Part shown: in pieces, positions 1 through 64,000 of the stretch | Layout of the letters: each line of letters starts with the position of its first letter | Numbering within the stretch: the stretch's first letter is position 1 | Source of the DNA: Halichondria panicea | Taxonomy: Eukaryota | DNA length: 64,000 nucleotides | Assembly: GCF_963675165.1 (NCBI RefSeq) | Contig: NC_087392.1 | Coordinates: 78,022 to 142,021, forward strand | Reading direction: 5' to 3' | Program-made: the position numbers and the translations under genes | Notes under the pieces: model-generated | The model's input: only the letters and a program-made list of their open reading frames with translations | The model's database searches: none | Told to the model about the DNA's origin: nothing

Positions 1-1
1 C

Positions 2-184
2 ATGCTCTGGTTGGACTCTAACTACCCCACAGACAAAGACCCTAGTACACCTGGAGTGGCCAGAGGGAGCTGTCCCATCTCATCTGGACGACCTACTGAG
101 GTAGAGAAGAATCATCCAGATGCCAGTGTGACTTATTCTAATATTAAGTTTGGAGAGCTGAACTCCACCTACAAGCCAAACTGA
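2..184 (+). CDS. Glycoside hydrolase family 7 (cellobiohydrolase/endoglucanase) C-terminal fragment; the gene continues upstream of the window
   Basis: ORF 2..184 ([35 protein letters not shown]...[17 protein letters not shown], stop 182-184) matches the conserved C-terminal end of GH7 catalytic domains (fungal Cel7A: [36 protein letters not shown]...VTFSNIKFGPIGST). No CBM follows it. Confidence 0.65.
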
Positions 185-548
185 CCACATTAGCCTCCTA
201 ACATTAGTGTTACTATTAAAGGCTAGGTTAGGTAACATTAGCTGGTGTGTAGAGTGTGTGTACTATGGCTTCAGTGAGGAGAACATTATACATTCTTTAT
301 ACCGTATAGCGGGTAATTTTCGTTAGTACAAATTTTCTTATGAACTACCATTTCCTATTTTAAATATTCGTACAGCTCACAATAGTGAGGTCAACATAAT
401 TATTGCAGTAATGAATGCTGTATTGTTCTAAGGATGTTCACCCACTCATTTAATTGACATCAATTCAAGATCAGAGATAATTAAACAACATTCTCCATTG
501 CACAAACATCAAACCTCATTACAACAGTCTATCACTATCAAACAGTTA

Positions 549-2096
549 CTAGAGCGCCCTCCTCTTATCCGCAGCCTCGGCTCTCTCATTCCTGCGCTTA
601 TTCTCCAAGAGGAGCTGGTGACGTCGGAAGGTCTTGGCATACGGATTCAGCCTCAATAAGACATTCAGGTTCTTGAGAGGATTCTTCTTCTGAGAGAAAC
701 GTTTCGAGTTGGGCCTGCAGAAATAATATCAAAATAATGATGACAGAATGAAAAACAAATAACTTTTATATAACTGCATACACACTCTTTACACGCCCAC
801 ACACACACAATTTACCCGATGGGCACGCCCACACTTTACCTGATGGGCCTAACTACTTTCTGTATCTCGTCAGAGTTGATAAGACGTGCCAGGTCGGTCT
901 GAATCATCTTTGGCCGGGGGAGACTGTGAGAGGGGGTGGGGTCAATAAGGTCAAACAGAGAGTACACTTACTTGTAATCGTTCTTCATGGTGGACTTCTT
1001 CTTCCACGTCCCGTACAGAGCATCCAGTTTGTCAAAGGCTCCTTTAGACCAGATACAGAATCTCCCCATATGACCACCAGGCGCCAGCAACAGGAGATTC
1101 ATACGATCTACCTTCAGCAGCTCAACACCTGAGGTAGAGAGATAGACACAGTGAGTACACACATAGGCACACAGGCAGTGAGTACACACACACACACGAC
1201 TAAATGGCATACCTGGCAAGTTCCTGAAGGCTTTAGTGATGCCCTGGTCCTCATCGTAGATGATCAGAGGGCCCTTGCGTTGGACATAGCGTCTATTCCT
1301 CATCTTGCCCTTGCCTGGTCGCACTTTCTTAGAGGCTTTGCTCTTGGCTACATCAGGATAAGCATTGAGAGCCTTGAGCACCTTGACTGCATCTCGTGTC
1401 TTAGTAAGCTTCTCAATAGAGTTGTCCACTACAAGGGGGACTTCCCCAATGTTGTCAATGCGATGCCCTCTAGCCATGACTAGTGCAGGGAGAGCTGTGG
1501 CTGCCAGAGCTGAGCACATGGCATAACGACGTTGGTTCTGGTTAATACGTCGATGCCATCTACGCCATGTCTTAGTTGGTGCAAACATACGCCCACCACG
1601 ACACATCTACACTCAGTCAAGGAATCACAACCACGCATGCAGGAAGACACTAAACACACCATTATATTGTTAAGAGGATACATTTCCAAAGGCAGCTTGT
1701 CCTGACCGGTGAGTACCTCCTCCCCTCACACGAGGTATACGAGCCACGGCACGCCCTGTGCCCCAGGACTCTGCACTGGTCTGGTGACCTGCCTTGGAGG
1801 ACACTGCATATGGTTGACGCTTGTTCTTACGCATGTTCGTGTGCACAAACTGCACAACATCGGTACGTATTGGTGCCTTGAATACAGCCGGTAGGGTCGT
1901 CTGAGCTATGTCCTTACCCTCACCATCAAACACACTCACCAAAGGTCGAGCAGCCTGCACACAAACACAGTACACGGAGGCAGTCTCACATTATCATGTA
2001 CATCACACAATTGATATTGAGACTAAAAATTGTTTCTAAATCTCAGAAATAATTATAAGTATTTCAAAAGGTATATATAAGACACACACTCACCAT
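549..2096 (-). CDS. RPL4: 60S ribosomal protein L4 (uL4), complete multi-exon gene
   Basis: Approximate - strand exons in plus coordinates: ATG at 2096-2094 followed directly by a GT donor; 1687-1947 ([15 protein letters not shown]...GQAAFGN); 1212-1621 ([36 protein letters not shown]...[10 protein letters not shown]); 968-1131 ([43 protein letters not shown]...); 840-907 ([26 protein letters not shown]); 551-714 ([33 protein letters not shown]..., stop TAG). Collinear with human RPL4 throughout. A GCGCATGCGC palindrome lies at 2194-2204 upstream. Confidence 0.9.
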
Positions 2097-2342
2097 TTCT
2101 TTACTGCAGAAGATGCCTCCTAAGAACAGATGAAGTAGATACAACCTAACACACTAGCACTATAAAGAGCAACTTACACTAGGTACACGAGGGAGAGAAG
2201 GTTCGCGCATGCGCACAACAAGTATTGTCAGTCACTAATGAATACCCTCGACCCTTTGCCACAACACAGCACAGAGCCAGAGCTAGCTAGCTAGAGATAC
2301 TCTATTAATTTTAACCACTCTGAGAGATAGCTGCTGAGGTGA

Positions 2343-3610
2343 TGGGTATTCTCTCCAACTCTCCTCAAGGCTTCTCCAGTGCCGTGGAGTCACTCAACAC
2401 TCTACCACAGGGACTGCTAGCTGAGCTGGTGAGCAAGCTAGAGTTAGTGGGTGTGTCCTCATGGCCTCTCCTCAACCTTGTAGTGTGGAGATGTGATGGC
2501 CTTCCTGCAGTTTAGAGCTGGATTCATCAGTACAGAGCACTATGAGATTGTAGGTTTCATCATGTATATATTGTAGCACTATCAATACGATAATAGATCT
2601 AGGCGTCCTTTAAAACTCAGCTTTAATTAACGTGATGTTCCTAACATGTTGTGGCCTCTCAAAGTTATATAATTATTAGTATATGCATGCCCCCAGTATC
2701 CTGTCCTTCACTTTATTAACTATTGTGATGTGCTTCTTTAGAGCTTCTCTTCACTGAACCCCCGTCCAAAAGTCAAAGAGATCATCAACGCCCTCACCTT
2801 TGTGTTTAGGTGAGTTCCTCTTATTGACTACACCCCCTAGTAACCCCCCTCCAGGTCAGCAGGTGTTGCTAGGGTCAGTGCAGATGAGCTAGTAGCTCAA
2901 CTCAAGGCATCCTTGGAATGGAGTGATACTGTCCTGGCCGTACTGAGGCATGTGTGGAAGGAGGAGGGGCCAGCACTCATCGCCATGCCAACTCACACAC
3001 TCAGCGTAGGCCAGGTATTGCCCCAAACCTTTATACATATTCACTCTTGTATTCTGTGGCGTGTGATATTCTGTGGCGTGTGATATTCTGTGGTGTGTGA
3101 TATTCTGGTGTGTGTATGATCTCAGACAACCTGCCTGCATAGCTCCCATGCATGACAGACTCCTTCCTTCACTAGTTGCTGTCTATGGAGTGGAAGTTGG
3201 GTGTAGCCATGAGCTCCAGTACATGCCGCTCTCTCAATGCTCCATACCTCACCCTTCAGCTGAGACTAGGGCAGGAGAACACACACACACTCGACATGAC
3301 CCTGCCAGAGTTCCAGGTGAGAGGGTGGCGGGGGGGTAATGTAGAGGGTGGTGGGGGGTAACGTAGAGGGTGGTGGGGGTGGGGTAATTAGACCATCGTT
3401 TGTAGAGGGGGAGGAGGTGATTAGACAACCATTTGTTCTGGTGGGCAAGCTTGTATCGGTTGTGTAGGGCTCTTCTTGTCAGTTTCTTGTTAGTCACAAT
3501 ACACTAGACATTTGCTGTCACGCTAGATATATTCACAGTTGTTGTATTTTATCTGTAGAACTTTGCCTCTCAACTTAAAGACATGGCATCAACGCTGGAA
3601 ACTGCCACTT
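2343..3610 (+). CDS. COMM domain-containing protein (COMMD family), multi-exon; exon borders approximate
   Basis: Putative exons 2343-2480 (MGILSNSPQGFSSAVESLNTLPQGLLAELVSKLE...), 2744-2808, 2858-3022 (SAGVARVSADELVAQLKASLEWSDTVLAVLRHVWKEEG...), 3150-3317 (LSMEWKLGVAMSSSTCRSLNAPYLTLQLRLGQENTHTLDMTLPEFQ, which is COMM-domain-like, compare DFDWRLDV..S....P.L.LQLKL) and 3557-3610 (NFASQLKDMASTLETAT*). The family is assigned by the COMM-domain signature only. Confidence 0.4.
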
Positions 3611-3862
3611 AGTGTGTGTACATTGTGTGTGGTTAGGTTAGATTGTATTCTCTGTCTTATTTTGTGGAGAGAATTGAATTCCTATTTGCTCATGTATGGA
3701 AAAAGAGTGATGTATTGTTTGCAGCTTGTTGCGTGATGTACTAAGTGTTGTGCGCTTGTGTTAGTTGCTGCCTTGTTAGGAAGAGCAGTGTATCAATGCC
3801 ATAGGAACAGTCTGTACAACCCACTCACTGTGTCTATATAGGCCATACAACCCTCACAATAG

Positions 3863-4923
3863 ATGATTGAGTTGTACAGTTTAAGACAAGAGATGAGTTC
3901 CCCACAGTTTAGCTACACAGTCAAGTGTTGTAATCAGAGAGACTCCTCCATCAGTGGAGGGATGCCAGAACAACCATTCCATGCCACCTGTCTCTGGGAG
4001 AGGATTGTGGCTCATCTAGAGAGGACAGTTAAGACTGGTAGACACATTATTGCTCTGCGTTCTCATGAGAACTGCTTCCATGGCTCCAAGGCTGTTGACT
4101 GCCTTGTGCCGTATCTCAACACCATCCTCCCCAAGCCCGTCAAGAGAGCTCAAGTCCTGGTACTCTGTACTAAGCTGTTTGAAACTGGTGTCATCGCGTC
4201 AGTCAAAGAGAAACCAGAGTTTCGAGAGAAGGGGCTCTATCGATTTACCCACAGCCACTTCTGGACCACCCCTCCAACCAGCTCTGATTCTGATGAACTA
4301 GTACCTTCTAAACAGGTAAGTTGTATGTTATTGTCACAGTGTGTTCAGACTCCCTCCCTTCTCAGACTGGCCTCCCCGCTAGCCGCAGCATGGAGTGTAT
4401 ACAGCCTCCATCACCTGAACACACTCTCAAGGGCTATGTCAGTGACTCCACTGTTACCCTCACTCATACACGCAAGAAAAAGACACGGAAGATCTCTCAT
4501 AACAGCTCTGACAATCGAAGGAGACTAACTGATATTACACTATTCACCAAACATAAGCTCCAGTCCATTGCCAAACGCCTACACCCTGATTGCAGTACGG
4601 CTATTGCTCCTGTTGGCAAGCCAGCTAAGAGTGATCCATATCTCAGACCATACAAGTCTACAACTCGACACAAGCAGCAAAGACGATCTCAACAACTGAG
4701 GGATAAGGAGAATCATTGCAGTACTGTACAGGGAAAGGAGAGAAGATGGTCTAAACTGAGGCAGTCTAAGGATTGGCACCACCTGGCTGAGGTACCCTCT
4801 GTCCTCAACAGCAGAGCCATGAACAGATCTCACTCATTCTCCAGTTGTGGGGAGCTGCTAGCGTTGGCTCAAGAAAAACCAGTACGTCACAGTGGCAAGT
4901 GGACTGCCTATGGTTTCATCTGA
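3863..4923 (+). CDS. DEPDC7: DEP domain-containing protein, DEPDC7/DEPDC1-like, two coding exons (3863-4315, 4366-4923)
   Basis: Exon 1 encodes PEQPFHATCLWERIVAHLERTVKTGRHIIALRSHENCFHGSKAVDCLVPYLNTILPKPVKRAQVLVLCTKLFETGVIASVKEKPEFREKGLYRFT. This aligns with the human DEPDC7 DEP region (QKPFGATYVWSSIINTLQ...[22 protein letters not shown]...[20 protein letters not shown]...SLYRFT). The GTAAGT donor at 4316 and the acceptor at 4365 are in frame. A basic/Ser-rich tail follows. Confidence 0.6.
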
Positions 4924-5090
4924 CTCATCTGTGTACATGTTTTATATCATTATTTTTGTACTTTAGTTTGTTTCCAAAAATAATTGTTATGTGACAGTTA
5001 ATTAATGTGGCTGTGGGGAAATCCCTAAGCCATACAGTAGCCATAAGGGAGAACCCCTAGTCCACATGTACAGTATACTGATCTGAAGAG

Positions 5091-8000
5091 ATGCTACTCT
5101 ATAGAAGGCTTGCTGTGTTCATGAGGAGGTATGAATCTAGGTACCACACGACAGTGCAGAGTGTGATTGGAGAGGGGGCAAAGTGCTGGATGAATGAGAG
5201 CATCACCATCTGTGTGAGGAGTGCTCGTGTATTGGACTATCCTATAGCGAGTAATAATCTGTTTACCTTCATTCATTGCCTGCACTGCATTGCATGCGTT
5301 CCGGTAAACCACGGTTAGGTTTTCGTGGAAAAGAACGAACTTTTTACAATACCCACTATATACTAGTTAGTGTGTGCTGTGTGTGTGTGTAGGGTTGGGT
5401 GAAGGCTGCTAGACTAGTGTGTGCTGTGTGTGTGTGTGTAGGGTTGGGTGAAGGCTGCTAGACTAGTGTGTGCTGTGTGTGTGTGTGTAGGGTTGGGTGA
5501 AGGCTGCTAGACTAGTGTGTGCTGTGTGTGTGTGTAGGGTTGGGTGAAGGCTGCTAGACTAGTGTGTGCTGTGTGTGTGTGTAGGGTTGGGTGAAGGCTG
5601 CTACTAGTGTGTGCTGTGTGTGTGTGTGTAGGGTTGGGTGAAGGCTGCTAGACTAGTGTGTGCTGTGTGTGTGTGTAGGGTTGGGTGAAGGCTGCTAGAC
5701 TAGTGTGTGCTGTGTGTGTGTGTGTAGGGTTGGGTGAAGGCTGCTAGACTAGTGTGTGCTGTGTGTGTGTGTAGGGTTGGGTGAAGGCTGCTAGACTAGT
5801 GTGTGCTGTGTGTGTGTGTAGGGTTGGGTGAAGGCTGCTAGACTAGTGTGTGCTGTGTGTGTGTGTAGGGTTGGGTGAAGGCTGCTAGACTAGTGTGTGC
5901 TGTGTGTGTGTGTAGGGTTGGGTGAAGGCTGCTAGACTAGTGTGTGCTGTGTGTGTGTGTAGGGTTGGGTGAAGGCTGCTAGACTAGTGTGTGCTGTGTG
6001 TGTGTGTGTAGGGTTGGGTGAAGGCTGCTAGACTAGTGTGTGCTGTGTGTGTGTGTAGGGTTGGGTGAAGGCTGCTAGACTAGTGTGTGCTGTGTGTGTG
6101 TGTAGGGTTGGGTGAAGGCTGCTAGACTAGTGTGTGCTGTGTGTGTGTGTAGGGTTGGGTGAAGGCTGCTAGGAAGCAGTCAGACAGAGTCTTCGTTGAT
6201 GTCAATGACGGCTCTTGTCTTGGCAGACTCCAGGTTGTGATCTCTCTGGACCAACTGCCACAGTAAGAGCTCTATATGTGTATACAGTGTATGATGAGTG
6301 TGTACTGACTAGGGCCAGGGAGTTGACAGTGGGCTCATCAGTGACAATGGAGGGACTGCTAGTGGAGAGCAGTCACTCTGGACAAGCTGTGGAGTTGTTG
6401 GCTAACACTCTACAGCTAGGTCAATGCAACACTCAAGTATGTGTAGACCTATACCATCATCAGAGTACTAGTGTTGACATGATTCCCCTCGTCAGGAGTT
6501 CCCATTCAAAGCTCGTCAGACACACACTCCGGACTACATTCGACAGTTCCCACATCTTCGTGCCAGAACACAGTCTTTCTCTAGTCTCCTGCGATTGAGG
6601 GACACAGCCACGGCTCTCATCCACACCTTCTTTAGAGACAATGGCTTCATTAATGTACACACACCCATCCTCACATCCAGTGATTGTGAGGGGGCGGGGG
6701 AATTGTTCTCTGTGAAGGTGAGCGCTTAATAACCCCTGACTGTACCCCCTCATTAACCGTACCCCTCATACCCCCTTGACTGTACCCCCTCATTAACCGT
6801 ACCCCTCATACCCCCTTGACAGCCCTGCAGGGAGGAAGGAGATGTGGAAGAAGATGAAGAGGGAGAGTTCTTTGGCTGTAAAGCATACCTCACTGTGTCT
6901 GGCCAACTCCATGCTGAAGCCATAGCCTGGTAAGTAATGGTGTGTACATCAGAGTAGGTCGTTGGGAGCAATAATTATGATTGTGAGTCCTTGATCCACA
7001 TTCTGGCCTATTTCTAGTGATAGGACCCACTGATGATTGTAGAGGTAGTGGTGTTTGACCCCCCCACTGATGATTGTAGAGGTAGTGGTGTTTGACCCCC
7101 CCACTGATGATTGTAGAGGTAGTGGTGTTTGACCCCCCCACTGATGATTGTAGAGGTAGTGGTGTTTGACCCCCGCTGATGATTGTAGAGGTAGTGGTGT
7201 TTGACCCCCGCTGATGATTGTAGAGGTAGTGGTGTTTGACCCCCGCTGATGATTGTAGAGGTAGTGGTGTTTGACCCCCCCACTGATGATTGTAGAGGTA
7301 GTGGTGTTTGACCCCCCCACTGATGATTGTAGAGGTAGTGGTGTTTGACCCCCCCACTGATGATTGTAGAGGTAGTGGTGTTTGACCCCCGCTGATGATT
7401 GTAGAGGTAGTGGTGTTTGACCCCCCCACTGATGATTGTAGAGGTAGTGGTGTTTGACCCCCGCTGATGATTGTAGAGGTAGTGGTGTTTGACCCCCGCT
7501 GATGATTGTAGAGGTAGTGGTGTTTGACCCCCGCTGATGATTGTAGAGGTAGTGGTGTTTGACCCCCCCCACTGATGATTGTAGAGGTAGTGGTGTTTGA
7601 CCCCCGCTGATGATTGTAGAGGTAGTGGTGTTTGACCCCCGCTGATGATTGTAGAGGTAGTGGTGTTTGACCCCCCCACTGATGATTGTAGAGGTAGTGG
7701 TGTTTGACCCCCGCTGATGATTGTAGAGGTAGTGGTGTTTGACCCCCGCTGATGATTGTAGAGGTAGTGGTGTTTGACCCCCGCTGATGATTGTAGAGGT
7801 AGTGGTGTTTGACCCCCCCACTGATGATTGTAGAGGTAGTGGTGTTTGACCCCCCCACTGATGATTGTAGAGGTAGTGGTGTTTGACCCCCCCACTGATG
7901 ATTGTAGAGGTAGTGGTGTTTGACCCCCGCTGATGATTGTAGAGGTAGTGGTGTTTGACCCCCCCACTGATGATTGTAGAGGTAGTGGTTTTTATCTTTG

Positions 8001-9460
8001 AACGGCCATAGCTTTAGTTCAGTTGGTCCAATCACATTAATTTTATGATTTTCTGAAAGCTTAGAGAGAGGCCTTTCAGATGATGATCTATTTTGGCCTG
8101 TTTTCGACAAAATACCGTGGGCTATATATAGCCCATGGTCTTTTCCTGAAAATAAGAAATTATGGCCCGTTTCAAATTGAGATTTGAGCATGCGATCTGA
8201 AAGGAGCTCCTTCTAAGCTTTCAGAAAATCAGTTGAATTTGGACCATTCAAAATAAGTTATGGCTGTTGAAAGGAGTGCCTTAATTAATTACAGGGAATC
8301 TTTTGAACGGCCATAAATTTAGTTCTGATGGTCCAATAAGTTAATTTTATGATTTTCTCAGAGCTTAGAGAGAGGCCTTTCAGATAATGTGTTAAAATCA
8401 AAGGTCTATTTTTGGCCTGTTTTGGACAAAATACCGTGAGCCTCAATAGCCCATGGTTTTTCCCCCGAAAATAGGAAATTATGGCCCGTTTCAAATTTGG
8501 GATTTGAGCATACCATCTGATAGAGCTCCTTCTAAGCTTTCAGAAAAATCATAAAATCGGTACTTTGTACCACAGCGTTAAAAATGATTCTTGCAGAAGC
8601 ATCTTGCATCACTTCACCTTGCAGTGGGATGAAGTCTGTGTACACTTTTGGTCCAACCTTTCGTGCTGAACGTTCTCACAGCTCACGCCATTTGTCAGAG
8701 TTCTATATGATTGAGGCTGAGAAGGTGTTTCTTTCAAGTGAACTGGAGCCTCTGTTAAACCTTGTCGAGGATCTGTACAAATACACAGTGGAGGGATTAC
8801 TGAGAGAGAGGGAGGAGGACATGACGTTCTATCATGAGCAGAGCCAAAGCACAAAGGTAAGTGATATCTATATACCATACTCTGATGCTCATCTGTATCA
8901 TAGGAATGGGTCATGAAAAGTCTGTCAAGGCCATTTCTCAGGTATGAGTGTACTTGTATGAATGTGCTGCTATATTCCACTAAACAGAATGACATACTCT
9001 GAAGCAGTTAATGCGCTGAGAGCGGCTAATGCCAACTTCCAGTTTGAACCCAAGGTAAGAGTCTATCCACCCACTCATGCTGATCCTTCCCTGCAGTGGG
9101 GGAGTGACCTCAAGTCAGAGCACGAACGCTACCTCACTCACCACGTTGGACATTGCCCTCTGTTTGTCACCGACTATCCTGTCACACTCAAACCATTCTA
9201 TGCACGACAGAACAGCGATGGAGAGACAGTGAGTGTGTGCCCTAATAGTGAGTCACCTCCTTATACCCCCCCTGTAGGTATCAGGGATGGACCTCCTCCT
9301 ACCAGGTGTGGGGGAGGCTGTGGGGGGTAGTATTAGGGAGGAGAGGGAGGAGTCACTGCAAGCCGCTCTAACAAGGTCATGAACCCACCACTCACTGTAT
9401 TATCACTTGTTTGCTCTTATTCTACAGGTGTGGAATGTTAGAGTCGTATCAATGGTGAGA

Positions 9461-9514
<54 letters not shown>

Positions 9515-9701
9515 GTGCGTGCGTGTGTGTGACTAGTGTCTGATGCTGTGCAGGTATATGGATCTCCGTCGCTTTGGTACTGTACCACACGGTGGATTCG
9601 GACTGGGCTTTGAGAGATTGTTGCAAGCTGTGTTAGGAGTTAAACACATTAGAGACGTTACCCCATTCCCAAGGTTCCTGGGTTCATGTGACATGTAATC
9701 A
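5091..9701 (+). CDS. NARS2: Asparaginyl-tRNA synthetase, mitochondrial-type (class II aaRS), about 10 exons
   Basis: Exons: 5091-5312 ([33 protein letters not shown], a presequence-like N-terminus, tentative); 6227-6438 (..[41 protein letters not shown]); 6496-6717 ([74 protein letters not shown]); 6821-6929 (..[21 protein letters not shown]); 8598-8868 (motif 2: [27 protein letters not shown]); 8985-9057; 9093-9229 (..[30 protein letters not shown]); 9279-9377 ([23 protein letters not shown]); 9428-9454 (CGMLESYQW); 9555-9701 (motif 3: [41 protein letters not shown]). The C-terminus and the GNCDAKDFPIKYKERH-like junction are much closer to human NARS2 than to cytosolic NARS1. Confidence 0.85.
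5340..6170. repeat. Minisatellite, about 58-bp unit x about 14 (ctagactagtgtgtgctgtgtgtgtgtgtagggttgggtgaaggctg), in NARS2 intron 1
   Basis: Near-perfect head-to-tail copies are visible directly in the sequence. Confidence 0.95.
7014..7985. repeat. Minisatellite, 34/37-bp unit x about 27 (ctgatgattgtagaggtagtggtgtttgaccccc[cca]), in a NARS2 intron
   Basis: Direct tandem copies. The long - strand ORFs at 6890-8191 are frame-open repeat artefacts. Confidence 0.95.
7985..8580 (+). mobile_element. Two tandem copies of a dispersed roughly 300-bp interspersed repeat family (non-autonomous element or satellite-like)
   Basis: Shares long blocks (ttttatgattttctgaaagcttagagagaggcctttcagat ... ggaaattatggcccgtttcaaatttgagatttgagc ... 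gagctccttctaagctttcagaaaatc ... gaatttggaccattcaaaat.aagttatggctgttgaaag) with 27193-27935, 52536-52850 (inverted) and 56690-57710. Confidence 0.8.
9463..9532. repeat. (GT)n microsatellite in the NARS2 penultimate intron
   Basis: Direct sequence. Confidence 0.95.
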
Positions 9702-9811
9702 TTGTTGAATTCTTGTTCAAGTTTTTTTGTCATAATAATAATAGTACATTCGTAATAAGAATTGAGTCAAAAACTGAGTTAAATTAATAAAGACCACTAT
9801 TCATTGTTCAG

Positions 9812-10430
9812 TCTATTGTTTGTTCTTTGCTGCCTCCCCCCACTCTACGAGCTGTGCTGAGAGCTGGAGCATGATTCGACTATAGGCACTGAGCAATTGG
9901 TGGACTTGTCCAGTCAACTGCTCCACTAGGCGCTCTTGTTGAGAGTGGAGGATGGCCACTGATGAGAGCTTCTTCTCATGTTCCTCTAGACCCTGAAACT
10001 CTGTCACATTGAGATAGTCTTTAAGTCTCTGTAACTCTTCTATAGGCTTAGAGAGATCAGTGAGTTGAGCAGTGTACCCAATGAGTAAGTCAGTCTTGGC
10101 AGAATCAGTCAGCTTCAAGTTTGATAGGTAAGTAGGGTCAAGAGCTTTCTCTAGAGCAGCCATCTTGGACCAGAGGCTGGACACAGCTCCCACTTTAGAG
10201 AAGCCTTGTGCCAACTTGTTCTCAAGCATCTGTGTACGAGGATGGTCAAGTATCAGTACACCATGTCCTGCACTTACCTCCAGTGTTGGCTTCAAGGGAG
10301 GCTGATCTGGTCTAATGCCATCTTGACCAATCACTCTTTTCTCTAATGCTTCCAGACGGCGAGTGAGGGCGCTCAGGTAGTCATCAGAGCCCACAGCGCC
10401 GACATCAAACTGTTGACTTGTAGCTGCCAT
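9812..10430 (-). CDS. DCTN3: Dynactin subunit 3 (p22/p24), single coding exon
   Basis: The 205-aa ORF begins MAATSQQFDVGAVGSDDYLSALTRRLEALEKRVIGQDGIRPDQPPLKPTLEV..., parallel to human DCTN3 ([23 protein letters not shown]...). It is coiled-coil throughout and of matching length and organisation. Confidence 0.7.
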
Positions 10431-10552
10431 CTTTATTTGTAAATTTCTATATAATACCCACCATTGCTAACATTTCATGTGGGGTCATGAACCCTACGGT
10501 TGCTCTGATGGTTGCCTAGTAACAGTGATATCAAAGGTGGAGGAGCTCAGAG
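10431..10552. promoter_or_regulatory. Putative bidirectional promoter between DCTN3 (- strand, ATG 10430) and TTC29 (+ strand, ATG 10553)
   Basis: The two start codons face away from each other and are 122 bp apart. This is inferred from geometry only. Confidence 0.35.
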
Positions 10553-13240
<2,688 letters not shown>

Positions 13241-13683
13241 CATGTCTGTATTGTATTGTGTGTTAATAATAAACAATAATTGTTTTGTTATTACATCCAC
13301 TTGTAATTATTAACTAGAATCAATGAATACACTTAACAGGAGCACATTAGACTTCCTGCCTCGCAGATGCAAATGTGTCTGTGGCTGACCTGGTGACCTG
13401 GAAGTGGTCCCTCATTAATGCATTATAAATTAGCAAAGTGGTTTCGTTTTGCTAAGTGGAGCAGTGAGGCATAGAAACACATCGTTGGCTGCATCTACAC
13501 TATAGAGCTTCAAGTCTACATCATTGTATCTACAGCCCGAGTGGTACAAGGATGTGTTCTCATCCACAGGGTGGTTACTTCACCCCTCCAACAACCAGAG
13601 CACATCGTGGTCTCTCACCCTATCATGATGACTCTCTCATCTCTCAGTCTGGGACCATCTCCCCTGAGCTGCAGGCACACACA

Positions 13684-15809
13684 ATGTCTGACACTAGTCA
13701 CCTTCGTGGCTGGAAGTCTAGCAGACCAGTGCCTCAATCCGTACCCTCACACGCAGGATTCCGTAACAGTCAGAAGGGACGAATGCTTGGTAGAGCTGAG
13801 ACAGTGGGGACTGGACTAGGAGGAGTAGTCCTAGAGGTGGCAGCCCGACCAGAGTGCTCTGTCTGCATGGATGAGTTTGCTGATGAGGTGCTCAAGGTAC
13901 CGAGGAACCTTCTCTGTGGACACAGCTACTGTACAGGTAGCAACCCATTATAACCACTGCATGAGATGTTGTTAGTACATGCATGTCTGTTGATAGCTAA
14001 CTTTGAGAGGCCATAACTTGTGTTAGGAACGTCCAATTTCAAGATACATTAATTTTTAGTAGCGTGTTGTAATTATGATGATGTGCTTAGTGAGTGATTG
14101 TTTAGGGCCCTAAGATCCCATTATCTGTGAGCTTGGGTGTATATAATGTGTTATGTTTGCTCAACTACGACTTGTCATTGCTCCTCCAGATTGCCTGGAC
14201 CAGCTACTGCACAAGTCACTAGACAGCCTGCCCTCCATCACTTGCCCCAAGTGCTGCAAGGTGACTGATCTAGCTCAACGTGACATTACAATCCTGCCCA
14301 AGAACTACTCACTCCTGGAGATGATCCGAGACTCCGCCTCCTCTCGTTCTACTAGCCCCGCCCCCTTCAGAGAGAAGTCCCCTGTCCCTGTGGCCTTGCG
14401 TTGTGAGGAGCATGGAGACAGTCTCTCGAGCTTCTGTACCAAGTGTGGGGAGTTAGTGTGCAGCTCTTGTCTCGTGTATGGCAAGCACCGGGACCATAGC
14501 AACAAGACCTTGTTTGTGAGTGAGGCAGCTATCAAATACAGACAGAAACTAGTTGACCTGATACCTGAGGTACGCTCCACACGAGGGAAGATGCAGTCAG
14601 CATTAGAGCAGATCCAGAGAATGAGTGCCAGTGTGGAGGAGATGGGAGGACAACTGGAGCACGAGGCTGAAGAGACATACGGGCAACTAGTAGAGCTGAT
14701 AGTGGCCAAACGAAATGCCCTCAAACTGGAGATAATGGAGCGTACTCAGATACGCCTGGAGGCACTCACTGATCAAGCACTGTGAGTGTCCAGGTGTTGG
14801 CTTATATAGTGTCCAGGTGTTGGCTTATATAGTGAATGGTCCACTGTCACTTGTGTATAGTAGTAGTTAACTCAATAATGATGCACACGTGTACACAGTG
14901 ATCTCAAGGAGTGTATTGAAAAGGCATCTTCTGTGGAGAGGACAGCAGACGGTCTGTTGAGAGGTGATGATTACAGTCTCTTACAGAAGGCCACTCTGAC
15001 AATGGATCAGATAGAGGGTATCTTTGTTAACCCTCCACAAGCTACACCAAAGTGAGTACTTTGACCCCTTAAGCTGTGGTGGGGAATCTTGAGCATAATG
15101 ACCCATTCCCTAGAGATTAGGGTTTCCTCTGCATAATTATTCATCTTTCCCCCATACACCACATTGACCACACACACATACACACACACCACACTGACCT
15201 CACACACACACACACACACAACCTGATTGCAGGGCTCAGAATGACTTGCGTTGTGAGTTCTCTGATAAACCTGCAGAGGAGATTGCTGCTCAGGTAGCAG
15301 TCTATGGCATTGTCAGACCAGGTACACCAACTAATATTGATGTGAAATACCATTCTCAGAAATGTGCCCAGTAATGATGATGTCACAATGTGTAAATTGT
15401 CAAATATGTGTCAGACCCATCGTAAAACAATCCCCAATACTATTGATGTAACATTCCCTGGCATGCAGATGTGGGTATCATCAGCCACTTGTTTGTCAAG
15501 GCCTATCACGATGGGTTCTCCATCAAGTGGGATAGCCATAACTTCACTGACAATGAGGGGACCACCTACTATCTCCAAAAGGCATGGGGAAGAGAGGAGG
15601 ACTTCACACCTCTATGTAGAGGCTCCTCCACCAAGTACAACTACAAGGATGACCTGAAACACGGCCAATCCTACAGGTACTACTCAATTATTTCAGTGTA
15701 TACTTTCATCATAAACTTTAATCTGCTTCAAGGTTCAGAGTTCAAGTGCGTACCCCCGAAGGTGTTGGTAACTGGTCAGAGCCAGTGGAGGCAGTCAAAG
15801 CAGCACCAG

Positions 15810-15879
<70 letters not shown>

Positions 15880-16602
15880 CACAGTGCCTTGTGAGCTAGT
15901 TTATTGTTTACTAGAAGCAAATGCTGTTATTAGTATACTTTTCACAATCTTTTTATCCAATCCCCCTTCCCTGTAGAGTTTCATTGGCATGAGTCATGGC
16001 GTAATGTGAAGGTTGAGCTGTGTAGGAATAGACTGGAGGCAGCATGGACGAAGGGAGGAGCACACAACTTCTGGGCGACCTTTGCTGGAGATAAACTCTT
16101 TCTCAAGGGCAAGCACACCTTCGCTGAGAAACACTACTTTGAGATTGAGATCCTTGATTTGGGCAAGAGCAAGTCTCTCAAGAAACTGGCACTGGGTGTC
16201 ATCAGCTGCCGCAAATCAAGCGCCAACTCATTGCCATGGCAAGACGGCAAGAATCCGATTGGTCAATGGGATACCCCATCGTGGTCATTCCAGCCCATGT
16301 TGGGTGTTGTCCACTCCCAGGGTACATCAGCCGAGGGTGTCCAGTATAGTAAGGAGAGCTCCCTGACTGTAGGGGACAGAGTGGGCATGTTGGTAGAGCT
16401 CGATGAAGGGAGGATCAGCTACTTCCTCAATGGTCGTGATCTAGGAGCAGCCTTTGTAGAGTTAGATGAGGAGAGTGTACTCCCGTGTGTGTCCATCAGA
16501 GACAAGGTACGGGTCCTGCTCAGGTTCCCCCCTCCTCCATACCAACACAGGAAGATCAAGCTCACCAAACTATCCTCACGAGGACAAGCACAAATTTACT
16601 GA
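13684..16602 (+). CDS. TRIM family E3 ubiquitin ligase, C-I class architecture (RING, B-box, coiled-coil, COS/FN3, B30.2/SPRY), 7 exons
   Basis: Exon 1 is 13684-13936 (RING start: PECSVCMDEFADEVLKVPRNLLCGHSYC). Exon 2 is 14187-14781 (rest of RING: ITCPKCCKVT; B-box: LRCEEHGDSLSSFCTKCGELVCSSCLVYGKHRDH; then coiled-coil). Further exons: 14894-15053; 15232-15320; 15467-15676 (FN3: ..FSIKWDSHNFTDNEGTTYYLQKAWGREEDF..); 15731-15809; 15977-16602 (SPRY: ..WATFAGDKLFLKGKHTFAEKHYFEIEILD..VGMLVELDEGRISYFLNGRDLGAAF.., stop TGA at 16600). All junctions are GT-AG and phase-consistent. Confidence 0.8.
15811..15880. repeat. (CA)n microsatellite abutting the donor of TRIM exon 6
   Basis: Direct sequence. Confidence 0.9.
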
Positions 16603-16778
16603 TTTTGAACTATGAACTTTGTAAATCTATCATTTTAGTTTTGTATTATAATATACCAGCGGGGTTAATTATACCAGCGGGGTTAATTAATGACAATAAC
16701 AAACTTTTTCTTTTTCTTAGTACGTTTAATATTAAAGTGACAAAGTTTGACAACAATTTATTATTAATGATGGCTAGT

Positions 16779-17720
16779 AGCTAGTGTTATGATTGTTTGG
16801 TCTGCCAGCTCCGGACTTGCTCTGTGGGGAGGGGGTCATAATGAGGGGGCGTAGTAGGTATTGAGTGGGTGGGTTACCTGACAACCAGGATACAGCATCC
16901 TCTAAACCATCTCCTGTCAAAGCATTTGTAGAACTGTGTGTGTGTGGGTGTGTGTGGGTGTGTGTGTGTGTGTGTGGGGTGGGTGACAACATTCACAGAT
17001 ATATCCCTCAATAAAGTGTACCATATATGATAAGCTGTATCTCTCAGTTTGTCCAGCTCCAAGTGTTTGGAGCATTGTATATGACTGAGAGATTCCCTCA
17101 GGTCAGACTTGTTGGCCAACAGGAGTATAGGCAGGTGTCTACCAGCCACATCTGCACACACAGGGCACATCATGACATAGGCACTACATGTAGAGGGGGC
17201 TACCTGGGTGTGCTAATAGCTGGTCCAGCTCATCCTTAGCCACTGGTAATCTCAGCTTGTCACTCGAGTCCACCACAAACATAACAGCATGGACATCCCT
17301 ACAGTGATCATGCTATAACAGTCATTACTCCATGGAGAGACTAACTTACTTGTAGTAGTGCTCCCAGAGACCTCTGTACCTCCCCTGACCAGACATATCA
17401 AACACTGTGAATGAAAGGCTGTGAGGAGACAATAGTCGCCATACATGCGTACAAGGGTAGCTCACTTGGCATGGGTGAAGATGTCCACACTGAACCCTAT
17501 AGTGGGAGTGATGTTCTGACACTTGCTCTACAGAAACAGAGGTAACTATAACATAGTTGTGTGGGTGGGTGGGGCTGCAAGCACTGCACTCACTCACTGT
17601 GTCTGGTTTGAGCTGATTGATGATGGTGGTCTTTCCACTGTTGTCCAGACCCACACACAACACCTTAGCTTGCTTCTTCTTGAATCCAAACCATGTCATC
17701 AGATCATCAAAGAACCCCAT
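16779..17720 (-). CDS. ARL6: ADP-ribosylation factor-like GTPase 6 (BBS3), 6 exons
   Basis: Exons in plus coordinates: 17597-17720 ([41 protein letters not shown]); 17466-17527 ([20 protein letters not shown]); 17350-17418 ([23 protein letters not shown]); about 17195-17290 ([31 protein letters not shown]); about 17022-17156 ([21 protein letters not shown]...); about 16870-16930 (..[13 protein letters not shown]); about 16779-16845 ([10 protein letters not shown]). Near-identical blocks to human ARL6: [75 protein letters not shown]. Confidence 0.85.
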
Positions 17721-18107
17721 CTCTGCAGCTAGCTAACACACCCACACCTTTGTTTTGCATTACCTCATTCATGTGGAGTCTATGGAAACAGCGCATGCGC
17801 ATTAGGCAAGTATGAAATTCAGGAAGGAGAGGAAAACCAATCCAGTCTAGTCTTATCAGAGTCTTGAATTGGCCAGGGACTGAGATCCAACACAAGCATA
17901 ATTGTTATTCCTATTAATTAATGTGCCGTGTTTGTTACTATAAATAAGTGTGTTTCAATAGCAAAAAGCTTCTTATATACATGTACGCTGTTATAATTAT
18001 AATAAGTACAATGAGCAAACAGTTGATACTGAAAGTATCATCAAAACAGTGAACAAAAATCAACGATGAACAAAAACTGGAGAGTTCAGAGTTCAGAAGT
18101 ATTAAGT

Positions 18108-19271
18108 TTATTTCTCATACTGTTTCCACTCCATACCATCTGGTGGCTTGCGTTCTACCTTGCTCTGTCCAATCTCTGACCAGTTGGTACTCAGCACTGT
18201 CCCTCCAGACTCTTGCTGCAAGTGTGTGTGTGTGTGTGTGGGGGGGGGGGGGGGCATAAGTTAGAGCAGGCTGTGTATGGAGCAGCACAAACTATACATG
18301 AGCATTGCGTGTACCTAGTAGCCACACACACACCATACAAGCTGGAGTACAGGGCTACTGTTAGTGATCAGACACCATACAAGCTGGAGTACAGGGCTAC
18401 TGTTAGTGGATCAGACACCATACAAGCTGGAGTACAGGGCTACTGTTAGTGATCAGACACCATACAAGCTGGAGTACAGGGCTACTGTTAGTGATCAGAC
18501 GCAGCTAGTGTACAGACACGGTTGGATAGATAGAATCAAAACTCTTGATAGTCAACTCTCAACTCACAAAAGATTTGTTCATAGCTTTCTTGATCTCATC
18601 ACTGCCATCAGCGTATATCTGCTGAAACAGGCCATTGAGAGCTGCATCTCCCTCCAGCTTCTCTTCCTTTTCCTCCTTTTTAACCTCTGCCACGAGCTTG
18701 TCCCAGTCACGAGAGTGGTGGGATGAGGTGGGGTACTTATGAACCTCGTCTTTGGCCACCACTTCATCCGCACTCTTGGATGGCATTGAGGGCATCTTAG
18801 TCTTCTTTATAGTGGCATCTGTCTCCTCAAGGCTGCACCACTGTTGGAGCTCCACCTTCCGAAGCTTTATCTCCACCTGCAGTAAACAACACACTAATAT
18901 AATGAAAGCCAACGAGTTGGAATACTCTACCTTGGTGCTTAAAACTTTAAAACTGCATTTGCTGGAGTCAATGGAGTGAGCCAGATGCAGATCAAGAAGA
19001 TACGGATTTTCTCCAACCAACTCAATGGTTACACGCAGCTATAGTTGGAATGATGGAATGTGTGTGAGGGCCATTATCGTGCTACAATGTAACGTACAGT
19101 CGTTTCGGTGAATTCCACTTGCACTTGATCTTTCTTGAGCCCTTTGATCATGACATTGACACACACGTCAGAGGCAGTCTGGTACCAGTCATGGCGATAC
19201 TTGGGGGCTTCTTTGCTGCTCGGATTATTCTCTGCTGGGCCCGTGTCCAGGGTTAGGGTTGTGTCCGACAT
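18108..19271 (-). CDS. SUGT1: SGT1 homolog (CS + SGS domains); no TPR-encoding exons are evident upstream
   Basis: The exon at 19074-19271 begins [40 protein letters not shown] (human [33 protein letters not shown]). The exon at about 18894-19000 has ..[11 protein letters not shown] (human STFKVLSTK). The exon at about 18568-18840 has [63 protein letters not shown] (human [53 protein letters not shown]). The last exon at 18108-18212 has [34 protein letters not shown] (human [32 protein letters not shown]). Confidence 0.8.
18340..18500. repeat. 57-bp tandem repeat x3-4 (gatcagacaccatacaagctggagtacagggctactgttagt) in a SUGT1 intron
   Basis: Direct sequence. Confidence 0.9.
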
Positions 19272-19318
19272 TATTACCAGATTTTGTTCTGGAAAATTCC
19301 AACTAAAGCACCTATATT

Positions 19319-19386
19319 ATAGGTGTGGTTTGGAGGGTGGGGCTTATCATAGGCTATAATAAGCCCCACCCTCCAAACCACACCCA
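19319..19386. repeat. Perfect inverted repeat/hairpin with about 28-bp arms (ggtgtggtttggagggtggggcttat ... ataagccccaccctccaaaccacacc) around a 10-bp loop
   Basis: Reverse-complement identity is visible directly. It sits between the SUGT1 start (19271) and the UGT 3-prime end (19497). Confidence 0.85.
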
Positions 19387-19493
19387 ATTGTGCGGCTATT
19401 TCTTGACGCCACCGTGCGGCTGCTTCTCGAGATTCAGATTGTGAAAAAAATGTAATTATAAAAAATATACGTCTTGATCAGTTTGTTCCTGGT

Positions 19494-21038
19494 CTATCAT
19501 TGTATGCATCTCCCTAAGCACAAACAACACTTGAAGCATCCCCACAGGAACACAGTCAGCACACACAACATTAGTGCATACACATCCGCATTATGGTATT
19601 TTACCCAGCTCCATCTGTACTTGGCAAACGCTGGTATGAGGTGATCATAACCAACATCTTCATAATGCTCCACTAGGTCAGCAGCAACTCTAGCTCCACC
19701 AGCAAACTTGTAAATCTTTGAGAGTCTTTGTGCATTTGCCACGTACTTGTTGGAAGTGATTCTCCGAATTGCATTCACTAAATCTTCCAGTGTAAAGTTG
19801 TTAGTGCCCCAGACAGTATCCATGAAGGAGTACATTGACACACCGACCTCTCGCTCCTCAATAGCAGAGCCAATCTGGAACTGATCAAAGACGCTAGGCA
19901 AACAAATGACTGGTAGGCTGTTGTATAGGCTCTCTTGAACACTGTTGAGTCCACAATGCACTATACACGCCTTGATTGCTCTGTGCTGCAGGAGAGACTG
20001 TTGAGACACCCAGTTGCGGATTATAACCCGATCACTATCAATGTCCAGTCCATCCAGTGTCCACATGCTGTCCCTTCTCAACGCCCATACAGCATCATAC
20101 TGCGTGCCTAATACAGCATTCACGATCATCTCTGCTCTGCTCCTGGACATGTCTCCTGTGGTACCCATACTGATGTACAATACTGAGCGCTCCTGCTTCC
20201 TGTTTAGCCAGTCTAGTAAACTGTCATTAAGAGGTGATTGCGAGCTCCTCAGCACTGGTCCAACATAATGTCTCAGGGGACTAAGCAGAGTAGGTGCCTC
20301 TATTCCAATCACAGATGTAACGATATGAGGAACAAACACTCCGGGATAGCCAACTAGATTGACATCGCTTAGCACTTTAGAAAACTCTTTGTCTTGTTCT
20401 ATCGCACCTTTGAACAACTTTGCCAACCGTTTCAATAACAATGGTGTTCCAACTGCACTCCACATTCGACCGCCAAACCCCATATCTTCAGGCTGTCCCC
20501 CCATGAAAGTGATAGGGTAGGGCCAACTCGGCCTGATTGCCGGGAACGGGGGAAGAAATGAACTGAAGACAATCACTTTCCAACCCAGTACAGCGTGGTA
20601 GAGACCAATAGGCAGGATAGAGAAATCACACACAATAATATCAAATTGTTCAATTCCTATTGACTGCAACTTTTTCCGTATCTTGATAGCTGCTTTTTCA
20701 TTTGACAGTATTACATCGTTCATCAGTGAAAAGTTACTCAAATGTTGCATTCCTTTCATTGTTTCGATGTACTGACTCCAGGAGAACATATCGTAGCCAG
20801 CACTGATGAATGACACCCCGACACTCTCTGGTAGAGACGGTAGGAGTGATGATCCCTCCAGCACGGTGGAGCACAGGCTCACAGTGTGCCCTCGAGACAC
20901 TAACTCTTCTCCCAGACTGACCAGTGGAAACAGATGACCTGGAAACATCCCATTTAGTAGCAACACAGAGATGGAGTTTGTAGGTGAGCTCCAGGCAATT
21001 AGACAACACACCACCAGCTCTAGTACCAGCAGCTTCAT
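19494..21038 (-). CDS. UDP-glycosyltransferase (UGT superfamily, GT1), intronless, with signal peptide and C-terminal transmembrane anchor
   Basis: The 513-aa ORF has an N-terminal signal peptide (MKLLVLELVVCCLIAWS). The UGT signature region reads WVSQQSLLQHRAIKACIVHCGLNSVQESLYNSLPVICLPSVFDQFQIGSAIEEREVGVSM (consensus W.PQ..lL.H....F.tHgG.nS..Eai..GvP....P...DQ..N). A C-terminal hydrophobic stretch is followed by a basic tail. Confidence 0.85.
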
Positions 21039-21267
21039 TCTTGTTTACATTTGAAGATCTAGGAAAAGATCACTAAATAGTAAAGCTGAGTTTGATTCAG
21101 TTTTTGAGCAGTTTATGACAAGTAAAGTGTTTACACAGTAAACAGTACACAATATAATGATGGTGTACGGGTGTGGAAGTGTATGTATGCGTGACCTATG
21201 AAATTTTCTTTAAAAAACAAAAAACAAGGCAAAGCTATAATATCCCTTTCCGACAATTCAGAGTGGC

Positions 21268-21832
21268 CTAATCTTCGTCTGATGATTCATCAGAGTCTGG
21301 TTTAGCTGCTCCTGCTGAGGCTCCATTCTTCTTAGGTGTGTCCTGAGCACCTCCCTTGGCTGCAGGGTTTTTTGAGGCTTCCCCTGTTGCATCAGACGGC
21401 CTCTTCTCTCTCTCAGTCTGGGGGAGGGGGGTATAGGTGAAGCACTGTCCGTATCAGTCACTAATGATGCTTATTGTGGGCTTGTGTAATGCTAACAATG
21501 GTTTTTAAGTGGATGGTTTGTACTTGCAACAGATGAATGTAAGTTAAGTGGCAAAGGCTTGTAGTCAACAAGCGAATCATGTAGTCTACGAGATATACAT
21601 AATACAGCAAGTTTAATGAAGGGTGAACTCACCACTGCATCGCTAATAGCTTTCAACCAAACCATCATCTCGTCCCTAGTGCTGGCCTGCACCGGATAGT
21701 CCTTCCCTGCATGAGATCACACGACAATATTAGCACACAAGTCATTCAATTATGAGTATAAAGTACAACACATGTGTGTGTGGGTGTGTGTGGATGGACA
21801 CACATGTGTGTGTGTGTGTATGTGGATGGACA

Positions 21833-21869
<37 letters not shown>

Positions 21870-22375
21870 ACACACACTGACCTTCTGCTGTCCAACAAGT
21901 AAATACATGTTGATGTTTCTGTAGTGTGTCTGAAGGGAAAAACAAACACCAATCACTCTATAATAATATACACTGACGTGTTTGTCCTCTGTCAAATACT
22001 GTACTGGAGCTAATGTACAGTAAGTGGCATGCTGGAGCTAACCTTCTTTAGCTGTGCTTCCAAAGAGAGGTACAACACCAACAGGTTTCTCATCCTGTGA
22101 GTGGGGGAGGGGGAAACTGTATCATACTGGTATCAATATGAGCTAGAGCTCAGGAAGTCGTTCAGCAATTAGCAATGTAATGCAAGACAGTACACTCAAC
22201 CCATTTATGGAGAGAGGTACAAACAGACAGTGTGGGATAATACACAGCGATACTATTGAAAATATTTAGTTAATGGCTAATAAGTTTTAAAAATGGACAG
22301 CAGACAAGTCCTTTCTTAGTAGGAGCTTTAATTTGTCCAGCCTTGTACAGTGGAGGAAAGGTAAATAAAGGTGGC

Positions 22376-22417
<42 letters not shown>

Positions 22418-22453
22418 GCAAGAATCTAGTGGGCAGGTCAGATGTGTGTTGCA

Positions 22454-22515
<62 letters not shown>

Positions 22516-23168
22516 AGGGGACCCACAATGAAGCACTTACAAAGGAACTTAATAGCTGTAAAGAAGCTGCTACAATGAGCTTCTCAATACGCTGCCATTG
22601 TACTAAAGCAATGGATACATAGATACACTTGTATGTGAGCATTGCAAGGTAAACTATCCAATGTCCGATGATCCACAGCTGTCTACTCTAGTACATGTAC
22701 AGGGTACGTGCCCTAGCAACAATCCATCAGTACATGTTATTCAAACGAGATAAGAATGTTTTCAACACAATTTCCCCAAATTTCCAACAAATTGAGTACA
22801 ATAGCCTTTCAATAAGTACATGATTATTATAACAGAATGCATACTTGCCATTAACCCTCACACACAGTGACACCCTCACACACAGTGACACCCTCACACA
22901 CAGAGACACCCTCACACACAGTGATACCTACCAGTCTGTTCTTGTAGTAGTACATGCCCTCTGTGGTGAGGACAAACCACCTGTCCAGCCAGTTCCTCCG
23001 TACATGCCCTTTCTTCTTTAGGAACCCCACCTTTATAACCTCCCCTTGTTGCTTTGTCAGCAGATCTGACGTCATAGTCCGTTTTCTGGGCATCTCTGAC
23101 TTGTTAGATTGGGTGGAGCTTTGTTTGTTAGAGTCCTGCAAGAGAATGAATGGTGCCATCACACACAT
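21268..23168 (-). CDS. Small PH (pleckstrin homology) domain protein with an acidic C-terminal tail, about 5 exons
   Basis: Exons in plus coordinates: about 22934-23168 (MCVMAPFILLQD...GEVIKVGFLKKKGHVRRNWLDRWFVLTTEGMYYYKNRL, then a gtaggt donor); about 22044-22095 (DEKPVGVVPLFGSTAKE); about 21888-21937 (..QKHQHVFTCWTAEG); about 21642-21716 (GKDYPVQASTRDEMMVWLKAISDAV, then a gtgagt donor); about 21268-21418 (TEREKRPSDATGEASKNPAAKGG...DSDESSDED*). The family (PLEKH/PHLDA-like) is not resolved. Confidence 0.5.
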
Positions 23169-23535
23169 CTATAGCACATACAAATACACTGAGCTGTAAA
23201 AGGGGACATTATCTGTGTTTACTCTTGACTCACACTGAGCTACTGATGGCCGTGCACACACACTGGAGGGAGGAAAGACAGCTAGAACACTCACTGCAAG
23301 GACGACTATTAGCTGAGCACTGTGTACTGTGTGTAGAGTTGCTGAGCTGGGCCTAGCCTGGGAAATTGAATAGCAATGCTATGACAAGGAAAGGTGTGGC
23401 TAGTCTACTGATCATAGCTGGAGAGGGGAGGGGCTTGTAGGGAGGTGCAGGACATAGTATAGTAGGCAGTAGATAATATCATATCATATAGCTAGCTACA
23501 TTGACAAGAGCCAAGACTGGAGCACAAGGCTAGCA

Positions 23536-40389
<16,854 letters not shown>

Positions 40390-40727
40390 ACAAAACATTA
40401 GGCTCTGCATAATTATAGTTCGGAATTTGTATATAATTATGGACAAAGCACTAGGCTACGCATGATTAGTAGATCTAGTTAGGAATTTTAACGCTGCAAG
40501 AGAGATTATGCTTTGAATATCTGTACGTGATTTTTGTATACAAGTTGTTTTTGTATGCAAGCTGTTTTTAGTGTGTGTTTAATAATTATTGTTATCAAAA
40601 CAAAATGACAGTTGAAATGTCAGATTGTGTGGGTGTATTGTTATGTCAGATTGTGTGGGTGTATTGTTATGTTGATGTAATCGGAGTGTCTCTCCTATTA
40701 TTGACGTGACCGAAGTAGCTGCTTGAA

Positions 40728-43519
40728 ATGTCCCTCTCTCCTAAGAGCACAAGCACTCCATTGAAGACAACCTCTTCTCTGGCTACAGAGAACTTATCTG
40801 CGCCCGGTATCCACAAGTCAGCCAGTGGAATAGCATGGTTGGAAACCAGTGAGATCACGTCACACCAGGAGCCCATAGCTCCACTCAAGATACAGGAGTC
40901 TCAAGATCTACTCGATGAGTTTGCAGCCAATGATTCGATAACGTCACAGCTGATCGGAACTCGTGTGTCGTTCTCTTCCCCATCTCAGAGCAGTTTAGTA
41001 GCTGCTGGTCGTGCCATGGCGGTCCTCACCAGTGGAGGGGATTCCCCCGGGATGAACTCTGCACTCCGAGCGGTCGTACGTGTGGGTATCTACTACAACA
41101 TGAAATCGTATGCAGTGTACGAAGGTTACCAAGGTTTAGTGGAGGGTGGCGAGAAGTTGAAGGAGATCACTTGGAACGATGTGTCAGGCATCCATTGCAT
41201 GGGAGGCACCATTATTGGGACGGCACGTTGTAAGGAGTTTCGGACAAAAGAAGGACGATTGAAAGCCTGTGAGAATTTGGTGAAAAGAGGCATCAATAAT
41301 CTGGTTGTGATTGGAGGCGATGGAAGTTTAACTGGAGCCAATATCTTCAAGGAGGAATGGAAAGGTCATATCAAGAAGCTTCTGGAGGACAAGACCATCA
41401 CGGCTAAGCAAGCAGTTGCGTGCGGTTATCTGAACATTGTTGGTTTGGTTGGGTCCATTGATAACGACATGTGTGGTACGGATATGACGATAGGAGCGGA
41501 CACTTGTCTACACCGGATCATGGAGGCTCTGGACTGTCTCACGAGCACAGCCGCTAGTCACCAGAGGAGCTTTGTGCTGGAGGTGATGGGTCGTCACTGT
41601 GGCTACCTGGCTCAGATGGCAGCCATAGCTGGTGGTGAGTGTTGGTGGTCCGTGTTATGTATGTCAGTATGTAACTGTACTATAGGTCACATGTACCTTG
41701 CACTCTCCTATTGACTGATCTATGTACCACCATTAAGTGTATTCATTGTTGCTATTGTTTGCATAAGTATCCTTGTAAGTACACACGGAAACATAATTGT
41801 GGCTTAAACTGGTTTACTTGGCTAATATAATCTGCCCCTCTCCTCCACACAGGTGCTGATTGGGTGCTTATCCCTGAGAATCCCCCACAGCCAGGCTGGG
41901 AGGAAGTCATGTGTCACAAGATCGACTTCTGTCGTCAAAATGGTCGTCGTCACAGTCTAGTGGTCATGTCCGAGGGAGCAGTGGACTCTAAAAACAAACC
42001 AATCACCTCAGCTGACGTCAAGAAGATTCTGGAGACCAAGCTTGGCCACGACACGAGGATCACTGTCCTAGGGCACGTTCAGAGGGGAGGAAAACCCTCT
42101 GCCTACGATAGAATCATCTCTTGCAGGATGGGAGCAGCTGCGGCCCTCGCACTCTTAGGCACCTCCAGTGAGATACCCTCTATGATGATTGGTGTCCAAG
42201 GCAACCAGATCTTCCAGCTGCCCCTCATGGAATGTGTGAGACGCACACGAGCAATTGACAAGGCTATGAAGGATTGTGTCTTCAAGCAAGCTCTAAATAT
42301 TCGCGGAGATAGTTTCCGACGAAGCAGAAAGATCCTCAAGAGATTGGAGTCATGTGGTAGCTCAGATGATTCCAATTGTGAGTCCCCCTCTTCCCCAACC
42401 TCCCACAAGTTCACATTTGCCATCATGAACGTTGGAGCTCCAGCTGCCGGAATGAACGGATGTACGAGGGCCTTTGTTCGTCTTCTCCTCTTTCAAGGAC
42501 ACACTGTCCTGGGGATCTCTGAGGGATTTGTTGGATTGCTAGGGGACAAAGTTCGCCCGATGTGCTGGAAGGAGGTGGACGGATGGGCATCTCAGGGTGG
42601 ATCCAAATTAGGCACTAATCGAGATATTCCCGACGACAAGACTCTTCCAGAAATTGCTGCCAAGTTTGGAGAGTACAAGATCCAAGGGCTGCTTATCATT
42701 GGTGGTTTTGAGGCGTACAGCAGTTTGATCAAGCTGGAGAAAACTCGCTCAGTGTACACAGCATTTCGTATTCCTCTGTGTGGAGTGGCTGCTACCATTA
42801 GTAACAATGTCCCGGGTACAGAGTTCAGTCTCGGCTGCGACACATCCCTCAACGTCATCGTCTCGGCAATGGACGTCCTCCGACAATCGGCGTACGCCAG
42901 TCGCAAAAGAGTGTTTGTGGTTGAGACCATGGGTGGTTACTGTGGTTTCCTTGCCAACATGGTGGCACTGGCTGGCGGAGCTGACGTTGCGTACATCTTT
43001 GAAGAAAAGTTTACGATTGCTACACTGCAGAACGACATATCTTGTCTAATTGGAAAGTTTGTCGATGGCCTTCAAAATGGAATTTTGATTCGAAACGAGA
43101 ATTGCAGTGAGAATTTCACGACCGACTTTCTGTGCAAGCTACTCGACGAGGAGAGCAAAGGAATGTTCATTACCCGCAGCCTTGTCCTCGGGCATCTACA
43201 ACAAGGGGAAGCCCCTAGTCCGTTTGACCGCATTCTGGGCGTTAAGTATGCCTCCCATGCAGTGGATTTCCTCATCGATGAAGCTAACAAGAACTTTGCC
43301 GGGAACAAAGTGCGAGCCACTAGCAAGGAGTCTGCTTGCATGATTGGACTTCAAGGGGTCAAAGTCCAGAGGGTCCCACTCCAAGAGCTTATTTCAAAAA
43401 CTGATTTCAAATATCGAATTCCAACGGACCAGTGGTGGATGTCTCTACGCCATCTGATTGGTCTGCTTGCTAAGCACAAGGAACATGCTTTCCTGGGTGA
43501 AGAATTTCACAGGAATTGA
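40728..43519 (+). CDS. PFK: ATP-dependent 6-phosphofructokinase, eukaryotic tandem-domain type, 2 coding exons (40728-41634, 41853-43519)
   Basis: [131 protein letters not shown]. After the GT-AG intron the protein continues [25 protein letters not shown].. (regulatory half: [45 protein letters not shown]). It is collinear with human PFKM. It carries a roughly 90-aa Ser/Thr-rich N-terminal extension. Confidence 0.9.
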
Positions 43520-44064
43520 ACAAACTTTCTAATAATAATGATTAGTGAACAATGATAAATTAACAATTTAATTTGTAGCTTTAGTTATTCATGCATGCTT
43601 TGTGTGTGTATGCTTTGTGTACGCTTGAAACTTTTCATTGCATGCCTGCCAACATGACTGTAGGACGATAATTACTGCGCATGCGCATGCACTTTGCCAT
43701 ACATGTCTACAGCTACTGCCGGATAATAATTATTGTGCTTTCTGTACATGTACAATTCTACGCAGCTAGTATAAAGTTGTCCAACACTCTGTATAAACCA
43801 TGGTACACTTATTTTGCATGCCTAACAATTATCTACATGTAGATGTAGGTCTACACAACATAATTTTCTTGTAATGCTGTAGCTTTGAAAGCTGCTTTCT
43901 TATGCACTAGCCTATAAGCTTTTAAACTGTAATATGATAAGTTTCATAGAATAATATCTGTCAAAATACATGTAATGGGTAGGTGTTGAATGTGGGGGAA
44001 TGAAAACAGGATCTGCAGTATTGGCTCTCGTTAATCCGGCCACCCTTGGGACAGTGCAGCTTGG

Positions 44065-44215
44065 CCGGAATAGCGAGGTAGTCTAGTGCAGCTTGGCCAG
44101 AATAGCGAGGTAGTCTAGTGCAGCTTGGCCGGAATAGCGAGGTAGTCTAGTGCAGCTTGGCCGGAATAGCGAGGTAGTCTGGCCGGAATAGCGAGGTAGT
44201 CTAGCCGCATTTCTA
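44065..44215. repeat. Roughly 32-bp tandem repeat x4 (ggccggaatagcgaggtagtctagtgcagctt)
   Basis: Direct sequence, intergenic. Confidence 0.9.
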
Positions 44216-44461
44216 TATTATAAGTGATATGGCCATATTGTTGCTCATGCATCACAGAGCTATCATTGCAGAAAACTGTTGTACAACACACACACCAACT
44301 ACAACGTATCAGTGAATACGTGTACCCAAAATAAAATAACTAATAATTAGCGTCTAAAAAATATATGTAGAGTCTGTCTGTGTCTAAAAAAAACTTTCTA
44401 GTGACTAGCTATATATAATTATACCAAGTAACTATACAGTCCGGTTCTTTGGGTATGCGAT

Positions 44462-46433
44462 TCAGATTCGAATACGACGTATCATTCTTTGCACAGTGAG
44501 CACTAATCTTGACACTCGCTGCTTTGATATTAACACACTCCTCTTACGCACTCTCATAGAGCAGTCCACAATGTAGTACAAGCTCAAACCAACTGCTCCA
44601 AATGAAACTAGTTCAGTAGCTGAAAATGAACTCTTGAGATTGAGAGCTCGAAGAGTGGTCGCTGTACGCTCATGCACAAGATCACTGGCGGCAGCAGCTT
44701 GGAGCAAATCTTGATAGCCAGGGATGAGATCCTTGGAGGATGCTGCTGGGTGTGCCAAGAGGTAGGACAAGGCTCCATTAGCTCCACTTTGTGTCATGCC
44801 TGTCCCTCCAAGGCCTGCAGAAACAACTAAACCTGGAGCAAGTTTGTAGAATTGAACTTCATTTTTGGGATTGACAGATCGAGGACAACTATCGACTGAA
44901 AGGACATCAACAAAATGATCTTTGAAGAGTGCCCTGAGATGCTCCAGATTGTTGAGGGCGTAGGTAGCTGCTGCATATTCTGAGCCAAGGTTTCCACCTC
45001 CAGTTAGTTTACCCAGAGTGAGATCTTCTTGAGGAGAGTAGGCCACCTCCGTCCAGTGTGAGTTGTGAGCTCCAATGATTGCAATCTTTCCTTTCATGAG
45101 GAAATATCCAGAGCATCCTGCAGCTGTAGTTATGCTTGGCACAGGCGAAGATAGACCAAATTTCCACTTAACGAGAGAAATGATATTTCTTGGATAAGAC
45201 AAAATCCTGGCTGATGTAGCTTGTCGAGGCTGTTCAAATTCGTACACAGCAGAATAGCCAAGAGAGAGGACCACACTGGAGCATGGCTGATACCACTTCT
45301 TCCCTGTGTTGACACTCTGAAACAAAACTCCCCTGACTCCATTTTCATCGATGTACACACTGTCAACAGCCACCCCCTCACTCCAGGTGTTACCAGTTTT
45401 TTCCACAATGCTGCGGAGGGTGACATTCATGTCAGAACTGATACGACCATCTTCCGGATAAACAAAGGCTGTGAGATCACTGTCAATCTCTCCTGGCTCT
45501 CCCAATGCAGCGGAGATATCCGAAGGAGACATCTCTTTGGACGCAATTTGGTTAGTAATCACAAGATCTCTGTTTTCTTTCTGAACAAGTTGTGCCCCTT
45601 CTTTATCGAACTCGAGGTGGAGTGATTTTGACGGGCCAAGCTCAGTTTCTGTATCAACAAGCAGGGATGGTTTCCCACTAGGAGTGTGGCTAGTAAGACC
45701 GACACTCTCACCAACATCTTCTAGATATCGAAAAATAGGAACAGAGCATCTTGCATAATTCCTACTATGAGCCCAATCTGTGTTTGCAGGACTGATAGAA
45801 TCGATGATCACATTGCGGTAAGTGTGGTAAAAGGCACGGGAAAGAATACTTGCTGTGTTGAGGCAATTTGATGCACTTGAGAATATTCCCTTCAGGGATA
45901 AGTCGACTTTCAAATAGCTCAGCTTCCTTGCTTCAGCCTCAAGCCCCTTGTTAGATAACATCAGGCGATGCAAAAAATGGTAAAGAATGGTTGGAGGCCT
46001 CAACAAACTGTCATTGCTGACAGAGGTGCCTTTGGATACCGTATAAAAGTAGGAGCTAGATCGAGCATTGGAGTACTTGAAATCATAGGTGACAAACATG
46101 ACCTTTTGCTGTGGTCCTGAGAGAGTACTGTTCAAAGCTGCACCCATCATACTACCAGGTCCTCCAGCATACACAGCAAGGGAATTTTCATCAAATAAGC
46201 TATCATATTTTGTACCCTTGATGGAGCGAATTGTCACTCTTGTTTTAGGATGTTCTTCAGTGGAGCGATCAAACACATGATGGTTCTCACAGGCCTCTGG
46301 GAACAGTTGAAGTGCTTTCTGTCTAATTTCATGGTCTGGATTCACCCACTTCTTAGTGAGCTCGCTCTTCTTGTCTCGACAGATCAAGTCTGTGAGATAT
46401 CTGTCCAGAGAATCACCTCTCCCAGAGATCATC
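44462..46433 (-). CDS. Intronless 657-aa ORF, putative FAD-dependent oxidoreductase (DAO-superfamily-like); function uncertain
   Basis: This is a continuous ORF (true ATG at 46433-46431, downstream of the listed alternative start). It has an N-terminal dinucleotide-binding-like motif (LAVYAGGPGSMMGAALNS) and a C-terminal motif typical of FAD-dependent oxidoreductases (LAPGLVVSAGLGGTGMTQSGANGALSYLLA). No family-level match could be verified by eye. Confidence 0.45.
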
Positions 46434-46649
46434 CTAGGCACACACACACAACTATTTGTTACTGTAACAAATCTGTAATTAAACTGAGCAAACTTATGCC
46501 TTGAGCTATAATCTATTAGCTGTGGCTAGGACACCAACCTGGAAATTTCCAAAATAACAATAAACACAGTAGATAAGGAGGTATACACAGATAATGGGGG
46601 GTCTATAAAGTAATACAACAAAAGAATGCAAATTTTTACTTCCTCATGC

Positions 46650-46740
46650 TGCACAACTGCGCGTGCGCTTCACTGTGCTATATGACGTAGCCGCCCTCGA
46701 ATGTTAACTGTGATGAATGACGTAAAAGGCACACCCACTA
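46650..46740. promoter_or_regulatory. Promoter-like cluster upstream of the intronless ORF: NRF1-like palindrome ctgcgcgtgcgc (46658-46669) and two CRE-like TGACGTAG/TGACGTAA sites (46683-46690, 46727-46734)
   Basis: The motifs are read directly from the sequence, 210-300 bp upstream of ATG 46433. Their function is inferred. Confidence 0.3.
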
Positions 46741-47067
46741 TAAACAATTATAATGCCTGGTCAAATTCAGAAAATTAATAATTATTTATGCCACAAGAAA
46801 TAAAGTATTGACATACAATACAAATACACAAAACATGCTTAGCATGCAGACAATACATGTTATACACACACACAGCTAATAGTTCAAATAGTTCAATGAG
46901 AGTTCGACCTACTAAACAGTCGCTAAGGGGAACAGCAGCACCAAAATTGGAACAGGTGCAGAAATGAATACGTCACCCAATTATCCTCAGCAGAGGACAA
47001 ATCATTGCAGTTGCAATCACATAATCTTTTTAGATCAAAACAATCGAATTTCGCCCGGGACATTGGC

Positions 47068-50000
47068 TCAAGGCTGAGAGGGGTGCTGAGTACTTGAATT
47101 AGAGAGTACGTGGAAATCTGTCCGTGAGGAGTTCAAGTCAGGAGGGGGTCCCGGTTGGCCGAATATGACTGAGGCAGGAGGATAAGGCATCATCTGGTTC
47201 ATCGTGACAGGTACAGAGTTCGAGGAGTGGAGGGTAGACGGTGTGTACACAGGCTCTGTGTATCGTATAGATGGTTGAGAGGACTGCCCCTGAGGCTGTG
47301 CGTACTGCCCCTGAGGCTGTGCCCCCTGCTGGTAGTTAGCCACAATCTCTTCACCTCGTGGCTGTTCATTCGAGTGGACGAAATCGGCTCCTTCAAGAGG
47401 TTGTTGTAATACTCTCTCAAAAATCTCTTGAACAGGCGTCAACGTTTCCGGAGGGTTGGTTAGTGTACTGATCGAATTGGAATTGATAATTTCAGAAATA
47501 AATTCGGCAGGTGATTGAGTTACACTGTCAGAAACTTGAAAGGTGAGCGGTGTGGCATCAGCAGTTTGATCAGTCAGTGGGCGAGACTCGATGATGGGTT
47601 GCATGGGACGAGGTTTATCACTAAAGTCCGTAAGAATGTCATCACTGCTGGCTCGAGACGAGAGAGTTGACGACTGAGATACGAATTTGCTTCCAGCGCT
47701 GCCATTGCTCCCAGTGCTGCTTGCAGTCGAGGGATAGCTATGCAGAGCACGAGTATCAGGTGTGAGATATCCAGAGCTACCAGTGTGACTACCGAGAGGG
47801 TACGGAGGATCGGCCACCTCAACAACAATACAACCATCACCCTCGTTTCCAACTTGCTTCTCAACATCAGTAGCACCATTTCTCACAAAGCTTCCTCCGC
47901 CCCCTCCACCACGCCCACCACCTCCACCGGAGTAGCCACCCCCACCACCGCCACCCCAGGAGCCAGCACTACCTCCACCACCAAATCCACCGTTTCGACC
48001 GCCCTTGCCTCCACTGAGAAAACTATCAGCTGTTGACGCATTCTTCAATGCTCCGGCTCCACCATATCCCCAGGGTGGGCCAGTGAATTTAGCCAAGTCA
48101 GCATCTTCACCAGCCTCTCCGTTGCGACCACCTTTTGCGCTTTCAAGACCGAGACCATCCATTCCATCGACTTCAAGACTAGCATCAGAGCCGTTGTAGT
48201 CGCCATCGTCTCTTCCACGAGTTCCCCCACCTCCCCCGGCAACAATCAGTAGATTCTCCTGTATGTTGGGAAGAATGGAAAATGGAGGTAAAATTATGAC
48301 AACAAAGTGTGAGAACACAACAATAGTTACATGAATGAAAGCAAGATAAGGGATCAGAATACAAACATTTCCTTTAAATACAAATGTTTCAATAACTTGC
48401 CTGAGTGATGTCATTGAGTGCCACAAAGGAACCTCCCCCACCTCCAGAGCTGTACTCGTGTCGTTGAGACATACCCCCACACAGGAAGATGAGAATGTCG
48501 CCTTGCTTCAGAGAAAACGTGGCAGAAATAATAGCTCCCTTCCCTCCAGTTCGATTCTGGCCATCAGTAGCTTTAGCTCCTTGAACAGTGATTCGGTAGT
48601 GGGCACTCAGAGGTATACAGATGCGATGTATGCGTTTCGTATACTCAAACATCACAGGGAAATCGACACATTTTGCCTTGACTGATTCGCTCCACATACC
48701 CCAGCCAGCGTCGTTTTGGGAGCGCACTTTAAACCTGTATGTGTATCCGGGGCAGAGGAAATCGACGTACGTTTTCAATTCTGTTCCAGCCACTTTCTGG
48801 AACTGTGGCTCAGTCTGGGAGAACTTGAGCTGATCATGTGATCTCTTTAAAACAGTGCTGAGATATTTGTCAAGCTGCTCAAATTCGATTTCAAAATGCT
48901 TTGCTTCACAATTTTTGCCCGTTTCCCAAGAGAGAGAGAGGATGTTGTTTTTGTTAGGGGATGGATTAGCGTGTAACTCAGTGGGCGTCTGCCCCCCACA
49001 CACAGCACCCAGGGACGAAAGCTTTTGGACAACTTCTGGTGAGATTACTAACGGGATTTCATGGCTTGTGAGTGGATTGAGGAGACTGCGGTCCTCCGCG
49101 AGTATCAGCGTTTCCATATTGTCAGCGATGGAATGATAAGAGTTGAGGAAATCGTTGTCGTCAGCTGACGTGAGACTGCTGAGTGCATCGTGGGCTTTCT
49201 TGAATGACTCACTCGAGGCTTGGATGAGAACAAGTTGCTGCTCTAGACATCGGGTACGATCAGTATACTGCAAGGGGGAGCGATAAATGAATATCAATCA
49301 TTTATCAAGAGAGTTGATACATAAGGCTTTACAGTGCATACCACATTCCTTATTAGGCACACAGTAATATGCCACATTCATAGAGACAATACTGATATCA
49401 GGAATTCCCACTTCTTGGTAATCAATACAAGTACATCTGTACATACAGGGACAGGCCTTAGTGCAGGATGTGCTAACATCTGAGGACACACTGAAACCAC
49501 TCAATAACAGCTGTTCCCACACGCAAAGTGAACACACACACACACACAGTACCTCCTTATCCACTTGATTCAGTAGCTTTTGCTGTCGGGACTGTATTCG
49601 GCTGATAATCTCTGCAAACTGACTAGAAATGTTAGCTTTAGCAGTAGAAGCTGACGGTCCTAGCTGCTTGAGTATGGCATCAATATTAACTTTTGAGGCA
49701 GCTAAACTTCCGATGATGTTCCCTCCTGTCTGATACAGTCTCTGGACACTAGCACGCACCTTCTTGGCACATTCTGGAATCAGCTCGAAATGTTCAGATC
49801 GAAATATCCAATCAGATTGCACTTCACAAGCGTTGCAAGCAAACTCTTTGCGGCTCTCAGAGTAGTAGACTGCCCTTCTATCTCCGTGGCGATTACAGGG
49901 TACAAAGGTCATGAGTGCAGGGACTTGGTTGGCCTGGTAACGACGGTGGCGTTTAACAGGTCCAAAGTTGCGTTCGTGTTCCAATTTGTCACATTTCTCA

Positions 50001-50497
50001 CAGAACCTGTAGTGGAATCCAGGCTGGCAGTCAATGCATACCATGGTGGTGGGTTGCTCATGGCACACATCACAGAGGGGCTGCTGAGATACAGTGTCCT
50101 GACAATCACCACGTCGCGTTTGGAGGATCTCAAACAGAGCCACGTTGGGAGGTAGTTGAGTGATATCAGGGTGTCCTATCGGGTGTAGCTGAGCACATAC
50201 AGGACACTTGACCCCCCTGGCCATCATCATGTTTTGTAGACATCTGGTGCAGTGAGTGTGTCCACATCTCAATATCCGAGGGACATGGTTAAAGTCTTCT
50301 CCGTACTCCTCGTTGCAGATATCACACTCGAGAGTCTGTAGGACCTGTTGGTTCTACAGAGGCACGCACAGAACAGTATGATGATGTAACAGAGGATACC
50401 TTCACATTATAAATGAGAGTTATTTATAGCTAACGCCTATCTGTACAATACTAGGTAACCCTTCACTCACTGCAGGAGCGTCTTGTTCACCCGACAT
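47068..50497 (-). CDS. TRIM-like E3 ligase (RING, two B-box-like zinc fingers, coiled-coil, FN3) fused to an ALK/LTK-type TNF-like + glycine-rich (polyGly-II) domain, followed by a long S/T/Q/P-rich tail; paralog A
   Basis: Exons in plus coordinates: 50471-50497 (MSGEQDAPA, then a gtgagt donor); about 49554-50355 (NQQVLQTLECDICNEEYGEDFNHVPRILRCGHTHCTRCLQN..CPVC = RING; PLCDVCHEQPTTMVCIDCQPGFHYRFCEKCDKLEHE and ..FACNACE = B-boxes; coiled-coil); 48408-49297 (coiled-coil, FN3 ..YTYRFKVRSQNDAGWGMWSES.., then [61 protein letters not shown]); a GC-AG intron; 47068-48262 ([71 protein letters not shown].. then a low-complexity tail). The glycine-rich part aligns with the human ALK glycine-rich domain ([100 protein letters not shown]). 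Confidence 0.75.
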
Positions 50498-51015
50498 GTT
50501 CAACCAGTCCTGTAGGCTGGCCTGGAGTGCCTGACACGTACACAGGTGCAGTGGTCACTACAATCACTGATGTTCAATCTACAGAATGAAATTTGGGCAG
50601 TATTAATTTATTATTCAATGAAAAGCTTGATCTACACAAGCTAGGTCGATTATAGTCATACCTCTTAGCCAATGAAGAAGCTGGTCTCACAGACTAGTAC
50701 AGGAAAGATCGGGAAAGTGTCTGAGCACTCGATACATACACTACAGTATTGACATATCAAAAGGGTACTCCCCTAGCAAAGAGTCACGTGTGTTGAGTTA
50801 TTTTATTGTAAGAGACACGCCCTTTGATGAGACCTCAATGCGCATGCGTGTTGCTTTAGCCTATGAAAAAAAATTAGCGTAATGCCGTAGTCCTAGCCTC
50901 GATTCCAGGCCTTTGTTCTAGCGGCCTGGAATCGAGGCTAGTCAGACCACACTGGTAATAATCAACCACATTAATTATAATTATGGTATAAAGGCTAAAA
51001 TTGCTAAAATTGTGT

Positions 51016-54000
51016 TCACTGTCCTTCAGCTACATCTACAATAGTCACTGATCCGTGTCCAGAATTCCCGAGAGTGCGGTTTTGGTTCTCTCCATCTTCT
51101 GCGATGAATGATCCTCCGCCTCCTCCACCACGCCCACCACCACCTCCAGAGTAGCCGCCTCCACCGCCCCCTCCATACACGCCCACGGCACCACCTCCAC
51201 CAAATCCACCGCCTTGTCCAGCCTTCCCTCCGCTAATAAACGATTGAGATTTCAACGAGCTTGAGCTGAAGCCTGCTCCTCCAAAGCCCCAGCATGGAGC
51301 CGAGTAGTTTGCATCCTTTCCAGCCCCTCCCCCAGCCCCGCCCTCAGCCCATTGCTGTCCAAGACTGTCCAATCCCTCGTCACTCATCACGTTAGCATCT
51401 CTGCCGTCATAGTCATCAGAGTCATGTCCTCTTGTTCCACCCCCGCCCCCGGCAACAATGAGGCAGTGAGAGCGCTTCTGGAGTGATACAAACGTTCCTC
51501 CACCACCACCGGTGGAGGACAACACCTTCTCAGACATGCCACCACACAAGATGATCAGCTTGTCATATCTGCATGCACATGTAGGGGGGGGACAGCATTC
51601 ATTGATGATTACATGATGAGAAATCTAAGTTGACTAATAACCTAAATTGACACACAAGTTACGGGCGTCTACAGTTTATTGATTAGCAGGATATAATAAT
51701 ACTCACTTGGTTAGTTGGAAGGTGGCCTCAATGATTCCGCCACGCCCTCCTTTCCTCACATCACCGTCAGCTGCTTTGGCCCCTCGAGCTGTGATGCGAT
51801 AGCGTCCAGTCCACGGTATCTCTAGCTCGACAATCTGCCCAGTGTACTCTATGGTCAGGGGAAACCCCGGCATCGCCCCCACAACAGGTTGACTCCAAAT
51901 ACCCCACCCGGCAATATTGAGTGAGCGAATACGGAAACCATATTTCTTCATAGGCATGATCCCACTGACGAGCGTCTGAGTAACCGTGGCTGGTATGGAA
52001 TCAATCGAACGTGGAAAGTTGTCCATGTATTTCGAGTAATCGCCAGTCACCATGGAAACGGGGTCGCTATCCTCCTCTTCGACGGGCGTGTATCGAATCT
52101 CGTACTTTTCAGCAGCATCCAGATGTGTTTGCTCCCACTTGAGCATAAGCAGGCCACAGTTAATCTCTGTGATCAGTCGAGAGGGCACTCTCCCCCCTCC
52201 AATACAGCCGAGGGTTTCAATAGTAGTGAGCAGGTCAGGGGGTAGGTAGACTGGGATCTCTCCAGTGGTGACAGCTGCTTGGTACAGAGGTAGGTCTTCA
52301 TCCATGAGTTGTGCTCGCATGCGGCTCAGAGTGTTCTCGGCTTGTTGTAGATGATTGTAGTCGGTCATCTGAAGGAGCCAGTTGCCACGGACAATTGCTG
52401 TGTCGGCATTCCCCTGAGCAAGCTCTAGGCTCTCTTGTTGCTCTAGCAGAGATTTCTTTTGAAAGTGGGCCTGTGAAAAATAGGTCAAGTGAAGTTCCAG
52501 TATAATTATTATCATATCCTTGTGTCGAAACTACTAGAATCGGCTCTGTAACTAGAGTTATGATGGTCCAAATTCAACGATTTTATGATTGTCTGAAAGC
52601 TTAGAAGGAGCTCTATCAGATTATATGCTCAAATCCCAAATTTGAAACGGGCCATATTTTCGGGAAAATACCATGGGCCATGGTATTTGTCGAAAACAGG
52701 CCAAAAATAGACTTCTGATTTTTTTAACACATTATCTGAAAGGTCTCTCTCTAAGCTTTCAGAAAATCACAAAATTAACATTATTGGACCAACTGAACTA
52801 AAGTTATGACCGTTCAAAAGTGCTCCATTCAACGCTAGATGTACATAATTATGCTGTATGCACACAATTAAACCACATTCACGCGTCATATACAACAGAA
52901 ATCATACCACCACAAACGAACGCCATGGTAATCATCACACACCTCTTGCTCAATGAGTCCTGTCACTTCAGCCAGCCTCTTCTTTAGAGCCATCTCCAAT
53001 GTGCTGAAGTCTACATTGACACGGTCCAAGGCTCGCATCTGAGGGGGGCAAGTCATGCATAATACAGAACTTGTTATATCCACACAAAATTCTAACTCAA
53101 GTTATAAGCACTCGCTATCAAAACAGGCCCATCAGAAAGATCTTCAAGGCTAATACCGTATATCTTCTAAGTTATCGGACAGCAAAAAATAATTATTTTG
53201 AAAATTGTCCGGGTATAATTGGAACAGATTTTTATAGAGCACGCGAAGTGTCCGAACAAAAAAGCAGCTGCATGCGAGCTAGCTAAGTTTAATAGAACAG
53301 GGTACGACTGAATAGTTGCACTAGCTATCTAAAACTAGCTACTCAAAGCTATCTAACTGCAGCACTCTAAGTCTTACTTGCCGTCTATGAATGTAACTCA
53401 ACTTTTCAAGGTATTGTCCGGATATTTAGAACAAATGTAATATTAAAGTACTGGAGTGTCCGTTGTATTAGAACAACGAAAATTGCCCAAGAGTGTCCGG
53501 GGTAATTAGAAGTGTCCGATAAATTAGAAGATATACGGTAGTACAACACCACCTGATAACACACAACGGTCATGCTTTTCCAATCTCTGATCTACAATGT
53601 CATGTAAATACAGTAGAACCTCGATTATCCGGCCCTCGATTATCCGGAACCTCGATTATCCGGCTTGGCAGTTTTCTTTTTAATCAGATTACATAATTCA
53701 GAAAATGGGCGTGTCCCTCAAATGCGCATGCGCGTTGCAGCTGTTACCATGGAGACATGCCTGCTTTTCTTTTGCGCATGCGCAGACAACATGTGGCACT
53801 GCTGTTCATCAATAAAGTGGGTGGATCAAGGCGTGGTTTATCTATTCGATTATCCGGCATATTCACTTATCCGGCCTGCTTCTGGAACCAAGGTGTCCGG
53901 ATAATCGAGGTTCTACTGTACATCGTTACATACGCCTTTCAAAGGGCTACAAAACACACATTGTAATGGTGGTGAAGTGTGCAGTCTCACCTTCTCCTGA

Positions 54001-54763
54001 TCGACTCTCTTGAGCAAAGAGTCTAGCTCAGTCCGTGTCTTGATGATGGCCTCCACCTTGTCTCGTATGAGCTGCATTAGACTGGGTACGTCATTGCGGA
54101 CTGCCTCCACCGCATCCTCTATAGGAATGTAGTGATCCTCATCAGAACACACACCACTGCGTTTGCACTGCTCACAAGCAAACTTGTTACTCTGAGGAAC
54201 AAACATATAATTAACACACTGGCATTTAGTAACAAGTAATGTTGAAACAATGAACGGACACTGGTAGCTATCACAACCTTAGAGGAGAAGAGGAGGCATG
54301 GTTGGTTAGGATGGTCGGGACACATTGGTACTGGAGTGTTGATACGAACAGCTCCTATGGCCTTTGGTTTGTGATCCTTGACTGGCCCAAACGGTCGACT
54401 GTGCTCCCTCTCACAGCACGAGGCACAGAACATAAACCCAGTGGGTAGACACTGGAAGCAGATGTGAGTAGCAAACTCCTTGCGGCAGTTTTGACAGATG
54501 GATTTCTGCGGAAGAGGTAGAGGATGGCGGACCGTCTTGTCTGGTTCTACTTTAATCGCCGCTACATAGTTCATGATGGTGATGTTGGGTACATGAGGGT
54601 CGTGTGTCACATGACTGCATTGCGGACAAGCCACACCCTCTATGTTGCTGCACTTGTTATCCAGACAGCTCTGACAGAATGTGTGGCCACAGCCGATGAG
54701 GAGTCGAGGTTGCCTCTCACCGCTGGTGGTGTACTCTTCCTTACACATGGGGCACACCAACAT
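51016..54763 (-). CDS. TRIM-like E3 ligase (RING, B-boxes, coiled-coil, FN3) fused to an ALK/LTK-type TNF-like + glycine-rich domain; paralog B, which ends right after the glycine-rich domain
   Basis: Exons in plus coordinates: about 54210-54770 (AAMLVCPMCKEEYTTSGERQPRLLIGCGHTFCQSCL..CPQC = RING; SICQNCRKEFATHICFQCLPTGFMFCASCCEREH = B-box); about 53913-54206 (SNKFACEQCKRSGVCSDEDHY.. coiled-coil); about 52890-53040 (coiled-coil); 51705-52470 (FN3 ..YEIRYTPVEEEDSD..KKYGFRIRSLNIAGWGIWSQP.. then YRITARGAKAADGDVRKGGRGGIIEATFQLTK); 51016-51565 ([129 protein letters not shown]). The 5-prime-most coding exon is not resolved, so the start is given as the Met inside the RING exon. Confidence 0.7.
52536..52850 (-). 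mobile_element. Inverted-orientation copy of the dispersed 300-bp repeat family, inside an intron of TRIM paralog B
   Basis: It is the reverse complement of the gattttctgaaagcttagaa..ggcccgtttcaaatttg..gaatttggaccat modules. Confidence 0.8.
53164..53548. mobile_element. MITE-like element (385 bp) with about 26-bp terminal inverted repeats (ccgtatatcttctaagttatcggaca / tgtccgataaattagaagatatacgg), flanked by a TA duplication (Tc1/mariner-type)
   Basis: The TIRs and flanking TA are read directly. The interior holds at least 5 tandem GTGTCCG(G)-n-ATTAGAA motifs. Confidence 0.65.
53611..53918. mobile_element. MITE-like element (308 bp) with a perfect 22-bp TIR (cagtagaacctcgattatccgg / ccggataatcgaggttctactg), flanked by TA; internal TCGATTATCCGG repeats and two GCGCATGCGC palindromes
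   Basis: TIRs are at 53611-53632 and 53897-53918, with TA at 53609-53610 and 53919-53920. The palindromes are at 53722-53733 and 53773-53784. Confidence 0.7.
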
Positions 54764-55172
54764 GGCAGCTCTATAGGGGTGGAGAGTATGTATGATGATA
54801 TGCCACACACACTGAGTGTACACTCAACACACCTGGTTAGGGATCAGACTCTTCAAGGAACACTCTTGAAGAAGTTGTAAACATTCAGCATTTAGTGGAA
54901 CAACAGTTGAAGCTTTGGAGCTTGGTAAATTATTAAAAGAAGATGACTTTCTTGGAAGAGGATCAAGGGTAAATCCCTTAGTGTGTTTCTAAATGTACGA
55001 ATCAGATCTGGTACGAATGAAATTTTGATGTGGGAATTAAAGGGAAACCCCCATTAGTGCTCTAAATAAACGAAAAATGTTGGCGTTATTTGGAATAATA
55101 AAGTACACAAAAAATTTAAATTTAATAAAGAGTTGGCACCTTGCAGCTCTAGCTAGCTCCATTCCTTCAACG

Positions 55173-56678
55173 ATGTCCCTACACACTCTGCCTATTCTAT
55201 TCTTCAACCTGGGAGGGGAGATGCTCTACATACTGGACCAGAGGCTCAGAGCACAAAATATTCCTCCAAAGAAATCTGTTAAAGGTAATCAAAATTTATA
55301 TTTAAGTATACGTACCTGTACCTAACCCCACTCCCTCCCCGCATAGTCATGAGGGATATTGTGGGTCAGATGTTTGATGCTCGATGTGTGAAGGAGCTGT
55401 TTCGTCCACAGCAGGCGTTCAGTAAGAAGTCTCTGAGGACAGTGTTTGATAGGTTAGCCCACGCCTCCATCATGAAGCTCAACACCACTGCTATGGACAA
55501 GGTGACTAGAGACTCTTATCATGTGTCATCATCATCTGATCCTATATACAGCTATACGACCTCATGATAATGGCGGTGAAGTATCAGGTAGGACAATACA
55601 TATGCACACCTGTATGCTAATAGAACGCTTACTGCAGATACTTCTGTGCAGACGAGCTGAAGATGTGATCCTGGTCACCCTCAACCACTTGGATACTATT
55701 CGTGCTCTCGTTGGTGACTCTGATAATCACTCCATCATGCTCAACTCTGCCTGCAAGACTATCGGGAATGTGAGTACCAATGCTCTCCTATATAGTGGTG
55801 TTCATACATTGCCACAGCATTACGGGCACTTCAGCTCAGCTGACCTCATTCTTCTGCGCAATTCACTACTGACAGTTTTCCAGGACAGTCACAAGAGAGT
55901 GAGTGATACTAGTGAGCATACAGTGACCACCTGTGTTGCATCTGCAGGTGTCTGTGTTTTTGAAGAGTAATGCCCAGCAAATCAATGGCCGTTTCTTCAT
56001 CTCTATGGGAGGCCCTGTGCCGTCTGGGTTTGAGGTCCCTGGTACAATCAGGTCAGCTTTAAAAGGCCTTAAACACAAAATAATGTTATCAATGATATGA
56101 CATGTCTGCAGGTACTATGGAGAGGATGGTGCAAAGGTGAGTGAGGAGGACTTTGCCTCGCTGGCGTTATACGAAGCAGCGGAGGAAGCTGGATCATGGG
56201 AGATTGTAGGGAACAGGGTCATCACTCTTGGAACTAACATGTGAGAGCACTAGTAACTTACTAGCTCATGATAGTAGACTCGTTGTGTGTATGCAGGTAT
56301 GCAGCTGACAGTGTGTCTGAGTCAGACAAGGAGTCTAGGGATGAGCCACATGATGAGGACACAGCTCCACAGGTGACCCTAACATTGCCTGCATGGTACA
56401 CCATAACCCTGTGTGTTGTGTACAGGCTCCCAAGTCTGATGGTGATCCAGTGATGAGGGCTGAGCTACAGCTGTTGGAGAAACTGATTATGGGCATCAGG
56501 GAACCTCCCTCCTCTGGTGAGTGGTGGTCCCTAGCTCTATATATAGTAGCCATGGTGTCAGCACAGTGCACGTGTATGGAATATAATAATGTATTGCTGT
56601 ATTTCAGAGGACAGTTTCAGGCTCCAGTTGTTCCCTGATGACAATGAACAAGACAGGCCATCCAAGAAAAACAAGTAA
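55173..56678 (+). CDS. OSCP1: Organic solute carrier partner 1, about 9 exons
   Basis: Exons: 55173-55284 (MSLHTLPILFFNLGGEMLYILDQRLRAQNIPPKKSVK, compare human MSVRTLPLLFLNLGGEMLYVLDQRLRAQNIP); 55347-55500 (..ELFRPQQAFSKKSLRTVFDRLAHASIMKLNTTAMDK, compare ELFKPQELYSKKALRTVYERLAHASIMKLNQASMDK); 55548-55587 (LYDLMIMAVKYQ); 55637-55770; about 55818-55900; 55949-56052 (..NGRFFISMGGPVPSGFEVPGTIR, compare NGRFVLPVSGPVPWGTEVPGLIR); 56111-56244 (..RVITLGTNM); 56296-56370; 56426-56517; 56606-56678 (..FRLQLFPDDNEQD..*). Confidence 0.85.
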
Positions 56679-56689
56679 ATTTATCTCTC

Positions 56690-57710
56690 GAATATCAATT
56701 TTGATCGTTCCATTTGAAAGATCCCTTTCTAAGCTTTCAGAAAACCATAAAAATTTTGACTTTCAATCCACAGAATTCAAGTTATGGCAGCTGAAAGATT
56801 CCCAAAATCATTGATTAAACGGTGGGGAGGGGGTGTCTTTCAACAGCCATAACTTGAGTACAGTTGATCCAATGTCAAAAATGTTAGGATTTCTGAAAGC
56901 TTAGAAAAATTCCTTTCAAATGATGTGTTTCAATCCAAAATTTCGTCGCGGCCCTAATTTGTCATTTTTCGGCTTTGGACCATGGGCTATAATCCATGGT
57001 CGGCTAAATTAGAAAATACTTTTATCTCTCGAATATCAATTTTGATCGTTCCATTTGAAAGATCTCTTTCTAAGCTTTCAGAAAACCATAAAAATTTTGA
57101 CTTTCAATCCACAGAATTCAAGTTATGGCAGCTGAAAGATTCCCAAAATCATTGATTAAACAGAAGGGGAGGGGGTGTCTTTCAACAGCCATAACTTGAG
57201 TACAGTTGATCCAATGTCAAAAATGTTAGGATTTTCTGAAAGCTTAGAAAAATTCCTTTCAAATGATGTGTTTCAATCCAAAATTTCGTCGCGGCCCTAA
57301 TTTGTTATTTTTCGGCTTTGGACCATGGGCTATATATAATCCATGGTCGGCTAAATTAGAAAATACTTTTATCTCTCGAATATCAATTTTGATCGTTCCA
57401 TTTGAAAGATCTCTTTCTAAGCTTTCAGAAAACCATAAAAATTTTGACTTTCAATCCACAGAATTCAAGTTATGGCAGCTGAAAGATTCCCAAAATCATT
57501 GATTAAACGGAGGGGGAGGGGGTGTCTTTCAACAGCCATAACTTGAGTACAGTTGATCCAATGTCAAAAATGTTAGGATTTTCTGAAAGCTTAGAAAAAT
57601 TCCTTTCAAATGATGTGTTTCAATCCAAAATTTCGTCGCGGCCCTAATTTGTCATTTTTCGGCTTTGGACCATGGGCTATAATCCATGGTACGGCTAAAT
57701 TAGAAAATAC
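56690..57710 (+). repeat. Three tandem copies of an about 345-bp unit belonging to the dispersed repeat family, immediately downstream of OSCP1
   Basis: The units start at about 56690, 57036 and 57355 and are nearly identical (ttttatctctcgaatatcaattttgatcgttccatttgaaagatc...). The small ORFs here are repeat artefacts. Confidence 0.9.
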
Positions 57711-58340
57711 TTTTATAGTTCCCTCAGCAATTATGTATTACTCTAAATTCCTATGTACAGATCTTCCGTTACTGTGGTTCAGATTAGTCCTTCAAAGGTA
57801 CGTCGTGTGTTTATATCTCTTACATGTCATGATAGTTTAGTATGTGCTTGCAGAAAGGAAAGGACGAGCTTCATAAAATCATGCAAGATCTAACAGTCCA
57901 GGATACTGCACAAGGTAGAGAGTACAACGTGTACAGTATACACAAATTACTTGCATCATTTTTTCTCCAGGACCATACGATGATGATGATCTATTGGATT
58001 TAATGGACAGTGTTTCTTAGGATGTAGAAACTCTGTATATAGGCAACCCGGTCACTATTTTCTGTAATTGGTAAAGATACATGTATATTGTTGATAGCTG
58101 GTAAGGATCATCACTTACAGTAATTGTATATTGTGTCTGGTAAAGGGTCATTAAGTATAATTAGTCATTATCAGTTGGTAAGATTATCGCATTTTGATCT
58201 GATGCTCTTACCACAAAGTGGTGATGTCATACCGTGTACACCCCAGTACAGTATAGTAATAAACCATCAAATACACGCTGACATTTCAAACACTTGTGAG
58301 GAGAAGGAACGCGTTATCGGCTGTGTTTGGCACTCTGAAA

Positions 58341-58910
58341 ATGGCTTGTGTGACTTTGAAACGACCCATAGATGTGCTCGGAAGTCCCCATGCCGTGGAA
58401 CACGAGCCCGTGTCTAAGAGAAAACGTTGTGGGCCTAGTTTCTTCCCGACAACTCCACCTGGATCCAGCCATCGCGGCGATGGTTACAGAGGGTTCTCAC
58501 ACTATGGGAGCCCCATGTCCAGTAGGGTAGTCAAGAGAGTCAAGAGGAAACTTGAGGTGGATGAAGAAAGTGGACCGTCGACAACCGGCACAGTCTCGCC
58601 CTTCATTCATGCCACCCCACCCTTGCCCACTGGTACGTTCATATTCATGGCAATGCTACCACGTACCTTACAGTGGTGATATTTCTAACATTTATACAAG
58701 TGTGTAGAGTTACCTACGTACCTAGTCAGTGGTGATTGGGTGTGTGTGTCCTGTGTGTACGGTACTTATAAGGTGTTCATTACAGGAAAACTAGTGGCAC
58801 AGTTGGAACAAGAGCTGAAGAGATTGCAACGTCGTAAGACCATGGACTCTTCGACAGTCGGTGTGGCCTCAACTGGATCCAGAGAACAGCCCCTCTTTAC
58901 ACTCAGACAG

Positions 58911-58941
<31 letters not shown>

Positions 58942-59424
58942 GCTATCATGATGTGCATCATAATTATGTGTTTATTGTACCGTGACTAGATTTTGTGGAG
59001 ATGATGTGCGTATAAATGCCTGTACACTACAGGTAACCACTGTGTGTCAGAGGATGCTCAAGGAGAGAGAGGAGCAGGTCAGAGTCGAGTATGACAGAGT
59101 ACTAGTCACCAAACTCTCTGGTGAGCACTCCTATTGATGTGTGTGTGTGTATTTCACATATCTTGTTTCTCAGAGCAATACGATGCTTTTGTCAAGTTCA
59201 GTCATGACCAGGTTGAGAGACGGCTTGCTGAATCAACTTGTAGCTGTAAGTTACACTGAATCCCAACCTACTGTACATTGTAATAATTATTCTGTTTCTT
59301 TGAACCCTGACCTGTGTGTTTGTGTGTGCGTACCAGTTAATGTTTTGCAAGTGTGTATCCCCCCTCCCACTATTTCATATTTCATAGTTATGTTCTTCTT
59401 TTTCTATGTGCAGATGTTTCATGA
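58341..59424 (+). CDS. AKIRIN2: Akirin, 5 exons including an 11-nt terminal coding exon
   Basis: Exons: 58341-58632 (MACVTLKRPIDVLGSPHAVEHEPVSKRKRCGP.., compare human MACGATLKR..SPKRRRC); 58784-58910 (..GSREQPLFTLRQ, compare KKEQPLFTLRQV); 59033-59130 (VTTVCQRMLKEREEQVRVEYDRVLVTKLS, compare [28 protein letters not shown]); about 59165-59245 (EQYDAFVKFSHDQVERRL, compare EQYDAFVKFTHDQIMRR); 59414-59424 (YVS*, identical to the Akirin C-terminus YVS). Confidence 0.8.
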
Positions 59425-60167
59425 TCCAATCGACAGAGCCTTTATTTGCACACTGTGTATGCTCCTGCCTACCCAGTCGTGGCTGCACATCTCATAATCT
59501 ATATTCACACAAACTCTTGGGAACTTGTTACAATATAACATGTACTCTTGAATCTTATTGTATTGTTCTATTGTGTCCATTTTATGTATTATGTTATTAT
59601 GTGAAGTATTAACAAAGACTTTTTCTGCGCTGCTGGCATTGTGTACAAGTATTGTGGTTACTATACATGCACTCACTATAAGGGAGTTCCCCTACTGTCA
59701 TTTCCTACTTGAACCCAACGCCACAAACACTAGAAATACAAGTAAATTTTGTTCGTTTACAACTTACAAGCTAAAAGCGCTCATGCATGTAATTGTTGGA
59801 GCTCAGCTTGCCGGCTAACCTGTACCTAGTACCTGTTCCTGTACCACCTCAGATTATTGTCAGCCAAGTAAGTAACAATAAGAATAGATCAATGTAGCAG
59901 CTGTGGGTTGATATTATTGAATAATCTATGGATAGATCATCTAGCCTGTCCATAGGGTGTGTGTGGGTGTGCAGTGCATGCAACAGAGGATTGTAGATGT
60001 AGCTAGAGATGTACTGGTCAGCTCAGTTGATGGTGGTAGTATTATTGTCCATTGTTATAAGTTGGCTAATGCAACTACGTTACTCAAAACATTATTTGTG
60101 TGCATTAACGATGTGCAGGTATCCCTGATTGATGCTATCTTTGCTGTGAGCTGATCGTGTGTCTGCT

Positions 60168-63100
60168 ATGTCCTCCAAAGAGTTTATTGCTTGTGTGGTG
60201 GGGCTCAGTTTTGAGCCAGGAGAGCCATTCAATTGGAAACCAGGCGTTGGAAAGTCTTGTCTGTGTCATCGCTTCACTCATCCTGGCCTGGACGATTACA
60301 TCGACAGCCATCCATCAGTACTAGCATTGCACGAGTTTGAGAGCCATGTCATCAACAGTGATCATTTCTTGTATTGGGGGTCGCCCGAAGTAAATTTCCG
60401 TACAACAGATTCTCATAAGTCTGTTACTCTGAAGGTACACATTGTGGAGCAAACTGTGTTCTATCAAGACGTTACTTGTCAGCCATTCAATGCATCCACT
60501 AGGCCAGACCGACCCGAGTTCTACAATAGACGCATCTCTGGTCCAATAGAATCTCCAGGGAAACTATCCTATCAATCGAGGGATGATATTGTATCGCCTG
60601 CAGACTACAACGCTGCCGTGTACCCCTCAGGCATTTCTAAACTGACTTGTGGATTTGTTGTGGTTGTGGATGTGTCTCAGAAAGGTATTGCATTTGAGCA
60701 GCAGTTGAACAGAGCTGAGAAGGTTCTTGACCATCTTACAAAGCACAAACGAAAGCTGGTCATAGCTGCAACGAAGCGTGATAAAGCGTTCGTTCCTTCT
60801 CTTGATAAAGTCTACGATATGAAGAAGAAGTACAAAACCACTGTAGTAGAAGTGTCTGCTGAACATAACCACAACGTCAAAGAGTGCTTCAGAGTTCTTG
60901 CCTACAAGGTGCTCAAGAGCTCTAAACTCTCCTCTCAAGTTCAAACGTATCCAGAGGCTGCTCACATTAGTTTGTTCTCAAAGGGTTCAGCCAAAAGATC
61001 GTTTATCTCGTTTATCAAGAAGCGAATCAACGACCCTGACGAGCGTATTGGTGCCATCGAGAGGAACGAAGAGTACAAGGACTGTGTGCTGGTGATTGGC
61101 AAGTACGAGACAGACAAACTGTTCGCAAAGCATGTGCTGGAGGTATTTAACGGGAAGGTGGATCTGTATGCAGGAGCCAAGGACAACCCTGAGATGAGGG
61201 AGGAGTTTCTGGAGGACTTTGTTGCACAGAGGGAAGACCTGGCTCTCTACACTACAGAGCTGAAAGAGTGAGTGTTTGTGTGTGTTGAACAGTTCGTGAA
61301 TAGCTTTTGATTATAAATTATATACAGTCAATTGCCCTTGACAGGTGCATATTGTGCGATTGGCTTCTATTTTAGGTATGCATATGTTAGACAGCCTTAA
61401 ACGAAATTCCCAACATTCATAGTACAGTGGCTCTGCCAGTTCCTACAGCCTCTTCCATTTGATTCCTGTAGTCCTATCCATGGCCAGGAGTGCATGTCCT
61501 ACCCATGGCCGGGAGTGCATGTCCTACCCATGGCCAGGAGTGCATGTCCTACCCATGGCCAGGAGTGCATGTCCTACCCATGGCCAGGAGTGCATGTCCT
61601 ACCGTATAGTGTGCTTGAGAGTATATGCATTAATGTGTGTGTGTGTAAGTTAAAGCTTGTTTATCATGTGTTGACAGTACAGTGCATTGTGTAATTAAGC
61701 TTTGCATCATCTGATTCTCACCGTGTTTGTTGTGCTTTCTCTGGAGATTTATCCATAACTCCTGGTAAAATAAAATAGTTATTGTCAATATTAATATTGG
61801 GACTTTTCTGCTGCCTGGCAGACTGACTAGGACCGTTCATTGTCTTGGTAGGACACTAGGCACATCCTGTGTTAGTGCACACACCTGAGAGTCCCCCCCC
61901 CACTAGCTGCTAGCTTCATGTACACGTATCTGGTGTTGGTTTTACTAATGGCTTAGATATTAAAGAAAAATGCCGGTGTATGTTTTGTGATGCACACTGG
62001 CTGTTACTGTTGCTACATGTAGTTAGGCAGCTACAAGGAGCTATTAGTGGCTAGGCATATGTAACCACGGTGATACAGATATAATTTTGGAACCATTGTT
62101 GTAAGAGTCCCCGCATTTGACCTTTAGATTGTGTTTCAGTTGTTTTCATTGTTGAAGATTATATGAACAAAGATGTTTGTTTAGCCTGGCAGGGCACCTG
62201 CCTCCCCGTGCTGTATTAGGCTTATCTGTTATATATATCGGACAATGCTGTTAGAGTGTGTTTCTCTGAAGAGGCATGTGTTATTGATAACATACTGTGT
62301 TGTTGCTTTCAGTAAGAGCCGAGATAGTAGCTAGTTGCACACAGTGCACAGAGTGACAATGTTGTGAGTTCTAGTGATGACCTTTCTGTTGTGCTCGGCT
62401 GTGTGTCTGTGTGTCTGTGTGTCTGTGTGTGCTAATAAAGCAATTGTGGTAGTAGCCATGGTAAGTGCAGCCAACCACATATCCTAAGAAGGAATAAACT
62501 TTCTGTGCCACTTTCCTATAGCTAAGAGGCTTTTAGCCCAATTGTGTGGGAGTCAACCAATCAACTTGGCTTCTAACGTGCACCCTAAGTTGCACTTTGT
62601 GAGAAGCCAGTCTGTCAAAACATGTGCTCATTTCTAGAACTCTAATTTATTCAAAGCAAAGTGTCTTGACCTGTTTAATTCTGCCACCCACCGAGTAAAG
62701 AGCTTCTTTGATATGGGTGTGTATTAATGGGCCGGTCTGGTAGCAGTTGGCTTCTGTGTACAGTCAGTATCTCTCTGATACCACTGTTACACAACACGTG
62801 TATAAGCTCTTGAATGACTGTTTCTGGGAAGTCAATTATTGTTTACCATCAGCTGGGCCATGGGCTAATGAGTGTGATATCATCATCACCACCTCATATT
62901 AGTGGTTAGTGTGCTGATATTAGTGGTTAGGGTGGTTAGAGTCCATCTGCCCATAGATAGGATCTGCCCATAGATAAGATCTGCCCATCCATCATCCTCA
63001 CTTCCTTAATTACAGATGGATAGACGCACACATAAAGGAACTAGACTCGGATGACGAAGAAGAAAACAACACTTACGATGATCTCCCCAGTCCTCATACC

Positions 63101-64000
63101 CCTCCCCACATTGACGACTACCAGTTGTTCCAACGAACCTCCCCCCATCCTAACCCTCCCTCCCCCTTGCCCCCCAGGCATGCCCTCATGGCCACACCAC
63201 TGGACACAGAGGACAACAATTCTTACTACTCTGCTAGGTGAGCCTCACTGTATTTACTTCCATAAGCTTCTTGTAATTATTGTTGCTAATTAATTATTAT
63301 AATTATTATAATATTCTCTTTCTTGCAGTGAGGGCAGTGAAGGACCGGACTATGTGAACTATGACCCCAATGATCCATCAGTGTGTCTCGATACTCAAGA
63401 TGTCTCTCCAATACAAAACACACCGTTGCATAATACAAGTAAAGTGATCGCTGACCCTCCGCCCATTTCACCTCGGCAGAGCATCAAGAATCAAGCAAAT
63501 GTCCTGGCCAGTTTGCTGGGCCACAAGTCACAAGACCTACCTCCACTAACTGGGTCACATAATTCCGAGCAAGCGCCCACCACTCCTACACTGTCCACTT
63601 CTCTTCAGCTGACCAAAACAGTACCCCCTCGTGATATAAACCCCCCACCACAAGTCACAGCACCCCCTCATAAAGTGAAGAGCCCCCCACCACCAGCACC
63701 CCCTCGTGAAGTGAACCCCCCACCACAAGTCACAGCACCCCCTCGTGAAGTGAAGAGCCCCCCATCACCAGCACCCCCTCGTGACATGAAGAGCCCCCCA
63801 CTAGTCAGCATCAAGCCCACTGTCAAGCCCACCACTGGACCTAACTTAACTGTCACCAGTATAAAGAGCAGAGCTCAAAACCTCAGTACACAACTCGGTC
63901 ATACACAGGTGGAATCATCAACCCCTCCCCCACCAGCACCCAAGCCGAAACCACCACGCTCTCCTGCTATGCAACGACAACTAGATAATGCAGGTTTTGA
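60168..64000 (+). CDS. p190 RhoGAP (ARHGAP35/ARHGAP5)-like gene: N-terminal GTPase-like domain exon (60168-61267), then exons 63017-63237 and 63331 onward, running off the window end
   Basis: Exon 1 encodes IACVVGLSFEPGEPFNWKPGVGKSCLCHRFTHPGLDDYIDSHPSVLALHEFESHVINSDHFLYWGSPEVNF..VTLKVHIVEQTVFYQDVTCQPF. This matches the human p190A N-terminus ([84 protein letters not shown]). A phase-compatible GTGAGT donor at 61268 joins to the acceptor at 63016 (..ELK-E-WIDAHIKELDSDDEEENNTYDDLPSPHTP, resembling the EEENIYSVPHD phosphotyrosine motif region of p190). The next exon is Pro-rich with PPREVKSPP repeats. Linking the downstream exons to the same gene is an inference. Confidence 0.6.
61470..61610. 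repeat. 33-bp tandem repeat x5 (ccatggccaggagtgcatgtcctac)
   Basis: Direct sequence, in the p190-like intron/3-prime region. Confidence 0.9.

What the first reader, a model, noticed from the sequence alone, without database searches (positions are those of the whole stretch)
2..184. GH7 cellulase (cellobiohydrolase-type) 3-prime end in a metazoan-type gene neighbourhood
The last 60 codons of a + strand gene entering the window match the highly conserved C-terminus of GH7 catalytic domains (MLWLDS.YPT...STPG..RGSC..SSG.P..VE......V.FSNIKFG). GH7 is rare in animals. It is known mainly from fungi and protists, and within animals chiefly from some crustaceans. Here it sits 370 bp from RPL4, in a locus with normal intron-containing animal genes. 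It is therefore either an ancient lineage-specific or horizontally acquired gene integrated in the host genome, or contamination if the assembly is chimeric.
Basis: partly seen in the sequence, partly recalled or inferred. Interest (0 to 1): 0.6.

Follow-up and report, generated by a model that had tools for sequence, protein, structure and literature searches.

The report
Sponge's own GH7 cellulase gene end
The window opens with the last 60 codons of an intact, secreted cellobiohydrolase-type (GH7) cellulase gene of the sponge Halichondria panicea; it is a real host gene and not contamination, but GH7 genes were already known from sponges.

Summary
Window 2-184 (+) encodes the C-terminal 60 residues and stop codon of a GH7 catalytic domain (Pfam PF00840, E=1.9e-21). 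The stop lies 364 bp from the stop codon of an intron-containing RPL4 gene on the opposite strand.

The window is Halichondria panicea (Demospongiae). Three other assemblies match it at 99.95% identity or better across the junction. One extends leftwards and shows a complete, intronless 455-aa ORF, identical to RefSeq XP_064404155.1 ("uncharacterized protein"). That ORF has a signal peptide, the catalytic E-x-D-x-x-E motif, cellobiohydrolase-length B3, B4 and A4 loops, and no CBM1.

Two related species keep GH7 next to RPL4. dN/dS is 0.064 and codon usage is host-like. Chimera, contamination and pseudogene readings are therefore rejected.

In a bootstrapped NJ tree the protein groups (95%) with the published Amphimedon queenslandica GH7 and 71 unnamed proteins. 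This clade is separate from crustacean GH7 (87%). Its nearest sisters are diplonemid protists, and the deep nodes are unresolved.

GH7 in Porifera was reported in 2018, so this is a new member of a known kind. The cellulose-digesting role and the vertical-versus-horizontal origin remain inferences. Interest is modest.

The parts
2..184 (+). Last 60 codons plus the TGA stop (182-184) of the Halichondria panicea GH7 cellobiohydrolase-type gene. The whole CDS spans window-equivalent coordinates -1183 to 184, and its first 395 codons lie left of the window. The fragment contains W376, the whole A4 loop ([18 protein letters not shown], including the R394 equivalent) and the final beta-strands.
   Evidence: Translation. 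PF00840 at E=1.9e-21, profile 379-435/435. PDB CBH hits. Full ORF in L002, which matches window 1-5488 at 99.945%. Exact protein is RefSeq XP_064404155.1. Loop assignment from the alignment with verified 1CEL and 1EG1 sequences.
215..220 (+). ATTAAA, a candidate polyadenylation signal 31 nt after the GH7 stop codon. This is an inference only.
   Evidence: Read directly from the sequence. No transcript data were available.
185..548 (.). The 364-bp spacer between the stop codons of the two convergent genes (GH7 on +, RPL4 on -). It must hold both 3' UTRs.
   Evidence: Sequence. This spacer is poorly conserved in the relative L001, while the flanking exons are conserved.
549..2096 (-). RPL4 (60S ribosomal protein L4) coding region with introns. 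The stop codon is at 549-551, the last exon is 549-714, the large exons lie around 968-1606 and 1670-1975, and the initiator ATG at 2094-2096 is followed at once by a GT donor.
   Evidence: The ORFs at 968-1606 and 1670-1975 carry PF00573 Ribosomal_L4 in the identical loci L002, L003 and L004. Exons are 72-85% nt identical to L001 and collinear with it. Splice sites and the stop codon were read from the sequence.

Best explanation
Window 2-184 is the 3' end of an endogenous, intact, single-exon nuclear gene of the demosponge Halichondria panicea (RefSeq LOC135349549). The gene encodes a secreted, single-domain glycoside hydrolase family 7 enzyme of the cellobiohydrolase type.

Shown by the data: the gene is physically part of the sponge chromosome, between a phosphoglucomutase-like gene and RPL4. 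The ORF is complete at 455 aa. Its N-terminal 19 residues form a signal peptide that ends exactly where solved mature CBHs begin (QQ...). It keeps the catalytic Glu-x-Asp-x-x-Glu triad, His228, the four tunnel tryptophans (W38, W40, W367, W376) and the product-site arginines (R251, R394). It has the long B3, B4 and A4 loops that roof the tunnel in cellobiohydrolases and are missing in endoglucanases. It has evolved under strong purifying selection.

Inferred from the well-studied family mechanism (T. reesei Cel7A): after secretion the enzyme threads a single beta-1,4-glucan chain into its tunnel from the reducing end. It cleaves between subsites -1 and +1 by a retaining double-displacement mechanism, with the first Glu as nucleophile and the last Glu as acid/base. 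It releases cellobiose processively.

More speculative: in a filter-feeding sponge the substrate is probably cellulose from ingested phytoplankton walls and plant or algal detritus. The lack of a CBM1, and a B2 loop 5 residues shorter than in Amphimedon and fungal CBHs, may make the tunnel somewhat more open, with more endo-initiation.

Evolution: the gene belongs to a sponge-type GH7 clade that also contains the Amphimedon queenslandica GH7. It therefore predates the split of these demosponge orders. Whether it was inherited vertically or acquired horizontally before that split is unresolved.
For: Identity and location: the window fragment hits PF00840 at E=1.9e-21. L002 (H. panicea bin, GCA_020423275.1; PMC8994243) matches window 1-5488 at 99.945% and carries the full 455-aa ORF. 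L003 and L004 match at 99.98% across the junction. The exact protein is XP_064404155.1 [Halichondria panicea] on a 5.83-Mb scaffold.

Synteny: GH7 next to RPL4, followed by COMM, DEP, tRNA-synt_2 and dynactin p22, is collinear in L001, where the GH7 is 81% aa identical. It is also collinear in L014, where the GH7 is 94% aa identical and flanks are about 83% nt identical.

Enzyme type: solved CBHs score 500-625 bits over residues 20-453, and EGs score 250-285 bits. The alignment with verified 1CEL and 1EG1 sequences shows the catalytic and tunnel residues and CBH-length A4, B3 and B4 loops. This meets the loop-length rules of PMC8329511.

Functionality: pN=0.112 against pS=0.691, giving dN/dS=0.064 against the L001 orthologue.

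Host-likeness: GC 0.485 and GC3 0.524. The RSCU correlation with pooled host ORFs is r=0.65, against 0.44-0.73 for the host controls.

Clade: NJ tree of 117 sequences, 447 columns and 200 bootstraps. H. panicea, L001, Amphimedon and 71 unnamed proteins form a clade at 95%. Crustaceans form a separate clade at 87%.
Against: No expression or enzymatic data were available. L003 is genomic because it contains the RPL4 introns, so transcription, secretion and activity are all inferred.

The catalytic residues lie outside the window and are known only from near-identical assemblies and the RefSeq model.

The B2 loop, the loop reported to influence CBH behaviour most (PMC8329511), is 5 residues shorter than in T. 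reesei Cel7A and Amphimedon. The A3 tip tyrosines are replaced (DDHAAY). Processivity could therefore be reduced.

The gene is intronless in an intron-rich genome, which hints at a foreign or retroposed origin.

The tree is a distance tree built on top-hit-biased sampling, and its deep nodes have only 25-51% support.
Confidence: 0.88

Rival explanations
1. Contamination or a chimeric join: the first ~200 bp come from a fungus or protist living in the sponge and were mis-joined to sponge DNA.
For: GH7 is typical of fungi and protists. Sponge assemblies are holobiont metagenomes (PMC8994243). The gene is intronless, unlike its neighbours.
Against: The junction is reproduced at 99.95-99.98% identity in an Illumina bin, a Logan read assembly and a 1.97-Mb long-read contig at 158x. 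The same GH7-RPL4 adjacency is kept in two diverged relatives, with about 83% and 72-85% nt identity. Codon usage and GC3 are host-like. No fungal protein exceeds 64% identity, whereas the sponge Amphimedon is 70% identical.
Confidence: 0.01
2. Pseudogene or truncated relic: the window holds only a dead C-terminal fragment, like the internally deleted second copy seen next to RPL4 in the relative L001.
For: In L001 the copy directly adjacent to RPL4 (9874-10255) is an internally deleted, frame-broken fragment. The window alone cannot show the upstream part.
Against: L002 and L003, 99.95-99.98% identical to the window, show an uninterrupted 455-aa ORF ending at window 184, with no second copy between it and the PGM-like gene. 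The RefSeq model is identical. dN/dS is 0.064.
Confidence: 0.02
3. Not a processive cellulose-specific cellobiohydrolase: the enzyme works as a more open, endo-acting or mixed-mode GH7, or acts mainly on other beta-1,4-linked glucans (mixed-linkage glucan, xyloglucan, xylan side activity), or has a non-digestive role.
For: The B2 loop is 5 aa shorter than in T. reesei Cel7A and Amphimedon. The A3 tip Tyr-Tyr is replaced and there is no CBM1. B2 deletions are reported to change CBH behaviour most (PMC8329511). Sponges are not known cellulose specialists (my own knowledge).
Against: Over the C176-E212 span the protein is still 10 residues longer than the endoglucanase T. reesei Cel7B. A4, B3 and B4 are at full CBH length. 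The score gap between CBHs and EGs is about 340 bits. The Heterobasidion and Phanerochaete CBHs have similar A3 and B3 variants and, from my own knowledge, are true CBHs.
Confidence: 0.12
4. Origin A, vertical: GH7 was present in the opisthokont or animal ancestor, was retained in sponges and crustaceans, and was lost in most other animals.
For: Fungi, the sister kingdom, are the main holders of GH7. GH7 occurs in two distant animal groups. The gene is fully host-like in composition, old within demosponges, and under purifying selection. Chang & Lai argue for vertical descent of crustacean GH7 (PMC6011409).
Against: Sponge and crustacean GH7 do not form an exclusive clade. The smallest clade joining them also holds oomycetes, diplonemids and an MMETSP protist, with 25% support. 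Chang & Lai also found the Amphimedon GH7 outside the metazoan group. The gene is intronless, and this origin requires very many independent losses.
Confidence: 0.3
5. Origin B, horizontal: a single ancient transfer between a marine microbial eukaryote (diplonemid-like, fungal or other) and a demosponge ancestor, followed by tandem duplications.
For: The gene is intronless in every sponge-type locus examined. The nearest non-sponge sisters are the diplonemids Artemidia and Namystynia at 87% bootstrap. The clade is separate from crustaceans. The Amphimedon GH7 was flagged as the exception to metazoan monophyly.
Against: Deep nodes are unresolved. ORF-based searching favours intronless genes. 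The diplonemid sequences are transcriptome-derived, so the direction of any transfer, or contamination by prey, cannot be judged. No compositional trace of foreign origin remains.
Confidence: 0.45

Closest known systems
Amphimedon queenslandica GH7 (gene model Aqu 22707; Chang & Lai 2018, PMC6011409)
   Same: It is a demosponge nuclear gene of 459 aa with a signal peptide, a single GH7 catalytic domain and no CBM1. It is 70% identical to the H. panicea protein. It shares lineage-specific motifs: [46 protein letters not shown] and NDYEKRGG. It falls in the same 95%-supported clade.
   Different: Amphimedon has a full-length B2 loop, whereas Halichondria and its relative have a 5-residue deletion there. 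Amphimedon has N where Halichondria has Y after the A3 loop. The genomic neighbourhood of the Amphimedon gene was not examined.
Fungal GH7 cellobiohydrolases (Heterobasidion Cel7A 2XSP, Talaromyces Cel7A 1Q9H, Phanerochaete Cel7D 1GPI, T. reesei Cel7A 1CEL)
   Same: They are 54-64% identical over the whole catalytic domain. The catalytic triad, tunnel tryptophans and product-site arginines are the same. The A4 and B4 loops are CBH-length. The B3 and A3 variants resemble those of Heterobasidion and Phanerochaete. The mature N-terminus QQ aligns with residue 1 of the solved enzymes.
   Different: The host is an animal. There is no CBM1 or linker. The B2 loop is shorter. The rare C4-C72 disulfide of T. 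reesei Cel7A is absent. The gene is intronless.
Crustacean GH7 cellobiohydrolases (Limnoria quadripunctata Cel7B 4GWA, Daphnia pulex CBH 4XNN; also Tigriopus, Eurytemora, Hyalella, Artemia)
   Same: These are endogenous animal GH7 enzymes of the CBH type, single-domain without CBM1, from aquatic detritus or particle feeders. The PDB search scores are 558 bits (Daphnia) and 474 bits (Limnoria).
   Different: They are only 52-57% identical. They form their own clade at 87% bootstrap, which does not pair with the sponge clade. Daphnia has an extra VPL insertion and ELDIWE in place of EMDIWE.
Diplonemid GH7 (Artemidia motanka EP01065_P047223, Namystynia karyoxenos EP01062_P003738; EukProt transcriptomes)
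   Same: They are the nearest non-sponge sequences in the NJ tree, sister to the sponge clade at 87% bootstrap. They are about 63% identical and come from marine heterotrophs.
   Different: They are protist transcriptome ORFs with no genomic context. Some are longer (513-514 aa). The relationship rests on a distance tree only.
GH7 endoglucanases (T. reesei Cel7B 1EG1, Fusarium and Humicola EG I)
   Same: They belong to the same family and share the fold and catalytic motif.
   Different: The EGs lack the B3 loop, most of B4 and 12 residues of A4. The sponge protein has all of these. Scores are 250-285 bits against 500-625 bits for CBHs, and identity is 46%.

Membership tests
Glycoside hydrolase family 7 (Pfam PF00840 / CAZy GH7) | Significant match to the family profile above the curated threshold | tested here: met
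   The 60-aa window fragment scores 76.8 bits against the 27-bit gathering score, E=1.9e-21, profile 379-435/435. The full-length protein hits solved GH7 chains over residues 20-453 at E=4.8e-187.
Glycoside hydrolase family 7 (Pfam PF00840 / CAZy GH7) | Catalytic motif Glu-x-Asp-x-x-Glu (E212/D214/E217 in T. reesei Cel7A numbering) plus His228 | tested here: met
   [11 protein letters not shown] and THVC align with EMDIWEAN and H228 of the verified 1CEL sequence. The motif lies outside the window, in L002 and the RefSeq protein, which are 99.95-100% identical to the window where they overlap.
Glycoside hydrolase family 7 (Pfam PF00840 / CAZy GH7) | Beta-jelly-roll fold with a long substrate-binding tunnel or cleft | not tested
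   No structure prediction was run. The fold is inferred from 54-64% identity to solved structures over the full domain.
Glycoside hydrolase family 7 (Pfam PF00840 / CAZy GH7) | Retaining beta-1,4-glucanase activity | not testable with these tools
   This needs recombinant enzyme assays.
GH7 cellobiohydrolase subtype (as opposed to endoglucanase) | A4 loop longer than 5 residues (rule of PMC8329511) | tested here: met
   [20 protein letters not shown] is the same length as in T. reesei Cel7A. The EG T. reesei Cel7B lacks 12 residues here (rule). This loop is encoded inside the window, at codons 6-24.
GH7 cellobiohydrolase subtype (as opposed to endoglucanase) | B3 and B4 loops longer than 3 residues | tested here: met
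   B3 ([13 protein letters not shown]) is 2 residues shorter than in T. reesei Cel7A and equal to Heterobasidion Cel7A, while it is entirely absent in the EG. B4 is full length where the EG has 8- and 10-residue gaps.
GH7 cellobiohydrolase subtype (as opposed to endoglucanase) | B2 loop longer than 4 residues | tested here: inconclusive
   The exact loop boundaries used in the paper are only in a figure. Over the C176-E212 span the sponge protein has 30 residues, against 35 in T. reesei Cel7A and 20 in the EG T. reesei Cel7B. It is therefore probably CBH-like, but it is 5 residues shorter than in Amphimedon and the fungi.
GH7 cellobiohydrolase subtype (as opposed to endoglucanase) | Much higher sequence score to CBHs than to EGs (the paper uses an HMM score difference of at least 120) | tested here: met
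   An analogous test, not the identical one: phmmer gives 500-625 bits to solved CBHs and 250-285 bits to solved EGs.
GH7 cellobiohydrolase subtype (as opposed to endoglucanase) | Processive release of cellobiose from cellulose chain ends | not testable with these tools
   This needs biochemistry.
Sponge-type GH7 clade (Amphimedon queenslandica GH7) | Groups with the published Amphimedon GH7 to the exclusion of fungal, oomycete and crustacean GH7 | tested here: met
   The NJ clade of 74 sequences has 95% bootstrap support and contains no named non-sponge sequence. Identity to Amphimedon is 70%, against at most 64% to any fungus.
Sponge-type GH7 clade (Amphimedon queenslandica GH7) | Encoded in the sponge nuclear genome, not in a symbiont | tested here: met
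   The gene is contiguous with RPL4 and other intron-containing animal genes in four assemblies and on Mb-scale contigs.
Crustacean GH7 clade (Limnoria / Daphnia type) | Falls inside the crustacean GH7 clade | tested here: not met
   Crustaceans form a separate clade at 87% bootstrap. The smallest clade joining sponges and crustaceans also contains protists and oomycetes, at 25% support.
Bimodular fungal CBH (GH7 + linker + CBM1) | C-terminal CBM1 (PF00734) | tested here: not met
   The stop codon follows the catalytic domain after 5 residues. Only PF00840 is recorded for the cluster.

The most novel reading that the evidence does not exclude
Demosponges carry an old, expanded and often tandemly duplicated family of endogenous, secreted, intronless GH7 cellobiohydrolases. 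On this reading the family came from a single ancient gene transfer between marine microbial eukaryotes (the nearest sisters here are diplonemids) and a sponge ancestor, and did not come from the lineage that gave crustaceans their GH7. It would give sponges symbiont-independent cellulose digestion of phytoplankton and detritus, which matters for the 'sponge loop' in marine carbon cycling. The Halichondria lineage has in addition remodelled the tunnel-entrance B2 loop.
Probability: 0.3. Interest if true: 0.55.

Novelty: new member of a known kind. Interest (0 to 1): 0.3.

Why it matters
Animal-encoded GH7 cellobiohydrolases are rare, and only crustacean ones (Limnoria, Daphnia) have been characterised. 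Those drew interest as salt-tolerant cellulases and as evidence that animals can digest cellulose without microbes.

This locus shows cleanly that a sponge GH7 is a real, selected host gene, and that it belongs to a broad sponge-type clade. It gives a concrete candidate (XP_064404155.1) for biochemical testing, and for asking whether sponges themselves degrade algal or detrital cellulose.

GH7 in Porifera has been on record since 2018, and this gene is already modelled in RefSeq, though unnamed. The finding therefore mainly upgrades an annotation and does not reveal a new kind of system.

Tried and rejected
- Rfam and tRNA scans of the window found nothing.
- The first homology search, with only the 60-aa peptide, returned only short exon-like fragments with no exact match. 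The same genome was reached instead through exact ORF products of the neighbouring RPL4 and dynactin genes.
- The stored part of the Chang & Lai supplements does not contain the crustacean FASTA. I took Daphnia from the PDB alignments and the other crustaceans from a third homology search.
- The Aplysina metaproteomics paper looked like protein-level evidence for a sponge GH7. It was a prefix match to GH74 and is irrelevant.
- The JBC 2024 GH7 diversity-screening paper has no sponge or Daphnia enzyme.
- No paper in the library pairs Halichondria with GH7.
- Accessions GCA_029782575 and GCA_022076545 could not be tied to a species in the library. The ERZ-numbered ENA samples could not be identified either. 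The taxon of most unnamed clade members therefore remains an inference.
- The GH7-RPL4 adjacency was not found in the more distant sponge-type loci L008, L009 and L010, so that synteny is limited to the Halichondria lineage.
- The 94%-identical 487-aa variant (P0035) was considered as a possible paralogue. That was rejected because its flanks are collinear at about 83% nt, so it is an orthologue in a sister species.
- I did not run structure prediction, fold search or the representative-library search. With 54-64% identity to solved structures they would not have changed any conclusion.

Full report
OBSERVATION. Window 2-181 reads in one frame as [60 protein letters not shown], followed by a stop codon at 182-184. 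The peptide matches Pfam PF00840 (Glyco_hydro_7) at E=1.9e-21, 76.8 bits against a cutoff of 27. The match covers profile positions 379-435 of 435, the very end of the catalytic domain. Against the PDB it matches cellobiohydrolases at 2.5e-22 to 1e-11, and endoglucanases only at about 1e-3.

On the opposite strand, RPL4 ends with its stop codon at 549-551. Its last exon translates to ...[32 protein letters not shown], read, and its ORFs carry PF00573. The two convergent stop codons are 364 bp apart.

ORGANISM AND CONTINUITY. The exact product of the RPL4 ORF (window 968-1606) is encoded on contig JAIOUD010025855.1 of NCBI assembly GCA_020423275.1 (L002), on a Logan read-assembly contig (L003), and near the end of a 1.97-Mb ENA contig (L004). 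GCA_020423275.1 is the Halichondria panicea genome bin of Strehlow et al. (PMC8994243).

L002 matches window 1-5488 at 99.945% identity. L003 matches window 1-4102 at 99.976%. L004 matches window 1-11969 at 99.975%. The junction between the GH7 end and RPL4 is therefore reproduced in independent data sets made with different technologies.

The rest of the window carries animal-type genes: a COMM-domain gene, a DEP-domain gene, a tRNA-synt_2 synthetase, dynactin p22, a B-box plus SPRY (TRIM-like) gene, UDPGT, a tandem-domain phosphofructokinase, fn3 and RING. There are no Rfam or tRNA hits.

THE WHOLE GENE. L002 extends 4.7 kb beyond the left edge of the window. It shows one uninterrupted ORF of 455 codons ending at window 184, which corresponds to window-equivalent coordinates -1183 to 184. 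This exact sequence is RefSeq XP_064404155.1, 'uncharacterized protein LOC135349549 [Halichondria panicea]', on a 5.83-Mb scaffold. The upstream neighbour is a phosphoglucomutase-like gene (PGM_PMM domains).

The protein begins MKTHLALVALAVFCVAVEG|QQPGN. Residue 20 aligns with residue 1 of the mature solved fungal enzymes, so the first 19 residues are a signal peptide. The stop codon follows the catalytic domain directly, so there is no linker and no CBM1.

ENZYME TYPE. The full-length protein scores 500-625 bits against solved cellobiohydrolases. The best is Heterobasidion Cel7A (2XSP) at 4.8e-187. Daphnia 4XNN scores 558 bits, Dictyostelium 545-554 and Limnoria 474. Solved endoglucanases score only 250-285 bits.

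I verified my recalled T. reesei Cel7A and Cel7B sequences as 100% identical to 1CEL and 1EG1. I then aligned them with the sponge proteins, four fungal CBHs and Daphnia.

- Conserved residues: the nucleophile/helper/acid-base motif EMDIWE, His228, Trp38, Trp40, Trp367, Trp376, Arg251 and Arg394.
- A4 loop: the same length as in Cel7A, where the EG lacks 12 residues. This loop is encoded within the window itself.
- B4 loop: full length.
- B3 loop: Heterobasidion-like, 2 residues shorter than in Cel7A and absent in the EG.

By the loop-length rules of Gado et al. (EGs have at most 5 residues in A4, at most 3 in B3 and B4, and at most 4 in B2; PMC8329511), the protein is a CBH on three loops.

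B2 is the exception worth noting. Halichondria and its relative L001 have a 5-residue deletion (EDW-----DSTNAVGKYG) relative to Amphimedon and the fungal CBHs. Even so, the segment is still 10 residues longer than in the EG. The A3 tip Tyr-Tyr of Cel7A is HAAY, close to the HAAN and HEAN of the Phanerochaete and Heterobasidion enzymes.

The most likely mechanism is therefore the standard GH7 CBH one: a retaining double displacement and processive release of cellobiose from the reducing end of a chain threaded through a roofed tunnel. This rests on established knowledge of T. reesei Cel7A. The tunnel entrance may be somewhat more open here, which is my inference.

IS IT A LIVE HOST GENE? A related genome (L001, 1.15-Mb ENA contig) has the same gene order: PGM-like, GH7, RPL4, COMM, DEP, tRNA-synt_2, dynactin p22. 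Exons are 72-87% nt identical and introns have diverged. A third, closer species (L014) is collinear at about 83% nt and again has GH7 next to RPL4.

Between H. panicea and the intact L001 orthologue (81% aa identity), pN=0.112 and pS=0.691, giving dN/dS=0.064. This indicates strong purifying selection.

GC (0.485), GC3 (0.524) and relative synonymous codon usage (r=0.65 against pooled host ORFs, with host controls at 0.44-0.73) cannot be told apart from the neighbouring genes.

Contamination, chimerism and pseudogene status are therefore rejected. There is one caveat. L001 also carries, directly next to RPL4, a second GH7 copy that is internally deleted and frame-broken (9874-10255). H. panicea has no such copy, so the window's fragment belongs to the intact gene.

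RELATIVES AND ORIGIN. A full-length homology search found the cluster representative at 94% identity. After it came about 70 unnamed clusters at 65-73% identity, many of them on 0.2-4.5-Mb contigs. Only after those came the first named proteins, from fungi, an oomycete and protist transcriptomes, at 59-64%.

The Amphimedon queenslandica GH7 recovered from the supplement of Chang & Lai is 70% identical and shares lineage-specific motifs.

Loci around three unnamed relatives (L008, L009, L010) and one NCBI contig (L011) show intact, intronless GH7 ORFs, often in tandem pairs. Collagen and fn3 genes lie nearby, but RPL4 does not. Two further members come from the metagenome of a deep-sea vent demosponge (JAAGOD; PMC8518922).

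I built an NJ tree with Kimura distances from 117 sequences, 447 columns and 200 bootstraps, rooted on T. reesei Cel7B.
- H. panicea, L001, Amphimedon and 71 of the 72 unnamed proteins form one clade with 95% support.
- Named crustaceans form a separate clade with 87% support.
- The immediate sisters of the sponge clade (87%) are two EukProt proteins from the diplonemids Artemidia motanka and Namystynia karyoxenos.
- Deeper nodes have 25-51% support.

This agrees with Chang & Lai, who noted that the Amphimedon GH7 was the exception to metazoan GH7 monophyly.

The tree does not decide between vertical inheritance with massive loss and an ancient horizontal transfer. Intronlessness and the protist sister group lean towards transfer. 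Full compositional amelioration shows only that the gene is old in the host.

COMPARISON WITH WHAT IS KNOWN. GH7 in Porifera is already in the literature (PMC6011409; PMC8329511 lists Porifera among non-fungal GH7 holders). This gene is already modelled in RefSeq, though only as 'uncharacterized protein'. I found no paper pairing Halichondria with GH7, and no biochemical work on any sponge GH7 in the searchable library. The finding is a new member of a known kind.

- the functional annotation of the gene;
- the proof of genomic integration and of purifying selection;
- the size of the sponge-type clade and its tandem duplications;
- the B2-loop deletion in the Halichondria lineage;
- the diplonemid sister relationship, which is tentative.

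VERDICT. Confidence that this is the 3' end of an intact endogenous GH7 CBH-type gene is about 0.9. The digestive role is inferred. Interest is 0.3: the result is solid and tidy, but not surprising to specialists.

Noticed in passing
L001 9874-10255: In the related sponge genome, a second GH7 copy sits between the intact GH7 and RPL4. It is internally deleted and frame-broken: residues ~80-103 are fused to the last ~75 residues. It is 92-96% nt identical to its intact neighbour, so it is a recent partial tandem duplication or a gene-converted relic. H. panicea lacks it.
   Followed up: partly
L008 10001-13618; L010 7660-11386; L011 1174-4585: Pairs of intact, intronless GH7 ORFs (443-461 aa) lie in head-to-tail tandem on other sponge-type contigs. 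The family has therefore expanded repeatedly by local duplication.
   Followed up: partly
Full-length protein, T. reesei Cel7A positions ~193-198 (encoded left of the window; L002): The Halichondria-lineage GH7s (H. panicea and L001) have a 5-residue deletion in tunnel loop B2 relative to Amphimedon and fungal cellobiohydrolases. B2 is the loop reported to affect CBH behaviour most.
   Followed up: partly
Proteins P0108 and P0125 (EukProt EP01065 Artemidia motanka, EP01062 Namystynia karyoxenos): GH7 proteins from diplonemid protists are the nearest non-sponge sisters of the sponge GH7 clade (87% NJ bootstrap). This is a possible hint of gene transfer among marine eukaryotes, or of prey or contaminant sequences in the transcriptomes.
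   Followed up: no
window 11571-11969: A perfect (GT)n microsatellite of 199.5 copies with 100% matches lies inside a gene region. It generates long spurious Cys-Val and Thr-His ORFs in several frames.
   Followed up: no
window 7026-7993: A minisatellite of ~35-37 bp with 27 copies (95% matches) lies between exons of the tRNA-synt_2 gene. It yields spurious repetitive ORFs of 290-433 aa on the minus strand.
   Followed up: no
window 5368-6172: A 47-bp minisatellite with 17 copies (97% matches), rich in TG.
   Followed up: no
L014 (ENA ERZ23495869 scaffold_13191) 688-3410: A third, closely related sponge species (GH7 94% aa identical, flanks ~83% nt identical) has the same GH7-RPL4 tail-to-tail arrangement. 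Its called GH7 product is 487 aa, against 455 aa in H. panicea.
   Followed up: partly
window 2094-2096 (- strand): The RPL4 initiator ATG appears to be followed at once by a GT splice donor (ATG|GTGAGT), so the first coding exon would contribute only the start codon. This was read from the sequence and not verified with transcripts.
   Followed up: no
window 40728-43519 (+): Two large adjacent ORFs (328 and 551 aa) both carry PFK domains. Together they look like a eukaryotic tandem-domain phosphofructokinase with unusually few introns.
   Followed up: no

Follow-up and report, generated by a model that had tools for sequence, protein, structure and literature searches.

A divergent DAO-superfamily flavoenzyme-like gene in the sponge Halichondria panicea and its possible bacterial origin

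The longest uninterrupted open reading frame (ORF) in the analysed window, a 64-kb stretch of the Halichondria panicea genome (NC_087392.1, positions 78,022 to 142,021), is as a whole best explained as a functional nuclear gene for a very divergent enzyme of the DAO superfamily which was acquired long ago from bacteria, and we regard this account as fairly probable. An ancient transfer from a bacterium to a sponge is the best reading of its origin, albeit not a proven one, as the family is mostly bacterial and otherwise holds one isolated clade of sponge proteins and one isolated, unrelated-looking cnidarian member. The bacterial gene would have entered the sponge lineage before the split of the demosponge lineages that carry copies of 37-60% identity. 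Following the transfer it would have kept its single coding exon, adopted the codon usage of the host, acquired a host-type promoter with an NRF1-like palindrome and probably gained an intron in the 5'UTR.

The coding sequence, its surroundings and its upstream region

The ORF lies on the minus strand and extends over 44462..46447 when read from a GTG (661 aa); the version starting at the first ATG has 656 aa plus a stop codon at 44462-44464 (Table 1). Its translation is 100% identical to the NCBI entry 'uncharacterized protein LOC135349542 [Halichondria panicea]'. An ORF of 1971 nt at 45% GC is far above chance expectation and, as it also has 34 homologues with E < 1e-130, it is not a chance frame but a real gene. 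Eight independent H. panicea contigs encode exactly this protein, and their DNA differs by two synonymous changes alone. The initial annotation had described an intronless ORF of 657 aa; the coding sequence (CDS) is indeed uninterrupted, but the count of 657 includes the stop codon, and the term intronless can be applied to the CDS only, since an intron in the 5'UTR is likely.

Table 1. Positions of the flavoenzyme gene, its predicted elements and neighbouring genes in the window
Feature	Position	Strand	Basis or remark
CDS of DAO-fold flavoenzyme-like protein, 656 codons + TGA, single coding exon	44462..46432	minus	NCBI LOC135349542
Residues 605-631, predicted helix with most hydrophobic 19-residue window LVSFGAVGLSLYYIVDCSM	44540..44620	minus	Kyte-Doolittle 1.48, model
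Residues 540-554, GLGGTGMTQSGANGA, putative flavin-binding motif at the C-terminus (DAO superfamily)	44771..44815	minus	alignment, profile columns
Cys516-Pro517-Arg518	44879..44887	minus	alignment; Pfam DAO columns 310-312, one-residue register uncertain
Helical insertion, residues about 140-245 (predicted)	45698..46015	minus	no counterpart in ~370-residue glycine/sarcosine oxidases
Residues 86-104, predicted beta1-alphaA dinucleotide-binding element, motif YAGGPGSMMGAAL	46121..46177	minus	alignment and model (E86-90/H92-104)
Putative 206-nt 5'UTR intron, donor GAA/GTAAAA, acceptor tgtgtgtgtgtgcctAG/G one base before ATG	46434..46639	minus	inferred from sequence
NRF1-like palindrome GCGCGTGCGC, 236 bp upstream of ATG	46659..46668	.	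sequence; probable core-promoter element
Two CRE-half-like sites, TGACGTAG (46683-46690) and TGACGTAA (46718-46725)	46683..46725	.	sequence
RING-fn3-GRD gene	47068-50272		three ORFs of 324, 302 and 470 aa
Second RING-fn3 gene	51016-54823		
Ras-like ORF	60159-61271		
UDP-glycosyltransferase, complete-looking	19497-21038		513 aa in one ORF
Phosphofructokinase (PFK)	40728-43519		two ORFs of 328 and 551 aa, one ~150-bp gap

The gene had been singled out as uninterrupted within an otherwise intron-rich region, a premise that proved overstated, as the UDP-glycosyltransferase occupies one ORF, PFK two and the RING-fn3-GRD gene three long ORFs. The exons of the window are long and its introns few, and a 2-kb exon is the extreme of this local habit and no exception to it. 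Several of the remaining 'long ORFs' proved to be minisatellites.

Between the ATG and the stop codon of the GRD gene upstream (47068) lies an intergenic space of 635 bp. The palindrome and the two TGACGTA(G/A) sites reported from it are present as described, while their interpretation as host promoter motifs belonging to this gene holds in part only. For GCGCRYGCGC, 6 sites were counted in the window where 0.00 were expected, so that the GCGC(A/G)(C/T)GCGC palindrome belongs to the common elements of the H. panicea genome and is not special to the flavoenzyme gene. As two of the six palindromes fall between convergent genes, their role is not simply that of a promoter, and no tRNA or Rfam RNA in the window accounts for those in convergent intergenic regions. 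A near-copy, GCGCATGCGT, is located 45 bp upstream of the ATG on contigs L003 and L059-L061 (another sponge lineage). TGACGTA is not enriched window-wide (5 found versus 4.66 expected), with three of the five sites within 300 bp upstream of the flavoenzyme gene, and it is absent upstream of the orthologues on L001-L003.

The acceptor-like site directly before the ATG, repeated in orthologues as a pyrimidine/GT tract followed by AG (contigs L001, L002, L003 and L062), and the donor-like site at 46639 lead us to expect a 5'UTR intron. It would resemble the nearby PFK intron, and local introns look alike. The transcript would likely begin with a short non-coding first exon near 46640-46660, followed by the single coding exon. 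Matching Logan contigs were considered as transcripts and rejected, being genomic or adapter-led.

Predicted fold, conserved motifs and additions to the core

The earlier description of the protein as FAD-oxidoreductase-like is borne out by the Pfam DAO profile (PF01266), whose gathering threshold was narrowly passed (29.5 versus 27.9 bits) over residues 294-553 only and profile columns 112-347, and by the predicted fold. PF01266 is also precomputed for most homologues of LOC135349542. Sequence searches of the PDB with the single protein and with a profile of the 28-sequence family returned no useful match. A reasonably confident AlphaFold2 model (mean pLDDT 76, pTM 0.81), computed from the family alignment, contains the FAD-binding domain and the substrate-binding beta-meander of a two-domain fold, and Foldseek matched it best to N-methyltryptophan oxidase and monomeric sarcosine oxidase (E 2e-13 to 1e-11, probability 1.0), which together with PIPOX represent one enzyme group (PDB 2gb0, 2uzz, 7exs). 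On the strength of the model and these matches, the core is predicted to be the two-domain amine-oxidising flavoenzyme fold of the glycine/sarcosine oxidase type. Identity to glycine oxidases (ThiO, PDB 4ysh and 1ng3; CmiS2, 6j38) is 10-15%, and relative to them the sponge protein is longer by ~290 residues, comprising an 85-residue N-terminal extension, an insertion of ~100 residues and a C-terminal helix with its tail. The NCBIfam model TIGR02352 (ThiO, cut-off 250.8 bits) gave no match for the sponge protein and 21.3 and 17.8 bits for two homologues; judged by these sequence scores, the protein is not a ThiO equivalog.

The family alignment of 28 sequences has 119 invariant columns, among them the blocks YAGGPGSM..AAL, SNARSS, SLGY, LTGGGN.GSE, SCPR..N..N and GLGGTGMT.SGANGA. 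Both glycine-rich motifs recognised in the initial annotation, GGPGSMMGAA (G90-G91-P-G93...A98) and G540-LGGTG545, are present and invariant in the 28 homologues. In the wider family, which includes the bacterial and Clytia members, the residues G90, G91, G392, G439, C516 and R518 are the only invariant ones besides the start Met. The first glycine motif is non-canonical throughout the family, reading GxGxxxG (GGPGSM(M/V)G) where glycine oxidases have GxGxxG, and the position that closes beta2, where an acidic residue usually binds the FAD ribose, varies across the family between D, S and N (Y-D/S/N-F); binding of FAD is therefore not assured. GLGGTG540-545 shares profile columns with GFSGHG of monomeric sarcosine oxidase (MSOX) and appears to be the counterpart of the GFSGHGFKF of sarcosine oxidase.

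Around the core, the model places three additions: at the N-terminus a helical extension of 85 residues, internally a helical insertion of ~100 residues, and a C-terminal hydrophobic helix. This helix is followed by a basic tail of 30 residues that ends in RRIRI. In 25 of the 28 homologues, hydrophobicity likewise peaks at the position of the helix, and the tail end reads (C/R)RIRL in most. We consider the helix a probable membrane anchor from its sequence, although its Kyte-Doolittle value of 1.48 in H. panicea is borderline for a transmembrane helix. A peroxisomal PTS1 reading, suggested by -CRL in three homologues, was not adopted, as most members end in -IRL or -IRI after the hydrophobic helix.

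The residues C516 and R518 are invariant even among the bacterial and Clytia homologues. Mapping of short fragments from three family members, in weak alignments of 12-15 bits, placed the Cys at DAO column 310 and the Arg at column 312; Cys315 of MSOX (sequence verified against PDB) falls at column 309 and Arg283 of human DAAO at column 311. Cys315 is the attachment site of 8-alpha-S-cysteinyl-FAD in MSOX, and Arg283 of DAAO binds the substrate carboxylate. Cys516 and Arg518 are each displaced from these functional residues by the same single profile column, a shared offset for which a register slip of one residue in the 12-15-bit alignments would account. The invariant Cys is located 24 residues before GxGGxG in the sponge protein and 26 residues before it in MSOX (Cys315), and the DAAO strand G-F-R283-P corresponds within one column to S-C-P-R518 of the sponge protein, both within Pfam DAO. 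Comparison of the family profile with MSOX by hhalign gave a spurious match of 12 residues only. The apparent match of Cys516 and Arg518 to MSOX Cys315 and DAAO Arg283 is thus a lead and not a result, and covalent flavinylation at Cys516 is put forward only as a hypothesis drawn from these alignments.

Homologues, synteny and origin of the gene

A word-indexed search retrieved 34 further proteins of 680-758 residues with 45-60% identity and E < 1e-130, and two more such searches, based on broader alignments, recovered nearly the same sponge proteins, adding only P0036 and P0140-P0142. Three of the 34 homologues were located; the contigs that carry them measure 42 kb to 1.7 Mb and otherwise have animal-like genes. 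The neighbours encode RING fingers, fn3, the ALK/LTK glycine-rich domain, Oscp1 and Ras, and the same set of neighbours is found in the H. panicea window, with the flavoenzyme gene in a different orientation to them in Halichondria. In another lineage (L059, L060), the fn3 gene and Oscp1 again adjoin the flavoenzyme gene. A second sponge-type group has proteins of 573-590 residues with 37-42% identity and without the hydrophobic tail; its contigs are eukaryote-like, with Sec3, SH3BP5, MFS and ABC as adjacent genes, and it probably comes from Haliclona, as one of its members belongs to the sample series of Dharamshi et al. All 38 sponge-type homologues consist of one ORF each, so that clear orthologues with introns, the observation that would have spoken against the earlier interpretation, were not found among them. 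The host flanks of the H. panicea gene (the fn3/GRD gene and PFK) are the same in 6 independent assemblies, which places it as an integrated gene among host genes.

An exhaustive HMM search of 1.84 billion representative proteins yielded 97 relatives at E <= 1e-3 and 23 at E <= 1e-30, and all the non-animal relatives with readable context were on bacterial contigs or genomes. Twenty GTDB genomes carry relatives, including those of Labrys, Aestuariivirga, Rhizomicrobium, Mesorhizobium, Thiobacillus and Methylococcaceae, and further carriers are one alphaproteobacterial MAG and one Rickettsiales MAG. The Labrys homologue aligns end to end over residues 29-552 with 23% identity, the N-terminal extension and the helical insertion included. 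The best non-sponge match, P0038, has 31-33% identity and is encoded on a contig of 60% GC with YidD and DUF1993; another relative is found on a bacterial metagenome contig with ShlB, LysR and IS1595, and a third (P0064) adjoins RND efflux genes. Mitochondrial presequences were considered at the N-termini of several distant homologues and dropped once these relatives proved bacterial.

The initial annotation saw no obvious metazoan orthologue, and the only named animal relatives among the 97 are Halichondria itself and one remote protein of Clytia hemisphaerica, annotated as 'putative cnidarian restricted protein'. The Clytia gene spans 2416 bp for 695 residues and thus has introns. No Amphimedon protein occurred among the homologues from the word-indexed search or the 97 HMM relatives. 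The phylogeny that had been proposed as a check on bacterial or fungal origin, here by neighbour-joining with no outgroup, united the two sponge-type groups in 98% of bootstraps and placed the bacterial P0038 as their sister in just 27%. The suggestion of a horizontally acquired gene thus stands as far as a bacterial origin is plausible, the non-animal relatives being bacterial, but not as a recent or lineage-specific event, as many sponge-type contigs share the gene at 37-60% identity and its neighbours are conserved in the closer group.

Vertical inheritance of an old gene of eukaryotes or early animals, which demosponges would have retained, Clytia would have in very divergent form and nearly all other lineages would have lost, is unlikely in our estimation and yet has to be weighed seriously. 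The bacterial homologues would then be distant cousins, or recipients of the gene from eukaryotic hosts. The intron-containing cnidarian homologue and the weak support of 27% for a specific bacterial sister are consistent with it, as are carriers of intracellular type (the Rickettsiales MAG), which are known to acquire host genes, and the related contig L036, which is gene-poor and has a full-length eukaryote-style ABC transporter; sampling of protists and other animals may also be incomplete. Most of the placed carriers, however, are free-living Proteobacteria (Labrys, Mesorhizobium, Thiobacillus, Methylococcaceae), the 97 relatives include no other annotated animal, fungal or protist protein, and sponge and Clytia proteins share ~17-20% identity and were grouped in 0 of 200 neighbour-joining bootstraps.

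The Halichondria copy has peculiarities of its own. At 21 columns on which the other 27 sequences all agree, its protein alone differs, while no other member exceeds 9 such private changes. K548Q, at a Lys that is near-invariant elsewhere, and loss of the YYFH.RHS motif are among the 21; the tail after the hydrophobic helix has 30 residues against 52-104 elsewhere. Among 12 ORFs tested, the gene has the lowest GC3 (0.415, tied with one neighbour) and the lowest correlation of codon preference (0.77 versus 0.80-0.88), values that are still close to those of neighbouring genes, which was the comparison suggested at the outset. Drift of this gene towards loss or towards a changed, possibly non-catalytic role, in a family functional as a whole, could be read from these features, but we hold it improbable, as the frame of 656 codons is intact, the GGPG, SLGY, GGGN, CPR and GLGGTG motifs are all kept, the protein is the same on all 8 contigs with synonymous differences only, and the lone long branch of Halichondria in the alignment inflates the count of private changes. 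We read the peculiarities as lineage-specific divergence and not as decay, though the activity of the Halichondria protein may have changed or been lost.

The uninterrupted CDS and the promoter-like motif cluster in the short intergenic space would also suit a retrogene, which would have arisen as a processed copy of a parent gene with introns and then come under a host promoter, as had been proposed for this ORF. This is very improbable, as no intron-bearing parent gene was present among all the homologues retrieved and no intron-bearing paralogue on any sponge-type contig, while with 38 single-ORF homologues any retroposition would have to be older than their split, with the parent since lost. 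Moreover, the stop codon is directly followed by non-A sequence, with no abutting poly(A) remnant, and the nearest non-sponge relatives are bacterial. A recent horizontal transfer or contamination of the assembly by a symbiont, which a single ORF with bacterial relatives in an animal rich in bacteria might suggest, is refuted for practical purposes by the same junctions in six assemblies, by neighbour-like GC (45%) and codon usage and by syntenic orthologues on other sponge-type contigs, the gene being flanked by animal genes with introns on a 5.8-Mb scaffold and its best bacterial relative being only 31-33% identical.

Possible function and significance

The nearest folds all oxidise a C-N bond, in glycine, N-methyl amino acids, proline, arginine or opines. 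The sponge protein most likely binds FAD and would oxidise an amino-acid-like amine that bears a carboxylate, at its C-N bond, with the invariant Cys516-Pro-Arg518 strand probably positioned beside the flavin. Its catalytic body is probably cytosolic and would be held at the membrane by the hydrophobic helix near the C-terminus. As a working model, in which everything beyond the predicted fold is inferred, we therefore propose a membrane-tethered oxidase or dehydrogenase that uses flavin and acts on amines or amino acids.

Along with an old acquisition from bacteria, a fuller account may be offered tentatively, its parts being taken jointly. An early demosponge would have acquired from bacteria an undescribed family of flavoenzymes, distinguished by the N-terminal extension, the helical insertion, the invariant Cys-Pro-Arg active-site strand and possibly covalent FAD, and its descendants would have retained it over hundreds of millions of years. 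The sponges would have refitted it with a membrane anchor and the conserved (C/R)RIRL tail, as well as with a promoter of host type and an intron in the 5'UTR, and the gene would have stayed linked to a pair of genes with RING, fn3 and ALK/LTK glycine-rich domains. It might serve a sponge-specific oxidation of amines or amino acids, for example in the processing of metabolites or in peroxide-based defence.

If true, this would constitute a dated and well-integrated transfer of an enzyme gene from bacteria to an early-branching animal, retained across demosponges, and would reveal a small unstudied branch of amine-oxidising flavoenzymes in bacteria and sponges. It would introduce no new principle, as sponge enzymes derived from horizontal transfer and divergent enzymes of the DAO family are both already known. 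Among the prokaryote-derived genes of Amphimedon queenslandica, 'oxidoreductase' is one of the commonest Pfam classes (Conaco et al. 2016, PMC4784904); those genes are alike in being enzyme genes of patchy distribution with GC and codon usage assimilated to the host. That paper has no FAD or amino-acid-oxidase term and does not mention this flavoenzyme family.

The gene neighbourhoods of the bacterial relatives are mixed and comprise esterases, ATP-grasp and Mur-ligase/cyanophycin-synthetase-like genes and type I secretion. Repeated adjacency to the ATP-grasp and cyanophycin-synthetase-like ligase genes gives a weak hint, by analogy, of a substrate derived from amino acids or peptides, and it could be used as an entry point to the substrate. 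The bacterial gene adjoins a protein of ~320 residues with a weak ATP-grasp match at 5 loci and a cyanophycin-synthetase-like Mur ligase of ~900 residues at 4-5 loci.

Neighbouring genes and 5' end of the flavoenzyme gene

Several sponge-type contigs carrying orthologues of the flavoenzyme gene (L001-L003, L059-L060) have genes of the RING-fn3 type beside it, so the linkage between the two is conserved. In the window, two such genes lie adjacent to each other (table), and at least the one at 47068-50272 adds an ALK/LTK-type glycine-rich domain (GGGGGGYSGGGGGRGGGGGGSF...) to RING and fn3, which is an unusual setting for the glycine-rich domain. The NCBI model of the flavoenzyme gene starts at the downstream ATG. 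Splicing of the putative 5'UTR intron at the proposed sites would bring an upstream ATG (46645-46647, minus strand; gcagcATGaggaa|gATG across the junction) into frame, and the predicted N-terminus would then gain Met-Arg-Lys. The 3' flank of the gene holds an array of four 32-bp units (44053-44180).

Features located in the analysis (window coordinates, except for the Clytia gene)
Feature	Position	Strand	Details
GCGC(A/G)(C/T)GCGC sites	2205, 17791, 43677, 46659, 53724, 53774		NRF1-site-like
Minisatellites	5368-6172, 7026-7993, 11571-11969, 24896-26079, 30766-32354, 35781-36256, 36746-37489, 56680-57716		
UDP-glucuronosyl/glucosyltransferase	19497-21038	minus	513 residues; Pfam UDPGT, E 9e-25
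Phosphofructokinase	40728-43519	plus	two long ORFs, 328 + 551 aa
RING finger + fn3 genes, adjacent	47068-50272, 51016-54823	minus	
Remote flavoenzyme-family homologue, Clytia hemisphaerica (L063)	CACVBU010001136.1, 5001-7416		UniProt 'putative cnidarian restricted protein'

Homologues in bacteria and Clytia

Among the bacterial loci, a protein of ~320 aa with a weak ATP-grasp match is encoded upstream of the homologous gene in L013, L014, L016, L017 and L026, and a cyanophycin-synthetase-like Mur-ligase protein of ~900 aa adjoins it in L018, L020, L024 and L025. In Labrys, two esterase genes are followed by the flavoenzyme homologue instead. These bacterial neighbours may hint at what substrate the flavoenzyme family as a whole acts on. 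The remote Clytia homologue has introns and by grouping falls outside the sponge clade, and therefore may represent a second, independent eukaryotic occurrence of this rare family. The Logan contig L062 (SRR32906201_15760) carries the Nextera/Tn5 mosaic-end adapter AGATGTGTATAAGAGACAG at bases 1-19, so its start is untrimmed adapter left in a public assembly.

Palindromes, intron-poor genes and minisatellites of the window

The 10-bp palindrome GCGC(A/G)(C/T)GCGC occurs six times in the window against 0.00 expected from shuffles. A repeat family as the source of these copies was ruled out because the flanks of the sites are unrelated. Two of the sites, at 17791 and 43677, are in intergenic stretches bounded by convergent genes, a position in which one would not expect a promoter. 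Neither a tRNA nor an Rfam RNA was found near them.

The UDPGT gene reads as one ORF from its ATG, which gives the window a second coding sequence that appears to lack introns. The phosphofructokinase gene has a single intron of about 167 nt between its two ORFs, whereas vertebrate PFK genes have far more. The window is rich in minisatellites with periods of 20-47 bp and up to 68 copies, besides one 347-bp unit present in three copies; several mechanically listed 'ORFs' of 150-430 aa on both strands were rejected as genes, being minisatellite repeats.
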